Source: a virus | Strand: one strand, 5' to 3' | Length of the DNA: 64,000 nt | IMG/VR virus record: IMGVR_UViG_3300018494_000126 | Shown here: in pieces, positions 1 through 64,000 of the stretch | Layout of the letters: each line of letters begins with the position of its first letter | Numbering within the stretch: the first letter of the stretch is position 1 | Notes under the pieces: generated by a model | Databases searched by the model: none | What the model saw: the letters and a program-made list of their open reading frames with translations, nothing else | What the model was told of the DNA's origin: nothing | Program-made: the position numbers and the translations under genes

Positions 1-123
1 AAAATTGTTGAAAAAACAATTAGAAAGGTATTCCCAGATGACGATGAATCCACACTTTATATTGTTAAATTAAAAGGGGTTAGGGCATATATACAATTAT
101 ACGAACATGAAATGCAAAAATAG
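1..123 (+). CDS. hypothetical protein, C-terminal fragment (open from window edge)
   Basis: Frame 1 open from nt 1 to TAG at 121-123; translates KIVEKTIRKVFPDDDESTLYIVKLKGVRAYIQLYEHEMQK. Confidence 0.3.
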   Translation, partial: KIVEKTIRKVFPDDDESTLYIVKLKGVRAYIQLYEHEMQK

Positions 124-149
124 ATTGCTATATTGAATAAAATAAGTAA

Positions 150-188
150 AAAGCATTTGAAGAATAAATCTTCAGATGCTTTTTTTAT
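150..188 (+). terminator. rho-independent terminator
   Basis: Stem AAAGCATTTGAAG / CTTCAGATGCTTT (one G-U) followed by TTTTTTATT. Confidence 0.5.
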
Positions 189-234
189 TGGAAGAGAAGG
201 ATTCATGGGATAAAATCGGAATTTTAACAGGAAA

Positions 235-630
235 ATGGAGGTAGATGATATGAATATAACAAGAGAAAGTATTTTAGGAGTAGGACAAGATACAAGCTTG
301 GTTTATTTAGATTGGGATAGACCTAATACACCCAACACAAAAGATGGAATTGTAAAAGAAATTGATTCGGTTGAGTTTGAAATCAATCATAAAGGAATTG
401 AAAAGTTAGAACGTAATATTAATAGCAGCACAGAATATATTATGTGTTTTGTACACTTTGAAAAAGGAACAGAAAACTTAGATGGGATTTATATGTCTGT
501 ATGGGATGAAGACGCTCCTACAGATGATAGTATTGATACAAATATTCTAAATGAAGAAGAGAAGGCAGTTATTATTGATTATGCCTTAAAAGAATTAAGA
601 CAAGAACGTGAATGGGAATGGTTAAGATAA
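235..630 (+). CDS. hypothetical protein (acidic)
   Basis: 131-aa ORF preceded by GGAAAATGGAGG ribosome-binding site; no recognisable domain. Confidence 0.5.
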   Translation: MEVDDMNITRESILGVGQDTSLVYLDWDRPNTPNTKDGIVKEIDSVEFEINHKGIEKLERNINSSTEYIMCFVHFEKGTENLDGIYMSVWDEDAPTDDSIDTNILNEEEKAVIIDYALKELRQEREWEWLR

Positions 631-680
631 ATGCATGATGATATTCGTAATTTATTAAAGATATAATAAGCATGGAAATT

Positions 681-719
681 AAGCGTTTAAAGATTTAATC
701 TTTAGACGCTTTTTTATTT
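681..719 (+). terminator. rho-independent terminator
   Basis: Stem AAGCGTTTAAAG / CTTTAGACGCTT then TTTTTATTT; near-duplicate of the hairpin at 150-188. Confidence 0.5.
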
Positions 720-730
720 GGGCGGGTATT

Positions 731-1255
731 ATGAATTTTAGGTATCACAAATTAAGAGATAATAGCGATGCTACTACCAGTTATGATTTAGTTGGAGATT
801 TTCCTGTTAAATTTGATGATTTATTAAATTATATATGCAAAATCGAAAATTCGTTTCTTATTGAATTTTGTTCTTCAAATAAAAAATATGGTGGGTGGTT
901 AGGTAATCGCATAGAAATAAGGAAAAACACGGAAACGGGGGAATGGCGTATTGTGAACCAAAGTCCTAGTAATTGGTATGAATCAATTAAAAATTTACCA
1001 GTAATTAAATGTTGGGTAAATGGAGGTTGGGGACAAATAATGTATGTTGTTACTTTCGATGAAGAATTTTTTGTAGAAAAACAACCAACAATTACTGAAA
1101 TAAAAGAAGTAATACAGTCTATTCTATATAGAATTAACACTGCAAATAAACAACTGGGAGACGGTGTTAATCATGATGCATTTGCTGATTTAAAATTAGC
1201 TATTGCTGCATTAGAGAAACAAATTGAATTAATTGAAAAAGGGGGAAGAACATGA
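731..1255 (+). CDS. hypothetical protein
   Basis: 174-aa ORF; no recognisable motif. Confidence 0.5.
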   Translation: MNFRYHKLRDNSDATTSYDLVGDFPVKFDDLLNYICKIENSFLIEFCSSNKKYGGWLGNRIEIRKNTETGEWRIVNQSPSNWYESIKNLPVIKCWVNGGWGQIMYVVTFDEEFFVEKQPTITEIKEVIQSILYRINTANKQLGDGVNHDAFADLKLAIAALEKQIELIEKGGRT

Positions 1256-1515
1256 TTGTCATAAATTCATGCGGTACGAAAATGGTTTCAACTTTAAATT
1301 TTGAAATTGTAAGAAATCAATTTATGCCTGATTCCTATAATATTTATCATAAAGATGTGGGTATAATGGAAGAATATTTGTCGGAAAAAGCAGCAATAGA
1401 AGTATTAAATATGATTAGTGAAGCTTATCGAGATTGTTGTACGACCAATTTGCCCGAATATATGATTTTTATATTGCCAGATAAGTATAATTATAGTCTT
1501 AATTCAATTAAGTAA
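1252..1515 (+). CDS. hypothetical protein
   Basis: 87-aa ORF overlapping the upstream stop (ATGA), operon-like packing. Confidence 0.4.
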   Translation: MIVINSCGTKMVSTLNFEIVRNQFMPDSYNIYHKDVGIMEEYLSEKAAIEVLNMISEAYRDCCTTNLPEYMIFILPDKYNYSLNSIK

Positions 1516-1528
1516 AAGGAGAATTAGA

Positions 1529-1795
1529 GTGGCTGATTGTAGAAAATGTAAACACAATTATAAACCATCAACTTGTGAACCAAAATGTAATATGATGTGT
1601 GATGGCGCTTCAGATTTTGAGCCCATTACTAATTTTGAAGTTATACAGAGAATGTCAACAGAAGAATTGGCAGACTGGCTTTGTGGTATAGACCTTTATT
1701 GGGATGATGGAGAAAGTGTTATAAATTTTGGAGATGTACATATACATGATAGTTATGATTCTATTTTAAATTGGTTATGTAGTGAAACTGAATAA
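1529..1795 (+). CDS. hypothetical Cys-rich protein
   Basis: 88 aa; CRKCKH...CEPKCNMMCDG cysteine cluster; AGGAGAATTAGAGTG ribosome-binding site. Confidence 0.45.
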   Translation: MADCRKCKHNYKPSTCEPKCNMMCDGASDFEPITNFEVIQRMSTEELADWLCGIDLYWDDGESVINFGDVHIHDSYDSILNWLCSETE

Positions 1796-1832
1796 TTTAA
1801 TAATTTACTATTAGAAAGGAGAATTAAAAAAT

Positions 1833-2042
1833 ATGAACGAAAGAAAAGTAACAACAACAATTGAAGTAACAAAGATTTATAGGGATGTTCCTGAGTGTTT
1901 TGAATTAAACAAAAGCGCCATTGGGGATATGCAGAAAGAAATTATAAAACGAGAATTGGATGCTGATAACGTAAACATGGTCAAAGTGCAAGAGTTTCAG
2001 TTACAGGGATTAAGAGACCAAATGAATAGTGAGGGAAACTAA
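1833..2042 (+). CDS. hypothetical protein
   Basis: 69-aa ORF with GAAAGGAGAA ribosome-binding site. Confidence 0.4.
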   Translation: MNERKVTTTIEVTKIYRDVPECFELNKSAIGDMQKEIIKRELDADNVNMVKVQEFQLQGLRDQMNSEGN

Positions 2043-2233
2043 TGATATTAGATAATAAAATAGTACAAGCATATCAAGATAACCATATTGACCTACGAGC
2101 AGCCAAAGACGAGGGTAATATAGAAGATATTAATTATTGCAAAGGGTTTGAGGATGCTTTGGAATTTGTTTTAAATTTATTTGGTTTTGACATGGAAGAA
2201 GTTAGGCAAAGACCTATAAACAAGAGAGGGTAA
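2042..2233 (+). CDS. hypothetical protein
   Basis: 63-aa ORF, start overlaps previous stop. Confidence 0.4.
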   Translation: MILDNKIVQAYQDNHIDLRAAKDEGNIEDINYCKGFEDALEFVLNLFGFDMEEVRQRPINKRG

Positions 2234-2234
2234 T

Positions 2235-2756
2235 ATGAAATATTATATTGCGGATACTCATTTCGGTCATGAAAACATTATACGTTTAAGCAATAGACCA
2301 TTTCAAACGGTTGAGGAAATGGATAATGTAATGATTGCAAAATGGAATGAAAAAATTACAGAAAATGATGATGTATATATTTTAGGGGATTTTTCTTATA
2401 AAGGAAAAGACCCTATTTTTTATTTGTCACAATTGAAGGGACGGAAATATTTAATTATTGGCAACCATGATACCAAATTATTAAAAAATCCAGACCATAG
2501 ACAATATTTTGAAGAAATAAATTCTATTTTAATGGTGGATGATGGAGGCACGCAAATCTGTTGTTGTCATTATCCAATGGTAGAATGGAACGGTTATTAT
2601 CGTAACGTGTTACATTTCTATGGTCATGTTCATAACACTTTTCATAATGCTACAACTCAATATGCAGCTCAGATGCCCAGAGCTTTTAATGTTGGAGCAG
2701 ATATAATAGGATTTACGCCCAGAACTTTAAAAGAAATATTGGAAGGGAGATATTAA
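2235..2756 (+). CDS. metallophosphoesterase (calcineurin-like)
   Basis: N-terminal DTHFGH, then GDFSYKG and GNHD metal-binding motifs typical of the calcineurin-like phosphoesterase fold. Confidence 0.75.
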   Translation: MKYYIADTHFGHENIIRLSNRPFQTVEEMDNVMIAKWNEKITENDDVYILGDFSYKGKDPIFYLSQLKGRKYLIIGNHDTKLLKNPDHRQYFEEINSILMVDDGGTQICCCHYPMVEWNGYYRNVLHFYGHVHNTFHNATTQYAAQMPRAFNVGADIIGFTPRTLKEILEGRY

Positions 2757-2911
2757 ATGAGTACAGAATTCATTTGTATAGCGTGCGGTATTTGTGCTTT
2801 ATGGCTAATAGTTTGGCTGTATGACGTATATGACAGACGTAAAAGTTAATGAATACGTTTGTTTTAATAAAAAAGTAAACCAATAATATTTGCTTAGAAA
2901 GGAGGATAAAT

Positions 2912-3196
2912 ATGAGAGCTTTTGATTTAGGACAGTTGTATGTTACACGAGGTATAGCCACAGTAATGGAAGAAGGTAATTCTGATTTTAAAAGAGATTT
3001 GTCACAGGCTTTAACACAATATAAAGCATGTGATTGGGGAATTACCTGTACAGATGACCAGCAGTTGAACAACGAAGCAGTCTTAAACGGAGATGATAGA
3101 ATATTAGCAGTTTATCCTACCTGTCGCGGTAATATTTGGATAATTACTGAATGGGACAGAAGTGTTACCACAATATTATTTCCTAATGAATATTAG
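2912..3196 (+). CDS. hypothetical protein
   Basis: 94-aa ORF with AGGAGGATAAATATG ribosome-binding site. Confidence 0.45.
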   Translation: MRAFDLGQLYVTRGIATVMEEGNSDFKRDLSQALTQYKACDWGITCTDDQQLNNEAVLNGDDRILAVYPTCRGNIWIITEWDRSVTTILFPNEY

Positions 3197-3211
3197 AAAA
3201 CGGGAGGATAA

Positions 3212-3724
3212 ATGACAGAACAGCAGAAAGAACTCGTTGTTAATCATCATAATTTAATTTATTTTGTGATTAACAATATGCATTTACCAGAAGAAGAATA
3301 TTATGATATTGTAGCCATTGCTTTGTGTGAAGCAGCAATTAAATATGATGATAGCAAAGGGAAATTTTCTACTTTTGCTGTAAACATGTGTCAGAATGTA
3401 GTTAAAAATCATATTAAGAGTATGTATGGTACAAAAAAACGAGGTGTTTCAGTTTTATTACCTACAGGTGGAGAAATTGATAACTCATCAGTTGTTAAAG
3501 GTAAACATGCTTCTGAATATGATTTTACATCCGATATTTGTGCACGAGAATTTTTAGATTACTTTGTTCAACACAAATTAACAGAACGCGAACAGAAAGT
3601 ATTGACCTATGTATTAAACAGTGTCCCGTATCGTACCATTGGAGAAAAAATGAATATTAGTACAGGCACTGTGGTAAATACGTTAAAATCTGTGCAACGG
3701 AAATATGTACGATGCTGTGCTTAA
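3212..3724 (+). CDS. sigma-70 family RNA polymerase sigma factor (phage-encoded)
   Basis: Region 2 hallmark GKFSTFA; C-terminal region-4-like HTH (YRTIGEKMNISTGTV). Confidence 0.8.
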   Translation: MTEQQKELVVNHHNLIYFVINNMHLPEEEYYDIVAIALCEAAIKYDDSKGKFSTFAVNMCQNVVKNHIKSMYGTKKRGVSVLLPTGGEIDNSSVVKGKHASEYDFTSDICAREFLDYFVQHKLTEREQKVLTYVLNSVPYRTIGEKMNISTGTVVNTLKSVQRKYVRCCA

Positions 3725-3735
3725 TCTAGAAAGGA

Positions 3736-4011
3736 GTGGTAAAGATGAATAATGTAAGACGAAAGGCGATAGATGGGGTAAAAAGGGCGCTTCAGCCGTT
3801 ATTAATAGAATTGTCTATTATTTTAAGTGAAGTTACCGATTTATTTACAGAGGAAGAAGAAGCATTAGAGAATATTCCTGAAAATTTACAGGACACGGAA
3901 AGATATGAACAAACAGAAAACGCAGTAGATTGTTTAGAGATAGTAATTGATACAATTAGTGAATTCTTAGACGCGGACTTAATTGATACTTTAACAGAAG
4001 CTCAAGGCTAA
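3736..4011 (+). CDS. hypothetical acidic protein
   Basis: 91 aa, strongly acidic C-terminal half (EEEEALENIPENLQDTE...). Confidence 0.45.
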   Translation: MVKMNNVRRKAIDGVKRALQPLLIELSIILSEVTDLFTEEEEALENIPENLQDTERYEQTENAVDCLEIVIDTISEFLDADLIDTLTEAQG

Positions 4012-4019
4012 TTAAGGAG

Positions 4020-4259
4020 GTGTTGACAATGAATAAAAAGTTTGTATATTATAGTTATAAAAATCAAGATGGGTTATTATTGTTTATTCCTCTATCTTTA
4101 ATGTGTTTATTATGTAAAGATGGAATTATTGGATTCATTCTTTGTTGGATTATATATGCTGGGTATTGCTGTTTTAATAATTATGAATTATCACAAGACC
4201 CTTATATACAAGAGATAAGAAAAATTGATGCACAGAACCAACAGAGAAAGGGGAAATAA
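4020..4259 (+). CDS. small membrane protein
   Basis: 79 aa with two hydrophobic segments. Confidence 0.4.
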   Translation: MLTMNKKFVYYSYKNQDGLLLFIPLSLMCLLCKDGIIGFILCWIIYAGYCCFNNYELSQDPYIQEIRKIDAQNQQRKGK

Positions 4260-4262
4260 CCT

Positions 4263-5300
4263 ATGAATGGTAGATTTGAAACTCAATTATGTTATCAGGA
4301 TAAAATTGATAAAAAATTAGAAAGTCTGCCTCAATATGTAAAAGATTATTGTTATTCTTTTTCTTATGGTGCTCAAATTAAAACTGCTCATAAATATATT
4401 GGAATAATTGAGAACTTTTATAAAAGTATAAAAGAAGATTCAACCACAGTGACACCAGAAGAAGCAGCACAGAATGTAGCACGTTATATGGTTGCTAAAA
4501 AGACCAAAACGGTTATACAAAATGGTGTTGCTAAAGTTACTCCCACATCAATTTTTTATCAACAGTTAATTTATACTGTATTAAAAAACTTTATGGGGTA
4601 TTTATACTCAAATAAGTTAATCGAAATTAATCCAATAACAGAAATTAAACGTCCAAAAGGAGAAGATAAGGTACAACGGCCTGAGATTACTCCTGATGAA
4701 TTGCAACAAATGTTGGGCGCTGTATTATTTGGGGCTGGTTCTACACGAGCTCGTAAAATTCAGAATAAATGGAAATCAAGAGATTTCTTGATTTTATTAT
4801 TATTTATTTTGACTGGTATGCGTCGTAGTGCGTTAAGCGAAATTAATGTAGAAGATATTAATTTGGAAACGGGAGAATTAACAGTTATTGATAAGGGGCG
4901 AAAAACCCATGTTTATCAAATCAGTTCCATTATGCAATATGTAAATGATTGGTTATATGATAGAGAAGAACTGTTGCGTGAATGGGGTGTTCAGCTGGAT
5001 GCGTTATTTATTTCTCGACAAAAAGCGCGATTATCAACAGATAGTATAGCAGAAATTGTTCATAAATACTCAGAAGCGGTTTTAGGCGAAGGGATTTCAC
5101 CGCATAAAATACGTTATGCATTTGTAACTAATATTATAAAGGAAACTGGAGATATAGAATTTGCACGACGAGCGGTAGGTCATTCTAATATTAGTACTAC
5201 CCAGCGTTATGTAGTTATGAATGATTCTGATGTAAAACAGCGTTCGGCCGATATCATTGTTAAACAAATTCATGATGGTTTTGTCATGGCTAAAGATTAA
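4263..5300 (+). CDS. tyrosine recombinase / integrase (XerC/D-like)
   Basis: Box I TGMRRSAL; box II HKIRYAFVT...GHSNISTTQRYV (R-H-R-Y catalytic signature). Confidence 0.85.
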   Translation: MNGRFETQLCYQDKIDKKLESLPQYVKDYCYSFSYGAQIKTAHKYIGIIENFYKSIKEDSTTVTPEEAAQNVARYMVAKKTKTVIQNGVAKVTPTSIFYQQLIYTVLKNFMGYLYSNKLIEINPITEIKRPKGEDKVQRPEITPDELQQMLGAVLFGAGSTRARKIQNKWKSRDFLILLLFILTGMRRSALSEINVEDINLETGELTVIDKGRKTHVYQISSIMQYVNDWLYDREELLREWGVQLDALFISRQKARLSTDSIAEIVHKYSEAVLGEGISPHKIRYAFVTNIIKETGDIEFARRAVGHSNISTTQRYVVMNDSDVKQRSADIIVKQIHDGFVMAKD

Positions 5301-5367
5301 AAAATATGCTACAATAACAACTAATAGGTAGACTTGAAGCAAGAAAACTAAAGAAGGGAGGAGTTTT

Positions 5368-6300
5368 ATGTACAACGCGGAACGGAAGCAATTATTTATA
5401 CAGTATTTAACTGATTATGATATTCATTATTCTATTAATGTTGTCCATTTTTTAGAAACATTGGAAGAGTTAGAAGTGCAATATGATAAAGATGTATGTT
5501 GTTTTACACAAGATGAAGTCAGAACTATTTATGAAATAGATTTATTAAAAAATAAAACATATGCTACATTGGTTGTTTATTTTTATTTGTTGCGTAAATA
5601 TGGTTTATGGTGTTTAGATATGGAATTTACCACACCAGACAGCGGTTTAATAACGATGCCATTTGCTACGCTTAAAGAAATAAAAGGCCCAGCAGATTAT
5701 ATTACACCAGAAGAATTAACAGAAGCTGCCACAACAGGGTTTCTAAATAAAATAGACCGATTTGTAGTACGCTGTATTTATGAAGGTTTCACTGTTCAAC
5801 AAATTGCTGAATTAACCAAAGATAGTTTACATATTGAAACTAAAGAATTGGTATTGGCAGATGGAACATGTTTAACTATTTCGGATGATTTAGTGGCGTT
5901 AACGCAGGAAGCAATTGCCGAAAAATATTTTCGCAGAGGCCCTACTAAAACAACTCCGCCGATGGATTTCTTATTAGAGGAAAATGAATTTATTGTTCGG
6001 TTTCCTATTACTATGTCTTACAATGAACAATTATTAGACCCAGAATTTAGACATACGAAAATCAAATGGAGGTTATATAATTACGCAAAGCAACAGAAAT
6101 TTGTTATTAAAACCATAGAATTAAAAGATAGTGGTATGATTTGGTCTTTACTGACAGAATCAGAGCGAATAAAGGTGTCTTTATCTCTAGAGAGTAGATA
6201 TAAACATCCTCAAATTCAAAGAATTTTAAATAGATATGGCAGAGGACATTGGAAACCATACCAAGTATTTCGTAAATTAAAAGAATATGACGTTGTATAG
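5368..6300 (+). CDS. hypothetical protein (no recombinase catalytic motifs)
   Basis: 310-aa ORF directly downstream of the recombinase; no RHRY residues. Confidence 0.5.
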   Translation: MYNAERKQLFIQYLTDYDIHYSINVVHFLETLEELEVQYDKDVCCFTQDEVRTIYEIDLLKNKTYATLVVYFYLLRKYGLWCLDMEFTTPDSGLITMPFATLKEIKGPADYITPEELTEAATTGFLNKIDRFVVRCIYEGFTVQQIAELTKDSLHIETKELVLADGTCLTISDDLVALTQEAIAEKYFRRGPTKTTPPMDFLLEENEFIVRFPITMSYNEQLLDPEFRHTKIKWRLYNYAKQQKFVIKTIELKDSGMIWSLLTESERIKVSLSLESRYKHPQIQRILNRYGRGHWKPYQVFRKLKEYDVV

Positions 6301-6366
6301 TAGAGAATAATCAATAAAAAGGCTTGATAGAAATATCCAGTCTTTTTTATGTGAAAGGGAAAACCA

Positions 6367-6663
6367 ATGCAAGACAATTTTGAAATCTTTTTTGAAGAAC
6401 TAAATAAGGTAATTGATAATCAGGGGCGCGTTATTTATTGCATAGAAAACCCCTCCTTTTCTCATTCGGAATTAATTAAACCATTAGATATTTCCACTTA
6501 TTCTTTAGACAAACCTGTATGGGTTATTACTTTGTATAATGGAGAAATAGAAATTAACTGGGAGGTTTTACAAACACTTGTGTTTAGTAAAATTGAAGAA
6601 AATGGTTCAAGAAGTTATAAATTAATGTTAAACGATACAACCTCTGTATACTTTATCTTCTAA
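6367..6663 (+). CDS. hypothetical protein
   Basis: 98-aa ORF. Confidence 0.4.
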   Translation: MQDNFEIFFEELNKVIDNQGRVIYCIENPSFSHSELIKPLDISTYSLDKPVWVITLYNGEIEINWEVLQTLVFSKIEENGSRSYKLMLNDTTSVYFIF

Positions 6664-6671
6664 ATTATTTT

Positions 6672-6700
6672 TGAACAACTACTAAAAAAAAATGTATAAT
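6672..6700 (+). promoter_or_regulatory. sigma70-type promoter (TGAACA, 17 bp spacer, TGTATAAT)
   Basis: TTGAACAACTACTAAAAAAAAATGTATAATGG upstream of second sigma gene; extended -10. Confidence 0.5.
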
Positions 6701-6714
6701 GGAGATAAAGTGAT

Positions 6715-7224
6715 ATGATACAACCACAAAAGTTATCCAGTCAACAACGGAAAATGGTTGAGGATAATCACGAACTTATTTATCGTTTCTTGAAACACTA
6801 TGGCTTATCGGAAGATGAGTATTATGATGTTGCTGCTTTGGGTTTATGCAGAGCTGGGCTATATTATCAGGAAAATAAAGGAATGAAATTTTCTACTTTT
6901 GCTTTCCAATTAATGAAACAAACTTGGAGTAAAGTATTAGACAAATCTCAATCTGATTCATTTTATATTTCTTTTCAATTGTCTGAAAATGATTCGCTAA
7001 TTTATTCCCAACAAACAATATGTGAATATAGTGATGTAATTAATTGTATGGCTTTGTTTCAGTTTTTAACTAATATTAACAACAGAAACCATAAAAAAGC
7101 CCTGTTTCTATTAGCAGAAGGTAAAACACGTTCGGTGGTAGCCGACGAATGTGGATTAACACCAAACGCAATTTCTTTTATGAGACGATACTATAAGCAA
7201 CAATATTTACAATTACAATCATAG
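6715..7224 (+). CDS. sigma-70 family sigma factor (paralog of 3212-3724)
   Basis: Region 2 motif GMKFSTFAF; C-terminal HTH; shares YYD...A.LC pattern with the first sigma. Confidence 0.75.
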   Translation: MIQPQKLSSQQRKMVEDNHELIYRFLKHYGLSEDEYYDVAALGLCRAGLYYQENKGMKFSTFAFQLMKQTWSKVLDKSQSDSFYISFQLSENDSLIYSQQTICEYSDVINCMALFQFLTNINNRNHKKALFLLAEGKTRSVVADECGLTPNAISFMRRYYKQQYLQLQS

Positions 7225-7239
7225 AGAGAAGGTGAAAAA

Positions 7240-7431
7240 GTGAAGCGAATTTTAAGTAATATATATAAAGTAATTATATTTTTAGCAATTTATATATGTT
7301 TATATGCGCTTATAGGGACTTTTTTGAATTTTATGTATTCATGTTTTCCAATACCGACAGTAATATGTACGATTATTGGAACTTTGGTGATTACTTATTA
7401 TTTAATTACCGATGAAAAACCGCTTGTTTAA
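7240..7431 (+). CDS. small membrane protein
   Basis: 63 aa with two TM-like hydrophobic stretches. Confidence 0.4.
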   Translation: MKRILSNIYKVIIFLAIYICLYALIGTFLNFMYSCFPIPTVICTIIGTLVITYYLITDEKPLV

Positions 7432-7443
7432 CAGGAGGTAATA

Positions 7444-7653
7444 ATGAAGAATACGCTTTTACAATTTATTGAAAAAACTTTATCCACTTTCGCCGTAATT
7501 ATATTACTGATAGCGATGGCAACGTGGTTATTTGGTAGCATAATTATGGTTGGTTATGGTTTTGCGGGATATTGGTGGCTATCGGTAATAGGATTATTAC
7601 TATTTTCTGGATGGTTGGCGTTTATAGACTTAGATATATGGAATAATAGTTAG
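7444..7653 (+). CDS. small membrane protein
   Basis: 69 aa with two TM-like stretches; GGAGGTAATAATG ribosome-binding site. Confidence 0.45.
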   Translation: MKNTLLQFIEKTLSTFAVIILLIAMATWLFGSIIMVGYGFAGYWWLSVIGLLLFSGWLAFIDLDIWNNS

Positions 7654-7669
7654 GTCAAAGGAGAAAAAC

Positions 7670-7984
7670 ATGACGGATTTTTTACTAGAAGAGATACCTA
7701 AACACCGCAAAAAGAAACAGTCCACTGTTTCAAAATCAAAATCAAAAGCAAAACATAAACACACATATAAGGATTGTTTATTGGTACATGAGAGCACACA
7801 TAAACCTTATAAAGCATTATATTGTGCTGATTGTGGTAAAATTTATGATTTTAAATTCTTTATAAGCGAAATAACTACCGATGGTTTACATCGGATTTTA
7901 GACGATGATGAAGTATATGCTAAATATGATGACCTACCACAATTTTTAGTTCATGATGTTTGGCAAAAATATGTAGCTATTTAA
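7670..7984 (+). CDS. basic zinc-finger-like protein
   Basis: Lys-rich N-terminus (KHRKKKQSTVSKSKSKAKHKH) and CADCGK motif. Confidence 0.45.
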   Translation: MTDFLLEEIPKHRKKKQSTVSKSKSKAKHKHTYKDCLLVHESTHKPYKALYCADCGKIYDFKFFISEITTDGLHRILDDDEVYAKYDDLPQFLVHDVWQKYVAI

Positions 7985-7999
7985 TTATTTATTATGAAT

Positions 8000-8088
8000 A
8001 AACAGGCCAAATCTATCTGCTAATGTACGAAGAAAAAACTAAACCTAAACCTAAAATTTACATAATTTATATTAGATTTGGCCTGTTT
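8000..8088. repeat. 15-bp inverted repeat with 59-nt loop (AAACAGGCCAAATCT / AGATTTGGCCTGTTT)
   Basis: Perfect complementarity read directly; loop contains the tandem AAACCTAAACCTAAA. Confidence 0.4.
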
Positions 8089-8100
8089 TAGAGGGAAAAA

Positions 8101-8307
8101 ATGAACGTTTTAGAGCAAAATGAGATGAAAAATATCGCAAAAGGTATGTCAGAAGAGGATAAAATCTACATTTTAAAAACTATATCAAATGAGATAATAA
8201 TTCAGGAGCTTTTGCGTAGATTAAACACAATGACTGGTATGTTAGCCGATATTACGGCTATTGTAAACCATAAAAAAATAACGGAGGACGAGGTATATGA
8301 ATCTTGA
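8101..8307 (+). CDS. hypothetical protein
   Basis: 68-aa ORF. Confidence 0.35.
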   Translation: MNVLEQNEMKNIAKGMSEEDKIYILKTISNEIIIQELLRRLNTMTGMLADITAIVNHKKITEDEVYES

Positions 8308-8881
8308 TACTCTACAGTTTTCGCAACATGCAAAACAGCGTTATGCGGAACGTATTATGAATAAACAAGACCAAACAGAAGTGGCCATTTTTCTATTCGA
8401 ACAAGACGACAAAATTAAAAACGATATTCGTAAAATGATAGAATATGGTGAACTGATTTATTCAGGAAAACCTACATCTGATATATTTAATAAACAGTTG
8501 GTCGATATTTATTTAAACGGAACATGGGTAATTATTGTAGACCCAAATAAAAATAATGTTATTACTTTATATAGTATTGATTTAGGCTTAGGTAAAGATT
8601 TTAATGACGAATACATTGAAAAATTGAAAGAGAAATTAGACCAAGCCAAACAAAAATTCGCTGAGAGTCAAGAAAGCGTAAATATTGAAAAAGAAACATA
8701 TAAATCTTTAATCCTAGATAATGATGCAGCCATTGCTGATTACAAATCCATTATCAAATCTTTGCAAGAACAGAATCAAGCATATCAAGAAGTTATCGAT
8801 ACCCTAGATACTAATACACAACTTTCTGAAAAAACAGTTCGTGACATAGTAGCCATTATGATTGGAAAGAAAATTTTCTAA
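8297..8881 (+). CDS. coiled-coil protein
   Basis: 194 aa; C-terminal half has a heptad-rich K/E/Q composition. Confidence 0.5.
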   Translation: MNLDTLQFSQHAKQRYAERIMNKQDQTEVAIFLFEQDDKIKNDIRKMIEYGELIYSGKPTSDIFNKQLVDIYLNGTWVIIVDPNKNNVITLYSIDLGLGKDFNDEYIEKLKEKLDQAKQKFAESQESVNIEKETYKSLILDNDAAIADYKSIIKSLQEQNQAYQEVIDTLDTNTQLSEKTVRDIVAIMIGKKIF

Positions 8882-8914
8882 TTACTAAAACGCAAAGCAA
8901 CTACTAAATTAAAA

Positions 8915-8943
8915 TGAACAACAGCCAAAAAAATTTGTATAAT
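8915..8943 (+). promoter_or_regulatory. sigma70-type promoter (TGAACA, 17 bp spacer, TGTATAAT)
   Basis: AAAATGAACAACAGCCAAAAAAATTTGTATAATG; consensus extended -10. Confidence 0.55.
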
Positions 8944-8972
8944 GTAATAAACGGCGACAGGAAAGGAAGTGA

Positions 8973-9197
8973 TTGTTTGGGAGTATGATTGTCGAAGTAA
9001 TCAATCAAAAATGTATAAAATGCGAGTGTGATTTAACACCAGAACAAGCAACGCAGACCATTATATATGGAAATTATGAAGCAAAATTAGGCGTTTGCCC
9101 TTGTTGTGGAACAACAAATACAATTGCTCACATTATAGATAAAAACATATATGTAAATACTGACGAACGTTATTACATATATAATTCTTATTCATAA
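8973..9197 (+). CDS. zinc-ribbon protein
   Basis: CIKCEC ... CPCCG motifs. Confidence 0.4.
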   Translation: MFGSMIVEVINQKCIKCECDLTPEQATQTIIYGNYEAKLGVCPCCGTTNTIAHIIDKNIYVNTDERYYIYNSYS

Positions 9198-9212
9198 CGA
9201 AAGGGATAAACA

Positions 9213-9539
9213 ATGCAAGTTCAACAGATGTATGTGGCTACCGATGGTAGCATGTTTAATAATCCAGATGAGTGTGTAAGATACGAAAAAACATTAAAAC
9301 CTGTAGATTATGAAGAAAAACAGAGACGTTTTGATGCTCTTCAGTACCAACTGGACAAAATTAATGCGGCAACTTATCGTTTGCATCAGGATATGTCACA
9401 GTTTGAAGCAGATTATGAGGGCTGTGTTTTATTTATTAACGAAGACACTTGTTGCATTGAAGAAATGTCAATGGATGAATTTGATTGGTGCTCATGTGAT
9501 GAGTGCGAATCTTGTATGACATGTATGATGAATCAGTAA
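9213..9539 (+). CDS. Cys-rich hypothetical protein
   Basis: C-terminal CCIEEMSMDEFDWCSCDECESCMTCM. Confidence 0.45.
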   Translation: MQVQQMYVATDGSMFNNPDECVRYEKTLKPVDYEEKQRRFDALQYQLDKINAATYRLHQDMSQFEADYEGCVLFINEDTCCIEEMSMDEFDWCSCDECESCMTCMMNQ

Positions 9540-9553
9540 AAAGGAGAAGAAAC

Positions 9554-10432
9554 ATGAGTGACACAACAAACACAAATTTAAAAGAGGCTAAAGCCGTTGC
9601 TTATAGTGCTGGTTTATTAAGCGAAATGGTTTTAGAAGAAAAGAAAGATGACGAAGGCCGTGACATTATTGAAGGTTATTTGACTGTAAAGACCAGCGAT
9701 GTAAATTTTGTAAAGTATAAAGCAAAGGCTAATAAACTTACACAGGATGGAAAAGAAAATTCAATTTACAAAGGTTTACAGACATGTAAAGAAGAATATA
9801 AAACTATTAAAGAAGTTGGTGAAGCAGAAGCTACCCAGTTAATTGTTAAAGGAAAAATTAATGCTTACACTGGTCGTAATGGAGATGTAGTAAACTTCCA
9901 GAGCAATTTCTTTAATAGAGCAAATAGACCTTTAACTACAGAAGATATGAAATCAGAGTTTGAAGTAGAAGTCTATATTAAATCTCTTGTTCCAGAAGTA
10001 GATACAGAGGGTGTTGAAACAGGGGCAGTAATTGTGCATGGATGGATGCCTACATATAACGGAATTGAACCTATTGCTTTAAAAGCACCTGCGACAGACG
10101 GAATTGCAGATGCAGTAATGGATAGTTATGAAGCTGGACAGACTGTATTATTTACAGGCGAGATTATTAATAATCGTATTGAACATATTAAAGAAATTCC
10201 TATGAAGATTGGTAAGCCAAAGGTAGAAATTACTTATGATTATAAGAATGATATGTTAATTACTGGTGCTTCAGAACCTTATGAAGATGAAAACGCATAT
10301 GATAAGGACACAGTAGCCTTAGCTATTAATGTCCGTAATGAGAAGATGGCTCAGAGACAGAATCAGACTGTAACTCCAGCACCACAGTCACGCCCATCTG
10401 CTCAGTCTAAAGGCCGTTCTTTGGGTTTCTAA
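9554..10432 (+). CDS. hypothetical protein (possible ssDNA-binding or annealing partner of the adjacent ATPase)
   Basis: ATG at 9554 with AAAGGAGAAGAAAC ribosome-binding site (the track's earlier TTG start is less likely); position next to the AAA_24-like ATPase. Confidence 0.45.
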   Translation: MSDTTNTNLKEAKAVAYSAGLLSEMVLEEKKDDEGRDIIEGYLTVKTSDVNFVKYKAKANKLTQDGKENSIYKGLQTCKEEYKTIKEVGEAEATQLIVKGKINAYTGRNGDVVNFQSNFFNRANRPLTTEDMKSEFEVEVYIKSLVPEVDTEGVETGAVIVHGWMPTYNGIEPIALKAPATDGIADAVMDSYEAGQTVLFTGEIINNRIEHIKEIPMKIGKPKVEITYDYKNDMLITGASEPYEDENAYDKDTVALAINVRNEKMAQRQNQTVTPAPQSRPSAQSKGRSLGF

Positions 10433-10494
10433 ACGAAGCCCGAAGCGGATTGAGTTACAACAATTTTGATTTTTAAAGATAAAGGAGAAGAAAA

Positions 10495-11490
10495 ATGGCA
10501 TCTTTAGATATTTTTGCGCCCCAGTATTCCACAGTTGCTAAAGGATTAGCAGGCAAAGTTTTACTTGTATACGGGGGTAATAATCTTGGAAAGACAAAAC
10601 AGGCAACGCGTATGGAAAAGCCGTTTTATTTACCATTTGAGGCTGGATTAAATGCTATTCCTAACGTTCCATTTTGTCCGATTACTAAATGGTCAGATTT
10701 TATCAAGATTAATAAGCAGTTAACTGACCCTACAACAGTAGAAAAAGCGAGAGAAATGTATTCTACAATTATTTTTGATTCAATTGAGCCAGCGGCCAAT
10801 TATTGTCAGGAATATATTTGTCAGAAATATGGAGAAGAATCTATTGCTTCAGGCAGAGGCGGTTATGGACTATGGAAAGAATACGCTACAGAATTTTGGA
10901 AACAGATTAACAAACTGGTTGGTGCTGGATATTGTGTATATTTTATTGCTCATGCACAATCAGACCCAAATACAGGCTTTATTTCTCCAAAGGCAGATAA
11001 GCGTAGTTTATCCCCAATCTTAGATAATACAGATTTATGCATCTACGTAGAATCTAATGGCGTGGATGAAGATGGACGTATTATTAAATCATCTGGTTAT
11101 TTAGCGGAGACAGATAGATTCTTTGCAAGAAGTAGATTTGATTATTTACCTTCCACTTATATGCCCGAGTTTACAGCAGAAAATTTAGAAAAGTTGATTG
11201 TAGATGCTATTGAGACACAGGAAAAAGCAGAAGGTATTACCGCTGTAACTTATGCAGAACAGAAAGCGCAGCGCACAGTCGAGAAAAAATCCTACGATGA
11301 ATTAATGGATGAAATGCAGATTCTAGGAGAAAAATTGGCTGAAGCAGGCTATTTGGATGATTTACAGAGAATTGTTGCTGATAATTTAGGTAGTGGTAAA
11401 AAAGCTTCTGATTTGAAAAAAGGTCAGGAACAGCAGATTGAAACCATTATTTATGATATTGAATCATTTATTGCAGAAATGAAACTGTAA
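10495..11490 (+). CDS. AAA_24 / Sak4-like RecA-fold ATPase
   Basis: N-terminal Walker A VLLVYGGNNLGKT; size and context typical of phage AAA_24 ATPases. Confidence 0.6.
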   Translation: MASLDIFAPQYSTVAKGLAGKVLLVYGGNNLGKTKQATRMEKPFYLPFEAGLNAIPNVPFCPITKWSDFIKINKQLTDPTTVEKAREMYSTIIFDSIEPAANYCQEYICQKYGEESIASGRGGYGLWKEYATEFWKQINKLVGAGYCVYFIAHAQSDPNTGFISPKADKRSLSPILDNTDLCIYVESNGVDEDGRIIKSSGYLAETDRFFARSRFDYLPSTYMPEFTAENLEKLIVDAIETQEKAEGITAVTYAEQKAQRTVEKKSYDELMDEMQILGEKLAEAGYLDDLQRIVADNLGSGKKASDLKKGQEQQIETIIYDIESFIAEMKL

Positions 11491-11507
11491 TTAAAGGAAC
11501 TTAACCA

Positions 11508-12089
11508 ATGGCGAACAAACGTAAGTGTGCCTTATGTGGCGAATATATAGAAGCTACGGATAATTTAATGCCGTATAAAACACGTTATGTGCACACTACG
11601 TGTTTTAACGCCAGCATGAAAGCCTTAGCATCTAATAAACAAGAACAATTAGCAGAAAAGGCAAAGTCAAAAAAACGCCAAACTGTTAAAGCACCAAAGG
11701 AAATTGCAAAACCTATAAGCGAAGAAGAATATAAAGCAAAACAAAAATTCTTTGATTATATGTCGAGCGTGTTAGAGGTGGAGCAATTAGGTGCAAAATT
11801 TTATACATTAAGTGCTAGGTATGTAGAGCAATACAATTCTTCTTGGGAAGAAATGTATAATATATTTTATTGGCATCTGGACATAATGCAAAACGAACCA
11901 GTAGGTGATTGTATAGGTCTATTTCCTTACATATTAGATGAGGGAAGACAATTCTATACAGCGCTCAAAACAATAGAAGAGCAAAATAGGGAAATACAAG
12001 TTAATAACTTTTATCACGAAAAAGTGATAAAAATTAACCCTCACAAGAAGAAAAATATTAAACAGATGAATATCGAAGATATAGTCTAG
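11508..12089 (+). CDS. zinc-finger protein (possible helicase loader or replication organiser)
   Basis: N-terminal CALCGEYIE...HTTCF; Lys-rich linker; immediately upstream of the DnaB-like gene. Confidence 0.45.
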   Translation: MANKRKCALCGEYIEATDNLMPYKTRYVHTTCFNASMKALASNKQEQLAEKAKSKKRQTVKAPKEIAKPISEEEYKAKQKFFDYMSSVLEVEQLGAKFYTLSARYVEQYNSSWEEMYNIFYWHLDIMQNEPVGDCIGLFPYILDEGRQFYTALKTIEEQNREIQVNNFYHEKVIKINPHKKKNIKQMNIEDIV

Positions 12090-12104
12090 AAAGGTGGTTC
12101 GTGA

Positions 12105-13730
12105 ATGAACGAACAACTGGTATGTAAACGTAGTTATTTGGCTATATTTGGCTCAATCATGCAAGACCCTAGCTTGCTAAGTGATATAGATAGACCGTTA
12201 GACCGTAGTGATTTTAACACTGAGCCGTTTTATGAAATTCTATTTGTCTCCATGTATAATTTATTTATGCAAGGGTGTGAACATATAGACGAATTTACTA
12301 TAGATTCTTATTTAAGTCAGTATCAAAATCAATATAATATATTCCAAAATAACAAGGGGTTGGAATATTTAACTTCTGCTCGTAGCATGGTGGATATTGG
12401 AAACTATGACTACTTCTATCATAGATTAAAAAAATATAGCCTGTTGCGTTATTACGCAAATAAAGGTTATGATACCAATCTAATATTTAATGCAACTCTA
12501 ACCAATCCTTCCGAGGTTGAAACAGAACAAATCAAATTCGATAATTATACAGAAGAAAGTATTATTGAACAAATAGAAAATGATTTGGTTTTAACTCCTA
12601 AGATGAAATATTGTACCAATACATTAACTGTAGATGTACAAGCAGGAGATAAACTGAGTGAGTTGGTTGAAGAGTTATGTGAAACACCTGATGTTGGAGT
12701 GCCATTAACTTCTAGTGGTTTGAATACCGCGTGTAGAGGAATGCGTTTAGGTAAATTCTATTTACGCTCAGGTACTACTGGTTCGTCTAAGTCCAGACAG
12801 GCTATTATGGATGTATGTAATATTAGTGTTCCTTATCATTGGAATGTAAAAAGCAAACAATGGGAATACACTGGTTTTGAATGTCCAGCCTTATTTATTT
12901 CAACAGAAATGAGCGAAGATGAATGTCAAACAATTATTTTGGCAACCATTAGCGGTGTTAACGAAGAACATATTTTATATGGAGATTATGAAGCTGGTGA
13001 GTATGAACGAGTCCAGCAAGCAATTCAATACATACAATCAAGTCCTTTGTACATTTGTGTATGTACAGATTTTAGTATCTCAGATATAGAAAACATTATC
13101 AAACGTTATCATAATACATATAGTGTAAACTATGTATTCTTTGATTATCTTCATAGTTCCCTACGATTAATAACAGAAGTTGGTGCTAAGTCAAGTATGA
13201 GAATGCAGGAATATCAGTTACTCAGTATTTTCAGTACACGATTAAAAGCATTGGCAGAACAATTAAATATTTTCATTATGTCTTCTACGCAGTTAAATTA
13301 TGAAGCAATGGAAGCGAAATATAAAGACCAAAACTGTTTACAAGGTAGTAAGCAGATTGCGAATAAGATTGATGTTGGTATTATTTCTATGCGGCCAACG
13401 CAATCAGAATTGAAAAAGATAGAAAACATTACTAAGAAAATAGTTAATTGTCCACAAATTAATATGATGCATTGGGTATATAAAGTGCGTCGAGGAAAAT
13501 TAACACGTATTATTATTTTTTCGCATATTGATTTAGGTTGTATGCGAGAAAAAACGGTGTTTGTAACGGATTTTGATTTTAATTTGATTAATGTTGATTT
13601 TACTAAGATTGAATGTATGGATAAAGTAATAGAAGCTAATAGCCATATTATGAAAGAAGAAGACTTTGAACAACAAAACACTTCTTCAGAAGAGACAGAA
13701 ACTAAAACTGCAACTAAGTTCGATTGGTAG
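12105..13730 (+). CDS. DnaB-like replicative DNA helicase
   Basis: DnaB-type N-terminal domain; ALFISTEMSEDE matches the DnaB LFFSLEMS motif; degenerate P-loop GTTGSSKS. Confidence 0.65.
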   Translation: MNEQLVCKRSYLAIFGSIMQDPSLLSDIDRPLDRSDFNTEPFYEILFVSMYNLFMQGCEHIDEFTIDSYLSQYQNQYNIFQNNKGLEYLTSARSMVDIGNYDYFYHRLKKYSLLRYYANKGYDTNLIFNATLTNPSEVETEQIKFDNYTEESIIEQIENDLVLTPKMKYCTNTLTVDVQAGDKLSELVEELCETPDVGVPLTSSGLNTACRGMRLGKFYLRSGTTGSSKSRQAIMDVCNISVPYHWNVKSKQWEYTGFECPALFISTEMSEDECQTIILATISGVNEEHILYGDYEAGEYERVQQAIQYIQSSPLYICVCTDFSISDIENIIKRYHNTYSVNYVFFDYLHSSLRLITEVGAKSSMRMQEYQLLSIFSTRLKALAEQLNIFIMSSTQLNYEAMEAKYKDQNCLQGSKQIANKIDVGIISMRPTQSELKKIENITKKIVNCPQINMMHWVYKVRRGKLTRIIIFSHIDLGCMREKTVFVTDFDFNLINVDFTKIECMDKVIEANSHIMKEEDFEQQNTSSEETETKTATKFDW

Positions 13731-13742
13731 GGGGAATGAGTA

Positions 13743-14900
13743 ATGTATTTAAATAAAGATGCGATACTACAAACCCTTACCAAAGAACATATTATTACAA
13801 TTTGTCGTGAGTTAGGGTGTCCTGATTATAAAACTGATAACCAAGATAATTTATGGTTCAGTACTAAATTGTGCCACAACGGAGATTCACCGTACAAATT
13901 GGCTTATTATCATGAACCTAATGATAATGTACCAGATTCAAAAGGAAGAATGTTTCATTGTTATACCTGTGGAGACAGTTTTAGCCCGATTGAGCTGGTG
14001 ATTCGTGGAAATAGAAACCAAGGTAAAACTATCACATGGTATAAGGCTCTATTATATATAGCAAATATTGTGGGATATGCAGATTACCAAGGAGAAACAA
14101 AATCTGAATCCAGTTCTACAATTACTGATTTTGAATGGATTGAAAGATTAAAAGCAGCACAAAAAAAACCAAAAGCCATCCCAATTTTAAATGAAATAAA
14201 TGAAAATATTTTAGAAATGTTTTGTTATGTGCCACATGAAGAATGGTTGAATGACAATATTTCTAGAGAAGCATTGAGTAGATATGAGATTGGATATTAT
14301 GGATTAACTAATCAGATTATCATACCACATAGGGATAAAGACAACCGATTGATTGGAATACGTGGACGGTTTTTGGATGAAAAAGATATAGAACAGTTTA
14401 ATGGAAAATACATGCCTTTAATGTTTGAAAATAACTTTTTAAGTCATAGTTTGGGAAGTAATTTATACGGAATCAACGTTACAAAAGAGCGTATACAACA
14501 GACCAAGAAATGTCTTCTCTTAGAAAGTGAAAAGTCATGTATGCAGAACTATAGTTATTTTGGAGATAGTTCATATGCAGTTAGTGTATGCGGTTCAAAT
14601 ATTACACTGACACAATGTAAATTATTAATAGACGTGCTCGGAGTTGAAGAGGTTATTATTGGTTTTGACAAGGAATATGAAAAACATGACAGCTTTGAAG
14701 CCGAGAGTTATTATCATAAATTACTAAAAAAGGTAAGTCCATTAGTGCCTTATGTCAAAATAAGTTTATTAATGGATAGACAAAATTTATTACGACGAAA
14801 AGATTCTCCTACAGATAGGGGAAAAGACGTATTATTACAATTATTGGATGATAAAATAGTTATTACTCCAGAAGATTTAAAAGTTTTGCACCGTTCATAA
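13743..14900 (+). CDS. DnaG-like DNA primase
   Basis: N-terminal CHC2 zinc finger (CHNGDSPYKLAYY...HCYTCGDSFSPIELV) and Toprim-like EV..GFDKE region. Confidence 0.7.
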   Translation: MYLNKDAILQTLTKEHIITICRELGCPDYKTDNQDNLWFSTKLCHNGDSPYKLAYYHEPNDNVPDSKGRMFHCYTCGDSFSPIELVIRGNRNQGKTITWYKALLYIANIVGYADYQGETKSESSSTITDFEWIERLKAAQKKPKAIPILNEINENILEMFCYVPHEEWLNDNISREALSRYEIGYYGLTNQIIIPHRDKDNRLIGIRGRFLDEKDIEQFNGKYMPLMFENNFLSHSLGSNLYGINVTKERIQQTKKCLLLESEKSCMQNYSYFGDSSYAVSVCGSNITLTQCKLLIDVLGVEEVIIGFDKEYEKHDSFEAESYYHKLLKKVSPLVPYVKISLLMDRQNLLRRKDSPTDRGKDVLLQLLDDKIVITPEDLKVLHRS

Positions 14901-14910
14901 ACTGTAAAGG

Positions 14911-15909
14911 ATGGTCAAAATGGAATCATTGTTAACTAAAATAAGACCAGTCACTGAAGCAGATAGACAAACTCTTAAAATGGCGAGTTATACGAAACTG
15001 GATACATATAAAAAATGTGCTATGCAGTACTATTATAAATATGTAGAAAAAAAGTTCTCTTTTGAATCCAGTTTGGCAACGGAACTTGGTTCAATTTGTC
15101 ATTATGTATTAGAGCAAAAAGGGAAAATGCTGAACAGTGATGGGGGTAAAGTAGACTATGAACGACTTTCCGATTATTTAATTAATGGTGTAACTGAATT
15201 AGATGAAAAAACCACGCAACCGTTGTCTGGAGTGAACACTCTCAAAAAGAAATATATGGAAGACTGGTATGCTCCTGACAACGCAAGTGGAAAAACCTAT
15301 GAAGATAAGATGAAGATTTTTGATGAGGTTTTACATCATGAAATGGAAACAGATGATTGGATGCCAATATTATTTGAACATCCTTTTGAATTTGTATATG
15401 ATAATCGGATTATTATTCATGGTTATATAGATAGAATTGATAAAAAAGTAGTAGACGGAGAAACATATTATAGAACCACAGACTATAAAACATCTAAAAA
15501 ATTATATTCAAGTAGTGACGTAGCTACTTCATTACAATTTGGAATATATGCTTTAGCTATCTTATTAGAATTTGGTGTTTTACCAATTGAATCATTATAT
15601 AGATTTATTCTAATTAATGACCAACAACATGCTTTAACTAAAGGTTGGGAAAAACGTTTGGTAAAAGCGTTGGATAAATTATTAAACGGAATCGACCAAT
15701 GTGGTTCTTCTCATATCTGGAAACCAAGTCCAACACCTTTGTGTGCATGGTGTTCTTATTCAAAAACAAACACTGGTGCACAAAAATACAACAATCTGTG
15801 TGAATACCATTCACTTTGGACTCCCACAAACAAAACTTTTGAAGTAAATAAATCTTATGAAGAAAAGCCGATAGAAGAACAAACGGCAAAACGAAAAATT
15901 GTTTTTTAA
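14911..15909 (+). CDS. PD-(D/E)XK nuclease, Cas4/RecB-like with C-terminal Cys cluster
   Basis: GYIDRIDKK...DYKTSKK (RecB motifs II/III) and C-terminal C..CAWCSYS...C Fe-S-like cysteines. Confidence 0.7.
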   Translation: MVKMESLLTKIRPVTEADRQTLKMASYTKLDTYKKCAMQYYYKYVEKKFSFESSLATELGSICHYVLEQKGKMLNSDGGKVDYERLSDYLINGVTELDEKTTQPLSGVNTLKKKYMEDWYAPDNASGKTYEDKMKIFDEVLHHEMETDDWMPILFEHPFEFVYDNRIIIHGYIDRIDKKVVDGETYYRTTDYKTSKKLYSSSDVATSLQFGIYALAILLEFGVLPIESLYRFILINDQQHALTKGWEKRLVKALDKLLNGIDQCGSSHIWKPSPTPLCAWCSYSKTNTGAQKYNNLCEYHSLWTPTNKTFEVNKSYEEKPIEEQTAKRKIVF

Positions 15910-15924
15910 ATTACTAAAATAAAA

Positions 15925-15953
15925 TGAACATACTAAATTAAAAATTGTATAAT
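15925..15953 (+). promoter_or_regulatory. sigma70-type promoter (TGAACA, 17 bp spacer, TGTATAAT)
   Basis: AAAATGAACATACTAAATTAAAAATTGTATAATG upstream of tRNA-Gln. Confidence 0.55.
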
Positions 15954-16082
15954 GTAAATGTAAGATGTATGAGACAGAAAGTTTTGGCACATCTTAAATA
16001 CCTCCTTTCTTTAATTCATTTCTTTAAACTTTATATAAGTTATGTTAGGGTTGCGGCTAACAATAAAAAACGCAAATAATTT

Positions 16083-16154
16083 TCCCCTTTATCCAAGCGG
16101 TTAAGGAACTCGGCTTTGACCCGAGGAGCGCTGGTTCGAATCCAGCAAGGGGAG
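16083..16154 (+). tRNA. tRNA-Gln (anticodon TTG)
   Basis: Manual fold: acceptor TCCCCTT/AAGGGGA, D-loop with GG, anticodon stem CTCGG/CCGAG, loop CTTTGAC, T-arm GCTGG-TTCGAAT-CCAGC, discriminator G. Confidence 0.8.
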
Positions 16155-16219
16155 TAAGGAATTGTATTCCATATTATTAACTATTAATCATTAAATTTTA
16201 TTAAAAAGGAGAACGAGCT

Positions 16220-16858
16220 ATGACAAAAGAGACAATGACAATTCATTCGGCTTTAGCTAGTTTAAAAGTATTGGATTCTAGAATTATTAATGCGATTGAT
16301 AAGAATTCATACGTAACACAGGTTAAAAATAATGTTCAGCAGATTAGCGGTGTACCATTGGCTGAGAAAAAAGAGCAGATGAAGGCTGGATTTGAATCTG
16401 TTACAGATTTAATTCGTAGAAGAGCAGCTCTTAAAAAAGCAATTGTTCTTTCTAACGCAAAGACAATCGTAACAATTGGTGGAGTGGAATATACGGTGGC
16501 TGAGGCTATTGAAATGAAAAACCATGGCATCGAATTTGACACAATCTTGTTAGCAGAATTACAGAGACAGTACATGTCAGCACAGGCTACTATTATGAAA
16601 CATAATGAATCACTGGATAAGAAAGCTGATGATTATGTTACTGGTATGCTTGGTAACAAAGAGGGTCGTACAAATGTAGACGAGTTTGACAAGGCTCGTA
16701 AAACATATATTGAGGCCAATACTGCGGTATTAGTTGACCCGATTGACGTACATAAGCAGATTGAGTTATTAACACAGAAAATTGATAATTTTACAGCAGA
16801 AGTTGATAGTGCTTTATCTGTCAGCAATGCTCTGACTATTATCGAAATTGAATATTAA
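16220..16858 (+). CDS. hypothetical protein
   Basis: 212-aa ORF with AAAGGAGAACGAGCTATG ribosome-binding site. Confidence 0.5.
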   Translation: MTKETMTIHSALASLKVLDSRIINAIDKNSYVTQVKNNVQQISGVPLAEKKEQMKAGFESVTDLIRRRAALKKAIVLSNAKTIVTIGGVEYTVAEAIEMKNHGIEFDTILLAELQRQYMSAQATIMKHNESLDKKADDYVTGMLGNKEGRTNVDEFDKARKTYIEANTAVLVDPIDVHKQIELLTQKIDNFTAEVDSALSVSNALTIIEIEY

Positions 16859-17325
16859 ATGTAATTAATCATATTCCTTGCTTATCGAAAATCTTAAATT
16901 ACAAACCATGGTTCTTTTGTGGGTGCAGAATCATGTAAAAAACAAAACAAACCCTCTCTAAAAATTATTCAAGTAAATTTACTTCTACAGAGGAACGTAA
17001 GTTTAATAGAAGATTTGGGCTGATATTAATGACCAAAACAACAGATTATTTGGTTAAATAGAGAGCGCTTAACATCTATTTAAATCTAATGGTGAGACTG
17101 TAAAGTTTAAAATTTAACTTTTATAGTTTAAAGAGTAACGATAAAAGCTTATTTCTATCAAAGTTTAATTACCTATTCGTAGGTATTTAACGCTTAAATC
17201 GTAACGTTTTTTCAAATCCATGGCTTAGGTTATAAGTATGTTTGTATTAGACTTTAGATTAGACACATGGCTGATAAGTAGGGAATATATCATTTGAACA
17301 TAAAGAAAAATAGAAAGCGGTAAAT

Positions 17326-17963
17326 ATGAAAACGCAAATACAGAAAATTTCATTAGATTGGACTGAAATAAAAAATCAATGTCGTCACACAACAAATCAA
17401 GAAGATACATCTATTCCAGCCACTCGTGAGTTTATTAAAAAAATCCTTATTTCAGAACATTCGCCAATTCGTCTTGGAAAAATAAAATGGAGTTGGGACG
17501 GTATTAAATCTTGGATTTCTGTGCATTTTGCAAGACATTGGCTAGGGTGGGAAAATGGGTTTCTACTCAAAGAAGCGATAGAACAGGAATAGATAGAGAC
17601 GCGGCGCGACAAGATACATTAGTAAATATGGATATAGAAGCCAATTTACAGGCACTAATTAATGTATCAAGATACCGTCTATGTAGACAAGCTTCTGATG
17701 AAACGCGACATTATATGGAAGATTTGAAAAAAGTAATTAAACAAGCGGGTGAAGAAGAATTGGCAAATGTGTTAGTACCCAATTGTATATATAGAGCAGG
17801 ATGCTCAGAATTTTCTTGTTGTGGCCATATAGCTGAATTTATTAATTGGGCGAAAGAGAATAATAAGACGATTAATTGGTTAGATATTCAATCCAGATAT
17901 GATGTATATAATGAATTCTTTCATGCAAAAGAATTTTCACATATAGATGAACTAGAGGAGTAA
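17326..17963 (+). pseudogene. ThyX-like (flavin-dependent thymidylate synthase) remnant, frame-disrupted
   Basis: SEHSPIR and ...SVHFARHW resemble ThyX GHESPFEH and ARQWFRHR, but the RHR motif is lost and the reading frame switches near 17560; two overlapping ORFs in different frames. Confidence 0.35.
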
Positions 17964-17967
17964 CATT

Positions 17968-18132
17968 ATGAATCCCGCATTGATTATTTTAGTACTTTTA
18001 GGAGTATTTATTATATGGCTTTTATTAGCTGGAATATATAAACCATTTGGAACTTTTGTGGCACGTATTTGGAATTATGCCATGGAAGCTATGAGCGAAG
18101 AAACAGAAGAGGAGAAAAAAGATGAAAGGTAA
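17968..18132 (+). CDS. small membrane protein overlapping the SPFH gene start
   Basis: 54 aa (MNPALIILVLLGVFIIWLLLAG...) with AGGAGTAACATTATG ribosome-binding site; stop overlaps the SPFH start. Confidence 0.35.
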   Translation: MNPALIILVLLGVFIIWLLLAGIYKPFGTFVARIWNYAMEAMSEETEEEKKDER

Positions 18133-19042
18133 AATTGGTGGTATTAGTCTAGGTGTAATTTTCATCGGTATTATCATTATGTTGTTATTATGTATCGAAA
18201 AAGTGCCAGCGGGTTATGTTGGTGTAATTTACAGTGTAGCAAACGGTGTAACTGATGAAACGTTAACACAGGGATGGCACATCGTGTCTCCTACTAAAAA
18301 AGTAATTAATTATTCAATTGGTATTGAGCAGAGTTATTTAACTTCAGAAGATAAGGGTGATTCAAAGAAAGATGAAAGTTTTAATATCCCAACTTCTGAT
18401 GGTAAAACAGTAAGGGTAAATCTTGAATTTTCTTATAAGTTTGATGCAGAAAAAGTAACAGATACTTTCATTCAGTTCAAGGGGCGTTCTGGAGAAGAAG
18501 TAAAAGATATTTTTATCAAACCAAAGATTGTGGCATGGACACAGGAGGTATCTGCTAAATACCCAGTAACAGATATTTTTGGCGACCAGCGTACAGCAAT
18601 TAATGCAGAATTAGACAGTTATTTAAAAGAGAAATTTGCACCTTATGGAATTATTATTGACACTGTGAACTTTACAGATATTTCTGTAGATGAAGAAACT
18701 GCTGCCGCTATTCAGAAAAAAGTAACAGCACAGCAGGAATTGGAACTTGCTAATATTGAAGCACAGACAGCTAAGATTCAGGCTCAGAAAGAGAAAGAAG
18801 TTGCTTTAATTGAAGCAGGAAAGAATAAGGAGACCGCCGCTATTGAAGCAGAGCGAAAAATCATTGCGGCACAGGCAGAAGCGGATGCAATTTTAATTGC
18901 CGCAGAAGCAGAAGCTGAAGCAAATCAAAAGATTGCAGAAAGTTTAACTCCTGAATTGATTGAAAAAATTATGTATGATAAGTGGAATGGTAGTGTTCCA
19001 CAGGTTCAGAGTAATGCAACTCCTATTGTATCTCTAAACTAA
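18122..19042 (+). CDS. SPFH / band-7 (HflK/C, stomatin-like) membrane protein
   Basis: N-terminal TM segment, PAGYVGV..SV SPFH core, C-terminal Ala/Glu-rich band-7 tail (AAIEAERKIIAAQAEADAILIAAEAEAEANQKIAE). Confidence 0.8.
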   Translation: MKGKIGGISLGVIFIGIIIMLLLCIEKVPAGYVGVIYSVANGVTDETLTQGWHIVSPTKKVINYSIGIEQSYLTSEDKGDSKKDESFNIPTSDGKTVRVNLEFSYKFDAEKVTDTFIQFKGRSGEEVKDIFIKPKIVAWTQEVSAKYPVTDIFGDQRTAINAELDSYLKEKFAPYGIIIDTVNFTDISVDEETAAAIQKKVTAQQELELANIEAQTAKIQAQKEKEVALIEAGKNKETAAIEAERKIIAAQAEADAILIAAEAEAEANQKIAESLTPELIEKIMYDKWNGSVPQVQSNATPIVSLN

Positions 19043-19068
19043 ACATAATAATATAGAAACAATATAGA

Positions 19069-19131
19069 AATAGGCTTGATAAAGAAGATGAATATCGGTA
19101 TTTATTTAAGCCTATTTTTTTACTCTATAAA
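19069..19131 (+). terminator. putative rho-independent terminator
   Basis: ATAGGCTTG ... AAGCCTAT stem followed by TTTTTTT; long loop. Confidence 0.4.
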
Positions 19132-19146
19132 TAAAGAGGTAATAGC

Positions 19147-21609
19147 ATGAGTTATTTTAGTATACACAACCACACAGACCGAGATAGTAATTTGCGTATA
19201 CGTGATTCAATTAACAAGGTATCAGATATTATCCAATATGCACATGATATAGGTTTAAAAGGAATTTGCCTAACAGGACATGAATCAGTCACTTCTAGCT
19301 TATCGGCAATAGAATATTTCTATAGCCATAAAGATAATCCAGAATGGGTAGATTTTAAAATAGGTTTGGGAAATGAAATCTATTTATGCACTCGTGATGT
19401 AACACCAGAAAATAAGAAAGGACAGAAATATCCGCACTTTATATTACTGGCTTTAGATTCTTTTGGACATAAGGGTATTAGAGAATTAAGTACACAATCA
19501 TGGTTAAACAATGCTTTTATGAATGTTATGATGCGTGTACCAACATATTATGACGAATTAGAAACTATGTTGGAGACATATAAAGGTCATATTATCGGTT
19601 CTTCTGCTTGCTTGGGAGGTATTTTACCTGCCAAAATATTGGAATTTGAAGCCACAAAAGACCCCGAATTATGGGGCGCATGTATTAGTTGGGTTGAATA
19701 TATGAATGAAATTTTTGGACAAGGTTATTTCTTTTTGGAATTACAACCTTCGCCTAAAATGGAACAGATTATAGTTAATCAATATCTAATTCGCTTATCT
19801 GAAATCACAAACACGCCTTATATTATCAGCACGGATTCCCATTACTTAAAGAAAGAAGATAGAAAATTCCACAAAATCTTTTTAGAAAGTCAGGACGGAG
19901 ATAGAGAAGTTGATGATTTTTATGAAACAACTTATGTGATGACTTCGGAAGAAATTCATGACTTTATGGATGCTTATATAGGGAAAGAAGCGGTACAAAG
20001 AGGTCTGGATAATACTTTATTGATTTATGATATGGTGCAAATATATGACCTGCGCAAACCGATGCGTATTCCGTATGTACCATTTAATTCATCTGAACCA
20101 GACCCATCTTTATTCAAAAAATATCAACCATTGATTCCTCATTTGGATTATTTCTTCCTTTCTGAATATGAGCCAGATAGACATTTGTGTAGAGAAATCG
20201 TGAATGAACTGGAAAGAAAGCCAAAAGAACTTTGCAACACAGAAACTTATGAGGCAATTGCAGAATGTTTGGATTCATTAATTATTGCTTCGGATAAGAT
20301 GAAAGTACGTTGGTCGGCCTATTTATTAGATGTTAAAGATATTGTAGAACTCTTATGGGAAGTATCATTAGTAGGATGTGGCCGAGGTTCTGGTGTAGGA
20401 TTTATTCTAAATTATATATTAAATATTACACAGATTAACCCTTTAAAAGAAAAAACGAAAACATTTCACTGGAGATTTTTAAATCCCGAACGTGCGTCGC
20501 CATTAGATATTGATGTAGATATTGAGGGTTCTAAACGAGAAGCGGTTATGCGAAAATTCCGTGACACTTATGGTGCAGATAGAATTAGTAAAGTTATGAC
20601 GTTATCTACCGAAAAACCACGTAGTGCTATTTTAACCAGTGCTAGAGGATTGGGTATAGATAATGATACGGCACAGTATATATCTTCATTAATTGTAGCA
20701 GATAGAGGACAATTACGTTCCTTTAAACAGATGTATTTTGGAGATGAAGATAACCGCCCTGTAATGGAATTTGTTCGTGAAATGGAAAGATACCCTGAAT
20801 TATGGGAGTGTGCACAGAAGTTTGAAGGTTTGGTAAATGGGGTAGGTTCTCATGCTGGGGGCATTATTTTAACAGATGAACCATTTACAGAAGTAGCAGC
20901 ACAGATGAAAACCAATTCAGGAGATATTATTACTCAATTTGATTTACATGAATGTGAAAAATTATCATTAATTAAATTCGACTGTCTGTCTGTAGAAGCA
21001 CTCGACAAGATTCATGCTTGTATGAATTTACTATTAGAGGATGGTGTTATTGAGTGGCAAGGAACTCTCAAAGATACTTATGAAAAGTATTTAGGTATAT
21101 ATACTTTAGAACGTGATGCAGAAGAAATGTGGAAATTACTGTGGGAACATAAAGTATTAAGCTTTTTCCAGATGGAGAAGGCTTCGGGGATTCAAGCCAT
21201 TTCGTTATCAAAACCACATTCAGTAGATGATTTAGCAGCTTTAAACTCAGTTATGAGACTTATGGCACAAGAAAAGGGTGGGGAAGCACCGCTTGAGAAG
21301 TATGCTAGATTTAAAAATGATATTAATTTATGGTATCAGGAAATGTCTAGTATGGGACTTACAGAGGAAGAACAAGATATATTAAAGGATATTTTAGGTA
21401 TTTCCTATGGTATTTGTGAAGCGCAGGAATACTTATTTCTGTTAGTTATGCATCCTAAGATTGGTGGTTTTTCATTAGCATGGGCAGACAAGTTGAGAAA
21501 ATCTGTAGCGAAGAAGTCTCCAAAAGATTTTGAAATATTACAGCAGGAATTTTTACAAAACGCAAAAGAAAAACAATTATCAAATAAATTAATTCGTTAT
21601 GTGTGGTTT
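19147..21609 (+). CDS. dnaE: DNA polymerase III alpha (DnaE-type), exon 1
   Basis: N-terminal PHP domain (HNHTDRDS...); last residues align to E. coli DnaE ...KQRSVF...IFDLVEKF just upstream of GYGFNKSH; exon end approximate. Confidence 0.8.
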
Positions 21610-21933
21610 GTATTAATTTTCATGCAACGTGGGTAAACAAACCTGCTCACGTAAAATTCGGTGAACGTATGCAAAAACGGTGTGTAACATTTTTGTTATG
21701 CTAACGGTGAAAGCCTAAGTCGTAAGATAAGGTAATACCGTGCCAAGCCTTATACATAAGGAAGGTGTAACGACTATTACGTACATCTGAGATTAGCACA
21801 GATGGAAGTGCCGAATAGAGTATTTTACTCTAAAGATATAGTCTAATCCCTATAGAAATACCGAGAAATCGGGGGTATAAATGATGGATTTAATCGTTCT
21901 CATTGTCTTGCTTACAGTTTATTGGGATTGCAG
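21610..21933 (+). mobile_element. group I intron in dnaE (no ORF)
   Basis: Untranslatable ~320-nt gap inside a conserved DnaE motif. Contains the group I S-element-like AAGATATAGTC preceded by GACTA, and a 5' motif (GTAAAATTCGGTGAAC) shared with the nrdD intron. Boundaries approximate: U before 5' site, G at 21933. Confidence 0.6.
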
Positions 21934-23310
21934 GAACTGAATTTATGTTATAAATATGGTTCAATCTATTGGTCTGCGGCCAATTTGGTTGTAGATTCTG
22001 GGTCATATAATGAAGATGCAAACGATGGAACTAACTATGGAAAAATGTCTACGGCTATTGCTTCAATTAAACAGAGTGGTACAGAAGTAGCTTTACCACT
22101 TATTAATGAAGCGGATTTTGGTTTTAAAGTGGATAAACAAAATAATCGTATCTTATTCAGTCTTAAAGCAATCAATGGAATCGGAACAGAAGCAGTACAA
22201 ACAATTCTAGAGCACCGACCATATAATTCATTTCAAGATTTCTGTGACAAACTTATCGTCACCAAATTACTCACAAATGCACAAATGATTAAGTTAATCA
22301 AAGGCGGTAGTTTTACCGAACTACACAATACAGACCGTACTAAAACTATGCGGTTATATTTAGAAAATTATGTGTTTAAACCATGTGATAATCTCACCAT
22401 GTCTCAAATGGGTAAAATGGTTGAAATGAAAATGATTCCTGATGAGTTTGACATTATTATACGTATTCTGAACTTTAAAGATTATGTTTTACATCCAGAT
22501 GGGTTAGATAGATTATATGTAAACCCAGATAAAAAAGTTCCGAAGTGCGGTTATCATGACAGATATTTTCTATTAGATAGCAATTCTCAATCATTTTTCG
22601 TGGCTAATTTCTCCGAAGATGCAGTAATTGAAGTGAAGAATTCGTATTATGTTATCTCTGAAAAGAACTTCTTGAAAGAAGTCGAAACCAAATTAAAAAC
22701 GTTTAGAGATTGGATGAGTAAAGAAGAAACACTAAACTTATACAATCAAAAACTATTTAATGAATTATGGGAGAAACACGCTTCTGGTACAGTACCTCAT
22801 TGGAATATGGAAGCATTAAGCTATTATGATGCGGAACATGAGTTAGACGGGGTAGATGAAAAGCATTATGGAATTGTCAATTACTTTGATTTACCAGAAG
22901 AACCAGAACCTTATGAGTGGTACACCCGTCGTATTAACGGAGAACCACGAGCGTTTCCTAAATATAAAATTAGCCGTTTGGCTGGAACAGTATTAGCGAA
23001 TGATAATAATCATCATTCATTTACTTTATTGACTAGATATGGAGTAGTAACAGTAAAAACAAATAAGGGAGCTTATGCTTATTATAACAAAACCATATCT
23101 CAGGTATCAGAAGAGAATGGTAAAAAGAAAAGATTGGAAGAAAGTTGGTTAAAACGAGGAACGCTTTTATTATGTCATGGTATGAGAATGGGAGACCAAT
23201 TCTTCTTAAAAGTGTATAACGATTCGATTTTTAATCACACCATTAACAAAATTGTAGAAGTTACGGATGAAAAGGAATTAATTGTACAAGCAGAGCGACT
23301 TCAAATCTAG
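21934..23310 (+). CDS. dnaE: DNA polymerase III alpha (DnaE-type), exon 2
   Basis: ...SIYWSAANLVVD... aligns to GYGFNKSHSAAYALV; (HhH)2 / OB-fold-like C-terminal region; same reading frame modulo 3 as exon 1. Confidence 0.75.
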   Translation, partial: ELNLCYKYGSIYWSAANLVVDSGSYNEDANDGTNYGKMSTAIASIKQSGTEVALPLINEADFGFKVDKQNNRILFSLKAINGIGTEAVQTILEHRPYNSFQDFCDKLIVTKLLTNAQMIKLIKGGSFTELHNTDRTKTMRLYLENYVFKPCDNLTMSQMGKMVEMKMIPDEFDIIIRILNFKDYVLHPDGLDRLYVNPDKKVPKCGYHDRYFLLDSNSQSFFVANFSEDAVIEVKNSYYVISEKNFLKEVETKLKTFRDWMSKEETLNLYNQKLFNELWEKHASGTVPHWNMEALSYYDAEHELDGVDEKHYGIVNYFDLPEEPEPYEWYTRRINGEPRAFPKYKISRLAGTVLANDNNHHSFTLLTRYGVVTVKTNKGAYAYYNKTISQVSEENGKKKRLEESWLKRGTLLLCHGMRMGDQFFLKVYNDSIFNHTINKIVEVTDEKELIVQAERLQI

Positions 23311-23416
23311 TCATAGATAATAACGTATAACGAGCTGAGAGAGAAATAAGCCGTTTAAATATTTTAGACGACTATTTCTCCACTTATGCTCTTAAACATA
23401 GAAATAGGGACAAAAT

Positions 23417-25693
23417 ATGAGCAAAAACATACAGAATATGGACGAAGATAAAATTAAAATAACGTGTTCCATTGAAGATATTATTTATTATAAAAACGAC
23501 TGGGGCATTATAAAATGTAGCGTAGATGATATAATTTCGGGAAAATTATCAAATAAAATCATAGTTTTAAAGGGTACGATGATTCAGCCCAAAATAGGTA
23601 ATAAATATATCGTAACTGCCATATATGCTCCAGACCCAAAATTCGGAGAACAATATGAAATTAAAACAATTATCAATGCACTAAGTTTAAGTGTAGATGA
23701 TAAAGACGGTCAGCAAAAATTTCTGTCAACCATTTTTACTCCTAATCAAGTAGACAGTATGTATCAAGCATTGGACAATCCATTTGAGACTTTGAAAAAA
23801 GGCGATGTCGCTTCTCTTGTGAAAATTAATGGTTGTGGTTTACACAGAGCAGGAGAATGGGTAGATAGATTTAATATGCATTATCATTTGGCTAATATTT
23901 ATATTGAGTTAGAAGATTTTAATTTAACTCAGCTTATGATTCAGAAACTATTAGCCAAATATAAATCACCCGAAATTGTAATTGAGACAGTGAAACATAA
24001 CCCATACACATTAATGCAAATAGATGGAGTAGGATGGTCTACTGCTGATAAATTTGCATTAGAGGGCGGTATCAATCCTTATGGAGTAGAACGTGTAATA
24101 GCTTATATTAAATATTATCTTAATTCAATGGGGGAAAATGGTTATTCATGGGTTACCCCAGATGAATTATTTGGTGCTTTATTAGAAACTCTTGGCGAAG
24201 AAGTCGCGGATGAAACAGTAGTAAAAGCTATCCACGATTTATACAATCAGGGTATTGTATATTACAACAACGATAAAACAAAAATTGGTTTAAGCAAATA
24301 TTATAATGTAGAACAGAACATAGCAAAAGAATTGCTTCGATTGAGAGATGCGACTCCCATTACTTCATACACAGATTGGCGCGAAGATGTTAAACAATTA
24401 GAAATAGCACAAGGTTGGAATTATACAGAAGAACAGTTAAATGGTATTCAGACTACATTAGAAAATAATGTGTGTATTGTATATGGAGAGGCTGGTTGTG
24501 GTAAAACATCTTTAGTGAGTGCAATGTTGAAAGCGCTACCTAATTATTCATTTGCACAAACAAGTTTAGCGGGACGAGCAGCGGCTAGAATGAGTGAAGT
24601 TACTGGAGCAGAGGGCTACACCATTCATCGTTTGTTGGGATATCCTTGTACAGAGGAAATAAATAAAGATGGTTTCGCATTTCATGATGAAAATCCTTTA
24701 TCTCATCAAATCATTATTGTAGATGAAATTTCGATGATAGACGCTTTTCTTTTTTATGATTTAATTCGTGCAATACGAGATGGGGCTAAGTTAATTATGC
24801 TAGGGGATATTGCGCAGTTGGAATCTATCGGGTGTGGAAATGTTGCTTATGATATGATTAATTCTGGTTCTATTCCTGTGGTTCATTTACAAGAAATTCA
24901 TAGACAGGCCGCAGATAGTGCTATTATTACCGAAAGTAGAAAGATTCGTCATGGATACCAGATTATTAATAAAGGCTGGGTAGGAACTCAAACCCTTGGT
25001 AAATTACAGGATTTAACTATTACTTGTTATAATGATAGAAGTAATACTTTTTATAATATTATGCAGAGCGTGCAAAAACGTTTAGATGAAAAGAAAAACA
25101 TCATGGATATTCAAGTAATTGTTCCTGTTAAAGATAAAGGACAAGCTTGTACATATGTATTAAATAATGCGATTCAGGAGTTATATAATCCAGCAAGTAA
25201 ATATAGAGCAGAGTACACTTATATCCAACGTGGTAAACCAGTTATTTTACGTGAGGGTGATAAGGTAATAAATACAAAAAATAATTATAAAACTACACCA
25301 AATATTTTCAATGGCAGTATTGGTATGATTCGTAAAATTACCAAAGATGAGTTTGATGATGAACAAATTGCCATTATTGATTTTGTTGGTATAGGAGAAG
25401 TTGTTGTATCTGGTGGTGATTTGTCTAGTATTGAGCCAGCATATGCAATTACAGTACATAAAATGCAAGGTTCACAATGTGATTATTGTATTTTGGGCGT
25501 GGATTTTTCAGGTTATAGTTTATTAACTAGAGAACTGTTATATACAGGTATTACTAGAGCAAAGAAACATACAGAAGTAATAGCGGAAAGTAATGCTTTA
25601 CGTATGGCATGTTCAAAAGAGGGTGTTTCTAAGAAGCAAACTTATTTAAAAGAATGTTTGTATGAATTAGAACATCCAAAATTAGATTTTTAA
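23417..25693 (+). CDS. RecD-like SF1 DNA helicase
   Basis: Walker A VYGEAGCGKTS, Walker B IIVDEISMID, C-terminal AITVHKMQGSQ (RecD/TraA motif). Confidence 0.8.
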   Translation: MSKNIQNMDEDKIKITCSIEDIIYYKNDWGIIKCSVDDIISGKLSNKIIVLKGTMIQPKIGNKYIVTAIYAPDPKFGEQYEIKTIINALSLSVDDKDGQQKFLSTIFTPNQVDSMYQALDNPFETLKKGDVASLVKINGCGLHRAGEWVDRFNMHYHLANIYIELEDFNLTQLMIQKLLAKYKSPEIVIETVKHNPYTLMQIDGVGWSTADKFALEGGINPYGVERVIAYIKYYLNSMGENGYSWVTPDELFGALLETLGEEVADETVVKAIHDLYNQGIVYYNNDKTKIGLSKYYNVEQNIAKELLRLRDATPITSYTDWREDVKQLEIAQGWNYTEEQLNGIQTTLENNVCIVYGEAGCGKTSLVSAMLKALPNYSFAQTSLAGRAAARMSEVTGAEGYTIHRLLGYPCTEEINKDGFAFHDENPLSHQIIIVDEISMIDAFLFYDLIRAIRDGAKLIMLGDIAQLESIGCGNVAYDMINSGSIPVVHLQEIHRQAADSAIITESRKIRHGYQIINKGWVGTQTLGKLQDLTITCYNDRSNTFYNIMQSVQKRLDEKKNIMDIQVIVPVKDKGQACTYVLNNAIQELYNPASKYRAEYTYIQRGKPVILREGDKVINTKNNYKTTPNIFNGSIGMIRKITKDEFDDEQIAIIDFVGIGEVVVSGGDLSSIEPAYAITVHKMQGSQCDYCILGVDFSGYSLLTRELLYTGITRAKKHTEVIAESNALRMACSKEGVSKKQTYLKECLYELEHPKLDF

Positions 25694-25695
25694 AA

Positions 25696-25724
25696 TGAAC
25701 ATGTCCTGACAAAAATTGTATAAT
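25696..25724 (+). promoter_or_regulatory. sigma70-type promoter (TGAACA, 17 bp spacer, TGTATAAT)
   Basis: TAAAATGAACATGTCCTGACAAAAATTGTATAATG. Confidence 0.55.
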
Positions 25725-25749
25725 GAAAATGAAAGGACGGGAAAACAAT

Positions 25750-26385
25750 ATGTCTTATTATTTATCCAAATATAAGGGGCAATATAGATTGCTCGCTCCT
25801 TATGATTTGCAGACAAATGATTTTCCACGAGAACCTGACGGTAGTTTATGTACTTCAGATGTATATATTAAATGTACAAATAAATGTCAAATATTTTATT
25901 ACGGTAAAGGAATATTAGAATTTTATTGTCCGTCGTTAGGACGTGGTAGAAATATAATAAGAGCAATCAAAGCCGATGGGTTAATAGATAATATATTATC
26001 TGTTCGAGAATCTGATGAAGAAGTCATAATTCAATTCTATGATAAGAACTTTTCAAAACTCGTATCTTATTTTCAACCGCTGACAAGTGGTGCTTCAATC
26101 AGTCCATTTTCCATTAAAAATTTACCAAAAACTAAATACACAATACCAGAGGAAGATTTGCAAAAATATAACGCAATTGTTGAACCATCTGGATTATCCT
26201 ACTTAGCATTAGGACATTTATGTAAGGAATTTATTAATTCTTTAGCCACTAAAAAACGTCCAAAAGAAGTAATTGTTGCCGATATGCGACAGCGTGGACT
26301 CAAGGGTAAAGATTATATTCATAGTGTCGGTTTGTGGGATAAATATCTAAAATTTGTCACGAAGAAAGTGGGTGAATTACCATAA
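25750..26385 (+). CDS. hypothetical protein
   Basis: Start taken at the ATG at 25750 (MSYYLSKYKG...); the track ORF starts at 25723, which lies inside the -10 element. Confidence 0.45.
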   Translation: MSYYLSKYKGQYRLLAPYDLQTNDFPREPDGSLCTSDVYIKCTNKCQIFYYGKGILEFYCPSLGRGRNIIRAIKADGLIDNILSVRESDEEVIIQFYDKNFSKLVSYFQPLTSGASISPFSIKNLPKTKYTIPEEDLQKYNAIVEPSGLSYLALGHLCKEFINSLATKKRPKEVIVADMRQRGLKGKDYIHSVGLWDKYLKFVTKKVGELP

Positions 26386-26423
26386 AAACTTTTACGATTT
26401 ATACTGCTGGGGCATGTTCAGGA

Positions 26424-26828
26424 GTGACGGAACAAGAAAGTCGTTCATGGAGAGAATACGCTCAACAGTATTTTAAAAATTTACAGTGTGAAGCATCTGA
26501 TATGGTGGAAGTACGAGTAATTAATATTAATGATTATTATTCAGTAGAAGAACAGCGACATCAATCTGAACGTGAAATTATGGAATTCTGTTTATATCAG
26601 GCTTGTCACGCAGATTTAATTCTATTTAATGGTCACAATAGTCTAAATTCATTAGGAACTATGGGAGAACTTACAGCGGCTAAATTATGCCATATTCCCA
26701 TTGTTTGTTTTAATGAATTTGATGACACCATTTATCCATGGGAACAGGAATATAGTTGGGTAACTTTTGATTCCCAACAACATGCAATGGAGTGGATTTA
26801 TAGCCATTTTATTCAAAATTATAACTAG
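26424..26828 (+). CDS. nucleoside 2-deoxyribosyltransferase (NDT/Rcl) family protein
   Basis: GTMGELTAAKL..IPIV matches the NDT D-GT-ElG motif. The in-frame upstream extension encodes TFTIYTAGAC (NDT N-terminal IYLAG motif) but has no ATG/GTG/TTG back to the stop at 26373. Confidence 0.55.
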   Translation: MTEQESRSWREYAQQYFKNLQCEASDMVEVRVININDYYSVEEQRHQSEREIMEFCLYQACHADLILFNGHNSLNSLGTMGELTAAKLCHIPIVCFNEFDDTIYPWEQEYSWVTFDSQQHAMEWIYSHFIQNYN

Positions 26829-26840
26829 AGGAGTAACTGA

Positions 26841-28043
26841 ATGAGGATTATTAAAAAAGATGGCACATTAGAAGATTATAATGAACAAAAAATAATTAAT
26901 GCTTGTAATAAAGCTGCTAGACGAGCAATGGTAGAATTAAATGCTAATGATTATCAGTTGATTTGTAACGCCGTCTGGGAAAAACTCGTTGAAAATGATT
27001 TAGAAGAAACTGAAATTTATGAAATGCATAATATCGTTGAAGCCGTATTGGAAGAATTATATCCAATAGTGGGGAAAATGTATAAAGAATATAGAAATTA
27101 TAAAAAAGACTTTGTTCATATGATGGATAAAGTATACGCCAGAAGTCAAGCAATTAGATACATTGGTGATAAGAGTAATGCTAATACTGATTCTGCTTTG
27201 GTGGCAACAAAGAGAAGTTTAATTTATAACGAACTGAGCAGTGAATTATATAAGAAGTTTTTCTTAACACTTGATGAAAAGCAAGCAATGAAAGATGGGT
27301 ACATCTATATCCATGATAGGAGTGCTAGACTTGATTCCTTTAATTGCTGTTTGATGCGTGTAGGCCATATTATGCATAACGGTTTTGAAATGGGGAACGT
27401 TTGGTATAACGAGCCTAATTCACTTGATACTGCATTCGATGTTATGGGAGATATTATCCTTTCAACAGCTGCACAGCAATACGGAGGGTTTACTGTACCA
27501 GAAGTTGATAAGATTTTAGCACCTTATGCAGAGAAGTCTTATAGAAAATATATTGAAGAATATAGAAAAGTTGAAAATGATGTATTAAGTCAAGTGTCTT
27601 GGAATGGTCGAGTTAAAGACGAAGGAGCTATAAAATATGCTCTTGATAAAGTCAGAAGAGACTTTGAACAAGGTTGGCAAGGCATTGAATATAAGTTAAA
27701 TACAGTTGGTTCTTCTAGGGGCGATTACCCATTCGTTACCATGACTATAGGATTAGCAACAGATATATTTGGCAAAATGGCCGCTATTACTTTACTCCAA
27801 GTACATAGTGAGGGCCAAGGTAAGAAAGGATTTAAGCGTCCTGTTTTATTCCCTAAGATTGTATTCTTATATGATAAAGAACTTCACGGAGATGGTTCTG
27901 AACAGTATCCAAATGCAGATGTATTTAATGCAGGAATTGATTGTAGTAGTAAAACCATGTATCCTGATTGGTTATCTTTAACTGGTAATGGATATGTACC
28001 TGAAATGTATAAGAAATATAAAAGAGTGATTAGTCCAATGGGT
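26841..28043 (+). CDS. nrdD: anaerobic ribonucleoside-triphosphate reductase NrdD, exon 1
   Basis: N-terminal ATP-cone (MRIIKKDGTLEDYNEQKIINA), class III RNR core, ends ...YKRVISPMG. Confidence 0.8.
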
Positions 28044-28943
28044 TAATATGATAGCTCATGTAAAACTCGGTGAACTTATATATATAAGGTGTCAATTCAA
28101 CGAATAGTAACCATAGGAAATGATGGCTAATGAATTGGCTAACAGGGGAAGTCATTATTATGATAATCCTGTGCTAATATTCAACGTATTCACTTTTAAA
28201 GAAGGTGAATTTTATATAGAAACAATAATTATAAATAAAGAAATTCAAGGTTTTGAGAGATATCGAATCAACATTAACGGTGTGATTTATGATACTAAAC
28301 GAAACAAAGAAATTGGTCAGTGGATAGATACCGTTGGGTATTACCAATGTGTTTTAAGAGATTCAAATGGTAAGAAATGTTATAAACGTGTACATAGGTT
28401 GGTCGCCAATACGTTTATTCCTAATCCAAATAATCTACCACAAGTCAATCATAAAGATGGAAATAAGTTAAATAATAATATAGATAACTTAGAGTGGTGT
28501 ACAAATAGTGATAACACCCAACATGGTTATGATAACAAATTATATAAATATAAGTCAAGATGTCATGCGATAAACGTCTATTATAAGAAAAATGGTAAAT
28601 ATTTTAAAACTTATAAATCTATAAGAAGTATGTGTGAAGATTTACATATTAATAGAAAGACAGTAACCATGATATTAAAAGATGAAAAATTAACTAATAA
28701 TTATGATTATTTATTTGAATACGTTGAAGAAAGTCAAGAGACTATCGAAAGCATAGCATAAGAGAAAAACTTATGCGAAGAAGCGAGTAGAGTACATATA
28801 AGGTGAAAGTCCTTATGTGGAAGTGCCGAGCATCTATTATTTGGTAATAGAATAATAGATGAAGATATAGTCCAAACTGCGAAAGCAGTTAGTGTCGTGC
28901 ATTCCTTTCTCCATGGTATGAAAGAGGTGGAATGCATCCTGCG
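28044..28943 (+). mobile_element. group I intron in nrdD carrying an HNH homing endonuclease ORF
   Basis: 5' end CATGTAAAACTCGGTGAACTTAT is homologous to the dnaE intron 5' end; 3' part has GGAAGTGCCGAG and the S-like AAGATATAGTCC; interrupts an otherwise continuous NrdD; boundaries approximate. Confidence 0.6.
28120..28761 (+). CDS. HNH homing endonuclease (intron-encoded)
   Basis: VHRLVANTF...NHKDGNKLNNNIDNLEWCT..NTQHG HNH_3-type motif plus NUMOD-like regions; lies inside the nrdD intron. Confidence 0.8.
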   Translation: MMANELANRGSHYYDNPVLIFNVFTFKEGEFYIETIIINKEIQGFERYRININGVIYDTKRNKEIGQWIDTVGYYQCVLRDSNGKKCYKRVHRLVANTFIPNPNNLPQVNHKDGNKLNNNIDNLEWCTNSDNTQHGYDNKLYKYKSRCHAINVYYKKNGKYFKTYKSIRSMCEDLHINRKTVTMILKDEKLTNNYDYLFEYVEESQETIESIA

Positions 28944-29852
28944 GATGAGGATGACAAGCCAGTATTTGAAGGAAGATGTAATTTAGGTGTTGTATCGCTT
29001 AATTTACCGATGATTTTAGCAAAATCAAGACAAGAATCAAAAGACTTTTTTGAAGTATTGGAACATTATCTTGAACTTATCAGAGGATTACATAAGCGTA
29101 CTTATGATTATATTGGAGAACTTCGAGCGAGTGTAAATCCTATTGCTTTCTGTGAGGGTGGTTTATATGGTGGTAATTTAAAACCAGAAGAGAAGATTAA
29201 GTCAATTCTTCCTCCTATGACAATTAGTTATGGTATTACTGCTCTAAACGAATTACAGAGATTATATAATGGTAACTCTATTAGAGAAGATGGACAATTT
29301 GCTTTAGAAGTAATGCAGTATATTCAGAACTATGTAGATAGAATTAAAGAAGAAGATAATATTCTATATGCAATATATGGAACGCCTGCTGAGAGCCTTT
29401 GTGGTTTACAAGTAGAACAGTTCCGTAAAATGTATGGGATTATCGAAAATGTGTCAGATAAGCCTTATGTAAGTAATAGTTTTCACTGTCATGTATCTGA
29501 AGAAATGTCACCTATTGAAAAACAAGATAAAGAAGAAAGATTTTGGGATTATTTCAATGGTGGAAAAATTCAGTATGTCAGATATAACTTAGGTTATAAC
29601 AAGGAAGCAATTAAAACTCTCGTGCTTAGAGCTATGGATAAAGGGTTTTATGAGGGGGTAAATCTTGCAATGTGTTATTGTGAAGATTGTGGCTATCAGC
29701 AAGTGGAAATGGATGTCTGCCCTAAATGTGGAAGTTCCATGATTACGAAAATTGACCGTATGAATGGCTATTTAGGATTCACTAGAGTACATGGTGATAC
29801 ACGTTATAACGAAGCAAAGAATGCGGAAATCGCGGATAGAGTGAGTATGTAA
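28944..29852 (+). CDS. nrdD: anaerobic ribonucleotide reductase NrdD, exon 2
   Basis: GRCNLGVVSLNLP motif, Zn-ribbon CEDCG...CPKCG, C-terminal RMNGYLG glycyl-radical-like motif; exon start approximate. Confidence 0.75.
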   Translation, partial: DEDDKPVFEGRCNLGVVSLNLPMILAKSRQESKDFFEVLEHYLELIRGLHKRTYDYIGELRASVNPIAFCEGGLYGGNLKPEEKIKSILPPMTISYGITALNELQRLYNGNSIREDGQFALEVMQYIQNYVDRIKEEDNILYAIYGTPAESLCGLQVEQFRKMYGIIENVSDKPYVSNSFHCHVSEEMSPIEKQDKEERFWDYFNGGKIQYVRYNLGYNKEAIKTLVLRAMDKGFYEGVNLAMCYCEDCGYQQVEMDVCPKCGSSMITKIDRMNGYLGFTRVHGDTRYNEAKNAEIADRVSM

Positions 29853-29902
29853 GGGGGCATCCCCTTACTACTCTAATCAAACAGATAAGGAGAACAAACA
29901 AT

Positions 29903-30415
29903 ATGAATACAGATATATTATATTTTGCAAAGGTGCGACCTGATGCAATTATTCCAACTAAAAATGAAGAAGATGCAGGCTATGATTTATACGCTAATTT
30001 TCCGCAGGAATGTATTTATATAGAATCTGGACAAACAGTAATGATTCCTACTGGTATAGCAACAGCATTTAGTGATGATTATGTGTTTATTTTAAAAGAA
30101 CGTGGTTCAACAGGAACGAAAGGAATGTCACAGATGGCTGGAGTAATTGATTCTGGTTATCGTGGAGAAATTGTTGCCCCTATTACCAATTTGGGCAAAC
30201 GCGATATTATCATTTCCAAATTATCTAGAGAAGAACATATACACAAATATGGGCTATATTATTCAGATTGTCTTTTCTATCCTTATTCTAAAGCAATTGC
30301 TCAAGGCATCTTATTTAAACTCCCAAAGCTCAATACAGAAGAAATTAGTTATGATGAATTATCCAAAATTCCATCTCTTAGAGGTGTGGGTAAATTGGGT
30401 AGTAGCGGAAAGTAA
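29903..30415 (+). CDS. dut: dUTP diphosphatase
   Basis: dUTPase motifs AGYDL, ERGSTG, GVIDSGYRGE. Confidence 0.85.
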   Translation: MNTDILYFAKVRPDAIIPTKNEEDAGYDLYANFPQECIYIESGQTVMIPTGIATAFSDDYVFILKERGSTGTKGMSQMAGVIDSGYRGEIVAPITNLGKRDIIISKLSREEHIHKYGLYYSDCLFYPYSKAIAQGILFKLPKLNTEEISYDELSKIPSLRGVGKLGSSGK

Positions 30416-30426
30416 TGAGATAGGAT

Positions 30427-30642
30427 GTGAAGAATATGAACAATTATGATTGGATAAATATTAAGTCGTGTGACGATAGAATAGCCGACTATATCACAAT
30501 GAAAATGGAAATGCAACTACAAAGATGTGATGGTTGCATGGTATGCAGTGGAGAACGTTGTGATATTTATACCAGCACAGCAGAAGAAATGCAACTGGGT
30601 AAATATTTAATTAATCAAGAAGTGGGAAATTATTATGAATGA
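30427..30642 (+). CDS. hypothetical Cys-containing protein
   Basis: 71 aa, CDGCMVCSGERC. Confidence 0.35.
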   Translation: MKNMNNYDWINIKSCDDRIADYITMKMEMQLQRCDGCMVCSGERCDIYTSTAEEMQLGKYLINQEVGNYYE

Positions 30643-30850
30643 TGTATTGGCGGCAAAAGTTTTAATGTCACATCTTCCAGAAATAACCGATGGAGCATAT
30701 AAAACTGCAATTGAGATTGCTATTGAAACTTTATTTCAAGACGCTTTGTATTGGTATAACGAATTAGATAAAGATAAGATGAAACCTTGGGAATATTTAG
30801 GATTAACACCCGAAGAATATGACTATTGGGTGTACGGAATTAAGGGGTAA
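30635..30850 (+). CDS. hypothetical protein
   Basis: 71 aa, start overlaps previous stop. Confidence 0.35.
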   Translation: MNDVLAAKVLMSHLPEITDGAYKTAIEIAIETLFQDALYWYNELDKDKMKPWEYLGLTPEEYDYWVYGIKG

Positions 30851-31099
30851 TAAAAGATGTATTTTATGAAAATTATGAATGGATTATGTGCCGTAATTTG
30901 GGCTTATGAAATATTGAGAAGTATTTGTTGTTGGATAAAGGGAATTAATATACATCCTAGTACACATATATGCGCTGCGTTGATATGTGTAGTGTATTTT
31001 ATTAATTATTATATATATTGGGGAAATAAATAAAGAAAAATCAACCCCAAACAATGATATAACAATATCGATTCTATTATGGTTTTGAGGTGATAGAGA

Positions 31100-31288
31100 A
31101 TGGTTTGGTTTGGAGATAGAAAGAAAATAGAAGAGGCATATAAAGAGTGGTTAAAAGAAAATCCACAAGTAGCAGATTGCCCGTTTAATGTCATCTCTTT
31201 TATGGTTGGAGAAGGATTAGTTAAGAGCAGAACAGAGACGGATTTCTATGAGAGAGGTAAAGCGAATGACATTCGAGACAACATTTAA
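31100..31288 (+). CDS. hypothetical protein
   Basis: 62-aa ORF. Confidence 0.3.
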   Translation: MVWFGDRKKIEEAYKEWLKENPQVADCPFNVISFMVGEGLVKSRTETDFYERGKANDIRDNI

Positions 31289-31499
31289 TGTACCTGCACA
31301 GTTAATTATGAATGGAAAAACAATTGATGTTATGGTACAAACGGTATCTACAAGAGATGAAGAAACTCCAATAGTTCATGAAGAAAAATATAAGGACAGT
31401 AATGGGAAGGTGTTTGTAGAATCACACATTATAGGTAAGAACATTCAAACTGTAACAACATTTAAATGTGTGAAGATAGAGAATAAAAGGGTGTTTTAG
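31248..31499 (+). CDS. hypothetical protein
   Basis: 83-aa ORF. Confidence 0.4.
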   Translation: MREVKRMTFETTFNVPAQLIMNGKTIDVMVQTVSTRDEETPIVHEEKYKDSNGKVFVESHIIGKNIQTVTTFKCVKIENKRVF

Positions 31500-31534
31500 T
31501 CATGAAATTTTCATTTTATCAGGAGGAGAAGAAA

Positions 31535-31912
31535 ATGATATATACAAGTTATTTTGCAAAATTAAAATCATTACCAGATAACATTGTACCAATCTCAATT
31601 TGTGGCAAAGCACCTGATTGGTATAAGGGATTGCAGTATAAGAAGTTAGCACCAAAGTATGACTTTTTTATGAAATGGAAAGAGAATCATGATAACGACT
31701 ACTATATTAAATGCTTTAATGAGCAAGTGTTAGATAAGCTGAACGCAACGGATGTTGTTTTAGATTTTTCAAGATTATCGTATGACTACAATATTGGTGA
31801 GAAAGATGTGTGTCTGATTTGTTATGAAAAACCTTCTGATTTCTGTCATAGACATTTGGTAGCTGATTGGTTGAACGAGAATGGTTTTAAGTGCGAGGAG
31901 TGGATTGGATAA
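31535..31912 (+). CDS. DUF488 family protein
   Basis: C-terminal CLICYEKPSDFCHRHLVADWL matches the DUF488 CxEk...CHR signature; start taken at the ATG after AGGAGGAG. Confidence 0.6.
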   Translation: MIYTSYFAKLKSLPDNIVPISICGKAPDWYKGLQYKKLAPKYDFFMKWKENHDNDYYIKCFNEQVLDKLNATDVVLDFSRLSYDYNIGEKDVCLICYEKPSDFCHRHLVADWLNENGFKCEEWIG

Positions 31913-31933
31913 AACAACTCTTTTATTGAGAAA

Positions 31934-32116
31934 ATGGAGGTAGAAATGAAGAAAATCAAACAGTTTTTATGCGGATTAACAAATCATAAATTCAAAAGTA
32001 ATGATACAGATTGTAAATATGATGATGTAAATAAGACATGTACTATTACAGAAACTTGTTGTAAGTGTGGTAAGAAATTTTCATTTACTGCACCGTCAAA
32101 GAACTTTGGCATTTAA
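31934..32116 (+). CDS. small zinc-ribbon protein
   Basis: 60 aa, C..C ... CCKCGKK. Confidence 0.35.
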   Translation: MEVEMKKIKQFLCGLTNHKFKSNDTDCKYDDVNKTCTITETCCKCGKKFSFTAPSKNFGI

Positions 32117-32129
32117 TGAGGTGACCTAT

Positions 32130-32381
32130 ATGAATACAGAAAGAATGATTAATGAATTAAGAAGATTAGCAGAAAAACATAAAAACGATAGAGTAGGAAC
32201 TTGTGAAAACAATTGGTCTGTCATGTGTCATGACGTGGCTAATAGGCTTGAAGAATTGAACAATGTTGTTAGTAAGTTATACGACATTGAAAAACAAGGT
32301 TATGTTTTAACTTTGGATGAAGAAAAAGATGGAGTTTCAGTGGAAACGTTATTGCCAATTAAGGATATATTAGGATACTAA
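32130..32381 (+). CDS. hypothetical protein
   Basis: In-frame ATG with upstream GAGGTGA; the track's earlier start overlaps the previous ORF. Confidence 0.4.
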   Translation: MNTERMINELRRLAEKHKNDRVGTCENNWSVMCHDVANRLEELNNVVSKLYDIEKQGYVLTLDEEKDGVSVETLLPIKDILGY

Positions 32382-32632
32382 AGAGTATTTTAGATAGAAA
32401 ACAGCAATAGAATTTTGCTTTTATTGGAGAAATGATGAGTGATAAGAATTATGAATTATATAAAAAATATAGAGTAGATATTTTTAATACGATTTGGGAT
32501 TCTTTGATGAATTATATAAGTGACCCCACCGACGAAGTAATAGTAAACGAAAAACTTAAAATCCATCAACATCTTAAAGAGTTAGGATTTGATTTAAAAG
32601 AATCAAACTAATATTTGATTTTGGAGTAAGCT

Positions 32633-32890
32633 ATGAAATTAAAAGAAGCATTGGAAATAGGAATAGATTGTGGACTTGAAACTGCAAGAGAATGTATTAG
32701 GAATGTTGACCTTCATGCAGGAATGTTTTTTTCTTGGGATATGATATCTATGGAATTAGATGATTTATACACAGAGGCAGAAGAACTTGTATCTGAAACA
32801 AATTTTACAATGGATGATAGTGCTAAAGTTATCTTGGATTGGTTAAATATTGAAGATGATGGAATAGATACAAGAGACTTACCGCTATAA
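32633..32890 (+). CDS. hypothetical acidic protein
   Basis: 85-aa ORF. Confidence 0.4.
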   Translation: MKLKEALEIGIDCGLETARECIRNVDLHAGMFFSWDMISMELDDLYTEAEELVSETNFTMDDSAKVILDWLNIEDDGIDTRDLPL

Positions 32891-33304
32891 AATTAACGTT
32901 TGGTCAGGAGAAGGGATTGATGTGATGACGCTTGAAGATATTAGAAACGACACAGAGCATGATAGTTATATCTGCAATTATATAAATAAAGATGGAGAAG
33001 CTGATTGGATTATATTGTCTAAACATCAAATTTTGAATTGTGAATGGGCACAATTTTATTTTAATGGCGGGTATAAAGAAACTAGATAAAATAAATCTTT
33101 GATAAGGAGGATAATTATGACACCATATGAAATAGTTGACAATTTAGATTGTCTTGCAGACGAATTAGATGAGCTTAGTTACGGTGGTTATTATGAAGAT
33201 TTGGTTGCCGCTATGAGTTTAATATGTGAAACATTTAGCATCGAAAAGAAACAATTTAGAGCACTTAATAGTAAATAAAAACAAAGTTTGATAGGAGATA
33301 AAGT

Positions 33305-34093
33305 ATGGCATATATAAAAGAATATTGGGAAAACAAAGACCAAAGAGCACAGAGAGCAAGAAAACATACTACTGAAATGCAGAAATTACACGGAGATAAA
33401 ATTACACAATCCATCAAGAATACTAAAATTTATGATACTGATTTTATATGTAACGGAGATATTGTAAACGAATTAGAAGAACCTACAAAAATCATAGTTG
33501 CAGATGCGGATACGGTTATGGCATCCGGTAAATACTCAGATGGTAAAACTGCATTACTAAATTTTTCATCATACAAGAATCCTGGTGGTATGTTTCTTAA
33601 TGGTAGTAAAGCGCAGGAAGAATGTTTGTGTCATGATTCTTACTTATATAATGTTCTATCTCAGTTTGTTAAAGATTTTTATGATTGGAATAATCAGCAT
33701 AAGAACAAAGCGTTATATTTGAATCGTGGTTTATATACCCCGAATATTGTATTTCAATATGATGGGTCTGAAATCTATCGTGACGTAATTACATGTGCAG
33801 CTCCCAACAAATCAGCGGCGCAAAAGTATCAGAATGTTTCTGATACAGAGAATACAAAAGTTTTAAAATCAAGAATTAAATTTGTACTTGATATTGCAAA
33901 GGATAATGAAGTGGAAGTACTTATCTTAGGGGCATATGGTTGTGGTGTGTTCGGACAGAATCCTGTAGAAGTCGCAATGATTTTTAAGGAGTGTTTAGAA
34001 ACAACGTATAAGAATTGTTTTAGAAAAGTTGTATTCGCAATTCCAAGTGGTAGAGATGGTAATTTAGAAGCTTTTAAATCGGTATTTGAGTAA
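33305..34093 (+). CDS. microbial PARG-like macrodomain protein (DUF2263/TIGR02452 type)
   Basis: LLNFSSYKNPGGMFLNGSKAQEECLCHDSYLY matches the bacterial PARG signature NFA.AKNPGGGFL.GA.AQEE...S.LY (GGG-X6-8-QEE). Confidence 0.7.
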   Translation: MAYIKEYWENKDQRAQRARKHTTEMQKLHGDKITQSIKNTKIYDTDFICNGDIVNELEEPTKIIVADADTVMASGKYSDGKTALLNFSSYKNPGGMFLNGSKAQEECLCHDSYLYNVLSQFVKDFYDWNNQHKNKALYLNRGLYTPNIVFQYDGSEIYRDVITCAAPNKSAAQKYQNVSDTENTKVLKSRIKFVLDIAKDNEVEVLILGAYGCGVFGQNPVEVAMIFKECLETTYKNCFRKVVFAIPSGRDGNLEAFKSVFE

Positions 34094-34490
34094 ATAAAAT
34101 AACACTTTGGTTGGGAAAATGGAGGTAAAAATATGATTACACCACCACCCTTAAAAATTAATATTGAAGATAATAACGATATAAAAAGAGAAGAAGTTGA
34201 TGAAGCAATATTAGAAGAAATAAATAAGATATTAGAGATACTGCCAGAATATATTGGCGTTTAGTTCTTCTAAATAAAAACAGAACTTGATTTTGAATTG
34301 AGGTGATTTTTGTGGGAGTAAAAGTAACAATAGAAAGAAGAGCAGATGGTTATGATTGTTGGGGTAGAACAGAATATGAAGATTTTTATGTTGTAACAAA
34401 TGATAAAGGAAAGGTTGTTTATAATTCCAAGTACGACCCAACTAATTTAATTAAGGAATTGACAAATAATAAAGAGGATTAACAAGAAAT

Positions 34491-34862
34491 ATGGATTATA
34501 AGATTCTATTTTTGATAGGTATGATTTTCTGTCATATAGTTGATGATTATTACTTACAAGGTTGTTTAGCGGCTATGAAACAAAAAGAGTGGTGGGAGAA
34601 TACAAAACCTTTATATAAGCACGATTACATAATGGCATTATTCATGCATAGTTTTAGTTGGGCATTTAGTATTACATTACTTCCTACCTTGTATTTAATC
34701 TTATATGGCGGAAACTGGAGCATATCACTTTTTATTGTAAATGTCATAGCGCATATGTTTATAGATGATTTAAAGGCAAATCAGAAGAAAATAAATTTAG
34801 TTACAGACCAAAGTCTACATCTGCTACAGATAGTGGGAACATGGCTCTGTTATATGTACTAG
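34491..34862 (+). CDS. membrane protein (DUF3307-like)
   Basis: HIVDDYYLQG motif plus three or four hydrophobic helices. Confidence 0.45.
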   Translation: MDYKILFLIGMIFCHIVDDYYLQGCLAAMKQKEWWENTKPLYKHDYIMALFMHSFSWAFSITLLPTLYLILYGGNWSISLFIVNVIAHMFIDDLKANQKKINLVTDQSLHLLQIVGTWLCYMY

Positions 34863-34866
34863 CAGA

Positions 34867-35367
34867 TTGGAGAAAAAGATGAATTTATTTAAAAAGAAAA
34901 AAGCAAAATATCATAAATTGGATAGAGGATTGTTGGCCGAAGCTATAACAATCTATTCTAACAATATTGATTTAAAATCGGTATGTAATTGTGTATCACA
35001 TGTTAATGAGGCCATTCGTTTGAATGATGTTCTTGTGCTAAAAATACCTTATCTCCACCATCATCTTGGTGCTTATTCCCATTTTTATAGTATGGAAGTT
35101 AAAACATATGTGGAAGGAATTCAGATGGCAGAATACCAATTTGAATTAGATATGGGACTTGATAGTAGAATTTATAGACGATGGGATTGCAGTAATAAAA
35201 AAATTATTCATTATATGCCTAACCAGTTTATTGATTTAATGAATGATTGGAGTAATAAAGTGGTTACAGAATTTCATACGAAACAGACACAAAAAATGTC
35301 GGCCCAAGAAAAAGCTGCACAACAAGTTTACAGTAATGAAGAAAAGGTGTTGGATAAATATAGATAA
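34867..35367 (+). CDS. hypothetical protein
   Basis: 166-aa ORF. Confidence 0.45.
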   Translation: MEKKMNLFKKKKAKYHKLDRGLLAEAITIYSNNIDLKSVCNCVSHVNEAIRLNDVLVLKIPYLHHHLGAYSHFYSMEVKTYVEGIQMAEYQFELDMGLDSRIYRRWDCSNKKIIHYMPNQFIDLMNDWSNKVVTEFHTKQTQKMSAQEKAAQQVYSNEEKVLDKYR

Positions 35368-35380
35368 GAGGTGATATTAC

Positions 35381-35752
35381 ATGCAGTTAAGTGATGAAGT
35401 AATTAAAATATTAGAATATTTAGGAAGTAAAATTGGATTAACAATTGATTGGACGGGTGAGAATGTTCTTCCTTATATTACCCAATTAGCTGAAAAATTT
35501 ATTAAGTGGGAAGTAGGAACTTCTATGGCTTGGATAATTATAGCGTGTGTAATCATGGTTGTTTCTTTGGTAATTACAATCTGTATACATATTTGGGGTG
35601 ATTGGTATGGTATGGAGTGGGGATTGTTCTGTGTGGTCATGTTTTTTATGCTTGGCGTATGTGGTATGCAAATCTTTGACATTATCGAATGTAATACATT
35701 TCCTGAAAAAGCGATATACGATTATATACAATTACAATTGAGGAATTCATAA
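35381..35752 (+). CDS. membrane protein
   Basis: Two long hydrophobic segments. Confidence 0.45.
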   Translation: MQLSDEVIKILEYLGSKIGLTIDWTGENVLPYITQLAEKFIKWEVGTSMAWIIIACVIMVVSLVITICIHIWGDWYGMEWGLFCVVMFFMLGVCGMQIFDIIECNTFPEKAIYDYIQLQLRNS

Positions 35753-36109
35753 ATGAAAAAATATATTACATTATTTTTATTATTATTGATACATCTTTGT
35801 ATTTTAGCAGGTTGTACTAAATGCATTAACACAGAATATAAAGAAGTGGAAGTCAATATTATTGATGAATATTACAAACCTAGTTACACAACGGTTCAAT
35901 ATAATGTCACGTTAAAAATGCCAATGACTAAATCTCATCCTGCTGTATATCGTATCACTGTTGAATATGACGGTATCAATTATGTAATGAGTGGTAGTTC
36001 AACTTATAATAAATATAAAGATAAGGTTGGAGAAGTGTGTACAGGTAGTTTGGAAGTTCGTAGTTATGATGATGGCACGAAAAAATATCGAATTGTTTCA
36101 TTAAAATAG
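35753..36109 (+). CDS. lipoprotein
   Basis: Signal peptide with lipobox LAGC (MKKYITLFLLLLIHLCILAGCTK). Confidence 0.55.
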   Translation: MKKYITLFLLLLIHLCILAGCTKCINTEYKEVEVNIIDEYYKPSYTTVQYNVTLKMPMTKSHPAVYRITVEYDGINYVMSGSSTYNKYKDKVGEVCTGSLEVRSYDDGTKKYRIVSLK

Positions 36110-36361
36110 GAGAAATAAATGGTTTTAAAATATAATACAGAGGGTAAAAACACAACAGTGGAAAGACTTTATGAAAATGATAATTGGGTAGTTGATAAAT
36201 TAGGGGATAGTATTAGAATTTCATATTTTGAAAATAACCATTTTGTAGATGAATTAATAATTGTAAAAGAAGTATTTGAGGAGAATTAAATGTATATATT
36301 CGTTATTTTATCTCCGATGTGTATACGGCTATTTACAAGAATTTGTCGGTAGTAAACGAAA

Positions 36362-36781
36362 ATGAAAGTAGGTGTGGATATGATATTTGAATTTTATGTT
36401 CTCAATTATCATGTGAATAAACACAGAGTAGAAATGTTTAATATATTTGATAATTATCATGTACAAAAACATACTGAGAAAGCGGTAAAAAAATATTTAC
36501 GCAATCCCAAAAATTTTACGTATAAATCTTATCATCCATATGAAAAAACCTTTGAAGGTTTTGAAGCTCTTGTAAAAGAAATTGATTCAATAATCTGTTG
36601 GCAAGAATTTTCAAGAGTTGAATATGAATGTAGCGCAGGATACGCTTTTGAAACTGATTGTAACAAATTACAAAAAATAGATTGCTATTATCAAGCCCAT
36701 GCAAACATTAGAACTATTACATATGAAGTTATACGTCAATATAAACAGCAATTAAAGGAGAATAAGAAAAATGTACAGTAA
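36362..36781 (+). CDS. hypothetical protein
   Basis: 139-aa ORF. Confidence 0.4.
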   Translation: MKVGVDMIFEFYVLNYHVNKHRVEMFNIFDNYHVQKHTEKAVKKYLRNPKNFTYKSYHPYEKTFEGFEALVKEIDSIICWQEFSRVEYECSAGYAFETDCNKLQKIDCYYQAHANIRTITYEVIRQYKQQLKENKKNVQ

Positions 36782-37049
36782 AAAATATCGTTTAGATAGA
36801 ATAGAAGAATTTAATCGTCCTAACCCGTTATATCTTGATTTGGCTGGATGTACATGTTATTTGGCTTATTTCAATGTGGGTGAAAGAGGTTGGTTTTTAT
36901 ATCAGACTAATAACTGTTTAGATGACATGCATAGAATACATACTTCTACAGTTTGTGATGTGGTTTATTTAGACAACTGGCCTGCTAATCAAATAGTAGT
37001 AACCACTAAGAACACAAAATTCACTTTTACACAGATTGTGGAGGAATAA
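36771..37049 (+). CDS. hypothetical protein
   Basis: 92-aa ORF overlapping the upstream stop. Confidence 0.4.
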   Translation: MYSKKYRLDRIEEFNRPNPLYLDLAGCTCYLAYFNVGERGWFLYQTNNCLDDMHRIHTSTVCDVVYLDNWPANQIVVTTKNTKFTFTQIVEE

Positions 37050-37397
37050 ATGGTAAGAGTATATACAGAAGAATGGAATGGTTTTCAATTCAGAGCACCC
37101 ACATATTTAGATGGTCATTTTGAACCGTTTAAATTTGATTTGATTAAATGGGAAGACCATATACCACATGAAGTTACAGATTTTTATACTGGCGAAAAAC
37201 GAATAAGCTACAGACATTGTTTCACTATAGCAACTTTAACTTGGAATTCAAAAGAATACGGATTTGAATTTGAGAGTTGTGGTTTACGTTATTTAGAGCA
37301 TCGAGTTGACGGATTAGAAGAATTTATATTGGATTTTTGCGAAATGATGAAACAGTCGTTAAGAGGGACGGAGGATTATATTTATGAAAAAAATTAA
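37050..37397 (+). CDS. hypothetical protein
   Basis: 115-aa ORF. Confidence 0.4.
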   Translation: MVRVYTEEWNGFQFRAPTYLDGHFEPFKFDLIKWEDHIPHEVTDFYTGEKRISYRHCFTIATLTWNSKEYGFEFESCGLRYLEHRVDGLEEFILDFCEMMKQSLRGTEDYIYEKN

Positions 37398-37779
37398 TAA
37401 TAAAACAATTGGTTGGTATCTATTACGTTGGGGCGGGTTCTTACTTTATATGATTTGCTCAGGTGTAGTACTAAGTCGTACAGATATAGTAACATATGCT
37501 TATGCTGTTGGGGCGGGCATCGGAACTCTATTTTTTGGTATGAGTGAAATAATTGAAGATAGAAAAATGAGGATAAAAAACATGAATCTAACAGCAGAAC
37601 AGGCGCGCGCAATACAAAATGATAACAAGCGTTTTTATTATTGTTTCAATTCAGAAGATGGACTAGAAGAATTAGGTATTATAATTGGTGTCAATCATCC
37701 TTTATATGAAGAACTTAATAAAAAAATTGATTGTTATAATTATAGAGGAAAGAAAAATGAAAAAACGAGACAGATATAA
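37384..37779 (+). CDS. membrane protein
   Basis: N-terminal TM segments. Confidence 0.4.
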   Translation: MKKINNKTIGWYLLRWGGFLLYMICSGVVLSRTDIVTYAYAVGAGIGTLFFGMSEIIEDRKMRIKNMNLTAEQARAIQNDNKRFYYCFNSEDGLEELGIIIGVNHPLYEELNKKIDCYNYRGKKNEKTRQI

Positions 37780-37856
37780 ACTCTTGAACCACGCTAAAGA
37801 AGATTATTCACAACGGGTTTGGTTTAATGTCTATACACAGAAAAGAGGTGATTATT

Positions 37857-38624
37857 ATGTCTATTTGGGTAACGGGAGATATACATGGTAACCCCGTTAG
37901 ATTTAGTACAGATAATTTTTATGAACAAAAGGGGTTTAGCGGCAATAAAGATGAAAATGTAGTCATTATTCTTGGTGATTTTGGAATTATATGGCACAGA
38001 GAAGAAACCAGACAGGAAAAATATTTGTTAGATTGGTTAGAAGAAAAACCGTTTACCACTATTTTTGTAGATGGTAATCATGACAATATCCCTCGTTTAG
38101 ACACATTCCCAATTAAAGAATGGAATGGGGGATTGGTTAATGAACTACGTCCTCACGTTTTACGATTAAGAAGAGGGGAAATATTTACAATAGAAGATAA
38201 AAAATTCTTTGCTTTTGGCGGTGCAAGTTCTCACGATATTTCAGACGGTATTCTTGATTATGAAGATGAAGATTGGAGAGATAAAGCAAAGGCATTAGAT
38301 AAGCAAGGTAAATATATGTATCAAATTAAAGGATTGTCTTGGTGGGAGCACGAACTTCCTTCAGAAGAAGAAATGCAGAATGGGTGGAATAATTTAAGAA
38401 AACATAATTATAAGGTTGATTATATTATTACACATAGCCCTTCTGCTAGTGTAATTGCACTATTGGGTCATGGTTTATATAACCAAGATATATTAACTAC
38501 ATATTTAGAGGAAGTGCGACAAAAGACAGAGTTTAATAAACACCTATGTGGACATATGCATATTAATTATGTTGTAAACGATAAAGATATTCTTCTATAT
38601 GAACAGATTAGTAGAATTAATTAA
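37857..38624 (+). CDS. Ser/Thr-phosphatase-like metallophosphoesterase (second paralog)
   Basis: GDIHG, GDFGIIW, GNHD motifs (PP-lambda-like); start taken at the ATG after AGAGGTG. Confidence 0.75.
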   Translation: MSIWVTGDIHGNPVRFSTDNFYEQKGFSGNKDENVVIILGDFGIIWHREETRQEKYLLDWLEEKPFTTIFVDGNHDNIPRLDTFPIKEWNGGLVNELRPHVLRLRRGEIFTIEDKKFFAFGGASSHDISDGILDYEDEDWRDKAKALDKQGKYMYQIKGLSWWEHELPSEEEMQNGWNNLRKHNYKVDYIITHSPSASVIALLGHGLYNQDILTTYLEEVRQKTEFNKHLCGHMHINYVVNDKDILLYEQISRIN

Positions 38625-38633
38625 TATATTGCC

Positions 38634-38816
38634 TTGGAGGTACAGATGACACCTAGTAAATGTAATATGGCATATCATAGATATTGCCGCAAAGCTTCAT
38701 TAGGCTATTGTAACGCTAGTGAGATAGAATTAGAACATTGTCCATATTTACAAGCAATTAAAGAAATTGCACGATTGTCAATCCAAATACCTGATAAAGA
38801 GGAGGAAATTAGATGA
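38634..38816 (+). CDS. Cys-rich small protein
   Basis: CNMAYHRYC...CNASEIELEHC. Confidence 0.35.
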   Translation: MEVQMTPSKCNMAYHRYCRKASLGYCNASEIELEHCPYLQAIKEIARLSIQIPDKEEEIR

Positions 38817-39358
38817 ATTCATTAAGATTTGTACAACAACGAATACATTCTCCCAATTATACTTATCAATTGACTGATGATTATAATATACATTCATTAC
38901 CCTTTTTTGAAATGGCACAGAATTTTTTACCGAACAAAGTGATTACAAGGTATCAAGATACTCATGAGATAATTGTTACAGTACCTGAAGGAGAAATGAT
39001 GAATGAAGTAGGAGAACTGCTTCATCTTACCAATTATAATATTCATCTCAAATATGACCCCGATGCAGATTTTGAGTATGTAACTTCTGAACGCATTACA
39101 CATGATGGTACAGCAACATTTGTTATTTATCTTTATTCTAAAGTTCTGAATAATATCTTATTTGGTCAAACTCATGACCGCACAAAAATTCCAGAAGATT
39201 TTTATAACAATATAAATGATTATAAGATTGAGATTGTTCATGGCGATTTTGTACAGATAACTGAACATGGCGCTTTTGGCGATACAACTAAACCTTGGCT
39301 ACATGCACGCGATACGGTATTATTACCCGTTATTTGGAATTGTTACAAGATAAAATAA
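38813..39358 (+). CDS. hypothetical protein
   Basis: 181-aa ORF. Confidence 0.5.
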   Translation: MNSLRFVQQRIHSPNYTYQLTDDYNIHSLPFFEMAQNFLPNKVITRYQDTHEIIVTVPEGEMMNEVGELLHLTNYNIHLKYDPDADFEYVTSERITHDGTATFVIYLYSKVLNNILFGQTHDRTKIPEDFYNNINDYKIEIVHGDFVQITEHGAFGDTTKPWLHARDTVLLPVIWNCYKIK

Positions 39359-39409
39359 TTCTAAATTTAACTAAGTGCAAAATAAAATTGAAGCAACTAC
39401 AAAAAAATA

Positions 39410-39439
39410 TTGCACAACATAGAAATAAAATTGTATAAT
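39410..39439 (+). promoter_or_regulatory. sigma70-type promoter (TTGCAC, 18 bp spacer, TGTATAAT)
   Basis: ATTGCACAACATAGAAATAAAATTGTATAATG upstream of the Crh-like gene. Confidence 0.5.
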
Positions 39440-39485
39440 GTAGTCGAATGAACTACTAAACTATGTTGAGAGAGGAGAACAAATT

Positions 39486-39734
39486 ATGAAAAATACAGTT
39501 ACTTTATATTTAAACAAAATTTCTGATATTCAGGAATTTGCTAATATTATTACTTCTTTTGCAGAAAAAGCTTTTATTACTCGTAATGGTAAAACTTTTG
39601 ATGCTAAATCAATTTTAGGTGTTATTTTATTAGGTGGTAAAGAGCCAGTAGAAGTAACATTAGATTCTGACGATGAGACAGTATTAGAAAGATTTAACTC
39701 ACAGTTACAGCCATTTTTCTATAAGGAGAAATAA
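39486..39734 (+). CDS. HPr/Crh-like phosphocarrier-fold protein (Gln at the His15 position, Ser46 region conserved)
   Basis: NGKTFDAKSILGVILLGGKEPVEVTLDSDDE aligns to HPr [33 protein letters not shown]; N-terminal ISDIQEFA corresponds to Crh GLQARPA, not HPr GIHARPA. Confidence 0.6.
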   Translation: MKNTVTLYLNKISDIQEFANIITSFAEKAFITRNGKTFDAKSILGVILLGGKEPVEVTLDSDDETVLERFNSQLQPFFYKEK

Positions 39735-39735
39735 G

Positions 39736-40281
39736 ATGAAAAAAATATTTTGTGTAATGGGAAGAAGCAGTAGTGGGAAGTCCACCTTGTCAAAAGAAGC
39801 AGCTAAACAGTTAGGTTTAACCATTCTTACTTCTTATACCACACGACCTCCTAGACCAGCCGAACTGGACGGTGAAACAGACCATATTTTTATTACCGAA
39901 GATGAAGTAGATAAATATCGAGATGATATTATGGCATACACCGTTATTAATGGTTATCAATATTTTTGTACATACTCTCAATTAATGGAGTGCGATATCT
40001 ACATTATTGACCCTAATGGTTATTACGAACTTAGTGAGAAAACAAAAGAATTAGATATTGAATTAATACCTATTTATATCACAGTAAGTAAAACTAAAGG
40101 AATTGAACGGGCTAAAAAAAGAAAAGATAATATTGATTCTTACTTACAACGCTATGAATCAGAAAACCAGCAATTTACCGAATTTGAAAAAAGTAACTTG
40201 ATTTGGTACAGGATTTTAAATCATGGCACTTTAGAAGAAGGAGTAGAACGTCTGGTACGAATTATTGATAAGGAGAGGTAA
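39736..40281 (+). CDS. guanylate-kinase-like P-loop kinase
   Basis: Walker A GRSSSGKST plus the SYTTRPPRPAE..G.DHIFI guanylate kinase signature; start overlaps the stop of the Crh-like gene. Confidence 0.7.
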   Translation: MKKIFCVMGRSSSGKSTLSKEAAKQLGLTILTSYTTRPPRPAELDGETDHIFITEDEVDKYRDDIMAYTVINGYQYFCTYSQLMECDIYIIDPNGYYELSEKTKELDIELIPIYITVSKTKGIERAKKRKDNIDSYLQRYESENQQFTEFEKSNLIWYRILNHGTLEEGVERLVRIIDKER

Positions 40282-40283
40282 CT

Positions 40284-40622
40284 ATGAGTAAAGGAACAAA
40301 TGAAAGTGGTACATGTGTTTCATGTGGTTATTACACAAAAACCGATTATTTAAGTCCAAAATGTGCGAATTGTCGCATGATGATAGGTTATAAAGGTGAC
40401 AATGATAATTATGAACCCCAACCAGAATCTGATAGATGGTATGCACCCTATATACCAACAGAAGCGGGATATTATGATATTACGTATTTAAACATTAATA
40501 CACAAGATATATCATATGGCACTCTATATTGGGGTGATGAGGGATGGGCATATTCAGAATTTGATGCGACTCCACTACCCGACCATATAATCATACGTAG
40601 TTTTCAAATAAAAAAAGAGTAA
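40284..40622 (+). CDS. hypothetical protein
   Basis: 112 aa, N-terminal CVSCG...C.NC. Confidence 0.45.
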   Translation: MSKGTNESGTCVSCGYYTKTDYLSPKCANCRMMIGYKGDNDNYEPQPESDRWYAPYIPTEAGYYDITYLNINTQDISYGTLYWGDEGWAYSEFDATPLPDHIIIRSFQIKKE

Positions 40623-40646
40623 ATTTATGTATCAAAGGAGGCCTGA

Positions 40647-41357
40647 ATGAGCATAAGTAGATATTTACCAACACTTCAATTAAATGAAAAAATGTATAAA
40701 ATATTGAATATTATTCTTCTTCAGGTGTTCTGGATACAATTAATTTTACGTTTTGTATTTACTCCTGTAGATATTTTACCGCATATTTCTACTTATCCGA
40801 TAGTGCAAACACGAACAGTAGAACAGTTACCGACTTTACAGGAGCTTAAACAAGTTCAAGCACAGAAAAAAATTCAAGAGTTTAATGAGTTAATTACATC
40901 ACTAGAATCAATTAAAGAATATGATAGACAAGCATATATTTTAGCATATAAAAAAGCATATCGAGACTATGATGAGTATGTTATGCCGTTTCATTCTGTC
41001 TATGATGAATATACAGATGAAGAGATTGAGTTATTCCAAAGAGCGGTAGAGACAGAAACACATGACGGCGATTTTGATTCTAAAGTTAATGTGGCCAATG
41101 TTATATTAAATAGAGTTGCTAATACAGAATTTTCGGATATTAATGGCTCTTTGAGTAAAGTTATCACTCGTAAGAATCAGTTTGCTTATCATCGTACTGA
41201 AATCGATTATTCTACAGTGTTAGCAATTGAATATGCTTTTTTATTTGAAGATACTACTGATGGTGCTTTATGGTTTGATACTGGTTTAAATAGTTGGGCT
41301 AAACGTAATAGAACATTTGTGTTTAAAGATGATATAGGACATGTGTTTTATAAATAG
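40647..41357 (+). CDS. SleB/CwlJ-like cell wall hydrolase domain protein
   Basis: C-terminal VANVILNRV...KNQF motif of the Hydrolase_2 (SleB) family; N-terminal TM segment. Confidence 0.65.
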   Translation: MSISRYLPTLQLNEKMYKILNIILLQVFWIQLILRFVFTPVDILPHISTYPIVQTRTVEQLPTLQELKQVQAQKKIQEFNELITSLESIKEYDRQAYILAYKKAYRDYDEYVMPFHSVYDEYTDEEIELFQRAVETETHDGDFDSKVNVANVILNRVANTEFSDINGSLSKVITRKNQFAYHRTEIDYSTVLAIEYAFLFEDTTDGALWFDTGLNSWAKRNRTFVFKDDIGHVFYK

Positions 41358-41562
41358 GAGTGTGATAGATATACAACGCATATTAAAGAGTAAGGAAGTA
41401 AAAGAATATTTAGGTATTGCTTCTGATAAAACACTATATAAATTATTAAATACGAAGGGGTTTCCTCAATTTAAGATTGGAAGAGATTATTATATCCCAG
41501 AAGATGATTTAATAGATTGGATAAGTAAAAATGCTAAAATGAATACGAAGATAATAATTTAG
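41341..41562 (+). CDS. xis: excisionase/AlpA-like HTH DNA-binding protein
   Basis: KEVKEYLGIASDKTLYKLLNTKGFPQFKIGRDYYIPEDDLIDWI matches the excisionase-family HTH_17 pattern. Confidence 0.6.
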   Translation: MCFINRSVIDIQRILKSKEVKEYLGIASDKTLYKLLNTKGFPQFKIGRDYYIPEDDLIDWISKNAKMNTKIII

Positions 41563-41590
41563 GGAAGATTGCATATCTTCCCTATTTTTA
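41562..41590 (+). terminator. rho-independent terminator
   Basis: GGGAAGAT-TGCAT-ATCTTCCC followed by TATTTTTA. Confidence 0.5.
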
Positions 41591-41591
41591 A

Positions 41592-41664
41592 AGCTGATGA
41601 CGGGAATCGAACCCGTGACCTCTTCACTACCAATGAAGTGCGCTACCGACTGTGCCACATCAGC
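41592..41664 (-). tRNA. tRNA-Thr (anticodon GGT)
   Basis: Reverse-complement folds as acceptor GCTGATG/CATCAGC, D-loop AGTCGGTA, anticodon stem CTTCA/TGAAG, loop TTGGTAG, T-arm ACGGG-TTCGATT-CCCGT; one A-C mismatch in D-stem. Confidence 0.75.
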
Positions 41665-41679
41665 ATATTAAGTTTCTAG

Positions 41680-41701
41680 TCTGTGTAAAAATCTGTGTAA
41701 A
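41680..41701 (+). repeat. tandem direct repeats ATCTGTGTAAA (attP arm-type-site candidates)
   Basis: GTCTGTGTAAAAATCTGTGTAAA read directly; same motif recurs at 41899-41931. Confidence 0.5.
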
Positions 41702-41865
41702 TTTTTTGAAAGAGGCTTCAAAGCCAGTGTTTATAGGCGTTTCAAAAATATAACAATAGCACTACCAATGCGTAAGACAATTTTTTAATATCTTATCAAA
41801 AAGTCTCGAAAGTGCCGTGTTTTCGGCGTTTTCGGGGCTTTTTATATTTTTCTCAATTATGTATT

Positions 41866-41931
41866 TTTAGGTATTTATAGGTATTCTTAGGTATCCTAAT
41901 CTGTGTAAAATTATGGAAAATCTGTGTAAAA
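41866..41931 (+). repeat. phased direct repeats (3x TAGGTAT at 10-bp spacing, 2x ATCTGTGTAAAA) upstream of the integrase
   Basis: TTTTTAGGTATTTATAGGTATTCTTAGGTATCCTAATCTGTGTAAAATTATGGAAAATCTGTGTAAAA. Confidence 0.5.
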
Positions 41932-41993
41932 TTGTTGAGTAATTTTTTGCCATATGTTATCCTTATATAAAGCACAAATAAGGAGGGATTCTT

Positions 41994-43391
41994 ATGGCTA
42001 AAAGAAAAAACGGAGAAGGTAATTGGGGTACTCGTACAATTAATGGTGTTCAATATAAATACTATAGAAAGTATTATGATTGGAAAGATGATTATCACAC
42101 ATTCTATGGTAAAACAGAAAAAGAAATTAATCAAAAGAGAGAACAGTTTGAATTAGTAAATAAGGATAAGCATAAATTCGATGCTAAGAATGTTAAGCAG
42201 GAAACATTCTATCATTATTGCAAGCATTGGATAGAAGATATAAAACCTAATGATGGTTCAGATACAAAACAAGTAACTATTGATTCGTATGCAGATATGT
42301 TAGACAATCGAATTAAAGATACATTTCTGGGTAATACTCAAATTGCTTCATTAAGCGAAGATATTTTCCAAGATTATATAGATGATTATTGTGTAAAGCA
42401 AAAAGAATATTCGAGAGGTACAATTAAAAGAACGCAATCGTTATTAAATCAGATTTGCGAGTATATGTATGAAACAGATAAGTATGCTCCATGTAATTAT
42501 ATGGAAGACATCATCATTCCTTCTGAAAAGAACGTAAAAACCAAAAGGCGTAAAGTACCATTCTTAGAAGAATCAGATATGTTAAAACTCTATGATGAGT
42601 TTCAAAAAATGCATAGTACTGGTAGAAACAAATATGGACTAAATGCTCATATGGTTATATTTATCATGTATACTGGTTTGCGTATATCTGAGGCTCTTGC
42701 ACTTAAATGGAAGGATGTTAATTTAGACCTAAACATCATTACAATAACGCACGTTATTGCAAAAATAAGAAATCCAAAGGGTGATAAACCCAAACATATT
42801 TATGTAGATACAGATGGTACTAAAACATATTCTAGCGAGCGCAGCATTCCATTATCAGACATTGCTTTATTAATTCTTAAAGGTTTATGGAAAAACCAAG
42901 ACCCTAATTATTATGTTTTCACTGAGGATGGGGTTACAATTAGCAATCATAGTAATGTTACACGCACTTTAAACCTTATGCAAAAGAATGCAAATTGCAA
43001 GATAAAGAAAAGTGGATTACATTCTTTAAGACACACATTTGGTTCTTATTTGATACTTAAAGGCGTTGATATTAAGACTGTCAGTGAGTTATTAGGACAC
43101 TCTAGTATAGAAATTACGTTAAATATATATGTTCATATTATTAATGCTCAAAAAGCATCTGCTATCAAATTATTTAACAATGTTCAAAAGCAAGTAAATA
43201 CTACTCCTATAGGAGTAGTAGAATCATTGAGCAAAATGGGTATTTCACTAATAGAGATAGAAGAAGGAATGCTTGGCTATATTGAAAATGGAAAACTTGT
43301 TAAGCTTCCTATAAATAAAACTCTTGCAATTAATGATATTATAATTAACAATATAGACATATATAATGAATATTACAAAAGCGAGGAATAG
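41994..43391 (+). CDS. int: tyrosine integrase (large phage-type, N-terminal arm-binding domain)
   Basis: Box I YTGLRISEALAL; box II LHSLRHTFGSYL...LLGHSSIEITLNIYVH. Confidence 0.85.
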   Translation: MAKRKNGEGNWGTRTINGVQYKYYRKYYDWKDDYHTFYGKTEKEINQKREQFELVNKDKHKFDAKNVKQETFYHYCKHWIEDIKPNDGSDTKQVTIDSYADMLDNRIKDTFLGNTQIASLSEDIFQDYIDDYCVKQKEYSRGTIKRTQSLLNQICEYMYETDKYAPCNYMEDIIIPSEKNVKTKRRKVPFLEESDMLKLYDEFQKMHSTGRNKYGLNAHMVIFIMYTGLRISEALALKWKDVNLDLNIITITHVIAKIRNPKGDKPKHIYVDTDGTKTYSSERSIPLSDIALLILKGLWKNQDPNYYVFTEDGVTISNHSNVTRTLNLMQKNANCKIKKSGLHSLRHTFGSYLILKGVDIKTVSELLGHSSIEITLNIYVHIINAQKASAIKLFNNVQKQVNTTPIGVVESLSKMGISLIEIEEGMLGYIENGKLVKLPINKTLAINDIIINNIDIYNEYYKSEE

Positions 43392-43544
43392 TATGAAACT
43401 CACAATAATTAGAATAGAAGAGAATATAGTGACTTGTGAACTGGAAGATGGACAACTGTTAGATGTGGCCCGTAAATGGTTTGCCTCAAATATCACAACA
43501 GGTGATGTAATGGATATAGATGTGACAAAAGTGGAGGGTAAATA

Positions 43545-44252
43545 ATGGCTCGCATCAAAGAAACTAAAATGAAAGAAATACAACACATAGCAATTGGTAT
43601 GTTGCACGTAGACCCAGTACCAGTTGGTTCATTTGGTGATTTATTTGTGTCACATCCATTCTTTACAACTTCTGCCTTATTTAGCGCAAATAATGGACAA
43701 ATGTTTAATCTGTTTGAAGATGAAAATTCTTTTTATGAATATAAAAAAGAAATGGAGCAAGTAATCAAAAGTAGACCTGATGTATTCAGTCTCGCCATGT
43801 TCATTACAACTCCATATAAACTTACTTTCTTTAAATATATTCATGACTATTTATCTGAAAAAGATTTTGGTGAATTGCTGTCAGAGCTATATGTACAAAT
43901 GGAAGTGATTTGTGATGAAACAAATGTTACTCGTCGTGAATTATTAGGATGGTTTAAAAAAGCCAAAAAAGAATATTTAATGGACGAAGACGAATTACGG
44001 TTCTTAGAAAACTTGGATGAAGAAGTAACTATTTATAGAGGAGTTCGTGACCCTAAATATAAAAATGGTTTCTCTTGGACAACAAACTATAATACAGCCA
44101 AATGGTTTGCTGAAAGATATCAAATGGGCACACCAATTATATTAAAGGGTAAAGTACAAAAAGATGCTATATTATGCTATTTAAACGCGCGTAATGAGCA
44201 TGAAATCGTCGTAAATCCTAAAAAGGTAAATTATATCGTCCTCGATTTTTAA
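43545..44252 (+). CDS. hypothetical protein
   Basis: 235-aa ORF with AGTGGAGGGTAAATAATG ribosome-binding site; no recognised motif. Confidence 0.5.
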   Translation: MARIKETKMKEIQHIAIGMLHVDPVPVGSFGDLFVSHPFFTTSALFSANNGQMFNLFEDENSFYEYKKEMEQVIKSRPDVFSLAMFITTPYKLTFFKYIHDYLSEKDFGELLSELYVQMEVICDETNVTRRELLGWFKKAKKEYLMDEDELRFLENLDEEVTIYRGVRDPKYKNGFSWTTNYNTAKWFAERYQMGTPIILKGKVQKDAILCYLNARNEHEIVVNPKKVNYIVLDF

Positions 44253-44271
44253 TGGATAAAAGCATACTTTT

Positions 44272-44310
44272 AACGCCTATGATTATGTAATTGTAGGCGT
44301 TATTTTTATT
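44272..44310 (+). terminator. rho-independent terminator
   Basis: AACGCCTAT...GTAGGCGTT stem then ATTTTTATT. Confidence 0.5.
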
Positions 44311-44446
44311 ACTAAGCAGAAGTTTAACGGCACTTTCAGAGTGGAAAACGATTGATATTAACTACAAATTTACAACAGTTAGTACAAATTGGGTTAGCAT
44401 AGGAACTTACCCTGAATTAATTAATTGTAAAGAAGCATATGTAAAT

Positions 44447-44650
44447 ATGAGTAATTATCATCATTTATTATTTAATAATGGAACTTCTGCTAGCGCTTCA
44501 ATTTTTACTATGAGTACACAAAATGACTCGAGATATTTTGCTGAATCACAAGCAAAAATACACTTCGATACTGGTCTGGTAGAAGCAAGACAAACAACTA
44601 AAGGTGATGATACTGGTTATAGAACATTTATTGCAATTTATTACCGATAA
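44447..44650 (+). CDS. hypothetical protein
   Basis: 67-aa ORF. Confidence 0.3.
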   Translation: MSNYHHLLFNNGTSASASIFTMSTQNDSRYFAESQAKIHFDTGLVEARQTTKGDDTGYRTFIAIYYR

Positions 44651-44678
44651 ATAATTATTGTTTAATTTCGACAGTTTA

Positions 44679-44942
44679 TCAGTCTGTTGTTTTTGTATAT
44701 CTTAAAACAACAATAAATTCACCAGACATTTTAGATTTCATCATAAGTTTGTATCTTGCAAATGAAATATACGGAACACAAAGATTCTCCTCATCAAAAT
44801 AACTTGGAAGTGGATTTGCTACCGTACCACTTGCTGCCGTTTTTATAATTGTTCCCGCAATTGATATTACATTTTCAATATTTAACGCCGATACATCATT
44901 GTGTTCTTCATTTGACCCACTTCCTGTGGAAGTACCAGTCAA
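44679..44942 (-). CDS. hypothetical protein
   Basis: 87-aa ORF on minus strand. Confidence 0.35.
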   Translation of the reverse strand: MTGTSTGSGSNEEHNDVSALNIENVISIAGTIIKTAASGTVANPLPSYFDEENLCVPYISFARYKLMMKSKMSGEFIVVLRYTKTTD

Positions 44943-45085
44943 AACTATTTCATATAATGGTTTTCCTAAGAATGTACCGATTTTTTGTTCTGTTGAATTT
45001 AAAGAAGTAATGTTTTGTAAACTTCTGCATATTCGACTCGATTTATATGCATACTAAATGCAAATCGTGCAAAGGAGATAATGAA

Positions 45086-45754
45086 ATGAACGCTTCTTAT
45101 ATAACCACTATACGGTTTCAAACTTTACAAATCCCAGTAAAAATGATGAAAGTTAACTGTGATAATAGTATTGAATTAAATCAATTATGTAAAGATTCTA
45201 AGGAAAGAGTGAGATACCATAAATATTGTCCTTCATGTAAGAAAGAAATTACAAACGAAGATATTGTAAAAGGTTATCAATATGCGAAAGATAAATATGT
45301 TGTATTGGAACAAACTGAAATTGATTCAATTACTACCGAACAGGATAAACAATTAACTGTAAGTTATTTTTGCAAATCTAAAGAAATAGGAGATTTATTA
45401 ATTTATAAATCTTATTATTTAGTACCTGATATGCAATCTGAAGAAAGATATGATTTATTTAGAAAGGCATTAATTGCGAATAAAGTGATAGCCATAGCTG
45501 AAATGGTTTTAGGTAATCAACAGAGATTAATTGCTTTATTTCCAAATAAAAGATGTATTGTAGCAACAATTCTATTTTACGAAAATGAAATCAACGAACT
45601 CCCATTGATTGCGTCACACAAACATCATAGACATGAGTTAGCAACTTTACAAACCCTGATTTCCACTTATACACATGAATTTGATTGGTCAACTCATTAT
45701 GATAAATATCAAACCAAATTGCGTAATTTAATTCAAAAAAAGATAAAACAATAA
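45086..45754 (+). CDS. ku: Ku-like DNA end-binding protein (bacterial NHEJ Ku / Mu Gam family)
   Basis: IPVKMMKV...RVRYHKYCPSCKKEITNEDIVKGYQYAKDKYVVLEQTE and KSYYLVPD...IAIAEMVLGNQQRLIALF align along the length of B. subtilis YkoV (IPIKLY...IKYEKVCTNCEK..DEIVKGYEYVKGKYVVL, RSYFVGPG...IGIANMTIRSKQQLAIL); start taken at the ATG after AAAGGAG. Confidence 0.8.
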   Translation: MNASYITTIRFQTLQIPVKMMKVNCDNSIELNQLCKDSKERVRYHKYCPSCKKEITNEDIVKGYQYAKDKYVVLEQTEIDSITTEQDKQLTVSYFCKSKEIGDLLIYKSYYLVPDMQSEERYDLFRKALIANKVIAIAEMVLGNQQRLIALFPNKRCIVATILFYENEINELPLIASHKHHRHELATLQTLISTYTHEFDWSTHYDKYQTKLRNLIQKKIKQ

Positions 45755-45762
45755 TCCGTTTG

Positions 45763-45800
45763 CGTAAAAAAATAGGGAGACATATAGTCTCCCTAATTAC
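45763..45800. terminator. bidirectional terminator between convergent arms
   Basis: AGGGAGAC-ATAT-GTCTCCCT flanked by A-run and T-run; sits where plus-strand and minus-strand transcription converge. Confidence 0.55.
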
Positions 45801-45991
45801 ATAATTTTATTTAATATTAATTGGAACATGAAAGTATTATCAGGCGTATATAATGTTACCTTTCCAGAGTTCAAATCATAAAATGATTCAATGATTTGTG
45901 GGCTTGTATTTCTGATTTCCATAATATAATCTTGCGCTTTTACCGCACCTTGATGTGTTTGAATATACTCTTTAATTTCTATATCAGTCAT
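45797..45991 (-). CDS. hypothetical protein
   Basis: 64-aa ORF. Confidence 0.35.
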   Translation of the reverse strand: MTDIEIKEYIQTHQGAVKAQDYIMEIRNTSPQIIESFYDLNSGKVTLYTPDNTFMFQLILNKIM

Positions 45992-45992
45992 T

Positions 45993-46535
45993 TTAGTCTT
46001 TTATTTGTAGATTACGCATTACGGGTTCAATATCATGCTTTACAAACGAGTTACCCCCATGTGTAATATATCTATCATATAATCCCCAAAATGTATCTGC
46101 TTCAAAACGTTCCCATTCTCCAAGGTCTTTATATTTACGATAATAACCTAAGATTTTATCTTTTAATTTGGCCATCTCGGTGGCATCTATTTTAGCTTCC
46201 ATGTCACTTAAACGTACTACCACTTCACGTATAGTGGATGTTAATTCTTTAATATCGTCACGAATCATTTCATCGTGACGAATTGATTGTTTTGTATCTT
46301 CTTCGTGTTTATTATGTAAAGCAGTTAAATCTTGGATTGTCTGCATTAATAACTCATGGTCTTCATCTTTCTTACTTACCCACTTCACTGGTTTTTTAAT
46401 AATTTTAGAAAATTTACCAATAATTTCATACACAGCAATACAAAAAGCCATTAAAATAAAAATACTCAAGATAATATTGCCAAAATCTTGAGCTAAAAAT
46501 TCTTTAACTGTATTAATAAAATTCATTGTGTTCAT
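45993..46535 (-). CDS. membrane-anchored coiled-coil protein (lysis-associated?)
   Basis: N-terminal TM segment FGNIILSIFILMAFCIAVY then coiled-coil; directly downstream of the endolysin. Confidence 0.45.
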   Translation of the reverse strand: MNTMNFINTVKEFLAQDFGNIILSIFILMAFCIAVYEIIGKFSKIIKKPVKWVSKKDEDHELLMQTIQDLTALHNKHEEDTKQSIRHDEMIRDDIKELTSTIREVVVRLSDMEAKIDATEMAKLKDKILGYYRKYKDLGEWERFEADTFWGLYDRYITHGGNSFVKHDIEPVMRNLQIKD

Positions 46536-46570
46536 TTAATAATTTACCATTTCATATCTTATGCCTTTCT

Positions 46571-48019
46571 TTATAGTCCGTGTATATATTCAGCAGACAC
46601 CCAACCGCCTATTGAATCATATACCGTGTAATACCATCCTTTTTTCTCCTTTAACAGAGGAATAATAGTATTCCTCGGTATGTTCCCTATATCTGCATAA
46701 TTAGTTCCTGCGCCTTTACGTATATTTAATATATTTGCATTCACAATACCTCGTGTTGACTGAATATAAGTAGCAGATACCCATTGGTTTATACCAATCC
46801 TGTAAAATCCGTCTTGATAATTTGAAATGTCTACTTCATCACCATTGTAGAGTTTCCCCTTTATATCTCCATTAGGTTTATTACGAACATTAAGAGTTGT
46901 ATCCACTCGTACAATATTTTTGATTACTGGAGAGGAAGATAAAGTGGAAGTGTTATAAAGAATATTTAAGTCTACAGAGCCTTGAATACCAGAAACTTGA
47001 CCTGAACTTGTGTATTGATACCCTTCAATTGGAGTGCCAATATTCGGTTTACTGCTTTCTTCTGGATTTTCTGCAAATTGCATAGGTGAATATCCCTTTT
47101 TATATCTAGCAATCCACTCTACATTACACTTTAAACTGGATTTATATGGTTTAATATACGAATTCCAGAAAGATAACCCTGTGTAAAGTCCGAATTTATA
47201 ACCAGCCTTTTCAATTACTTCTTGATAAGCATTAATCATATCAATAAGTAACTGACCCAACCCTTTCTGACAATTATCTTCAACGTCCATATAAATCACT
47301 GTAGATTTTGGCATATTAAACTGTTTTAAGTATTTAACCACAATAGAAGCATCAGACCGTGATTTAGCAACTGATGTGGCGTATGAATAATTATAAACCC
47401 CAATGATAGGTAAATTTACTTTGTTAAAACCTTTCAAGTGAGTTTCAAACAGTTTATCTAAATTCAAATCCTTACGAATGATTTTTAGAATTGCAAACTG
47501 TACACCATCATTTTTAACTGCTTGATAGTCAGTTATTTTATTATAACCAGAAACATCAACGCCCTTAATAGTGGATGGGGTAGGAGTGTTTTCTACATAT
47601 CTCAAATGGTAAGTCCATTTATAACTTGGAGTATAAAAACTTCGGCAACAAATCTCTTTTCCCGTCTGGTCACCAACTTGCCCGTTCTTAATAGTTCCTT
47701 TTTCATTCAAACTAGCATGTACAATGTTATTTGCATCCGTACACATTACTACATGTTTTCCTGCTGTTAAGAAAATATCCCCACGCTTCCGAGCCTCATT
47801 AACTCCAATTTCTTTAAAACCACAATCAATCAACTGTTTATATAAAGTCCTTGTTGTGCTTAAAGGATTTACTTTAAATCCAGCTTTTGACAAGGCTGTA
47901 CCTACAAGAGAAGAGCAATCATAATCAGGAGAGCCATTTCTATTATCTTGAGCATAGCCGTGGCTATTATCAGCAGCAATTTGCTCCATAAATTGTACCG
48001 CTTTTTCTATCTTTGACAT
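46571..48019 (-). CDS. multi-domain endolysin: NlpC/P60-CHAP-like peptidase + GH25 muramidase + 2x SH3b
   Basis: GYAQDNRNGSPDYDCSSLV (Cys peptidase), GVDVSGYNKITDYQAVKNDGVQFAILKI (GH25), two C-terminal SH3b-like repeats (...GWVSAEYI). Confidence 0.85.
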   Translation of the reverse strand: MSKIEKAVQFMEQIAADNSHGYAQDNRNGSPDYDCSSLVGTALSKAGFKVNPLSTTRTLYKQLIDCGFKEIGVNEARKRGDIFLTAGKHVVMCTDANNIVHASLNEKGTIKNGQVGDQTGKEICCRSFYTPSYKWTYHLRYVENTPTPSTIKGVDVSGYNKITDYQAVKNDGVQFAILKIIRKDLNLDKLFETHLKGFNKVNLPIIGVYNYSYATSVAKSRSDASIVVKYLKQFNMPKSTVIYMDVEDNCQKGLGQLLIDMINAYQEVIEKAGYKFGLYTGLSFWNSYIKPYKSSLKCNVEWIARYKKGYSPMQFAENPEESSKPNIGTPIEGYQYTSSGQVSGIQGSVDLNILYNTSTLSSSPVIKNIVRVDTTLNVRNKPNGDIKGKLYNGDEVDISNYQDGFYRIGINQWVSATYIQSTRGIVNANILNIRKGAGTNYADIGNIPRNTIIPLLKEKKGWYYTVYDSIGGWVSAEYIHGL

Positions 48020-48063
48020 AATTGTTCCTCCTTTTTTAATAATAGAAGAGAGTAGGGGTTAAC

Positions 48064-48876
48064 CTACTCTCCATAATATTTTTCTTTATATTCTTTAAAT
48101 TTCATATCCATTACATAATCGCAAATTACATACACATCATCCATAAATGGGTATTCAGATGGAAGATAAGCATGACCATCACCAAGATTGCCCCAATTTG
48201 CATTCCAGCTGTTCTTAATGCGCCAATAGAATTTACCATCAATTTCACACCAGCCATCAATTACGATTGCGTGTCCACCTTGATTTTCTTGACCTTTTAC
48301 ATAATGGATAATACCGTTTTCATCAGGTGTATAGAAACATTCATAAACAGGAACACCAATTAAAACCGCCTTAGTTTCCATAATCGCAACTTGAATTTCT
48401 TTACGATTTCTACAAGTATAAAAACTACTGATTTTAAATGGTTCTGCTTTTTCAAGTAATTCTTTTTTACGAGATAAAAATTCATTCTTTGAACCGAAAT
48501 AAGTGTTAGGATATTTCATTTCTCCCCAAACAACAGAACCTTCACGCCCCTTTTTACAACATGAACGTAAATACATACCTTCAAAATCTTCGCCATCAAT
48601 ACGATTCGCATATGTAAATGATGGACAAAATGGAACAGTAATTTCAGACTGTTCTTTATCTTTTTCTTGTAAAAATCTAATATAATTATAGGCCGAAGCG
48701 CAGCACTGAGAACTATTTTCTTGGTCATATGTAAATCCTGCATCTGGTGTAAAATATTCTTTTGGAATTTCATATGCCCTCATAGGAACTGCATCACCAA
48801 AGCGATAATCTCTTGAGTCATATGGAGACTGCAAAAGTTTTAAGTGCTGACCATATTTCTCTTTATAATCAATCAT
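48064..48876 (-). CDS. papain-like (C1-type) cysteine peptidase
   Basis: SSQCCASAYNY (catalytic Cys region) and C-terminal IKNSWNANWGNLGDGHAY (papain NSWG..WG..GY motif). Confidence 0.6.
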   Translation of the reverse strand: MIDYKEKYGQHLKLLQSPYDSRDYRFGDAVPMRAYEIPKEYFTPDAGFTYDQENSSQCCASAYNYIRFLQEKDKEQSEITVPFCPSFTYANRIDGEDFEGMYLRSCCKKGREGSVVWGEMKYPNTYFGSKNEFLSRKKELLEKAEPFKISSFYTCRNRKEIQVAIMETKAVLIGVPVYECFYTPDENGIIHYVKGQENQGGHAIVIDGWCEIDGKFYWRIKNSWNANWGNLGDGHAYLPSEYPFMDDVYVICDYVMDMKFKEYKEKYYGE

Positions 48877-48887
48877 AAAGACACCTC

Positions 48888-49217
48888 TTATTTTAAAAGT
48901 CTTTCCTTAATTTCATCCACAGAAATAGATTTTGCTTTACCTCTCACAGCAGTAGAAGCCACTTTTTCTTTATCATCTACTACAGTCACACCACCGAGTT
49001 CTTCTAACAAAATAACGATAAAGTTGGTAAATAAGTTTACAGCTTCTTTTGAAACACCATTTTTCACCAACTCAATAATTACTGCAAATACAGCAATGAG
49101 GGCAGATAAAATAGCAGCATCTGTACCTTCTTTGGTAGCAAGTGTCGCTAAAATACTAGAGATAGCACCAAGGGCGATAAGTAATTCAGATTTGTATTTT
49201 TTAATTAATTCTTTCAT
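48888..49217 (-). CDS. putative holin
   Basis: 109 aa, two or three TM segments, charged C-terminal tail, located between lysin/peptidase and membrane proteins. Confidence 0.5.
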   Translation of the reverse strand: MKELIKKYKSELLIALGAISSILATLATKEGTDAAILSALIAVFAVIIELVKNGVSKEAVNLFTNFIVILLEELGGVTVVDDKEKVASTAVRGKAKSISVDEIKERLLK

Positions 49218-49231
49218 AATTTTTCTCCTTT

Positions 49232-49720
49232 TTATCCTACGGATTCTTCATCCGATTCTACAATTGGTTTTGTTACTGCATATGTGCGTTTAATACGTTC
49301 CATTTCTATTTCATTTTTCTTTTGGGCATTTGTCTCAAAAAATGCCTTTAGCATATAGCCTAGACCTATAGCTACAATCTCAGTAATTATAGCAATACCA
49401 AGTGTTTCAGCAATTTGGTCTTTACCAAGAAAAGCTAGTACAAAACAAAATTGCACATCAATCAATGAAACAGTAAGAATAATATCCACCCATTTTTTTG
49501 TATATTGCTTAACTTTCTTTCTATCTTTTTCAGAAAGATTATCATCAACTAAATCAACGTCCAACACATCTGTCTTATCATCAATATTAATAATCGTAGC
49601 ATCAGGTCTGATAAAATGAGTAGAACCGTAAGCAACTTGTTTACGACAAAACCAATTCTTTATTTTGTTCCAAATTTTCTTTATCCAAGACATAAGTTCA
49701 CCTCCTAAAGAACAGTGCAT
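49232..49720 (-). CDS. membrane protein (lysis cassette)
   Basis: Central TM segments; position in lysis cassette. Confidence 0.45.
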   Translation of the reverse strand: MHCSLGGELMSWIKKIWNKIKNWFCRKQVAYGSTHFIRPDATIINIDDKTDVLDVDLVDDNLSEKDRKKVKQYTKKWVDIILTVSLIDVQFCFVLAFLGKDQIAETLGIAIITEIVAIGLGYMLKAFFETNAQKKNEIEMERIKRTYAVTKPIVESDEESVG

Positions 49721-50172
49721 TTACGTTTTGGCATTTTCCATATTAAATTACCCCATATGTAATATCGTGGTTGTGAACCTTTATGTAACCAGTAATAACA
49801 TATAGCGTCGTGGCAAAATACAACTATAAACCCAAAGAAGAACCAAATAATTGAGAACGGTAGACATATCTTGCCATTAAAATAATTAAATGGAAGAGTG
49901 GAATAGTCCCACATGTTTAGATGTAAGTAGTAATAATCCAATGTACCGAATACCATTTCAATACATGTGGTCATTAAACTAATCAAAAAACACTGTAGGG
50001 TTAAATCCATCTTCCATGAAAAACGGTCATTAAGTAGACCGCCGCATACAAAAATTATTCCTCCCGCCAAGGCCATTAGACGGAAGGAATAACCTCTATA
50101 AAATATTTCTATAAATGTATAGGCAGAAGAGCCTATTAAAAATAATAATAATAATTCTAATTTGTTTTTCAT
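49705..50172 (-). CDS. polytopic membrane protein
   Basis: Four or five hydrophobic helices. Confidence 0.45.
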   Translation of the reverse strand: MKNKLELLLLFLIGSSAYTFIEIFYRGYSFRLMALAGGIIFVCGGLLNDRFSWKMDLTLQCFLISLMTTCIEMVFGTLDYYYLHLNMWDYSTLPFNYFNGKICLPFSIIWFFFGFIVVFCHDAICYYWLHKGSQPRYYIWGNLIWKMPKRKCTVL

Positions 50173-50246
50173 AAAGCTCTCCTTTATGTTTACTTATTAT
50201 TTAGCAGTTTACATATACCTTTTATCATCAAAAACATCATACTTAT

Positions 50247-50561
50247 ATGAACAGAAGTTTACAGAATCTAATGATGTTTGATACTGAAAACTTTATTGAA
50301 ATAAAAAATATTGCTTCTGGTGGAATAACTGGAACGTACACTGTGCCAGATAATACTGTTGGAATGTTAAAAGTTTATGCCAGTTTGTCGGCAAATACAT
50401 CTTTTTATGTAAATATTAACGGTTACTCAGTTAAAAAAATACAGACTGGTGAAAATAGTTTCTGGATACATGACTTAATCCCATTAGTTGTTCACAGTGG
50501 AGATGTTATTGACTACAAAGCACCAGCCGCATTTACGCTTCATTTATTACCGAGAAAATAG
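50247..50561 (+). CDS. small beta-rich protein, TYTVP-family paralog (antisense to late operon)
   Basis: GITGTYTVPDNTVGMLKV shared with 53010 and 54067 ORFs; no obvious ribosome-binding site. Confidence 0.45.
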   Translation: MNRSLQNLMMFDTENFIEIKNIASGGITGTYTVPDNTVGMLKVYASLSANTSFYVNINGYSVKKIQTGENSFWIHDLIPLVVHSGDVIDYKAPAAFTLHLLPRK

Positions 50562-50576
50562 ATAACTTCTGAAAAT

Positions 50577-51077
50577 TTACCTTAATCCAATTTTATAAAC
50601 AGTGCTACTAGATTCAAAATTATTTGTTTTTACAACATCACCAGCCTTGCAACGTATTGGTGAGAATGTAAGTGAAATACCTTCTCCAACTAAAGCATTA
50701 ACGACGTAAGTGTTAATGCTTACTTGTTGATTTTTTGTACTCTTATTCATATAAGTCCTTATATAACAATCTTCTGTAAGTGTAACGGTTGTATTTGTTC
50801 CGTCTATAATTTTTTCACGATTAGCAAAGTCTGGTGCTAAACTTCTGTTCAAATCACTAACTACCGTTGCATCAGCAGCATATCCAGTTTCAGTTACGTT
50901 TGTACTGGTAGTAATTCCTTTAACAGAACCTAAATTAGTTTCCAAATTGTTATTTGCATCTTCACCATCACCAAATAGAATATCTTTTGCCTTAGTGATA
51001 AATGAATACCATTTCCAGCCCGTAGCTGTTTTTTGTCTATATTTCTTTCCATCTACGCTTGTTTCATTAATAGCCAT
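50577..51077 (-). CDS. small tail-associated protein, same paralog family
   Basis: N-terminal VDGKKYRQKTATGWKWYSF; C-terminal VNALVGEGIS similar to INAVVGDTIS of the 53353 ORF. Confidence 0.5.
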   Translation of the reverse strand: MAINETSVDGKKYRQKTATGWKWYSFITKAKDILFGDGEDANNNLETNLGSVKGITTSTNVTETGYAADATVVSDLNRSLAPDFANREKIIDGTNTTVTLTEDCYIRTYMNKSTKNQQVSINTYVVNALVGEGISLTFSPIRCKAGDVVKTNNFESSSTVYKIGLR

Positions 51078-51110
51078 AAGATGTTCTCCTTTCTAAATTA
51101 AAAGAAGCCA

Positions 51111-51611
51111 TTAAGTAAATTCCTCAATGGCTTCATAAATATCGTTCTCACAAATTAAAGTGAGTGTTTTGTTATCTACATCAACACTGCAATTACTATC
51201 ATTAATAACAGCAATAGTAGAATCTAATGTAGCTTCTTCTAATTTTAATACATATTTATCAATTGGGTAACCCCCACCTAACCAAAATTCTCCCTCTGCT
51301 ATATTATCAGGAGGAATCAATTCTCTAAAAAAATGTGGATTTGTTTTAGTCTTTTTTGCTACATGGTTTTGTAATGTAGAAACTCTATTTTCAATTGCAT
51401 TTAAAAAGCAAGCAAATAGACCACTAATACCTTCTTGATTATTAATGTAATTAGAAGCGCGTGTATATTGACCAAGTGATATATATTTCTGAAACTGGTT
51501 CATAATATCAATTTGGTCAATTGTGACATCCTGAAAAAAGATATTGTTATCTATTTTATCAGGATAGAATGAATCTGGGGAACATAACATTATTAAATAC
51601 CCCCAATCCAC
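51111..51611 (-). CDS. hypothetical late protein
   Basis: 166-aa ORF in late operon. Confidence 0.5.
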   Translation of the reverse strand: MDWGYLIMLCSPDSFYPDKIDNNIFFQDVTIDQIDIMNQFQKYISLGQYTRASNYINNQEGISGLFACFLNAIENRVSTLQNHVAKKTKTNPHFFRELIPPDNIAEGEFWLGGGYPIDKYVLKLEEATLDSTIAVINDSNCSVDVDNKTLTLICENDIYEAIEEFT

Positions 51612-51922
51612 ACATCATTTTCATTTGCTATCGGCTCATCTGCGCCAGAATGCACACATTGTTGAGCAGCTCTTGCAAAAATTTGAGTATTATGAACTTC
51701 TTCTTCAATAGTTCTAAACCATTCACTACCAACCGCTCGATTAATAAGACGGTCGCTATTTTCTCGTTCAAGTTTAGCGGCCTCTCCAAATTTTCCAGCC
51801 TGACGTAGTGATTCAATTTCATTCACTAAAGCGGCTACTTCATCAGTAACATCCTGAAAATTATGCAAAGTAATTAAACCTTTAGCGGGAAAGTTGGCAT
51901 ATTCATATTGATAACTTGCCAT
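51593..51922 (-). CDS. hypothetical late protein (XkdW-like size and position)
   Basis: 109-aa ORF following the tail protein. Confidence 0.45.
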   Translation of the reverse strand: MASYQYEYANFPAKGLITLHNFQDVTDEVAALVNEIESLRQAGKFGEAAKLERENSDRLINRAVGSEWFRTIEEEVHNTQIFARAAQQCVHSGADEPIANENDVWIGGI

Positions 51923-51952
51923 CTCTAACTCCTTTCTAGTGGATTAATTCGC

Positions 51953-52828
51953 TTACATAACACTTGCGTAATAATCTGCCAATACTTCTGACTGATATTC
52001 TTCAGGAATTAATACACCATATGTAATAGCTTCAACTTCTTCTTTAGAAGCAAGACTTCTAATATAAATTCGTAAGTCGCGGAAATAAGTTACATGGTAC
52101 ATTACCCATGTATAAGCAGCTGTAGAAATCAAAGCCATATCTTCATCACTAAAATAACGGCAGTGAACGCTTTCATCTGCAATATGCCAAGGCGTTCCTT
52201 TTTCAAACATACCTTGTACAGATACAGAACCCATAACGCTTAACTGGTCATTAGTTGTTAATGAGAATCTATGAGTTGTTCCATCTGTTAAAGTAACATC
52301 AACACCATCTGCAATAATTGCTTGCTGTGTGTTATTCATTTCTGCGACTTTACGTTCAATAACAGAAGAGAGTGGTTCGTTGTAAACAAATACTGCTGTA
52401 AATGTCTGAGATGCACCAATCTTACCCTCTGTAGGAATAGCGGGTGTCCATTCAACAAACTCATAATTTTCATTCGCAACAGGAGTTGGGATAATGAGTT
52501 CTGAATAATTTTCTACAACCTGAGAAGTATTTCCTTTTAAATTACCACCATTACCAGCAGAAAACGAAACAGTAATAGGTGGTTCAACATAGAAACTACC
52601 ATCTAAAGATAATTGATAAGAACGTTCATTAAGAACTTTATATAAAGTGGTGGCATTATGATATTTGTCACCACCAACTTTCGCATTTTGATTTACATCT
52701 AAAAAACAGTCAAAACCATTTAAGTTAGGTTCGACTTCTTTATTAAAAGTTAATGTGACGATTGCACCTGAAACACTAGCGATGGCTTCATGTACACAAT
52801 CTTCATTCAAAAATTTAACATAAGTCAT
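51953..52828 (-). CDS. tail protein with Listeria-Bacteroides-type repeat
   Basis: NENYEFVEWTPAIPTEGKIGASQTFTAVF resembles the Flg_new/InlB B-repeat. Confidence 0.55.
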   Translation of the reverse strand: MTYVKFLNEDCVHEAIASVSGAIVTLTFNKEVEPNLNGFDCFLDVNQNAKVGGDKYHNATTLYKVLNERSYQLSLDGSFYVEPPITVSFSAGNGGNLKGNTSQVVENYSELIIPTPVANENYEFVEWTPAIPTEGKIGASQTFTAVFVYNEPLSSVIERKVAEMNNTQQAIIADGVDVTLTDGTTHRFSLTTNDQLSVMGSVSVQGMFEKGTPWHIADESVHCRYFSDEDMALISTAAYTWVMYHVTYFRDLRIYIRSLASKEEVEAITYGVLIPEEYQSEVLADYYASVM

Positions 52829-53009
52829 AATTCTTTTTTTCCTTTCTAAAAGAATAGTGCGGGTATTAAACCCGCGTTTGGTGTTTATAAAAAATGTTGT
52901 GAGTTAACAAAATAGAATAATATACGTCAGAAGTTTAGGCGGTCTAACATTCGGTTATGACAGTACAAGTGAAAAATATGGCTATTACAAAAAGGAGGCT
53001 GACACAGAT

Positions 53010-53330
53010 GTGTTTGTCCCTTTTAAGTCAAGTGAATGTGAAACAGTAATCTCATATGTGCAAGGCGGCGATAATAAGTCTACAGAAAAAACATACACCG
53101 TTCCATCAGACGGTACATTAAATATTATCGGCATGTTAATACCTGCTGCATATACAATTTGTAAAGTTAATGATATTCAACAGAACATACATACAACATC
53201 TAATACATATTGCAGATTACAAGGAACAATATCAGTGAAAAAAGACGATGTTGTATATATAAAATATGGAAATGGAACAACAACAGGCAGTACTTGTTGT
53301 TGTGTTTCTGCATATTTTATAGCTGATTAA
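53010..53330 (+). CDS. small beta-rich protein, TYTVP-family paralog
   Basis: KTYTVPSDGTLNIIGML; AAAGGAGG ribosome-binding site upstream; GTG start. Confidence 0.45.
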   Translation: MFVPFKSSECETVISYVQGGDNKSTEKTYTVPSDGTLNIIGMLIPAAYTICKVNDIQQNIHTTSNTYCRLQGTISVKKDDVVYIKYGNGTTTGSTCCCVSAYFIAD

Positions 53331-53352
53331 ATGTTCTTTGTTAGTAATTGGT

Positions 53353-53841
53353 TTACTTTGACACTGAGTTCATCCATGTGGCTAAATCATTTATAATTGT
53401 GGTTTCTTCGTTTGTAATTAAATAAACCCTTAATGCTTGCTTGGGATAACCTTTTGTACTAGGTGTTTTGGCAGAAATGGTATCACCAACAACTGCATTT
53501 ATCATAAACGACTTTGTTTTATATGCACCTTGTTTAATAAACGCAACAGCATATGTTCCAAGCGCAGTTTCGTTATGAACGATTTGCCCTTCTGAATATG
53601 TACCACCCTCGCCACTATAACTTGACACCTTTCCGATAAGTGCCAAAGTACAGTCTTTTTTTACTGTTAAAACTTTATTTGTGGAATCCATAGAAAGGTA
53701 CTCATCAAATAATTCTCCCTTTATCACTTCTGATGATAATGTGGCAACATGTATAGTATCTGAAGGACTTGTTTCCATTCCACTGAATAATAACAATTCA
53801 TCACTACCACCATTAAATTTTTTCCATTCAGACCAGCCCAT
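53353..53841 (-). CDS. small tail-associated protein, same paralog family
   Basis: GWSEWKKFNGGSDELLLF N-terminus; KVLTVKKDCTLALIG resembles the TYTVPSDGTLNIIG motif. Confidence 0.5.
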   Translation of the reverse strand: MGWSEWKKFNGGSDELLLFSGMETSPSDTIHVATLSSEVIKGELFDEYLSMDSTNKVLTVKKDCTLALIGKVSSYSGEGGTYSEGQIVHNETALGTYAVAFIKQGAYKTKSFMINAVVGDTISAKTPSTKGYPKQALRVYLITNEETTIINDLATWMNSVSK

Positions 53842-53843
53842 AT

Positions 53844-54128
53844 TTACACCCCACTTTCTTCGGTGTAAACAGAGTAATATAATTCACCGTCTGTTACTTG
53901 GAACTTAACTTGTCCATTTGCTAAACTTCTGAAAGAGTTTTTATGGTTTTTCCGTAAAATAACAATTTTATGCAGAAGTTTAGGTGGATTTTCATTTAAA
54001 ACTGTAGACGGTAAAAAGCAGGTATCAACAGATGGTGGAGAAACATGGTCAAATTTTAGCGGTGGGTTGGATTTACTATGGACGAATCCTAACCCGACAA
54101 GTGCATTTAATGCACAAACATTGTCCAT
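53844..54128 (-). CDS. doubtful ORF overlapping the open upstream frame of 54067(+)
   Basis: 94 aa; overlaps a plus-strand open frame that encodes family-like sequence, so one of the two is probably not expressed. Confidence 0.25.
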   Translation of the reverse strand: MDNVCALNALVGLGFVHSKSNPPLKFDHVSPPSVDTCFLPSTVLNENPPKLLHKIVILRKNHKNSFRSLANGQVKFQVTDGELYYSVYTEESGV

Positions 54129-54426
54129 AGATTTAAGTGGTTATGAAAGCGTGGTTATACAGGCAAAAGGCTGGAACGCAACAGAAACATATACACCATT
54201 AAAAACACTTATACCAAAAGACGGTAAACCTTATGCAATATGTGGTAATCAAGCAAATTATACCGAAAAGGGAGAAATCAGCGAGAGTTTTGGAATGTAT
54301 GTACGATTGGTAACAGTTAATGATGATGGAATTACATTTACAACTGCACATACAAGTTTATCTAATACAAATAATCAAGCCTGTATACCACTTGAAATTT
54401 ACGGTTGCGGTATAAGTTTGGAGTAA
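54067..54426 (+). CDS. small beta-rich protein, paralog (start uncertain)
   Basis: TETYTPLKTLIP motif. In-frame upstream ~190 nt is open with no ATG/GTG and encodes VDGKKQVSTDGGETWSNFSGGLDLLW, similar to N-termini of the 50577 and 53353 ORFs. Confidence 0.4.
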   Translation: MDLLWTNPNPTSAFNAQTLSIDLSGYESVVIQAKGWNATETYTPLKTLIPKDGKPYAICGNQANYTEKGEISESFGMYVRLVTVNDDGITFTTAHTSLSNTNNQACIPLEIYGCGISLE

Positions 54427-54526
54427 ACTAACATGATAACTTTAACATTATTATTTATATGGTTTTTCTGTATGAGCATTATTGAGTATGGAGATTGCAG
54501 ATAAACTGCCAACTATTTTCGCACGG

Positions 54527-54808
54527 TTAATTTAATTGGTTAATACCTTTTGCAATATAAACAATACATTTATTAATCGAACTTGTAGAAGACCACCTTT
54601 GATACGATGCGGTTATTGTTAAAATTCCTGTACTTGCATTATAAGTTTTACTATACGTCACAGTTGTATTAGATGAACTATTTGGGGTTTGGTCTGACGT
54701 AGGCTCATATATTAAATTGTCAACAGTCAAATTCATATAATCAGCATAATATGGACTAATATCAAGGTCTATTTGTTTTGCAGATGTTCTTTGTATAGAT
54801 GAAAACAC
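54527..54808 (-). CDS. small beta-rich protein, paralog (GTG start)
   Basis: KTYNASTGILTITASY resembles the TYTVP motif; frame open upstream to a stop with no ATG. Confidence 0.4.
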   Translation of the reverse strand: MFSSIQRTSAKQIDLDISPYYADYMNLTVDNLIYEPTSDQTPNSSSNTTVTYSKTYNASTGILTITASYQRWSSTSSINKCIVYIAKGINQLN

Positions 54809-54969
54809 TATGCTATATATACCACTAAAAGGGGTTACTGTATCAGCACCGCTTGGAATATAACCCCAATTTCCTTCCGAATCTTGTGCAAATGTAAGTC
54901 CGCCTAAACTTCTGTAAAAATATTCATGATTTCTTACACAAACACATTAAACTTAACTTTCGATTTGTA

Positions 54970-55033
54970 TCATATTAAAAACACACAATATATAGTGAAC
55001 ACAATCCCTAATAAACACTATATATTGTGTGTG
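54970..55033 (-). terminator. rho-independent terminator after tail-fiber gene
   Basis: Perfect 17-bp inverted repeat ACACACAATATATAGTG / CACTATATATTGTGTGT followed on the minus strand by TTTTAATATG. Confidence 0.55.
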
Positions 55034-55089
55034 ATATTGTTTAAAACTATCCTTTCATTGCCATTTTACTGACGAGGGTTATGCTATTG

Positions 55090-56493
55090 TTAAATAAATC
55101 TATAACTTGCTGCAACCGCACTCTTGTTTTTGATAGTTAAATTACCATTACTTGATACACCTAACTCAAAATATATAGCATGGGTTATATTTGTCCTATC
55201 ATCATCCATTCCTGCAAGTTGTGTTACATAAACTGTTGTTGGATTATCATAATTCGCTTTTACAAATAACAAGAATGAGAATGTTGAACTTTTACTACCT
55301 AAATGTCCGTCCAACTGTAATAATTTACCATAAAAATGACTTTCTCCTTGTGCTAAACTCCAATCAGTTTCTTTTGTTGCATTGGCATTAATAACATTGT
55401 CATACTTAATAGTAGTTGCACTATTAATCTGTTGAGCAATTTTGCTACTGCTCCAAGTTGAAGATGTCTTTGTTGAAGTATCATCAATTCTGCCCCAATT
55501 ACTCTCAGGTATTAAAGTCATTTCACTTTCTTCAGCAGGTAAGCTTGTAACCAGTTCCGCAGCGCTATTTCCCTCAACTTTAATGGTTGCCCACTGTCTA
55601 ATTTCAAGATAGTAATAACCATCAGTAGGATAATAATAAAATTTCTGAATCTTATAATTAGGGTCAACTCCATTATACAGAGTATAATCTGTTGCGCTGT
55701 GTGTAGTCCAATCACCATAACTATATCTAACCAATTTCGCAGATTTATATGTACCATCATTAGTCATACCAGTAATTTCAACTTTTCCACCATATTGGTC
55801 TGAAACTATAATAGGTTGGCACGTTGCGGAACTACCTAATTTAAGTTTAAGCCATTTTGTTGAATCTGTTGCATTGTTAAGAAGTTTTACAGCATCTTTC
55901 TTTGTGGCAACCTTATTATCCACATAATCAACCACATCATCACTAACACCACTATCCACGCCCTCATTAGTATGGAAAGCCTTGATGATATATAAAACTC
56001 TCAATGATTTTGGTTGTACTGTATCAGCGTTGCCGTAAATAGGGTTGGATTTGGAAGCGTCAAATGCTACATCAGTAACTGTTGTGGGGTTTCCACCATA
56101 AAGAGCATTAAAAGTTGTACCTTTATAAAAAGCACCTTCTACGTTTTGAGCACCACCTACGTCCATATCTAAGTAACCAGTAATATTAGGCAATCCTGCT
56201 TCAACATATTCACCACTTGTATCAGAACCTTCAAGGAAACGTCCATCACAAAGGTTAGGTACATTGAATGTGCCATCTGAACCACCATAGGTATATCCGA
56301 TAATATCAAATAACTCAGGATAATCTGTTGTTTTATAACTAGCACCATCTGCGAGTAAATAACCTCTTGGAACATTGTCTTTTGTACCTAAATACGGTGT
56401 GATACAACCAATGTGCAAAGTAGAAAAGTTCTTATCGCCTACCGCACCGATTTTAACGCCATTTCGTATAATGAATCCACGTTTATTTTCCAT
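55090..56493 (-). CDS. tail fiber protein
   Basis: Gly/Thr/Asn-rich beta-type composition; shares a ~100-aa module (YGDW...YYYPTDGYYYL...ELVTSLPAEESEMTLIPES) with the 56646 ORF. Confidence 0.65.
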   Translation of the reverse strand: MENKRGFIIRNGVKIGAVGDKNFSTLHIGCITPYLGTKDNVPRGYLLADGASYKTTDYPELFDIIGYTYGGSDGTFNVPNLCDGRFLEGSDTSGEYVEAGLPNITGYLDMDVGGAQNVEGAFYKGTTFNALYGGNPTTVTDVAFDASKSNPIYGNADTVQPKSLRVLYIIKAFHTNEGVDSGVSDDVVDYVDNKVATKKDAVKLLNNATDSTKWLKLKLGSSATCQPIIVSDQYGGKVEITGMTNDGTYKSAKLVRYSYGDWTTHSATDYTLYNGVDPNYKIQKFYYYPTDGYYYLEIRQWATIKVEGNSAAELVTSLPAEESEMTLIPESNWGRIDDTSTKTSSTWSSSKIAQQINSATTIKYDNVINANATKETDWSLAQGESHFYGKLLQLDGHLGSKSSTFSFLLFVKANYDNPTTVYVTQLAGMDDDRTNITHAIYFELGVSSNGNLTIKNKSAVAASYRFI

Positions 56494-56645
56494 AATTTTC
56501 TTTCACCTCTTTCTTAATTTTCTGGGATTGTTGTCAACCCCATTGTCCGAGGTTGTATATTAAAAGTCCCCTTGCAACCGATTAAGGTTACAAGGGGTTT
56601 GTATTGTTTATTGTTTGTTCTCTTGTTAGAGTGGTTATGTTATTG

Positions 56646-59258
56646 TTAAAACTGTAATACATACCAACTATATTCGTCACCAGCAGCTGTAACAGTAATT
56701 GTATCTACATTTTGTGATTTATGTTTTGCAGTTACGCTAAATTGACCAATATTAGTTCTTCCTAATTCAATCAATAGTGGTTCAGTATTGAAGTTAGATA
56801 ATAACATATAACAACCTGCTTGTGATGCATACTCACTTGAGTAGATAATCGTAAGTTTACCACCAGTGCTTATGTCTATACTTCGACTACCACGATACTG
56901 TGTCTTTGAGCCGACAATATCGTTAGTAGTAGCATTACTATAAACTGGTGACGAAACAAAAGTAACACCCTCTGGAGCAGTAGAGGTCATATCAGATATT
57001 GTAACTACATTATTAGGGCTTGTATCTTTAGGGACAGAGCCAAGAACAGATATTGAGAATGGTGCAAATCCCGCAACTCTTAAATATAAAGTTTTACCAT
57101 CATCAGACCAAGCCCAACCATTTAAAGTATATCCTCTATGGGTGCTACTACCAAAATAAACTGGTTCTGACTTCGGAGTAGAGAACATATACTTTCCAGC
57201 ATAAGGAACATTAAGTTCTAATCCACCAACTCCATTCCCACCTGATGTAATAGTTACATATTTAAAAGATGTATTACTACCAGGCTGATTAAATTGTTTG
57301 ATGTTAATTTTATCAAACTTGTCTTTAAGCATCTGACTTTCAAAAGAACTATAAACATAATCTTTAACAGGAGTACCTGCTGTTCCATCAATGGTAATTG
57401 CTCTTGTATCTATCTCAATGATTGCTTTTCCGTAGCTTGGTATGTGAACCCAAATATCATTATTTGCATCTGCTATAATATAAGCACTATACTCTGCAAC
57501 TAATTCAGATTCATATACGGTTCTTTCTCTTAAAATATAGGAACTTGTATATCTATATCTATTATCTCTAAATAAAGCTGAAAAATATTGCACTGTAGCG
57601 GTAGAGTCTGCCCTACTTGCAGTAAGTTTAATATTACAACCTATTCCTCCTGTTATGGCAGAACAAATTTTGTACCATTTTTCTGTTGATGCACCAGTAT
57701 TGTCAAATGTCTTAACTTGTCTGTTAGCTGTTTGTGCTGCAAGGTCACTTTTAGTAGTAAACACACTTTCAGGTATCAAAGTCATTGCACTTTCTTCAGC
57801 AGGTAAGCTTGTAACTAACTCAGGAGCAGTTGCCAAACCTGTCATAGTGAAGGAAGCATAATTATAAAACTTCAAATAGTAATATTCATCGGTAGGATAA
57901 TAATATAACTCTCCTATTTTTGTATGTACTACAGATGGAACTTGTGTTGCATCATATGAACTCCAATCGCCATAACTAAGTCTAACAACTTTTACTGTTT
58001 TATAATCTGGATTAGAGACAGACTTACTTGCACCAAGAATTTCTATTTTTCCACCATATATATCAGCAACAGAAATTGCAGTTACACTTGGCTTGAATTT
58101 AACATATTTTACATTACCAGATTGAGTATCAAAACTATAAGTAACAGCATTTTTTATCTTATTTGCTGAAAATGTGCTTGTTGTAGAAGTAAGGTCTGTA
58201 TCATCAATAAGATTTTCTACATCACTCTTTAATTCCTCAATAACTTCATATGTTGAAATTTCAGAATCACCGTGATTTGTGTCAAGGCCACTCAATAGAG
58301 CACCTGATTCATTAGTTGTAATAATGTAATCAACATCTGATTCTACAGTACCATCTGTTTCCATCTGTTTATATTCTTCAAATGTACACTCAACAAATTT
58401 CTTCTCGTATCCCTCTAAAGAAGTATCTACATATTCAGTGAGTGCGTCATTTCCATCTGTAATAGTCTGAGTGACTTCCTCAAACTTAGTGTTTATCTTA
58501 CTGCTTGACCAAGTTTTATCCTCAAAAATTTCTTCATCAGTATCATCAATTTTATTATCTGTGTACTGTTGAAGAGAAGTAGTAAGGTCATTATCTACAT
58601 ATTCTCTTAATTCATCGTTTTTGTCTGTGTAGTCTTGGATTACTTCTTCAAACTTTGCTTTTACAGTCTTGTTTGCAATTGCATAATCAGTATCAGCTAA
58701 TTCAGTGTCGACACGTAATGCATTGATATAAAACCAACCATAGACCTCGACATCTTGTTTCTTATAATAAGTTTCATTAGGGTCAAAAGTAGTACCATCG
58801 CCGAGTAAAACTACTTCTAAATATTCCCCATCACGAAGAATATAATATGTTCCTGTTGATGTTTCTGTACACACAGTTTCAACATAATTAATAGTATTTG
58901 ACAATCTTGATTCGTAGAAATAACCTTTCTTAAATCCAGTCGTCAAATCATCTTCACCAACATACTGTACAACCTTGCCCTTATATCTATCATCGTCAGC
59001 AGAAGTAGTAGGGTCTGAAATCTGAAAGTCAGAACCAAAGATAAGTTCTTTCCAATATCCCATTTCAGAAATTTCATTTGTATCAAGCCATTGGAAGTAT
59101 TTCTGTTCGCTGTCTACCCATCCAATAGCTCCGTTTTGTAAATTTGCGATAGGCTCGGAAGCCATTGTCGCTATATCAGGGAATGACAAAATACCGTCAC
59201 CACCTAAAGTTAAAATCTGATTATTCAGATTAATATATCTAACTTTTTTATCAGCCAT
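56646..59258 (-). CDS. large tail fiber / receptor-binding protein
   Basis: 870 aa; acidic repeat-like middle; contains the same YGDW...YYYPTDEYYYL...ELVTSLPAEESAMTLIPES module. Confidence 0.7.
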   Translation of the reverse strand: MADKKVRYINLNNQILTLGGDGILSFPDIATMASEPIANLQNGAIGWVDSEQKYFQWLDTNEISEMGYWKELIFGSDFQISDPTTSADDDRYKGKVVQYVGEDDLTTGFKKGYFYESRLSNTINYVETVCTETSTGTYYILRDGEYLEVVLLGDGTTFDPNETYYKKQDVEVYGWFYINALRVDTELADTDYAIANKTVKAKFEEVIQDYTDKNDELREYVDNDLTTSLQQYTDNKIDDTDEEIFEDKTWSSSKINTKFEEVTQTITDGNDALTEYVDTSLEGYEKKFVECTFEEYKQMETDGTVESDVDYIITTNESGALLSGLDTNHGDSEISTYEVIEELKSDVENLIDDTDLTSTTSTFSANKIKNAVTYSFDTQSGNVKYVKFKPSVTAISVADIYGGKIEILGASKSVSNPDYKTVKVVRLSYGDWSSYDATQVPSVVHTKIGELYYYPTDEYYYLKFYNYASFTMTGLATAPELVTSLPAEESAMTLIPESVFTTKSDLAAQTANRQVKTFDNTGASTEKWYKICSAITGGIGCNIKLTASRADSTATVQYFSALFRDNRYRYTSSYILRERTVYESELVAEYSAYIIADANNDIWVHIPSYGKAIIEIDTRAITIDGTAGTPVKDYVYSSFESQMLKDKFDKINIKQFNQPGSNTSFKYVTITSGGNGVGGLELNVPYAGKYMFSTPKSEPVYFGSSTHRGYTLNGWAWSDDGKTLYLRVAGFAPFSISVLGSVPKDTSPNNVVTISDMTSTAPEGVTFVSSPVYSNATTNDIVGSKTQYRGSRSIDISTGGKLTIIYSSEYASQAGCYMLLSNFNTEPLLIELGRTNIGQFSVTAKHKSQNVDTITVTAAGDEYSWYVLQF

Positions 59259-59275
59259 TTCTGACTCCTTTCCAA

Positions 59276-60262
59276 TTAAGTTTCAAATATATTTATTGTT
59301 TGTGTTGACTCATTATATTCAATAGAATCCATAGTCAGCTTATTCAAATACAATGTTTCACTTGGCTCATCGTATTCGCATTGTTTAATATCTCCATTAC
59401 CAATAACCAATTCCATAGTTCCATCTGGTAGGAGAGTGAAAGCCAAGTTTTCATCAGAACTTACGTCTACTAAACACCTGTAAAGAGAGTGACTTTCCAC
59501 ATACATTTCACCCATAACCAATGGGATACCAGCTTGATATGGTTGGTGCTGTTTTTCAATCTCATTACTTACTTTTTCAGAAGACCAAACCTCAGAATTA
59601 GAAATACCATCATCGTTAATTTGTACTTCTGTTGAACCTAGATAACCACTAAATACCCAACCAAGATTTCCTTCATCATCTACAGTACCGTAAATATACT
59701 TTGTTTTTTGGTTTCCAAAATCTTCATCGTTCTCAACTGTTACGAAGTCATTAACAACAGCTCCAGTAATAGTATCAAGCGAAGCCCTGTCAGGATAATA
59801 ACCTCGATACGTCAATTCTCCACGTACTGATTTCAAGGCATTATATACACCTTTAGCAGTTATTGGATTTTCAGATTCCTCAGAAAGTTCATCATCAAGG
59901 TTTTCACCAATAACCAACTTCTTCTGAAGTGTATTAATTTGACCAGTAATAATACGGTTTTCAACTGGATTTTGCGAAGTATCGGATAACACGTTATCAA
60001 CATCAATCTGACTTTCAAACGGTCTAAAATCATCATCAGTCAAACCAGTACTCATAGTGCCATCAGGTAATTGATGTTTTGAGAACACGTAATATTTATT
60101 CTCTGTTTCAACAAATACTTTCATGCCGAGATAACGACAAGAAACAGGGTATTGTGTTAATACTTCTTCAATAGTGTTTGCAGTAGCACGAGAGTCAAGA
60201 CTATATGGGGCTCTAAGGCTAAGTGGGGCAGACACTTGACTTCCGACTAAAAACTTTGCCAT
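59276..60262 (-). CDS. tail/baseplate-associated protein
   Basis: 328-aa ORF in tail operon. Confidence 0.5.
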   Translation of the reverse strand: MAKFLVGSQVSAPLSLRAPYSLDSRATANTIEEVLTQYPVSCRYLGMKVFVETENKYYVFSKHQLPDGTMSTGLTDDDFRPFESQIDVDNVLSDTSQNPVENRIITGQINTLQKKLVIGENLDDELSEESENPITAKGVYNALKSVRGELTYRGYYPDRASLDTITGAVVNDFVTVENDEDFGNQKTKYIYGTVDDEGNLGWVFSGYLGSTEVQINDDGISNSEVWSSEKVSNEIEKQHQPYQAGIPLVMGEMYVESHSLYRCLVDVSSDENLAFTLLPDGTMELVIGNGDIKQCEYDEPSETLYLNKLTMDSIEYNESTQTINIFET

Positions 60263-60276
60263 TATCTCACCCCCAT

Positions 60277-60747
60277 TTATTCTTCAACAACACTAATAAT
60301 ATTGTTCGCGTTCATTTTCTTTAAAACATTATTCTTCATGTGTTCTGCCTGCTCCGCATAGCCCAAAATTGATTGTTCATAACGTTTAATCATATCATTG
60401 TGCTGATTCATAATCTGAACATTGCTCATTTGCAATTCTTCGCATTTCTTAATAAGTCTGTCATTATTATCACGAAGCATCTGAAGTTGAGTTTCATGTT
60501 CCACGTCAGCAGTATTAGATTTAATTGCCGCAGCTTCAGCATTTTCTTTCATTTCTTTGATTGCGTCACATAACGAATCATATTTATTTTCTAATACATC
60601 TTTTTCAGATTTTATTTTATTTAATTCTGTAACGATATTCTTCATATTTTCATATAAAGAAGCAATCGTTTCATTTGTTCTATTTAATTCCTCGGTAAGA
60701 GTGGCGACACTCGTTTCCAAGGAGTTAATTTTCTTTCCATCAAACAT
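60277..60747 (-). CDS. coiled-coil protein
   Basis: 156 aa, heptad-rich E/K/N composition. Confidence 0.5.
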   Translation of the reverse strand: MFDGKKINSLETSVATLTEELNRTNETIASLYENMKNIVTELNKIKSEKDVLENKYDSLCDAIKEMKENAEAAAIKSNTADVEHETQLQMLRDNNDRLIKKCEELQMSNVQIMNQHNDMIKRYEQSILGYAEQAEHMKNNVLKKMNANNIISVVEE

Positions 60748-60760
60748 TTGTCATTTCCTC

Positions 60761-61600
60761 CTACCAACTGAATTTAATTTCAAAGTTATCTAATATGGCC
60801 TCGGTTTTTGCTACATAAACATAGTAATCGACCATATTGCCGTCCAAACATTCTATCTGTAATTCTTGAACATCATAATTAGTAATTAACTCAATCTGAT
60901 TCAACACATCAAGAACACTTTTAAGTTGTCCATAGTTTTTGGGATAAGCAAATACTGGACGTAATAAAATGTCGTTGGATGTATAAGCCAGAGTAACCGC
61001 ACTCTTAGGTTTGATTACTTTCTGTCCACTAATAATATCTGCTTCTTCTAAAGTGGTAACAGTAGTATCAACATAGCTTGCATACATAGGGTATACAAAA
61101 TTCCATTTGATAGATTTGCTACTTATTAAACCTTCAAGGTCAGTCGCTTTTACAGTTATAGTCTGTGTATCGCTAATAGATAATTCACCATTATGTTCCC
61201 AAGGGCTAGTAGTAATACTCGTTGTAAATTCGGCAATAGATGGGGTAGAAGTGATTTCTACTTTTTTAATATCGTAACTCTGTTTAATTGCTTCAATATC
61301 CAATGTTATATCTTTTACTTCACCGATTTCATATGTACCGCTTTCTGCGAGAGAAGAAGTAAATTTAATAGATGGTGGAAATTTAGCTACTAAAATTTGT
61401 TCTAAAACATCTGCACATTCTACAGATTCGAACTTTGTGCCAGACTTTAAAGCACCGACTTCAACGCTAGTAGTAAAATCACAAGTTTTTGAACCAATAC
61501 GTTCTCCGTCAAGAGCAAGATAAAATGAACCATCTTCATTTTCTTCAAGAGTCATATGTGAAATCATTTCAATTTCTGCATTTGATAATCCATTGGGCAC
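60761..61600 (-). CDS. tail/baseplate-associated protein
   Basis: 279-aa ORF in tail operon. Confidence 0.5.
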   Translation of the reverse strand: MPNGLSNAEIEMISHMTLEENEDGSFYLALDGERIGSKTCDFTTSVEVGALKSGTKFESVECADVLEQILVAKFPPSIKFTSSLAESGTYEIGEVKDITLDIEAIKQSYDIKKVEITSTPSIAEFTTSITTSPWEHNGELSISDTQTITVKATDLEGLISSKSIKWNFVYPMYASYVDTTVTTLEEADIISGQKVIKPKSAVTLAYTSNDILLRPVFAYPKNYGQLKSVLDVLNQIELITNYDVQELQIECLDGNMVDYYVYVAKTEAILDNFEIKFSW

Positions 61601-61778
61601 TGGAATATTAAGAATGGTATTGTCATTACAACGGAATACAATACACCTAGTATCACCGTCATATGTAGCAGTGGATACACCAGTAGCAACACCTTTTATT
61701 TTTTTTAAAAGTAAACTATATGTAATAATGTCGATGATGATGCACCGCCTTTCTTTAGTATTTTATATATTATTTTAT

Positions 61779-63182
61779 TCACATAATAAAAGAGTCATTA
61801 ATTAACGACTCTTTGTTTCTACCCAATATTTTTTGTTGTTCTTCCACAGGAATTTTTAAAAAATCTTCATAATACATCCACACTAAGGGAGTACCATCAG
61901 CAAGTTTTCCACAAAAATTATGTTTACCATTACACACACCAGATATAGTAGATTTGCTTTGTATATTGTAATATAACGCACCATCTTTAATTGCATTAAA
62001 TATTTTACCAGTGGTAATACAAATAACTTTTTTGTTATGTGTGTTGGCATTGAAAACAATTTCTTCTCCGTTTTCTATTTTATTTAGATAGTCTTTATAA
62101 AACATCCATTGAAGAGGAGTTCCATCTTGTAATTTTCCAGCAGAAAAATTATTTCCTTTGCAAACTTTAAGTATGCGTCCATGCCAATTTTCATGATTAA
62201 AGTATTTAGCAGCGCTCAACGCACTATCAAATATTTGATTTGTGGTAATACAAATGACTGTTCTTTGTTTTTTTAATTCATTACACCAATCCCAATATCT
62301 TTCCAAATCTTCTTCGGTCATATCTTTATATTCAGAATAATATAAAAAATGTTTTCCTTTATGACTTCTCAATTTTTTATTACAACAACCATAAATTCCA
62401 CCATGATATATATCACCTAAATCAATCATAAATTCGTTTGCAGTTTTAATTTCTTTTGTATCTAAACAAATAATTTCAGAACTGGCAAGAAGTTCTCCGT
62501 CGTATTTCTTTAATTTAACTAATGCATCCCCTAGCCATTTTTCATAATCAGACCTAGTGCAATAACCTTTATTTTTAACTCCAAAATTTTCACGATGCCA
62601 TTTATGAAAAGAATCATGACACGCTGAACATATTGCCAATGCTTGTGTTTGGTCTGTTCTATATTCTGGAAATCCCGCATATCCAAATAAATGATGTACA
62701 TCTGTTGCCGATTTACCACAACATTGACAAATATATTTATCTCTAGCCATTACAGATTTTACAAAATCCTTGTATTCTGGGTAATTTCTTTCATTTATTC
62801 TTTCTTCTCGCGTTTTATACGATTTCCAGTTCCAATGATTTTCACCGCTATTTAACACTTTTGGTGCACAATTTTGACAATATATTTTCCCTTCATGATT
62901 TTGTCTAGTATAAGCACCATATGTTAAATCATAATTTTTATTACAACAATCGCATTGCACATTTACACGTACTTCACTATTAGGTAATAAATCACTTGTT
63001 TTAACTTTTATTTTTGTGCCCCATTTTACATAAGATTTACCACTTTTATTTGTAAATTCTGGAATTTCATATCCTAAATTTTGATAATGAATCAAATTTG
63101 AACTATTTATTCCAGCTTCAACTTCTTTTGTAATTAATCCCATTATTATTCCTCGTATTTCCTCGTATTTAGATATAATCAA
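61779..63182 (-). CDS. free-standing HNH endonuclease with tandem DNA-binding repeats
   Basis: HNH motif CQCCGKSATDVHHLFGYAG...ICSACHDSFH; two tandem ~45-aa repeats (VICITT.QIF...GKL.DGTPL.WM.Y.D.L). Confidence 0.75.
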   Translation of the reverse strand: MIISKYEEIRGIIMGLITKEVEAGINSSNLIHYQNLGYEIPEFTNKSGKSYVKWGTKIKVKTSDLLPNSEVRVNVQCDCCNKNYDLTYGAYTRQNHEGKIYCQNCAPKVLNSGENHWNWKSYKTREERINERNYPEYKDFVKSVMARDKYICQCCGKSATDVHHLFGYAGFPEYRTDQTQALAICSACHDSFHKWHRENFGVKNKGYCTRSDYEKWLGDALVKLKKYDGELLASSEIICLDTKEIKTANEFMIDLGDIYHGGIYGCCNKKLRSHKGKHFLYYSEYKDMTEEDLERYWDWCNELKKQRTVICITTNQIFDSALSAAKYFNHENWHGRILKVCKGNNFSAGKLQDGTPLQWMFYKDYLNKIENGEEIVFNANTHNKKVICITTGKIFNAIKDGALYYNIQSKSTISGVCNGKHNFCGKLADGTPLVWMYYEDFLKIPVEEQQKILGRNKESLINDSFIM

Positions 63183-63266
63183 AAGAGGGACGGTAGATAC
63201 GAGGCACTACCATTCATAAGGTTTGCAAGTCCTTTATTATCCCTCTTTATTATTTTCTTGTATTCA

Positions 63267-63521
63267 TTAACTTAATTTTTTCCATCCAAAACTGAATAGT
63301 TCATATATCAATAAATCGCCCCCATCATTACCAACCACGGCAATAGAACCAATTGGAGCAACATGATTAAACTGTTCAAATTCGCCAGTTCCTTGCTTTT
63401 CAGTAGTTGGAAGATACTGAATTTCGTCTTCAGTATCTAATACAAATTCCATAATTGTAGCGTTCATCTTTTCGCCAAATTTGGAACACAGTACAGCCAT
63501 AACACTACCTCCTTTTTGCAT
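63267..63521 (-). CDS. hypothetical protein
   Basis: 84-aa ORF immediately downstream (on minus strand) of the integrase. Confidence 0.4.
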   Translation of the reverse strand: MQKGGSVMAVLCSKFGEKMNATIMEFVLDTEDEIQYLPTTEKQGTGEFEQFNHVAPIGSIAVVGNDGGDLLIYELFSFGWKKLS

Positions 63522-63552
63522 TAAAAAAGAGAGTCCGAAAACTCTCTTTTAG
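63520..63552 (-). terminator. rho-independent terminator (minus strand) after the integrase
   Basis: AAGAGAGT-CCGAAA-ACTCTCTT hairpin, T-run on the minus strand. Confidence 0.5.
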
Positions 63553-63558
63553 GTTTAT

Positions 63559-64000
63559 TAAGCTGCATATATATTATGTGCCATAATTGTTTTACTAATA
63601 GGGTTATCCAGATAATGCTTCTGCGTAGTCGCAAAGCTTTCGTGTCCTAATAATTGCTGGATAACGGCTGGTTCTACACCTTTTTTATTAAGGTCGGTAG
63701 CAAACCAACGTCTAAAACAATGCACAGTAATTTGCGGTAAATTGGCACGTTTACCTACTGTTTTAATTATCTGTTGTACGGATTCTTTTCTAAGCTGATA
63801 ATGAGGAGAGTGAGAAGAGCAGAAGATATAATTACTAGAACCGTGAGAAGGGTCTTCTATATATTCTAATAAATGTTTCTTACAACGTGTACTGAATGGT
63901 ACGATACGGTCTTTGCCGCCTTTCCCATGAATTAATATAGTTCTCTGTTCCCAATCTATTTCATCTATACGAATTTTTGGGACTTCACTTACTCGAAGAC
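63559..64000 (-). CDS. tyrosine recombinase/integrase, C-terminal part (continues beyond window)
   Basis: Reverse-strand translation ends ...HCFRRWFATDLNKKGVEPAVIQQLLGHESFATTQKHYLDNPISKTIMAHNIYAA*; classic HxxR ... LLGH ... Y box II. Confidence 0.8.

Follow-up and report, generated by a model that had tools for sequence, protein, structure and literature searches.

The Firmicutes use signaling through serine-phosphorylated HPr, HPr(Ser-P), as their central switch for carbon and energy, and HPr kinase/phosphorylase (HprK/P) senses ATP and fructose-1,6-bisphosphate. HPr (PtsH) is an open-faced β-sandwich with a PF00381 domain, which carries a Ser46 motif and, in a G-x-H-x-R-P loop just before helix 1, the active-site His15 position (PMC8509676). 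Crh of Bacillus subtilis has this fold and a conserved Ser46 site; it is missing His15 and so has no PTS function, but its active-site loop is of full length, with Gln15 and Arg17 in place. At least 596 Clostridia genomes, a good part of them from gut and rumen samples, encode further short proteins of this fold, named 'HPr family phosphocarrier protein'. Here we describe a phage-borne relative of these proteins, which heads a five-gene unit (Table 1) in the window, by which we mean the entire 64,000-nucleotide stretch analyzed (IMG/VR virus record IMGVR_UViG_3300018494_000126).

Table 1. Features of the five-gene unit and its flanks, in positions of the window.
Feature	Position	Strand	Remarks
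Promoter-like site, TGCACA / 17 nt spacer / TATAAT	39411..39439	+	10/12 matches
Shine-Dalgarno GAGAGGAG	39470..39477	+	8 nt 5' of the ATG at 39486; read off the sequence
Short histidine-less HPr-like protein, 82 aa	39486..39734	+	ATG start; Ser42 = HPr Ser46
Atypical guanylate-kinase-like P-loop NMP kinase, 181 aa	39736..40281	+	PF00625, phrog_1815
orf112, 112 aa, Cys-rich N-terminus	40284..40622	+	Start 2 nt past kinase stop
SleB-type cell-wall hydrolase (Hydrolase_2), 236 aa	40647..41357	+	PF07486, 40.5 bits; hydrophobic N-terminal segment
HTH_17 (excisionase-like) DNA-binding protein, 73 aa	41341..41562	+	PF12728 on the identical L001 gene; 17-nt overlap with hydrolase
Intrinsic-terminator-like hairpin	41560..41584	+	10-bp stem, then T run; ends five-gene unit

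The first open reading frame of the unit is a real gene, and its product scores at or below the cut-offs of curated HPr and Crh models. It scores 23.0 bits against the Pfam PTS-HPr model PF00381, equal to the gathering cut-off of 23, 30.6 bits against TIGR01003 (HPr; cut-off 47.9) and 21.2 bits against the NCBIfam Crh equivalog NF010354 (cut-off 123). A PHROG scan of the protein returned nothing at E ≤ 0.01, and the same scan of 57 relatives gave two weak single matches only (E 0.0021 and 0.0095). In the PDB, the sequences closest to it are those of B. subtilis Crh and HPr (E 0.0035-0.03), Crh being matched at E 0.0035 with the single sequence and at 6e-13 with a family profile. The AlphaFold model (pLDDT 79.5 from the single sequence, 89.4 with an alignment) displays the β-α-β-β-α-β-α open-faced sandwich of HPr, and the top 38 matches of a Foldseek search against the PDB are all HPr or Crh. 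These results establish the HPr fold of the protein, in line with the first-pass annotation, which had proposed an HPr-like protein and structure prediction as its check.

That annotation went further in reading the protein as a Crh with glutamine at the His15 position, and this part does not stand. Gln16 aligns with residue 20 of HPr/Crh, and the β1-α1 loop, the bearer of residue 15 in both, is three residues shorter; the residue directly before helix 1 (12-23 in the model) is Lys11, HPr position 17 is a serine in place of Arg17, and there is no histidine anywhere in the protein. Taken with the score against the Crh equivalog, its sequence indicates that it is no copy of Crh: the likeness extends to the fold, the near size, the missing His15 with its consequence for PTS function and the conserved Ser46 site, whereas Crh has the full-length loop with both Gln15 and Arg17, and the window gene is phage-borne and lies inside a nucleotide-metabolism module. 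With no histidine and with the His15 loop deleted, the 82-aa protein is also unable to serve as a PTS phosphocarrier; it shares the PF00381 domain, the sandwich and the Ser46 motif with HPr but not its PEP-dependent phosphotransfer.

The Ser46 region is retained, as had been claimed, in the form K41-S42-I43-L44-G45 within the motif DAKSILG, with Ser42 preceding a helix at 43-47 in the model, and a regular-expression match indicates that it fits what we take to be the PROSITE-type serine signature. Both features are those of a family. In an alignment of 158 members with HPr, Crh and E. coli HPr as references (the Crh reference being confirmed against the PDB alignment over residues 20-84), HPr positions 13-15 are deleted throughout and position 17 is N, S, D or E, while K45 is present in 157 of the 158 and S46 in all of them (HPr numbering).

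This family is a widespread, uncharacterized Clostridial subfamily of short HPr-like proteins, of which the 82-aa protein is a phage copy. A word-index homology search matched the protein to itself only, and the relatives were reached by an exhaustive phmmer search of 1.84 billion representatives, which yielded 57 proteins, all 57 matching PF00381, with K41 and S42 invariant. A profile built solely from 16 bacterial members recognizes the window protein over residues 4-79 (46.6 bits, E 1.6e-16), with an alignment that is gap-free in its N-terminal part. The window protein has the length and the traits of the bacterial family, namely the β1-α1 loop shorter by three residues, an N-terminus of the form L-N-x-I-x-D-[VI]-K-x-F and the D-A-K-S motif; the D-A-K-S-I-[LM]-G site, strictly conserved in the family, is retained in it. 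However, it is only about 30-35% identical to the bacterial proteins and departs from their near-invariant consensus at R39, Y40, F51, S52, D54 and L55 (HPr numbering). The bacterial genes, moreover, are chromosomal, most often with an MtaB-like radical-SAM gene in divergent orientation beside them, and among 80 genomes examined they never adjoin a guanylate-kinase-like (GK-like) or Hydrolase_2 gene. Example hosts of the short family are Anaerotruncus colihominis, Pseudobacteroides cellulosolvens and many Oscillospiraceae MAGs.

The gene is phage-encoded, as annotated: the window also carries genes for a DnaB-like helicase, a primase, an SPβ YorL-like polymerase, NrdD, a tail fibre and an endolysin. 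The nearest polymerases of cultured phages (Geobacillus, Leuconostoc and Bacillus SPβ) are only 37-40% identical to that of the window. From the distribution of the HPr-like family, the low G+C, the SleB-type hydrolase and an NrdD of the anaerobic type we infer a host among the Clostridia; the phage is a large one, probably of gut or rumen members of this class.

Comparable genes occur in other phages. We found 63 loci with phage HPr-like genes in IMG/VR, and the deposited examples include WDQ45469.1 of Enterocloster phage PMBT24, a short-family member annotated 'phosphocarrier protein HPr', genes of phages CB457P1/P2 and CB473P1-3, and the UniProt entries A0A8S5S213 and A0A8S5S9E0, the BFVD model of the former superposing at TM 0.85. 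All these belong to the same short family as the window protein, with diverged sequences: among 50,697 phage records, neither megablast of positions 37000-42000 nor tblastn with the 82-aa protein found a match, and the homologs in phage records surfaced only with a bacterial family member as query. Some phages have two different copies, and many copies retain the full bacterial consensus (GRYVVDAKSIMGIFSLDL). The first-pass annotation knew of no description of a phage Crh mimic; our literature search likewise found no functional study or paper on a phage HPr-like protein or Crh mimic, and the PMBT24 paper is silent on the gene (PMC11035940), but phage HPr-like genes as such are already present in GenBank, UniProt and IMG/VR.

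In the window, the HPr-like gene is followed, in order, by the genes for the GK-like kinase, orf112, the SleB-type hydrolase and the HTH protein; the first four genes lie 1, 2 and 24 nt apart, and the last two overlap by 17 nt. This spacing, together with the promoter-like site on the 5' side and the terminator-like hairpin on the 3' side, shows that the HPr-like gene heads a tightly packed, operon-like unit. The promoter-like site lies within the 127-nt gap 5' of the HPr-like gene. The strong promoter of its own that the gene had been assigned at 39410-39439 is borne out insofar as this site is one of the two with 10/12 matches in a scan of 38600-41700 (the other is on the minus strand); the total of 22 promoter-like sites in that interval, however, is no excess over shuffled sequences (19 ± 4.8), and we regard the predicted promoter as plausible. 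The HPr-like stop codon had also been thought to overlap the kinase start, which is not the case: one base separates the TAA at 39732-39734 from the ATG at 39736-39738. Such 1-nt spacing is close enough to be compatible with translational coupling, and the ribosome-binding site of the kinase, AAGGAG, lies inside the 3' end of the HPr-like gene.

The kinase itself answers to its earlier description as a protein with the guanylate kinase signature. It scores 33.7 bits against Pfam Guanylate_kin PF00625 (cut-off 25.2) and 1.9e-36 against phrog_1815, and has the P-loop GRSSSGKS and the motif SYTTRPPRP; its similarity to guanylate kinases in the PDB is weak (E 1.5e-5). It resembles Gmk in the P-loop, the S-x-TTR-x-x-R motif, the lid arginines and the PF00625 match, but differs at the guanine-recognizing Glu (the equivalent of yeast Glu69). 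In the PDB alignments this residue falls on Ala67 of the kinase (..IMAYT..), and all members of the phage clade have Ala here. Most simply, the kinase would act on (d)NMPs, with its base specificity altered.

Many other large phages of gut Clostridia also pair an HPr-like with a GK-like gene in their nucleotide-metabolism modules. An HPr-like gene lies within 6 kb in 67 of 80 loci of the atypical GK-like clade, and five of its six clusters at 70% identity have one; conversely, 43 of 73 phage HPr-like loci have a GK-like gene no more than 5 kb away, in several gene orders. Spacing is tight in three lineages: 1 nt in the window, 27 nt in L018 and, in L187, a last base of the HPr-like gene that is the first base of the GK-like gene. 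The surrounding modules encode NT5C, ThyX, NrdD/NrdG and a ligase, with dUTPase also near the kinase. The pairing is not obligatory, since among the 33 clusters of phage HPr-like genes 23 lack a GK-like gene in the vicinity and one kinase cluster with the same nucleotide module has an HPr-like gene in none of its 10 loci, and it could in part be synteny inherited among related phages. The linkage in most related phages nevertheless offers indirect support for a functional tie between the kinase clade and the HPr-like protein.

Based on these observations, we propose, with about even confidence, that the HPr-like protein is a regulatory protein switched by phosphorylation of Ser42 and co-expressed with the phage nucleotide kinase. 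Phosphorylation of Ser42 would switch a binding surface of this small regulator, the enzyme responsible being most probably the host HprK/P, and the phage might thereby couple to, or override, the host energy signal during infection. Recognition by HprK/P, as predicted here, is not assured, because the β1-α1 turn, a partner-recognition element in HPr, is truncated. The departures of the window protein from near-invariant bacterial positions, the phage loci with one of the two genes alone and the lack of GK-like neighbors beside the bacterial genes also count against the proposal. The leading candidate target would be the co-encoded atypical NMP kinase or the nucleotide module; E. coli HPr offers a precedent, as adenylate kinase, which has the NMP-kinase fold, is among the enzymes that it binds and regulates (PMC13324651). 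Next would come whatever proteins the short HPr-like protein of the host itself binds, and we rank CcpA as a less likely target.

CcpA was at the center of the function first suggested for the locus, in which the protein, as a mimic of Crh or HPr(Ser-P), would be phosphorylated by HprK/P, bind CcpA and impose or titrate carbon catabolite repression. The machinery for this repression is general in the Firmicutes, Crh is among the best PDB sequence matches, and near the serine the window protein (NGKTFDAKSILGVILLGG) is closer to canonical HPr than is the family consensus. Furthermore, it keeps Ser46, Ile47, Leu at 48 and Ile at 51, which are CcpA-contacting residues of helix 2 (PMC10287919). The β1-α1 turn is likewise part of the CcpA-HPr interface (PMC10287919), and its truncation, in the window protein as in its whole family, weakens the case for mimicry, as do the absence of Gln15/His15 and Arg17 and the Crh equivalog score. 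Cre-like sites are not in excess in the window, with one against 0.55 expected, and as this one lies inside an open reading frame we do not count it as support; the gene context, too, is one of nucleotide metabolism and not of sugar catabolism. Hence, we consider a CcpA mimic unlikely.

Quite unlikely, too, is a decoy that would soak up HprK/P and so shift the serine phosphorylation of the host HPr or short HPr-like protein, with no onward signal. This purely inferential reading would account for the window clade retaining just the DAKSI[LM]G core and a few hydrophobic positions while other family-invariant surface residues are altered, and high expression is likely for the first gene of a unit with a strong Shine-Dalgarno sequence. 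Against it, the full bacterial consensus in many phage copies argues for retained partner binding, and some phages have two different copies.

We are highly doubtful of the adjacent kinase as a dedicated kinase, or phospho-dependent partner, of the HPr-like protein, the two acting autonomously. The linkage tolerates rearrangement and is tight in three lineages, and the loss of the guanine-binding Glu with retention of the P-loop and lid arginines leaves room for other substrates. However, the retained S-x-T-T-R-x-x-R motif binds NMP phosphate and, with the NT5C, ThyX, NrdDG and dUTPase neighbors, makes a nucleotide the simpler substrate; we know of no guanylate-kinase-fold enzyme that phosphorylates proteins, and the kinase clade and HPr-like clusters in which either gene occurs alone speak against a dedicated pair.

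The hydrolase gene bears on a further reading, namely that the protein acts with the SleB-type hydrolase, for example in manipulating sporulation or germination or in envelope remodeling, instead of in carbon or nucleotide control. In four independent phage clusters a Hydrolase_2 gene lies directly 5' of the HPr-like gene, 3-45 nt away, and in a fifth cluster the distance is 234 nt; such genes are downstream of it in the window and L018, and one adjoins the copy in the cultured PMBT24, which has no GK-like gene beside it. Yet most HPr-like loci have no hydrolase, the hydrolases have signal or anchor sequences that point to an extracytoplasmic location and the HPr-like protein has none, and no link between HPr and such hydrolases is known to us; we judge this reading very improbable. 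The gene orf112, whose product matched nothing in Pfam or PHROG, is predicted on every related contig. In one phage clade, a recurrent 209-aa membrane protein encoded upstream of the kinase resembled a 3D-domain wall hydrolase, an assignment that we do not make, as it has no Pfam or PDB sequence match. Finally, that the protein is a domain of the NiaR 3H type, binding small molecules, in place of a phospho-regulated HPr is hardly credible and was rejected for the absence of its three defining histidines, which bind ligand or metal, from a protein whose sequence similarity is to PF00381, centered on the Ser46 site.

Our preferred reading remains a Ser42-switched regulator co-expressed with the nucleotide kinase. 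Another reading, to which we give a small chance, is that the HPr-like protein and the GK-like kinase form a phage-autonomous phospho-signaling pair, in which the kinase would phosphorylate Ser42 or the Ser42-phosphorylated protein would switch the kinase. If true, large phages of gut Clostridia would own an HPr(Ser)-type switch independent of host HprK/P and CcpA, and wired to nucleotide synthesis and possibly also to a SleB-type wall hydrolase. More generally, the family is a large unstudied branch of HPr with a serine switch only, and phages have long been carriers of its short copies, placed beside nucleotide-kinase and nucleotide-synthesis genes. A cultured system is at hand in Enterocloster bolteae together with PMBT24, CB457 or CB473 phages. 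Should the serine become phosphorylated in the course of infection, these copies would represent a phage route to read or override the host energy signal, and would also offer a handle on the role of the host's own short HPr-like protein.

The 82-aa ORF encodes neither a phosphocarrier nor a Crh but a protein of a third class within the HPr family, in which the serine site alone is retained. In every sequence alignment, residue x of the window protein corresponds to HPr/Crh residue x+4 from residue 16 onwards, so that Ser42 is the equivalent of Ser46, and Gln16, which the first-pass annotation had placed at the His15 position as the hallmark of Crh, falls on residue 20. HPr positions 13-15 (G-I-H or G-L-Q) are missing across the whole family in an alignment of 158 members with B. 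subtilis HPr and Crh and E. coli HPr. In the same alignment, position 17 (HPr numbering) is N/S/D/E and position 18 is Asp, and the Ser46 region is kept as had been proposed, with K45 in 157/158 members, S46 in all 158, and I47, M/L48 and G49 alongside. The protein contains no histidine anywhere in its 82 residues, which also rules out a 3H reading of it. It is the deletion of positions 13-15 together with the absence of histidine that sets it apart from both phosphocarriers and Crh; a PTS function is impossible, and its working part would be the serine.

Structure prediction upheld the proposed relationship to the HPr fold. A single-sequence AlphaFold model (pLDDT 79.5) has the beta-alpha-beta-beta-alpha-beta-alpha topology, and the top 38 Foldseek matches to it in the PDB are all HPr or Crh (TM about 0.6); with a 110-sequence alignment the model reaches pLDDT 89.4 and pTM 0.77. 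In the predicted structure, a loop of 4 residues connects the end of strand 1 (residue 7) to the start of helix 1 (residue 12); the matching loop in HPr has 7. Directly before helix 1 stands Lys11, in the place that His15 takes in HPr (PMC8509676).

By sequence, the window protein is a solid member, far beyond chance, of the short HPr-like family, namely the Clostridial and phage HPr relatives with a shortened beta1-alpha1 loop and a Ser46-type site, as HMM, phmmer, PDB and peptide-pattern matches and a bacterial-only profile concur. It scores 23.0 bits against Pfam PTS-HPr, exactly the gathering score, 30.6 bits against TIGR01003 (cut-off 47.9) and 21.2 bits against the Crh equivalog NF010354 (cut-off 123), the last of which speaks against the claimed Crh identity; among PDB sequences, B. 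subtilis Crh and HPr match it best (E 0.0035-0.03). An exhaustive phmmer search over 1.84 billion representatives recovered 57 relatives (E <= 1e-3), mostly of 75-82 aa, which all match PF00381 (best 2e-14) and have Lys41 and Ser42 unchanged. A profile built from them reaches Crh in the PDB at 6e-13 and retrieves 3,472 protein clusters; those that carry a name are "HPr family phosphocarrier protein" of Oscillospiraceae, Ruminococcaceae and other Clostridia. Judged by family-specific peptide patterns, at least 596 species-level genomes carry the gene, including those of Anaerotruncus colihominis, A. massiliensis and Pseudobacteroides cellulosolvens. A profile made exclusively from 16 bacterial members matches the window protein over residues 4-79 (46.6 bits, E 1.6e-16). 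The family-profile search is headed by proteins of 155-160 aa from Oscillospiraceae and metagenomes (P0004, P0058-P0061; 143-155 bits); two matched stretches were reported for P0004, and these proteins look, from their sequences, like a tandem duplication of the domain.

The window is phage DNA, encoding a DnaB-like helicase, primase, exonuclease, polymerase, RecD/Dda-like helicase, NrdD, tail-fibre protein and endolysin, with integrase, Ku and PARG-like (poly-ADP-ribose glycohydrolase) genes nearby and a G+C content of ~32%. The polymerase is 37-40% identical to those of Geobacillus phage GR1 and the SPbeta group (YorL). Its gene is split by a group I intron, since the two flanking ORFs jointly span one YorL-like profile. 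Of the 718 positions in a PHROG profile, the NrdD-like ORF matches just 4-392; adjoining ORFs may encode the remainder of the anaerobic reductase, making this a possible split gene, and Rfam found no second intron. Gene calls on at least 24 metagenome contigs give the identical window protein; all of these contigs represent one phage of roughly 131-139 kb with unchanged gene order.

Features of the window and of related phage contigs (handles beginning with L)
Feature	Position	Strand	Remarks
tRNA-Gln (TTG)	16082-16155		
ORFs flanking the intron	19147-21636; 21922-23310		
Group I catalytic intron	21643-21865	+	Rfam RF00028, 62.5 bits, E 1.8e-13
NrdD-like ORF	26841-28046		401 aa
PARG-like gene, flanking the region	33305-34093		PF10021, as recorded for identical contig L001
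Promoter-like site	39411-39439		score 10/12
Ribosome-binding site	8 nt before ATG of window protein ORF		GAGAGGAG, read from sequence
Window protein ORF	39486-39734	+	ATG start, 82 aa
GK-like kinase ORF	39736-40281	+	181 aa; TAA-G-ATG junction
Terminator-like hairpin	41560-41584		3' of five closely packed genes
tRNA-Thr (GGT)	41592-41664	-	complete; between the hairpin and the integrase gene
Tyrosine integrase gene	41994-43391		
Ku gene, flanking the region	45047-45754		PF02735, as recorded for identical contig L001
Paired HPr-like genes	L144 5001-5488; L146 about 5000-5491		
Paired HPr-like genes	L145/L147 1728-1964 and 4751-4999; L143 122-400 and 1878-2174		
283-aa ORF	L025 (IMG/VR UViG_3300031853_003381) 3179-4030		directly 3' of phage HPr-like gene

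The gene heads an operon-like unit with the order HPr-like, guanylate-kinase-like (GK-like) P-loop kinase, 112-aa ORF, Hydrolase_2 (SleB-type cell-wall hydrolase) and HTH_17 protein. Its start codon and ribosome-binding site bear out the ORF first annotated; the supposed overlap of its stop with the kinase start is a tight spacing across a single base, with the AAGGAG site of the kinase lying within the 3' end of the HPr-like ORF. As for the strong promoter claimed upstream, the site is indeed one of two scoring 10/12 in 38600-41700, the other being on the minus strand, but promoter-like sites there are no commoner than in shuffles (22 versus 19 +/- 4.8). The tRNA-Thr beyond the unit may be a phage tRNA or be connected to an attachment site.

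Similar linkages recur across phages. With a bacterial member as query, tblastn found the gene in the cultured Enterocloster bolteae phages PMBT24, CB457P1/P2 and CB473P1-3 and in four human-gut phage scaffolds. The PMBT24 copy, annotated "phosphocarrier protein HPr" and not mentioned in the paper on that phage (PMC11035940), lies 13 nt 3' of a "spore cortex-lytic enzyme precursor", a Hydrolase_2 protein. BFVD holds three viral HPr-like models (best superposition TM 0.85), and an IMG/VR scan gave 63 loci on contigs mostly of 90-210 kb. The HPr-like proteins of the 73 phage loci in all form 33 clusters at 60% identity. In 43 of the loci (about 10 clusters) there is a GK-like gene no more than 5 kb away, the order being GK-x-HPr with gaps of 156-190 nt, HPr-GK with gaps of 1 and 27 nt, or HPr-ThyX-GK, amid a module of NAD-ligase, NT5C nucleotidase, ThyX, dUTPase and NrdD/NrdG genes. 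Hydrolase_2 is directly upstream in four clusters (gaps 3, 13, 22 and 45 nt); a fifth has it 234 nt upstream, and in the window and the phage locus L018 it lies 3' of the HPr-like gene. From the kinase side, IMG/VR yielded 80 loci of the Ala-type GK-like clade, 67 of them with an HPr-like ORF no further than 6 kb away (observed distances 0 to about 3.4 kb); it is nearly always present in five of six kinase clusters at 70% identity (35/37, 22/23, 8/8, 1/1 and 1/1) and in 0/10 loci of the sixth, whose module is otherwise unchanged. The linkage is a strong one that has withstood rearrangement, but the HPr-like gene is dispensable, and common ancestry of the phages inflates the counts. Most phage copies have their closest relatives in phages rather than in bacteria, so the gene has long resided in phages. 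Some phages carry two differing HPr-like genes, arranged in tandem or separated by a few kb. In L025, the HPr-like gene is preceded by a 420-aa ORF, and the 283-aa ORF downstream looks like a flagellin on a reading of its sequence.

The bacterial setting is different. Among the 56 loci with a called ORF, 43 have the gene divergent from one for an MtaB-like radical-SAM methylthiotransferase, about 0.2-1.5 kb upstream (L032-L111); downstream neighbours vary (TadA-like deaminase in 10, DD-carboxypeptidase in 7, DUF4364 in 6). Neither a GK-like nor a Hydrolase_2 gene adjoins it in any of the 56 genome loci, which makes the pairing with the kinase a phage innovation.

The kinase passes PF00625 (33.7 bits), matches phrog_1815 (1.9e-36) and has the P-loop GRSSSGKS, S-x-TTR-x-x-R and lid arginines, in keeping with its initial description as guanylate-kinase-like. 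It resembles solved guanylate kinases only weakly (E 1.5e-5), and their guanine-recognising Glu aligns with its Ala67 in the PDB alignment, an Ala unchanged throughout the phage clade. It is best described as a probable (d)NMP kinase with the GK fold, its base specificity being uncertain. One large phage clade (L112-L138) encodes, 5' of the GK-like gene and about 1.0-1.4 kb upstream of the HPr-like one, a conserved protein of 209 aa with a hydrophobic segment near its N-terminus; Pfam and PDB sequence searches gave no match to it, and we suspect a cell-wall-acting domain.

We posit that the window protein would act as a serine-switched adaptor, expressed by the phage along with nucleotide-metabolism genes. 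Its leading candidate partner would be the co-encoded kinase, given the precedent of E. coli HPr, which binds enzymes including adenylate kinase (PMC13324651), followed by the partners of the short HPr-like protein that the host itself encodes. In Firmicutes, the known enzyme for the Ser46 site is HprK/P, the HPr kinase/phosphorylase, which reports ATP and FBP levels (PMC10287919). Of the less likely rivals other than CcpA mimicry, a pure HprK/P decoy ranks first; next comes one, fitting the recurrent pairing, in which the kinase is a dedicated protein kinase for the window protein, and then one, fitting the hydrolase linkage, in which the window protein acts with the wall hydrolase. Mimicry of HPr towards CcpA, whose contacts are Ser46-P, Ile47, Met48, Met51, helix 1 and the beta1-alpha1 turn (PMC10287919), is weakened: although the helix-2 contact residues are conserved, the turn is truncated, Arg17 is lost and cre boxes are not in excess.

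As the superfamily is known and phage copies are already deposited in databases, "first phage Crh mimic" is inaccurate. We found no paper on the serine-only variant, its Clostridial family or its phage linkage. What is new is a loop-deleted, serine-only variant distinct from HPr and Crh, which constitutes a very large unstudied family in Clostridia, and which phages repeatedly keep next to genes for an atypical GK-like kinase and for nucleotide synthesis, often with one for a SleB-type hydrolase alongside as well.

Follow-up and report, generated by a model that had tools for sequence, protein, structure and literature searches.

Between a small helix-turn-helix (HTH) gene and a large integrase gene, a phage sequence (IMG/VR virus record IMGVR_UViG_3300018494_000126) carries a complete tRNA-Thr gene and several families of short repeats. 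This locus raises the question of where the integrase recombines, and of what becomes of the host tRNA gene and the phage tRNA when it does. All coordinates refer to the window, which is the whole stretch of 64,000 nucleotides that was analysed. The phage is large and of the gut type, with approximately 32% G+C and a length of at least 131-155 kb, and its best protein matches are Bacillota phages. It encodes a second tRNA, a tRNA-Gln found by ARAGORN at 16082-16155. The order along the window is HTH_17 gene, hairpin terminator, tRNA-Thr(GGU), arm repeats, TAGGTAT repeats and tyrosine integrase, with the following features:

41341-41562, plus strand: small HTH_17 gene, candidate recombination directionality factor (Pfam HTH_17, 48.6 bits)
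41560-41589, plus strand: terminator hairpin and T-run that ends the plus-strand operon, just beyond the 3' end of the minus-strand tRNA
41592-41664, minus strand: complete tRNA-Thr(GGU) without encoded CCA (ARAGORN, tRNA-Thr(ggt); Rfam tRNA model)
41679-41701, plus strand: left arm, tandem GTCTGTGTAAA and ATCTGTGTAAA, 12 bp apart (invariant block TCTGTGTAAAAATCTGTGTAAA in five lineages)
41730-41756, minus strand: promoter-like TTGTTA-15 nt-TATAAA, read from the sequence, facing the tRNA on the tRNA side of the core
41760-41770, plus strand: proposed attP common core CACTACCAATG, 11 bp, an anticodon-loop copy and proposed crossover site
41798-41853, plus strand: long hairpin and T-run separating the core from the int-proximal arm (terminator scan, 20-pair stem)
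41868-41894, plus strand: three TAGGTAT repeats with 10-bp phasing (copies at 41868, 41878 and 41888)
41899-41930, plus strand: int-proximal arm, two ATCTGTGTAAA(A), 21 bp apart (invariant in five lineages)
41994-43391, plus strand: tyrosine integrase (Int), 465 aa (Pfam Phage_integrase, 86.8 bits, and SAM_3; PHROG 1 integrase)

Anatomy of the module

Taken as its reverse complement, the core CACTACCAATG reproduces the 7-nt anticodon loop of tRNA-Thr(GGU) together with the 2 bp of stem that border it on either side. The window contains two copies only, one within the tRNA (41625-41635) and one isolated at 41760-41770, compared with 0.04 expected. These are exact direct repeats 135 bp apart. 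The isolated copy lies 96 bp from the tRNA, and its identity with the tRNA is exactly 11 bp, with unrelated flanks. Four copies of the (A/G)TCTGTGTAAA repeat are present in the module; three are exact copies of ATCTGTGTAAA (41691, 41899 and 41920) and one is GTCTGTGTAAA (41679). Across the window ATCTGTGTAAA has four exact matches against 0.09 expected, the fourth being on the minus strand at 37026. The repeats are arranged as two pairs, one to either side of the isolated core, with the tRNA beyond the left pair. The segment 41679-41930 is probably a lambda-type attP in which an 11-bp core has two putative arm-type Int sites to its left and two to its right. A feature of classical tRNA-rebuilding sites is absent from it: only 11 bp of tRNA sequence lies between the arm pairs, and the 3'-half sequence of the tRNA does not adjoin the core on either side.

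The tRNA-Thr(GGU) scores 65.5 bits with the Rfam tRNA model, against a gathering score of 29. The tRNA-Thr copies of related phages differ from the window copy by compensatory pair changes only (5:68 from A-T to C-G in lineage L015, 28:42 from T-A to C-G in L062), which suggests that the tRNA copies are kept functional. The TTGTTA-15 nt-TATAAA sequence is a candidate promoter with a suboptimal 15-nt spacer, and its TGTTA...TATAAA elements are kept in L015 and L060. A second consensus-scan match directly upstream of the tRNA (TTTACA-16-TATGCT) was rejected because it overlaps the first tRNA bases. The tRNA is the only Rfam match in 41300-42100, and the core-to-tRNA segment folds as RNA no better than shuffled sequences (z = 0.26).

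The HTH gene matches HTH_17 above the Pfam cutoff and also matches PHROG 66 (excisionase and transcriptional regulator). It scores 26.3 bits against TIGR01764 (excise), just below the cutoff of 28.8, and the top match among NCBIfam models, an unrelated defence HTH, falls far under its own cutoff. A similar small HTH gene is found beside the attP/int module in L016, L019, L054, L062 and L061, and is absent there in L015. The label xis is plausible for this gene, given its family and conserved neighbourhood.

The terminator scan returned three sites, compared with 0.3 expected in shuffled sequences. The first terminator is a 10-bp hairpin (41560-41584) followed by TTTTT, and the second is a strong hairpin at 41798-41843. 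A hairpin of different sequence occupies the place of the second in L062, L063, L015 and L060, and the classical relatives L018 and L052 also have a hairpin. The 41798-41853 hairpin is likely to be an insulator or a terminator that shields int from outside transcription. The TAGGTAT triplet abuts the first int-proximal arm site, and TAGGTAY-like words occur at matching positions in L062, L063, L015, L060, L014 and L061. The repeats are candidate sites for an accessory protein, possibly the directionality factor. Together with the HTH_17 gene, they are likely to serve as excision accessories.

In the AlphaFold model (mean pLDDT 80.9), Int starts with an N-terminal domain of three strands and a helix, continues with the core-binding and catalytic domains and has an additional domain at the C terminus. 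The N-terminal domain (pLDDT 82-86) is modelled with strands at 10-16, 19-28 and 33-39 and a helix at 42-55, and has no match to a Pfam arm-binding family or to PDB sequences. In lambda and Tn916 Int, the arm-binding domains have this architecture of three strands followed by a helix. For the rest of the protein, Tn1549 Int is the top fold match in the PDB (E 1e-12, TM 0.73 on the target); lambda Int matches over 380-395 columns. Int is similar to the heterobivalent Tn916/Tn1549-family and lambda integrases in fold and in its predicted N-terminal three-strand-plus-helix domain, whereas sequence identity to them is approximately 20% or lower. The C-terminal domain (approximately residues 408-462) is missing from Tn1549- and lambda-type integrases and from relatives of approximately 400 aa.

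Related phages and recombinant junctions

The IMG/VR relatives were recovered by alignment-based search; a search of IMG/VR with the Int protein alone gave no relative. Among GenBank phages, blastn with the module gave just an 89-bp match made up of the tRNA and a few flanking bases. Exact patterns were likewise empty: a 33-mer of the core and its right flank (41760-41792) has zero matches in viral, metagenome and genome contigs, which evidently lack this phage, and a 34-mer from the T arm to the core has zero in viral contigs.

Five lineages are in attP form: the window, L062 (79% Int identity), L063 (70%), L015 (68%) and L060 (66%). They share a single order, in which the tRNA is followed by two arm sites, the core, a hairpin, three phased repeats, two further arm sites and int. 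In their alignment, CACTACCAATGC is invariant and the 10 bp on each side are variable. In the two more distant lineages, L016 and L054, a tRNA-Thr(CGU) occupies the equivalent position with unchanged orientation, and the isolated core has the CGU loop; CATTACGAGTG occurs twice in L016, and L054 has ACGCATTACGAATG. The core therefore co-varies with the anticodon of the adjacent tRNA. Adjacency of the tRNA, its orientation and the anticodon-core match are kept in all seven lineages, at Int identities down to 41%. The tRNA lies 9-22 bp from the arm sites and 85-104 bp downstream of the crossover point across lineages. The distant relatives have the same two-plus-two arm layout with other repeat words; the arm repeats are conserved and lineage-specific.

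The initial annotation had described the locus as an attP-int module made up of an HTH gene, a terminator, a tRNA-Thr, repeats and int. All of these features are where it placed them, and the module is borne out by the order shared among the five attP-form lineages. Its reading of the repeats as arm-type sites agrees with the two-plus-two layout around 41760-41770, which is conserved in relatives. The tRNA orientation that it gave, with the 3' end facing the HTH gene and away from int, is that of the ARAGORN call on the minus strand. It had overlooked the 11-bp direct repeat, the arrangement of the arm repeats as pairs around the second copy of this repeat, and the second terminator.

In most other IMG/VR relatives, the two-plus-two arms surround a tRNA 3' half, which is the classical rebuilding design (L018, L019 and L052) and suggests that this integrase family targets tRNA anticodon loops. 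Where attP of a relative includes a rebuilding 3' half, a complete tRNA is absent next to it. The comparison indicates that the rebuilding and non-rebuilding designs have been switched within one integrase family, with either direction possible. The neighbourhood of the cassette also varies, being beside xis in the window and beside tail genes in L015, which may hint at movement between phage genomes.

In contigs from three relatives (L014, L061 and L056), a tRNA-Thr 3' half continues at the core into the int-proximal arm. L014 and L061 have the core of the window and an Int 62-66% identical to its own, and L056 belongs to the CGU clade. The L014 contig (JAZOYV010000046.1 of NCBI GCA_054298415.1, 248 kb, Int 66% identical) reads tRNA 3' half, CACTACCAATG, int-proximal arm and int, with no 5' half and no left arm. 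The structure is the same in L061, which comes from an independent sample and begins inside the T arm, and the int-proximal arm repeats are unchanged in both. In all three contigs the crossover partner is the sequence to the right of the isolated 11-mer (equivalent to 41771 onward), not that to the right of the phage tRNA. A tRNA is detected by ARAGORN at neither the L014 nor the L056 junction.

The tRNA half in L014 is identical to the window tRNA at 42 of 43 positions. Its left flank is a different element, with another integrase, Rep and PcfJ, and not the genes found to the left of the tRNA in attP forms. In L060, an attP-form relative whose integrase is 91% identical to that of L014, the 5' acceptor strand of the tRNA mismatches the L014 half. 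L056 has the same Int protein as the attP-form L054, and its tRNA half differs from the L054-type phage tRNA at 9 of 42 positions, so the half comes from another tRNA-Thr gene, presumably that of the host. Non-phage sequence lies beyond this half; a 59-aa ORF fragment in it matched no NCBIfam model.

Int-side junctions of the kind expected in a lysogen are present in three relatives. For the phage of the window itself no attL or attR was recovered, and 13 of 13 contigs that carry this phage are in attP form or truncated. Samples that contain it include SRR7031497, SRR29277938, ERZ27248446 and JGI 3300029705. The xis-side junction, of left arm, core and host 5' half, was recovered in no lineage. 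The far end of NODE_86 was considered as a second junction and rejected, as it is the attP continuation that closes the circle. The far end of the L014 prophage was sought through a homologue of the tail-side neighbour in L015, with zero matches from the 248-kb contig. A 49-base tRNA pattern (acceptor and T arm, N24, D arm and acceptor) gave no match in viral, metagenome and genome collections, the last with 185,579 species genomes. That pattern is too strict, as a host tRNA that differs by one base would be missed and the L014 half has such a difference in the acceptor stem; a relaxed form, with the acceptor stem free, would be GGGAATCGAACCCGTGACCTCYTCACTACCAATGARGTGCGCTACC.

Proposed integration into the anticodon loop and alternative readings

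The core, its co-variation with the anticodon and the junctions in relatives argue that the host tRNA-Thr gene is split and not rebuilt. The cassette probably cuts this gene in the anticodon loop, leaves it unrepaired and brings a full replacement copy. In the proposed mechanism, Int would bind the arm repeats with its N-terminal domain and the core with its core-binding and catalytic domains, and would carry out a crossover between the core and the anticodon loop of a tRNA-Thr(GGU) gene in the host. Since attP and the tRNA share only 11 bp, neither junction would contain an intact tRNA. The int-side junction would hold the displaced 3' half of the host tRNA. The other junction would hold the host 5' half, followed approximately 96 bp later by the complete, co-oriented tRNA-Thr(GGU) of the phage, which would replace the lost function in a host presumed to need it. 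For a lysogen of the window phage, the predicted int-side junction is ...GGGAATCGAACCCGTGACCTCTT-CACTACCAATG-CGTAAGACAATTTTTTAATATC..., with reads running from the host 3' half through CACTACCAATG into CGTAAGACAATTTT, and the predicted xis-side junction is ...TTTCAAAAATATAACAATAG-CACTACCAATG-AAGTGCGCTACCGACTGTGCC... The phage tRNA may be expressed from the linked promoter-like element, by read-through from the host tRNA promoter, or by both.

The initial annotation had proposed the host tRNA-Thr as target, and the comparison supports this, as the junctions of relatives contain a tRNA-Thr half. Its suggestion that the phage supplies a replacement copy is, on comparative evidence, the most likely one. 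It had also suggested that the complete tRNA may be the attP core, which would place the crossover inside 41592-41664, against an identical host tRNA-Thr, and leave an intact tRNA at a junction. The phage tRNA does include the same 11-mer and nearly matches the L014 half (42/43), and in several samples the contigs of the window phage end within the tRNA, which points to another, near-identical copy there. However, any repeat breaks contigs, and such breaks do not place the crossover. The arm sites surround 41760-41770, whereas the tRNA has all of them to one side, and 3 of 3 junction contigs join the half to the right of the isolated core with the left arm sites missing. An isolated core that is invariant and tracks the anticodon would moreover be purposeless. 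A complete-tRNA core is very unlikely; the core is the separate 11-bp copy of the anticodon loop, where crossover occurred in the relatives.

The junction contigs might instead be deletion derivatives, formed when the 11-bp repeats of a single genome recombined and the tRNA 5' half and left arm were lost, so that host targeting would be unneeded. The 11-mers are direct repeats 135 bp apart, the L014 half is near-identical to phage tRNAs of its clade, and L061 begins in the T arm with its far flank unseen. A deletion would not, however, account for the 9 of 42 differences between the L056 half and the tRNA of a phage with an identical Int, for the non-phage sequence beyond that half, for the other element to the left in L014, or for the acceptor-strand mismatch with its closest attP-form relative, L060. 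This origin of the contigs is exceedingly improbable. Large phages often carry tRNAs, and the tRNA-Thr could be an ordinary one of this kind, for codon supply or escape from an anticodon nuclease, with an incidental place and a host copy that may be dispensable when split. The tRNA-Gln is consistent with this. Chance placement is difficult to reconcile with adjacency, orientation and an anticodon-core match in seven lineages, including the switch from GGU to CGU, and with relatives of the rebuilding type that have no complete tRNA beside attP. An incidental tRNA is accordingly regarded as very improbable.

Integration without rebuilding, with the phage tRNA as replacement, is the reading retained here. 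A further step, which is possible but rather doubtful, is that tRNA, attP and int act together as a portable gene-replacement cassette that captures the host promoter and swaps the allele at the native locus. With the phage tRNA 85-104 bp downstream of the crossover and co-oriented with the host 5' half, expression in the lysogen would use the host tRNA promoter, and the phage tRNA would be processed out of a chimeric precursor. The identical 11-mer in the window phage tRNA means that this tRNA could also be an Int substrate. In the CGU clade, 9 of the 42 positions in the 3' half differ between the phage allele and the presumed host allele, and position 32, in the anticodon loop, is among them. 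If the cassette does swap alleles, changes of the position-32 type could block Int attack on the phage tRNA or alter its sensitivity to anticodon nucleases.

Comparison with known systems

Classical tRNA-rebuilding integration is exemplified by mycobacteriophage L5 and Streptococcus phage T12. Such sites, where integration is in the anticodon loop, have in common with the window a lambda-like integrase, arm-type sites around the core and the crossover in a tRNA gene that is proposed here. A classical attP carries the 3' part of the tRNA and restores the gene, whereas the core in the window is 11 bp only and no junction would restore it. Sublocation classes of the Islander or Williams type for tRNA integration sites are among the subjects of PMC4383910.

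The closest known system is tRNA-dependent lysogeny, named for mycobacteriophages and other actinobacteriophages by Guerrero-Bustamante & Hatfull (mBio 2024, PMC10865867). The phages that use it are Fionnbharth (K4), Cluster L, Cain (K6), BrutonGaster/OneUp (CQ2), Mollymur (DL) and Gaia (X). Their attP-attB identity is approximately 8-17 bp within a host tRNA that is not rebuilt, and the phage tRNA has the matching anticodon (PMC10865867). [quoted passage not shown] Close relatives with related integrases use classical rebuilding, which suggests repeated switches (PMC10865867). The window has in common with these phages a tyrosine Int, arm-type sites around the core, a short core, a phage tRNA of the same anticodon and relatives of the rebuilding type.

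The differences are in host, target and packaging. The described cases are from high-GC Actinobacteria, whereas the window phage is low-GC, Bacillota-phage-like and known from sequence alone. The probable target of the window phage and its relatives is tRNA-Thr(GGU or CGU), a tRNA missing from the tRNA-dependent cases of Table 2 in PMC10865867. In the window, the tRNA lies directly next to the arm sites, would have the orientation of the severed 5' half of the host gene and forms one tRNA-attP-int cassette, whereas the Fionnbharth tRNA is located away from attP, in overlap with gene 37, and a promoter of its own has been demonstrated (PMC10865867). A possible case outside Actinobacteria cited there is the Lactobacillus johnsonii prophage Lj965. 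By the description in the citing paper, it is like the window in being a Bacillota prophage that carries a cognate tRNA and reportedly leaves the tRNA at the junction unrebuilt.

The 2024 account left open how frequent tRNA-dependent lysogeny is beyond actinobacteriophages (PMC10865867). The window module and the six related lineages indicate that large, low-GC, metagenome-derived phages use the strategy on tRNA-Thr genes. A phage tRNA beside an integrase can therefore flag the integration target. Prediction of attP and attB from long blocks of identity misses such sites, which can be found by looking for a second anticodon-loop copy close to int. A cassette as compact as this tRNA-attP-int unit would also offer a ready vector for integration into hosts in which engineering is difficult. 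From its sequence and that of its relatives, the window phage appears to be a new member of tRNA-dependent lysogeny, drawn from large low-GC phages and packaged as such a compact cassette.

The attP module and its core

The module contains the following features:

41341-41562, HTH_17 open reading frame
41560-41584, hairpin terminator
41592-41664, minus strand, tRNA-Thr(GGU), 65.5 bits in Rfam
41756-41730, minus strand, promoter-like TTGTTA-15-TATAAA on the tRNA side of the core, conserved in relatives
41994-43391, 465-aa tyrosine integrase (Int)

All of the elements listed in the initial annotation (HTH_17 gene, terminator, tRNA-Thr(GGU), four arm repeats, three TAGGTAT copies and a large integrase) are present. 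The four (A/G)TCTGTGTAAA arm repeats are paired, one pair at 41679/41691 and the other at 41899/41920, and the three TAGGTAT copies are spaced at 10 bp. The four exact matches to ATCTGTGTAAA are far above the 0.09 expected by chance in the 64-kb window. One exact copy, which brings the arm-type words to five, lies 4.6 kb from attP on the minus strand (37026-37036), in the intergenic gap upstream of an open reading frame at 37050; it may be an Int site remote from attP or a chance occurrence.

The window has exactly two copies of CACTACCAATG (0.04 expected), at 41625-41635 and 41760-41770. Read as its reverse complement, the first copy spans the 7-nt tRNA anticodon loop and the two adjoining base pairs of the stem on either side. 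The arm-repeat pairs bracket the second copy and not the tRNA, and this layout predicts that the core is 41760-41770. The arm-type architecture originally described between the tRNA and int is retained as far as the repeats are concerned, but that description lacked the second copy of CACTACCAATG and the pairing. The accompanying proposal that the complete tRNA is the attP core is not upheld, because the arm pairs bracket the isolated 11-mer and the junctions of relatives break at the 11-mer.

In the predicted Int model, the N-terminal domain consists of three strands and a helix (pLDDT 82-86), and the closest structure to the core-binding and catalytic domains is Tn1549 Int. The modelled architecture would suit a protein that binds arm sites. 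Sequence searches of Pfam and the PDB gave no match for the N-terminal domain. The model of an extra C-terminal domain (residues about 405-465; 43207-43391) shows five short strands between two helices (pLDDT about 84). This domain is found only in the close clade of 458-474 aa proteins, is missing from the relatives of roughly 400 aa, and has no match in a Pfam search. A small DUF3006 gene accompanies the cassette. In the window (43366-43545, plus strand) and in the relative L063 (1750-1893), it immediately follows int, and it is inverted and tRNA-adjacent, on the other side, in the relative L015 (9417-9566, minus strand). In lambda attP, phased sites for the accessory protein Xis lie beside an arm site. 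The TAGGTAT triplet likewise abuts an arm site, and by this analogy we propose that it binds the HTH_17 protein.

Relatives and junction contigs

Relatives of the window's Int were used to test the core prediction, and their contigs sort into three groups. The first has the same design in attP form. L062, L063, L015 and L060 (Int 79%, 70%, 68% and 66% identical to the window's) open with a minus-strand tRNA-Thr(GGU), two arm sites and CACTACCAATG, followed by a hairpin, three phased TAGGTAY-like repeats, two arm sites and int. A five-way alignment shows no variation in the arm sites or in CACTACCAATGC, and divergence in the 10 bp on either side of the core. L016 (Int 42%) and L054/L055/L057 (41%) share the design but carry tRNA-Thr(CGU), and their arm words, GGGTAGAAA and TGTGGTAGA, differ from those of the window. 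The isolated core of this clade is the CGU loop (CATTACGAGTG in L016, ACGCATTACGAATG in L054). Across these sequences, the core co-varies with the anticodon of the neighbouring tRNA, which rules out chance. In the CGU clade, position 32 of the anticodon loop is C in the phage's own tRNA and T in the attP core and host half (L054:5590-5662 versus 5753-5766). This is one mismatch within the presumed overlap region, whereas the window's two 11-mers are identical. The mismatch might protect that tRNA in the CGU clade from recombination by Int.

The second group has a classical, tRNA-rebuilding attP. L018, L019, L052/L053 and most IMG/VR relatives share the 2+2 arm layout, with a tRNA 3' half starting at the anticodon loop between the arms and no complete tRNA alongside. 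The Int family integrates in tRNA anticodon loops.

The third group contains junctions. L014, a 248-kb contig of NCBI assembly GCA_054298415.1, has the order GCTGATAACGGGAATCGAACCCGTGACCTCTT-CACTACCAATG-CGAACAATGC, then the int-proximal repeats and int. The tRNA 5' half and the left arm are absent at this junction, and ARAGORN calls no tRNA there. The structure recurs in L061, which comes from an independent run. L056, whose Int is identical to that of the attP-form L054, joins GCTCCCCATGGGACTCGAACCCACGACCTACG-CATTACGAATG to the int-proximal sequence of L054. In alignment, the junction contigs match the tRNA left of the 11-mer and attP right of it, which is the recombinant pattern.

The tRNA half in L056 might instead have arisen by deletion within the phage. 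Of its 42 positions, 9 differ from the tRNA of the L054 phage itself, and the sequence beyond it is non-phage (34% G+C). On this evidence the half derives from a different tRNA-Thr(CGU) gene, presumably the host's, and not from such a deletion. The SPAdes contig of L056 closes on itself via the attP form, so the sample holds both attP and junction. For L014, the attP-form L060 (Int 91% identical) has a tRNA 5' acceptor strand that cannot pair with the L014 half, and the comparison points to a host origin here too. A second junction was not recovered across the lineages examined.

Left of the L014 junction is a different element (L014:8219-9679 and upstream) with its own 486-aa tyrosine integrase and HTH, Rep, RNase H and PcfJ genes. 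It abuts the 3' end of the split tRNA-Thr, which suggests that two mobile elements occupy one tRNA gene in tandem.

Contigs of the window's phage and the surrounding genome

The 13 contigs of the window's own phage are all attP-form or truncated, and none contains a junction. Where they overlap 40001-44500, they are 100% identical to the window, except for L010 (97.9%). Six (L004, L005, L006, L010, L012 and L013), from several samples and assemblers, break off within the tRNA, at 41597, 41618 (twice), 41620, 41643 and 41644. L060 and L063, from other lineages, likewise start in the tRNA 5' half. The breaks suggest a second near-identical tRNA copy in the samples, such as the host's, and are not proof of integration. 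The k=31 Logan contigs of this phage imply a shared stretch of 41589-41672, which overshoots the 5' end of the tRNA by 8 nt. Pattern scans of sequence collections for the phage or its host gave no matches.

Phage content extends throughout the window (G+C about 32%), which exactly matches a 131.5-kb JGI contig over the compared stretch 40001-44500. Genes lie on the plus strand up to about 45.8 kb, beyond which come lysis and tail genes on the minus strand; the module lies near this convergence point. A Ku homologue (45047-45754, plus strand; Pfam Ku, 125 bits) is encoded 1.7 kb downstream of int. The DnaE-type polymerase (19147-21636, plus strand) resembles SPbeta YorL, and its nearest relatives are in SPbeta-like and other Bacillota phages (about 37-40% identity). 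A separate 462-aa open reading frame with HHH_6, a domain normally part of DnaE, follows at 21922-23310 (plus strand), which may reflect a polymerase divided between two genes. NrdD, the anaerobic ribonucleotide reductase, also appears split (26841-28046 and 28932-29852, plus strand). Its N-terminal frame contains the ATP-cone and NRDD positions 2-262, and a 213-aa frame (28120-28761, plus strand) separates the C-terminal one; the split may be an intron or homing-endonuclease insertion. A second tRNA, tRNA-Gln(UUG), is at 16082-16155 (plus strand). A precomputed Pfam hit places a PARG_cat_microb gene (microbial poly(ADP-ribose) glycohydrolase-like) at 33305-34093 (plus strand), and the relative L052 carries PARP and 'Sequestin' genes. 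Besides int, there are tandem tyrosine-recombinase-like genes:

4263-5300, plus strand, 345-aa protein with a Phage_integrase match
5368-6300, plus strand, 310-aa protein with a match to the MrpR N-terminal core-binding domain

The two may form a pair of Xer-like or multimer-resolution type, and such a pair would be a hint that the replicative form is circular or plasmid-like.

Proposed integration and comparison with tRNA-dependent lysogeny

In the window's design, attP and target would share 11 bp, for which the simplest reading is an overlap region of 7 bp flanked by 2 bp at either end. With just 11 bp shared, neither junction could hold an intact tRNA. If the host tRNA is oriented like the phage copy, the int-side junction would carry the displaced host 3' half, as seen in L014, L061 and L056. 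The other would carry the host 5' half, the core, a 96-bp spacer with two arm sites, and the complete, co-oriented phage tRNA-Thr. The phage tRNAs of three lineages differ only at two compensatory pairs (5:68 and 28:42), and by their sequences the tRNA is evidently kept functional. Its expression in the lysogen would be from the promoter-like TTGTTA-15-TATAAA element, with read-through from the host tRNA promoter as a possible alternative or additional route. Between lineages the hairpin at 41798-41853 changes in sequence but retains its structure. It also occurs in classical relatives with either tRNA orientation, and probably shields int from outside transcription.

Guerrero-Bustamante and Hatfull (PMC10865867) named tRNA-dependent lysogeny, in which a tyrosine Int acts at an attP/attB core of about 8-17 bp that lies within a host tRNA, the host tRNA is not rebuilt, and viable lysogens need the cognate phage tRNA. 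Close relatives of these phages use the rebuilding design. Their study covers actinobacteriophages and states the prevalence elsewhere as unknown; one passage cites the Lactobacillus prophage Lj965 as a possible case outside this group. The window shows the features of the system that can be read from sequence, with the overlap of attB and a host tRNA gene read from the junctions of relatives. It differs from the published systems in phage and host group and in the probable target, tRNA-Thr (GGU or CGU). The arrangement also differs in being compact, with the tRNA directly beside the arm sites and in the orientation of the severed host gene. The differences concern group, target and arrangement, and on its sequence features the module is classed as a case of tRNA-dependent lysogeny and not as a new mechanism.

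Follow-up and report, generated by a model that had tools for sequence, protein, structure and literature searches.

A 64-kb stretch of viral DNA (the whole of the 64,000 nucleotides analysed here, hereafter the window) encodes a genuine but minimal Ku protein, and this identification is secure. The protein belongs to the same family, by profile and by fold, as the bacterial Ku proteins of B. subtilis (YkoV) and M. tuberculosis (Rv0937c), and differs from them in that it is phage-encoded, has no adjoining LigD or ligase gene and is missing the C-terminal arm, i.e., the conserved helix and the basic tail that follow the core. It is a distinct form of Ku that naturally lacks the arm, not a system of a new type, and is carried by a phage lineage and in a host group in which Ku was not previously present in the isolate phage records or the literature searched. 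As to its function, the best reading of our analysis, to which we give a probability of about one half, is that the protein acts as a Gam-like protector or bridge of phage DNA ends.

The open reading frame at 45086–45754 encodes 222 amino acids and a stop codon. The original prediction had placed a phage-encoded Ku homolog at exactly these coordinates and all of the motifs that it quoted are present; the profile search that it proposed recovered the Ku family (PF02735, E=2.9e-36, 125.6 bits with a cutoff of 25). The NCBIfam equivalog for bacterial Ku (TIGR02772, Ku_bact) was matched at 194.4 bits (cutoff 150) and PHROG 4873, annotated as Ku-like DNA end binding, at E=1.3e-29, and a sequence search of the PDB returned the Ku proteins of B. 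subtilis (E=1e-28) and M. tuberculosis (E=2e-21). A longer reading frame beginning at 45047 was considered and set aside: the start is placed at 45086 because the sequence AGGAG lies 8 nt before this ATG, and ribosome-binding site and start codon are conserved in 37/37 distinct homologous upstream regions. The coordinates of the features of the locus are collected in Table 1.

Table 1. Features of the Ku locus and its surroundings, in positions of the window
Feature	Position	Strand	Description
HTH_17 excisionase-like ORF	41341-41562		HTH_17 domain match
tRNA-Thr(GGT), probable attP core	41592..41664	-	ARAGORN; between excisionase-like ORF and integrase
Tyrosine integrase	41994..43391	+	PF00589 E=1.9e-24; phrog_1 E=1.5e-61
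Terminator closing upstream integrase operon	44271..44302	+	14-pair stem, then T-run
Variable spacer	44303..45018	.	716 bp; ORFs 44447-44650 (+) and 44679-44942 (-)
Ku upstream region, probably promoter and 5' UTR	45019..45085	+	starts at left homology edge with closest relative, L002
Shine-Dalgarno AGGAG	45073..45077	+	8 nt before ATG at 45086; conserved in all aligned homologous upstream regions
Ku CDS	45086..45754	+	core-only: beta-barrel, bridge, C-terminal helices; without C-terminal arm
Hairpin terminator	45773..45795	.	9-bp stem, 5 GC pairs; between converging Ku and lysis arm
Converging end of late arm	45797..48876	-	two small ORFs, endolysin 46571-48019, papain-like peptidase 48064-48876

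To model the protein with AF2, an alignment of 112 sequences was used in place of a shallow one of 18 sequences, with which pLDDT had reached only 36.8. The resulting monomer model has a mean pLDDT of 95.8 and a pTM of 0.83, and contains the Ku core fold, i.e., a beta-barrel with bridge and pillar together with a helical region. When this model was searched with Foldseek, the best matches were the bacterial Ku-DNA complexes 9vnq, 9i91 and 8v53 (TM 0.84–0.86, E down to 8e-19), with eukaryotic Ku70/80 ranking next. On the top structural match, the complex of the B. subtilis Ku core with DNA (9vnq), all 222 residues of the phage protein superpose with a TM of 0.86 and 29–30% identity. In a fold search of BFVD, two Ku clusters were the only significant matches. 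In the phage Ku clade, basic residues and the segment IELNQLCKDSKER of the bridge do not vary, which is consistent with, and not proof of, a homodimeric ring on double-stranded DNA ends. Weak Pfam Zn-ribbon matches were also seen at residues 23–55 of the protein; the conserved cysteines there are C35, C48 and C51 only, and a single CxxC is common in bacterial Ku.

Similarity to bacterial Ku had been described as full-length. This is correct for the whole of the phage protein, while on the bacterial side it extends over the core only (model positions 6–227 of 259). Against B. subtilis Ku, of which the crystallised core comprises 227 aa, the phage protein aligns as far as residue 225 of that core, and against M. 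tuberculosis Ku as far as about native residue 227. In 105/112 full-length relatives a tail of more than 10 aa (median 44 aa) continues beyond the last residue of the phage protein; a relaxed pattern search found a helix motif resembling L-M-x-A-L-x-x-S-L in 85 of these 105 tailed proteins, usually followed by a basic tail, and B. subtilis Ku has a C-terminal tail too. The phage clade, by comparison, ends uniformly in KIKQ or KIPK. In B. subtilis Ku the arm lies beyond residue 253, includes a helix at about residues 260–265 and recruits LigD, whereas a core without the arm can still load on ends and bridge them, with a long-lived synapsis where these have 4-nt complementary overhangs (PMC7969030). 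Because the phage protein is without this arm, it probably does not carry out canonical Ku-LigD end joining. Loss of the arm does not by itself settle the matter of ligase coupling, since a Ku truncated at its C-terminus continues to stimulate the LigD of Pseudomonas (PMC7969030).

Compared with the isolate phage records, the phage Ku has few and distant relatives. Matches were found in 87 of 50,697 records, namely 86 mycobacteriophages, the only phage group represented, and one record named 'Bacteriophage', all at no more than 24% identity, and a megablast of positions 40000–50000 against isolate phages gave no match. A published survey lists 11 phages with Ku (PMC8136500). The expectation that Ku is rare in phages is thus borne out among isolates and does not extend to uncultured phages, where the tail-less form is conserved in a large SPbeta-like gut group. 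A large protein collection yielded 468 homologues at E <= 0.001; the best 120 of these, as 90%-identity clusters, are all 222–230 aa long and 64–96% identical to the query. In IMG/VR there are 52 Ku loci, mostly on contigs of ~75–160 kb, and one Ku copy lies on a 421-kb contig of Coprococcus ammoniilyticus. Among 1.84 billion cluster representatives, the phage clade (at least 64% identity) forms a single cluster, to which a cluster of 225 aa at 46% is sister; the relatives that follow are 35–40% identical and 238–280 aa long.

Tail-less Ku occurs in two further lineages of gut SPbeta-like phages, at 46–68% identity. The related contigs are SPbeta-like as well, with YonB, YonD, YonG and terminase domains, and when their 10-kb flanks were compared with the window, Ku was all that they had in common apart from two weak matches. 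In these related phages Ku is the lone + strand gene, antisense to its neighbours inside a - strand tRNA array, and is flanked by a YonG-terminase-portal operon on one side and, on the other, by genes that include a Xer-like recombinase and an HU homologue. The third lineage, with a Ku of 225 aa and 46% identity, has the same tRNA-array arrangement. From this distribution and arrangement over three lineages we infer that Ku is old in the SPbeta-like group and that, in the phage to which the window belongs, it has relocated. In the related phages of 100–160 kb the tRNA arrays around Ku were mapped, for example, at 9578–11979 of L057, 9829–12018 of L014 and 9686–11521 of L055, and the nearest tRNA ends ~55–175 bp before the Ku start. 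In some relatives the interval from Ku to the YonG-terminase operon contains endonuclease genes of the HNH or GIY-YIG type (L119, 7158–7655; L058, 8286–9299); these could be homing endonucleases or packaging-associated HNH proteins, which would bear on whether genome ends are of the cos or the pac type.

Between the window Ku and the 96%-identical protein of L002, dN/dS is 0.15, and within the larger clade it is 0.05. The gene is therefore under purifying selection, and it is functional and important to the phage. This has to be set against the idea that it is a decaying, non-functional remnant of a captured host Ku. The phage protein is shorter than most Ku proteins, and another apparently core-only Ku (P0131; 227 aa, 36% identity) has an aberrant C-terminus with a Transposase_mut gene directly after it (L121, 103–2015); this gene was probably truncated by an IS and is then not short by nature. 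A remnant is nevertheless contradicted by the conservation data: in addition to the low dN/dS, the ribosome-binding site is conserved, the protein ends at the same point across the best 120 homologue clusters and the three lineages, and the AF2 model is complete and confident over the whole core. We consider decay of a captured gene extremely improbable.

The window has a GC content of 32% and is phage throughout. It belongs to a temperate, SPbeta-like phage of ~131.5 kb whose host is a low-GC member of the gut Clostridia; the identical Ku protein is present on at least 24 metagenome contigs, the longest of which measures 131,507 bp. The + strand arm (1–45754) contains SPbeta-type genes for lysogeny control and replication. 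Among them are a YopP-like tyrosine recombinase, an MrpR-like repressor, YorF, a Sak4-like AAA_24 protein, a DnaB-type helicase, a gene in the primase position, a PD-(D/E)XK nuclease, a split PolIII-alpha, RecD2, a split anaerobic ribonucleotide reductase, a dUTPase and a guanylate kinase. The - strand arm (45797–64000) carries endolysin, peptidase and tail-fibre genes; the terminase is encoded beyond the window. With SPbeta itself the carrier shares YopP/MrpR-like, YorF, YorG/Sak4-like, YorI, YorJ and YorL genes and their order, SPbeta YorL being 37.5% identical to the N-terminal part of the split PolIII-alpha, and the two genomes are of similar size (134 kb for SPbeta, 131.5 kb for the carrier). 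They differ in that the Ku query matched no Bacillus phage record, SPbeta included, and in that SPbeta has an ATP-dependent ligase-like gene, LigB/YoqV, of which no counterpart was seen in the region of the carrier that is syntenic with SPbeta.

Several other features of the carrier were observed. The gene of the anaerobic ribonucleotide reductase, NrdD, is split into an N-terminal ORF (26841–28046) and a C-terminal ORF (28932–29852), with an HNH_3 endonuclease ORF (28120–28761) between them, an interruption that looks like a homing-endonuclease intron or an intein-type insertion. The YorL-like PolIII-alpha occupies two ORFs (19147–21636 and 21922–23310) that lie 285 bp apart, where SPbeta yorL is a single 3.9-kb gene. 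The arm for replication and nucleotide metabolism also encodes a DUF488-N3a protein (31502–31912) and an SPFH/Band-7 membrane protein (18122–19042). Besides the integrase at 41994, three more genes of the tyrosine-recombinase type are present, i.e., the YopP-like gene and the MrpR-like repressor (4263–6300), the latter with both MrpR domains, and a Xer-like gene (63558–64000 and beyond); this last gene, of 335 aa, runs off the right end of the window (L117, 6183–7190).

Ku is the last gene on the + strand and the - strand genes begin at 45797, which places it, as anticipated, at the convergence of two transcription arms. The terminators expected on its two sides are also there (44271–44302 and the hairpin at 45773–45795); the hairpin is flanked by an A-run and a T-run, one on each side, and was scored on the - strand. 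Because the terminator at 44271–44302 closes the integrase operon, Ku is predicted to be a self-contained transcription unit. Upstream of the gene, at 45050–45058, lies the motif CATACTAAA, the core of which, ATACTAA, is shared before Ku by three divergent phage lineages, with CAyATACTAA in most loci of the clade. In a consensus sigma-70 scan no + strand site was found directly upstream of Ku, and the ATACTAA motif did not match the consensus of the scan. We considered the motif as a marker of a phage-wide promoter class and rejected this, as, in most of the loci checked, no other gene is preceded by it, and it occurs essentially only upstream of Ku.

Colinearity with L002 begins at 45019, 67 bp before the Ku start. 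This sharp homology boundary is a recombination breakpoint, which leaves the upstream motif of Ku intact. To its left, the spacer is replaced in L002 by unrelated sequence (1–824) that includes fragments of fibre-like ORFs; the two short ORFs of the window's own spacer gave no family match. Between the integrase and Ku, a 235-aa ORF (43545–44252) matched PHROG 4776 only, a family of unknown function (E=3e-40), and its C-terminal half shows an R / S-x-T / E-x-E pattern that, by eye, may be ADP-ribosyltransferase-like. The phage also encodes a microbial PARG-domain protein (33305–34093).

Ku had been described as lying next to the integrase/attP junction, which applies only loosely: the integrase ends 1.7 kb upstream of Ku, and the likely attP is 3.4 kb away, beyond the integrase. 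A position for attP in the gap immediately before Ku was considered and abandoned in favour of the tRNA-Thr gene beside the integrase. This tRNA gene is likely to be the attP core because the excisionase-like ORF, the tRNA and the integrase follow in a row, two independent metagenome contigs (L115 and L116) end inside the tRNA, and repeats are found nearby, with four copies of TCTGTGTAAAA and three of TAGGTAT between the tRNA and the integrase gene.

We further analyzed the locus for a ligase partner. Domain and profile searches detected no ligase or LigD domain in the 64-kb window, in agreement with the original prediction that LigD is absent from it, and there was no ligase, primase-polymerase or phosphoesterase domain in the window or in flanks of 6.7 kb and 9.3 kb on its two sides; in all, about 84 kb of the ~131.5-kb phage was examined. 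The closest non-phage relatives among plasmid records, the Ku proteins of Clostridia plasmids (34–36% identity, 270–273 aa), by contrast adjoin LigD or a ligase-family gene. An IMG/VR search with SPbeta LigB returned only close LigB relatives (most 78–100% identical), none of them on Ku-bearing contigs, so that it carries no weight either way. Nothing relevant was found in a literature search for NHEJ or LigD in Lachnospiraceae.

The missing arm and the lack of a linked ligase bear on whether the phage protein could work as Ku does in the mycobacteriophages Omega and Corndog, i.e., bind the two ends of the injected genome and recruit host LigD or another host ligase for circularisation. No other role is known to have been established by experiment for a full phage-encoded Ku, and Pitcher et al. 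reportedly described this one for a mycobacteriophage Ku in 2006. Short cos ends and dependence on host LigD are known for phages of the Omega/Corndog type. The mycobacteriophage proteins (Omega gp206, Corndog gp87; clusters J and O) resemble the present one in being Ku proteins of large temperate siphophage-type genomes; they are only 23–24% identical to it, and host phylum and phage lineage differ. Omega gp206, of 282 aa, keeps the C-terminal motif DVSGLLAKLEASV and the tail, both of which are missing here. Since the whole of the arm that B. subtilis Ku needs is absent, recruitment of LigD is disfavoured. Moreover, the SPbeta relatives studied package by headful from concatemers, with pac and terminal redundancy, and not with short cos ends (bioRxiv 10.1101/2021.11.22.469490), packaging of the pac type is likely here too, the phage's own annealase and nuclease are available for recombinational circularisation, and no ligase is linked to Ku in the region examined. 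On the other hand, the Ku core alone can hold 4-nt cohesive ends in the long-lived synapsis described above, Mu Gam is able, together with E. coli ligase, to promote the joining of ends according to work cited in PMC8136500, and Ku adjoins the YonG-terminase-portal operon in two related lineages, one of which has an HNH gene nearby. Taken together, we regard ligase-dependent circularisation as quite unlikely for this protein.

The position of the gene raises another explanation, namely that it is an accessory gene ('moron') expressed from the prophage, with a role in superinfection exclusion, where it could cap the genome ends of incoming phages, in tolerance of double-strand breaks by the host, or as an arm-less decoy that would occupy ends and so block error-prone host NHEJ. 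That Ku stands by itself between terminators, preceded by a conserved motif of its own, would suit such a gene, as would its integrase-proximal place in the prophage, 3.4 kb from the att site, the variation of its position among lineages and the mosaic breakpoint 67 bp upstream of its start. Together with the lone antisense placement within the tRNA array of the related phages, the position near the integrase looks like that of a lysogen-expressed accessory gene, and this speaks against end protection. Imprecise repair of cos by host NHEJ is reported to be harmful to a mycobacteriophage (PMC12848934), which makes an anti-NHEJ decoy conceivable; the decoy form, however, presupposes a Ku/LigD system in the host. 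When Ku and its immediate neighbours were submitted to PADLOC, no match to a defence system was found except a weak hit (E=0.005) to a 180-aa ORF downstream, so that no known defence context was seen. The conservation over three deeply diverged lineages, in addition, points to a gene that serves the phage's own cycle and not to dispensable cargo. An accessory role of this sort is therefore, in our estimate, unlikely.

Protection or bridging of phage DNA ends in the manner of Gam fits the biology of the phage because SPbeta-type headful packaging from concatemers exposes free ends. Lambda and Mu cover free DNA ends with Gam-type proteins. Mu Gam provides the functional model for the phage Ku: it is short, arm-less, phage-encoded and of Ku ancestry, and it shields double-stranded ends from exonucleases. 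It is cited as a Ku homologue in PMC8136500. The present protein differs from it in having a full Ku core of the bacterial type and in not belonging to the Gam sequence family; neither its Pfam hits at E<=1 nor its significant fold matches in BFVD include Gam. By analogy, the phage Ku would form a homodimeric ring like that of the bacterial Ku core and of Mu Gam. Such a ring could thread onto the double-stranded ends of linear phage DNA, whether of the injected virion genome or of the tails of replicating and packaging concatemers, where it would protect the ends against AddAB/RecBCD-type exonucleases of the host, and it might hold two DNA ends together. Sealing of the ends would then be left to recombination, or to a ligase that works independently of a Ku arm; the Sak4-like annealase and the PD-(D/E)XK nuclease of the phage could support recombination or closure.

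Two roles had been put forward for this gene at the outset. End protection stands as plausible, by reasoning from the core fold and phage biology, and recruitment of host LigD is the one that the missing arm disfavours. A point against end protection is that an end-bound Ku could hinder the resection needed for the phage's own recombination. In a more specialised form of the Gam-like reading, which we hold to be possible but doubtful, the arm-less Ku may have been uncoupled from ligation and become a dedicated end cap for counter-defence, either against AddAB-type nucleases or as a decoy against host Ku/LigD. If this is true, a Gam-like function would have been reached separately from Mu Gam, out of a bacterial-type Ku.

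To our knowledge, studies of Ku encoded by phages have been limited to the mycobacteriophages and, in the form of its distant relative Gam, to Mu. The present gene adds a tail-less Ku that is conserved under purifying selection in SPbeta-like phages of many metagenomes, one relative being integrated in Coprococcus. What a Ku core does in the absence of its ligase-recruiting arm can be studied here as a natural experiment. As a compact end binder from a phage of anaerobes the protein may be of use as a tool, in the way that Gam serves for labelling or protecting DNA ends, and it is a candidate anti-nuclease or end-management factor in phages of Clostridia, where such factors are poorly known.

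Follow-up and report, generated by a model that had tools for sequence, protein, structure and literature searches.

A probable tyrosine-recombinase shufflon with eight dispersed 3′ cassettes at a small tail-tip gene of a Lachnospiraceae phage

Described inversion systems and how the locus compares

In the Min (p15B), Gin (Mu), Cin (P1) and Pin (e14) systems, tail-fibre C-termini are switched by inverting convergent cassettes. These systems use serine invertases, sites of about 26 bp and an enhancer; Min has six crossover sites. The two-gene cassette Sv-U of Mu has its like in one of the cassettes considered here, cassette D with its 162-aa gene. On the other hand, the recombinases relevant to the present locus are tyrosine recombinases, and no serine recombinase was found in scans of the window, i.e. 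the whole stretch of 64,000 nucleotides analyzed (IMG/VR record IMGVR_UViG_3300018494_000126): phmmer with an approximate Gin query gave nothing at E up to 10 among six-frame ORFs of at least 60 aa, and Pfam scans, run on part of the ORFs of the window, gave no match to Resolvase.

The R64/IncI shufflon (Rci, sfx, pilV) is similar to the locus, as interpreted here, in the use of a tyrosine recombinase, in the multiple inversions at short asymmetric repeats and in the variation of an adhesin C-terminus, but its target is a conjugative pilus adhesin of a plasmid, its sfx sites measure 19 bp and rci is adjacent, whereas here the target is a gene of a phage tail module (see also PMC9881135). Neither an Rci-family recombinase nor a pilV target was found in the present locus, the best matches among the models searched being of the Xer type.

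The Rin shufflon is known from prophages of Bifidobacterium and Eggerthella lenta (PMC6109161; PMC8778435). Judged by architecture, Rin and the present locus are both phage-encoded, and both combine the constant N-terminal part of a receptor-binding protein (a probable one here) with dissimilar C-terminal cassettes, headed by an asymmetric repeat of 11 bp in Rin and 10 bp here (PMC6109161; PMC8778435). The Rin invertase, like the candidate proposed below (TR2), is a XerD-like tyrosine recombinase with no arm-binding domain and is not the prophage integrase; Rin isomers, as with the relatives studied here, were recognized by comparison of related genomes. The differences concern the hosts (Actinobacteria versus Lachnospiraceae), the core, the target protein family and the layout: Rin is a single compact array flanked by rin, whereas here four separate pairs extend over 10.6 kb, with no invertase gene beside a compact array and the candidate enzyme 8.6 kb from the last site (F).

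A tail-fibre shufflon of BV01-like Phocaeicola phages, whose configuration frequencies differ between samples, has been described in a preprint (PMC13596623). It shares with the present locus the gut phage setting, the 10-bp directional motifs and the multiple cassettes, which overlap a tail-fibre gene at its 3′ end, but it has three cassettes in 1.7 kb beside the recombinase (PMC13596623). The present phage has eight scattered ones, and a different gene carries a further switch.

We consider it likely that the locus is a tyrosine-recombinase shufflon (a multiple-inversion system) of one small tail-tip gene. The type of system is known, but its form here would be new and unusually scattered; with it, a large gut (Lachnospiraceae) phage could vary its probable receptor-binding tip.

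The array and its 10-bp core

Eight cassettes, named X1, X2, A, B, C, D (with the 162-aa gene), E and F, form four convergent pairs at 44.3–54.9 kb, broken up by lysis and tail genes. Each is headed by an exact copy of a 10-bp core, CAGAAGTTTA, with orientations that alternate along the window from X1 to F (+ − + − + − + −); the initial annotation, which had found no inverted repeats in the DNA by eye, was mistaken on this point. The eight exact copies, against 0.27 expected, are confined to the array, while the near-matches in the window number 13, a count reached by none of 100 shuffles. Sequence conservation across the sites is limited to the asymmetric 10 bp. All eight cores encode Arg-Ser-Leu (RSL) in frame, and seven of them head frames open for 88–149 codons, versus 9.5% of random frames; the frame of the eighth (D) is open for about 28 codons. 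As in shufflons generally, at least three identical short repeats in both orientations delimit segments, and the repeats lie in frame where a constant 5′ part meets alternative 3′ parts.

The junction in current use is core B (50838–50847, minus strand), located in mid-ORF (..DLN/RSL/APDF..). It joins the constant 5′ part, const1 (50848–51077, minus; codons 1–77, MAINETSV...VVSDLN), to cassette B (50577–50837, minus; 89 codons counting RSL), the C-terminus now expressed, and the product is the 166-aa protein P0001. Const1 starts with an ATG and has a GGAG-type ribosome-binding site; core B is the only copy so preceded, the others having no translation start joined to them. Upstream of const1 there are three genes (51111–52828, minus) for proteins of 291 aa (with DUF4376/tail-fibre-like matches), 109 aa and 159–166 aa, and together with const1 they occupy the 2.1-kb segment from core B (−) to core C (+). 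The 109-aa and 159-aa genes adjoin the constant gene in relatives too, and the gene neighbourhood of const1 is that of baseplate and tail fibre.

Six of the other cassettes (X1, X2, A, C, E and F) are silent. X1 (44317–44650, plus; core 44317–44326; 110 codons) and X2 (44679–45027, minus; core 45018–45027; 115 codons) converge on each other outside the interval that had been annotated. Cassette A (50252–50561, plus; core 50252–50261; 102 codons) converges on B and corresponds to the annotated ORF 50247(+), while cassette C (52928–53330, plus; core 52928–52937; 133 codons, RSLGGLTFGYD...) contains ORF 53010(+) as its 3′ part. Cassette D is a two-gene unit: core D (53922–53931) opens a 28-codon head (53844–53931, minus; RSLANGQVKFQVTDGELYYSVYTEESGV, then a stop), which is followed by the 162-aa gene (53353–53841, minus; ORF 53353(−)); this gene has an ATG and a ribosome-binding site (GGGGTG) of its own. 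The same tail as in the head of D terminates expressed genes in loci L011 and L052, and an 82% homologue of the 162-aa gene is an ordinary tail gene in the unrelated phage loci L052/L053. Cores D and E diverge from a 41-bp spacer (53932–53972), analogous to the short spacer that splits slots L5/L6 of L019. Cassette E (53973–54426, plus; core 53973–53982; 150 codons, with an Asp-box-like STDGGETW) and cassette F (54527–54914, minus; core 54905–54914; 128 codons, RSLGGLTFAQD...GADTVTPF) have as their 3′ parts the ORFs 54067(+) and 54527(−), respectively.

The six ORFs of the initial annotation are thus present at their coordinates and strands, as three convergent plus/minus pairs within the minus-strand late arm, and most of them have no credible start or ribosome-binding site. 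The set is nevertheless one of eight, and its members differ in role: 50577–51077(−), which has the core within its ORF, is the gene that is expressed; 53353–53841(−) is a separate second gene, the stub being its cassette head; and the frames of the other four run upstream of the listed starts, up to the core. The peptide motifs quoted for them are readable in the translations, but the paralogous family built on them did not withstand all-against-all Smith-Waterman comparison (z-scores against 200 shuffles): z was at least 3.5 in just three of 36 pairs (C–F, 4.5; B–D/162, 4.0; D/162–E, 3.5) and at most 2.8, at or near shuffle level, in the remaining 33.

It seems very improbable that the ORFs are independent small paralogous accessory genes of the XepA/YomS-like kind suggested for them, in which RSL would be merely a conserved peptide motif. 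Some peptide motifs do recur and the 162-aa ORF truly stands alone, but most pairs are no more alike than expected by chance, five cassette frames have neither start nor ribosome-binding site at the core, and in homologues such sequences are C-termini joined to the constant part. Moreover, the conserved element is DNA, 10 identical nucleotides with unrelated flanking codons and, in the relative L014, with a synonymous change at all sites. The cassettes of the window had no match in Pfam, NCBIfam or PDB sequences, either to XepA or YomS or to any other entry, and their mutual similarity is weak, which leaves the beta-sandwich reading without support. AlphaFold models (pLDDT 41 and 62, below 55 in the variable part) were too poor to judge the fold, and Foldseek with these low-confidence models produced no match that passed an E threshold of 0.001.

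Breakpoints and inversions in homologues and relatives

The homologues P0002–P0015 keep residues 1–77 of P0001 (up to 96% identity) and are wholly different beyond that point. A profile search collected 974 representative proteins, nearly all matching from the first residues, and the conservation of the profile collapses past L80; the C-termini change at an x-S-L junction, i.e. at the position of the core. Related cassettes include the carbohydrate-binding domain H_lectin and, in L011, F5/8 type C. These domains and the gene context suggest, as the likeliest role of the variable part, that it forms the end of a tail-tip protein that binds the receptor.

The comparison with L014 (92–96% nucleotide identity) locates the breakpoints: homology ends exactly at core B (50837) and restarts exactly at core A (50261). 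The three cores of L014, the X2 slot among them, share one synonymous change, CCGAAGTTTAG, which indicates that the cores of a given genome evolve in concert as DNA. In distant relatives, a different core occupies the same codons, in 5–8 copies of alternating orientation: CCAGAGTTTA in L012/L013, L019 and L033–L041, and AATAATAATTTA in L063 and L072. The anatomy of the array, the family-wide break at the junction and the genome-specific cores are established at the level of sequence.

Among near-identical relatives, a 606-bp inter-core segment changes slot and orientation. Its copies in L033 and L036 match at 100% but occupy different slots; in L034 it is 99.5% identical, inverted and placed in the expressed slot; and in L035 it is 98.5% identical and in the other orientation. 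Its flanks are just 97–98.6% identical. L033 and L035 have another segment in opposite orientations, and the endpoints of the inversions in relatives are inside the 10-bp core. L033–L036 are, then, isomers differing by repeat-bounded inversions, and the inversion and relocation of inter-core segments in relatives are real.

Cassettes might also be exchanged with no dedicated site-specific recombinase, if general (homologous) recombination took place in a short linker that is conserved. Entire cassettes do distinguish close relatives, the breakpoints being at the core, and some cassettes have in common a longer linker, GGLxFG...GADTVxPF. However, 10 bp is too short for such exchange to be efficient, the inversions of relatives terminate within those 10 bp and the arrays contain a conserved Xer-like recombinase, all of which makes this explanation scarcely credible. 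In-frame cores, one constant 5′ part and C-termini that switch at the core support the first of the candidate explanations in the initial annotation, a locus at which tail proteins are varied by cassette exchange or inversion.

In the shufflon mechanism that we propose, the fixed 5′ part, ending ..N-R-S-L, would be served by eight stored 3′ ends, each starting with CAGAAGTTTA, which translates as (x)RSL. Two oppositely oriented cores would exchange strands, within the core, under the action of a tyrosine recombinase, the intervening DNA would invert, and the constant part would be fused in frame to another cassette. A single inversion would bring in A, C, E or X1, and two would bring in D, F or X2; in a formal model, no cassette is more than two inversions away from the constant part. 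Switching would alter the host or receptor specificity of the Lachnospiraceae phage.

As a separate observation, several of these inversions would flip essential blocks, namely the lysis genes and the operon bearing the constant part, which counts against the mechanism.

Concerning activity in this particular phage, no alternative isomer was present in the more than 24 public contigs of it that were inspected (consensus assemblies, found via P0001, its 291-aa neighbour or the E ORF), all of which are arranged as in the window, and a collection of 15 billion proteins contained no copy of the seven fusions predicted. Since the consensus assemblies show a single arrangement, that the locus may be active here is something that we infer. 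A single fixed orientation, which had been named beforehand as telling against an inversion locus, is thus what these assemblies display, while relatives show inversion. The same data would fit a frozen or relic shufflon, fixed here because its sites are too dispersed or its invertase idle, with cassettes changing only evolutionarily, by phage–phage exchange; in agreement with this, the recombinase is not next to the array, and L036 is an example of a recombinase-deleted array. We regard the relic as unlikely. All eight cores have kept the same 10 bp, and the seven long frames remain open at about 32% G+C, features that would not last long without use. In addition, TR2 keeps its apparent catalytic residues (assigned by eye), minority isomers go unseen in consensus assemblies, and the samples may be related to one another.

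Candidate recombinases and a second switch

The phage has three tyrosine recombinases, none of them inside the array. The best candidate for the invertase of the proposed shufflon is TR2 (63561–64000, minus), a Xer-like enzyme with no arm-binding domain that is cut by the window end; its full length, 335 aa, was obtained from L050 (5698–6705). Residues 63–316 match XerA/XerC/XerD-type models (the best NCBIfam matches), and the catalytic R/K/H-R/H/Y set, picked by eye in translations, appears to be retained. In two Lachnospiraceae prophages, Lachnospiraceae bacterium 10-1 (L063; 54%, E 1e-129) and L072 (52%, E 1e-124), TR2 orthologues are located inside the arrays, directly after the constant gene and between inverted cores. 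A relative with 27% identity (105 bits) is embedded in the arrays of L019 and L033–L041, and a TR2-like gene sits within the array in about 20 metagenomic loci. The Xer-like tyrosine recombinases embedded in related arrays, and the segments inverted or relocated in near-identical relatives, speak for an inversion locus with a recombinase nearby, as the initial annotation had proposed among other explanations; TR2 may be the invertase.

The second candidate is TR1 (41994–43391, plus), a 465-aa integrase-type tyrosine recombinase at 0.9 kb from X1, preceded by an HTH_17 (Xis-like) gene (41341–41562). It is probably the prophage integrase; its homologue in L019 is at the array end, adjoining a bacterial-looking gene. 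TR1 is longer and integrase-like; TR2 is the one that, as in Rin, is XerD-like, devoid of an arm-binding domain and separate from the integrase. TR3 (4263–5300, plus; 345 aa), in the early arm, is a weaker candidate.

Just outside the window, TR2 is adjoined by a second, two-cassette switch with the inverted repeat AAGCGACAGTTTAG. Its constant gene, const2, encodes 152 aa (..QQLSDSL/..), the C-terminus being an H-type lectin domain, and opposite this gene lies a silent cassette similar to B. We advance tentatively, as a possibility that we do not favor, that the two switches are parts of a genome-scale, dual-target shufflon: one Xer-like invertase would act in trans on const1 and const2, the cores CAGAAGTTTA and CGACAGTTTAG, related yet different, would keep the two genes separate, the dispersed const1 sites would also flip the lysis block and the constant-part operon, and cassettes would pass between genes over evolutionary time. 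If that were true, this family, which comprises about 1000 clusters at 50% identity, would be a major means, not described until now, by which Lachnospiraceae phages of the human gut diversify their host range. In relatives, D-type and B-type cassettes occur on either constant gene.

Repeated cores and the cassettes that follow them

The exact 10-mer CAGAAGTTTA, hereafter the core, occurs in eight copies in the 64-kb window, versus 0.27 expected. All of them lie within 44.3-54.9 kb, in the order + - + - + - + -: X1 at 44317 (+), X2 at 45027 (-), A at 50252 (+), B at 50847 (-), C at 52928 (+), D at 53931 (-), E at 53973 (+) and F at 54914 (-). Conservation was limited to the 10 bp, the flanks being unrelated. 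The core is in frame as (x)-Arg-Ser-Leu in 8/8 copies, and in seven of them the frame that follows is open for 88-149 codons, as only 9.5% of random window frames are. Core B alone belongs to a gene that has both an ATG and a strong ribosome-binding site: ORF 50577-51077 (-) comprises residues 1-77 (the constant part), then RSL and then 86 further residues. The locus is a real feature. A near-core with two mismatches, CAGAAGTATTGG, at the 3′ end of the 291-aa gene (51979-51990, -), is probably due to chance.

The initial annotation had described six ORFs (50247+, 50577-, 53010+, 53353-, 54067+ and 54527-) as paralogues in three convergent pairs of the minus-strand late arm. The ORFs exist at these coordinates and in this arrangement, the arm around them being minus-strand, with lysis, tail-fibre and baseplate genes in DNA of ~32% G+C, and the peptide motifs quoted are legible in the translations. 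As a protein family they are weak: in Smith-Waterman comparisons versus 200 shuffles, z was ≥3.5 in only 3 of 36 pairs (C-F, B with the 162-aa ORF of D, and the latter with E), and the other 33 gave z ≤2.8, at or near shuffle level. The idea of paralogues is left without support. The frames that start at cores C, E and F have ORFs 53010+, 54067+ and 54527- as their 3′ parts, and 50247+ starts two codons ahead of core A. The same annotation had found no DNA-level inverted repeats, but a repeat finder shows them around CAGAAGTTTAG. Its suggestion of an inversion locus was right in kind, given the in-frame cores and the switch of C-terminus at the core in homologues.

Concerning the nature of the proteins, only sub-threshold matches were obtained with Pfam for the eight cassettes, and sequence searches against the PDB gave no match. 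AlphaFold2 models of the 166-aa constant-B protein reached a pLDDT of 41 with 15 sequences and then of 62 with 149, confident only at residues 50-80; they were too poor for fold assignment, and Foldseek against the PDB gave no meaningful match.

The frame of core D stops after 28 codons (RSLANGQVKFQVTDGELYYSVYTEESGV), and this stub is followed by a 162-aa ORF with its own ATG (53353-53841). In the related locus L011, the expressed gene ends in QQLNNSL followed by ANGQVKFKVENGDLYYSVYTA and a stop, and then MAWSEWKKF begins. In L052/L053, an unrelated small temperate phage that carries a serine integrase, a 123-aa tail gene ends in DVNDSL followed by ANGQVKFKVENGELFYSVYTEESGV and a stop, and an 82% homologue of the 162-aa protein comes after it. 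A frameshift or pseudogene as the explanation of cassette D was rejected because L011 and L052 express the same short tail and then a separate gene. The Sv-U cassette of phage Mu is a parallel to this two-gene cassette. In L052 (6963-7825) and L053, the gene of the 162-aa homologue and the one ahead of it, whose product has the same ANGQVKF..YSVYTEESGV tail, are ordinary co-directional tail genes, so tail-tip modules are exchanged between very different phages.

The core in related loci

Several comparisons indicate that the core is a crossover site. In 15 homologues of the 166-aa protein, residues 1-77 were kept, with up to 96% identity, while the C-termini were unrelated and of different lengths, the break being located at (R/Q/E/D)SL. 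A profile search of 1.84 billion proteins yielded 974 representatives, nearly all aligned from their first residues, and in the best 155 of them conservation dropped sharply past L80. At the DNA level, the homology of L014 to the window (92-96% nucleotide identity) ends exactly at core B (50837) and is back exactly at core A (50261). The three cores of L014 (constant gene, A slot and X2 slot) are all CCGAAGTTTAG, a synonymous AGA-to-CGA change; since it is common to every site, what is kept identical is the DNA and not the peptide. In more distant relatives, with constant parts 40-57% identical, the same codons hold another core: CCAGAGTTTA (N-Q-S-L) in L012/L013, L019 and L033-L041, with 5-8 copies of alternating orientation, and AATAATAATTTA (N-N-N-L) in L063 and L072.

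L033-L036 are four contigs from different human-gut assemblies, with flanks 97-98.6% identical. A 606-bp inter-core segment, 100% identical between L033 and L036, is found in a different slot in each; in L034 (99.5%) it is inverted and in the expressed slot, and in L035 (98.5%) it has the opposite orientation in the same slot. L033 and L035 also differ by the inversion of a second segment. The rearrangements always span whole inter-core segments, and real shuffling is visible in these differences.

Two further observations concern the related arrays. L036 (10839-11699) is devoid of slots L2 and L3, of the DNA between them and slot L4, and of the 3′ part of the embedded recombinase, and may be a naturally frozen shufflon. 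In L021-L028, 2-3 tandem copies of a 21-bp unit, ACTACATTAAACCAGAGTGTA, are found at the junction, where the constant-domain match ends; the unit repeats the seven residues T-T-L-N-Q-S-V ahead of the core.

As to the phage of the window itself, more than 24 public contigs, found via three different proteins, all displayed the window's arrangement, it being worth noting that consensus assemblies conceal minority isomers and that the samples may be related. Exact look-up gave no record for any of the seven fusion proteins predicted. Switching in this phage is, so far, unproven.

Candidate invertase and predicted inversions

Three tyrosine recombinases are encoded in the window, where no serine invertase was detectable. 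TR1 (41994-43391, 465 aa) is integrase-like, with an HTH_17 Xis-like gene ahead of it and X1 at a distance of 0.9 kb. TR2 (63561 to the window end; its full 335 aa were taken from contig L050) is Xer-like, without an arm-binding domain. TR3 (4263-5300, +, 345 aa; PF00589, E 9e-24) belongs to the early/replication arm. The best candidate for the invertase is TR2, considering its orthologues within arrays, the embedded TR2-like genes and the second switch that adjoins it. Orthologues of 54% (E 1e-129) and 52% (E 1e-124) identity are found between inverted cores, immediately 3′ of the constant gene, in L063 (isolate Lachnospiraceae bacterium 10-1) and L072. A TR2-like gene is located between slots L1 and L2 in L019 and embedded in ~20 metagenomic loci; that of L019 scored 105 bits to TR2 versus 50 to TR3 and 16 to TR1. 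The TR1 homologue of L019 is at the array end, next to a gene of bacterial appearance, where a prophage integrase would be expected.

The second switch has two cassettes and falls just beyond the window (L050 4639-5431, about window 64832-65624). In its current state, the 152-aa gene there (..GAYAVQQLSDSL|..) has an H-type lectin domain at its end, and opposite it lies a convergent silent cassette, a homologue of cassette B; the inverted repeat is AAGCGACAGTTTAG / CTAAACTGTCGTTT. The cores of the two switches are related but distinct, and would keep the switches apart provided that the differing bases fall within the crossover region.

Recombination between cores of opposite orientation would invert the DNA between them and swap the sequences downstream of the cores. 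Starting from the present arrangement, B with A (0.6 kb) would give constant-A, and B with E constant-E; B with C (2.1 kb) would flip the whole 291/109/159/constant operon, which would then read into C; X1 with B (6.5 kb) would flip Ku, the lysis block and the A-B cassette segment, forming constant-X1. D, F and X2 would be joined to the constant part only after two steps. The X2-A block, of 5.2 kb, may flip as well. In a formal model, 18,432 isomers were reachable, and fusion to the constant part took no cassette more than two inversions, or more than three if the operon and the lysis block are restored to their native place and orientation. A promoter scan gave fewer sites than in shuffled sequence and is thus uninformative on the flippable operon's own promoter. 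The flippable B-C segment has a terminator-like hairpin at either end, one immediately 5′ of the constant gene (51104-51134, -) and the other upstream of the 291-aa gene (52859-52875, -).

A receptor-binding role of the variable part is suggested by its position, by lectin-type domains in related cassettes and by known systems of this kind: the tail-tip gene comes directly after the baseplate and tail-fibre genes, and related cassettes contain H_lectin and F5/8-type-C domains.

Known systems, distribution and genome context

This kind of system is already known. Gin, Cin and Min are serine-invertase systems, and the shufflon of R64 is the plasmid prototype. The Rin shufflon of Bifidobacterium and Eggerthella prophages has a XerD-like tyrosine invertase, 11-bp rix repeats, and a receptor-binding protein whose gene is made up of one constant part and several variable ones (PMC6109161, PMC8778435). 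In a BV01-like Phocaeicola phage, the motifs measure 10 bp and the cassettes number three (PMC13596623). The locus appears to work like Rin. It differs from Rin in its eight cassettes, which form four separate pairs spread over 10.6 kb and interspersed with essential genes, in the non-adjacent candidate invertase, in the one cassette with two genes, in the additional switch on another tail gene, and in target family and host clade. If this dispersed layout is active, tyrosine-recombinase shufflons would be able to work over 10 kb and across essential genes.

No match was obtained in GenBank phages by megablast with the locus or the recombinase region, in IMG/VR when it was scanned with TR1, the 291-aa neighbour or the constant protein, in GenBank phages or PLSDB plasmids by tblastn with the constant domain, or in a first GTDB genome scan with a small alignment. 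A second GTDB scan, with the 149-sequence alignment, gave 13 genome loci with Lachnospiraceae/Clostridium as hosts. A version with three AATAATAATTTA sites and the recombinase inside the array is present in the isolate Lachnospiraceae bacterium 10-1 (KE159799.1, at about 543-545 kb of the scaffold), so that the mechanism is directly testable in a cultured organism. No paper joining Lachnospiraceae, shufflon and phage was found in the literature collection searched. The phages of Lachnospiraceae, which are dominant commensals of the human gut, have hardly been characterised; a programmable repertoire of at least eight alternative tail tips would account for the way in which a single large phage tracks variable hosts. 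In practice, such a repertoire breaks metagenome assemblies, inflates protein-cluster counts (974 representatives with one common 80-residue N-terminus) and can mislead host-range prediction.

Some other features of the genome are worth recording. Contig L051 (139 kb, of a different sample) matches the window at 99.7% identity between 64000 and 55062; from its position 15201 (window 55062) onward its genes are unrelated ones, for ADP-ribosylglycohydrolase, a large serine recombinase of 578 aa, Band_7 and dUTPase, with no shufflon or lysis genes after the break, which lies 28 nt past the Collar-fibre stop codon and not at a core. A perfect 17-bp hairpin without a T tract, ACACACAATATATAGTG / CACTATATATTGTGTGT, is located between the Collar fibre gene and site F (54981-55032). 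The genes of the 467-aa Collar fibre and of the 870-aa fibre share a 51-53-nt stretch (at 55501-55553 and 57765-57815), 94% identical, that encodes ELVTSLPAEES.MTLIPES within a similar surrounding domain and may be a recombination point between them. Finally, the Ku-like protein (45047-45754), a PolIII-alpha-type polymerase (19147-21636), the anaerobic ribonucleotide reductase NrdD (26841-28046) and an endolysin that combines Amidase_5, GH25 and SH3_3 domains are consistent with a Gram-positive anaerobic host.
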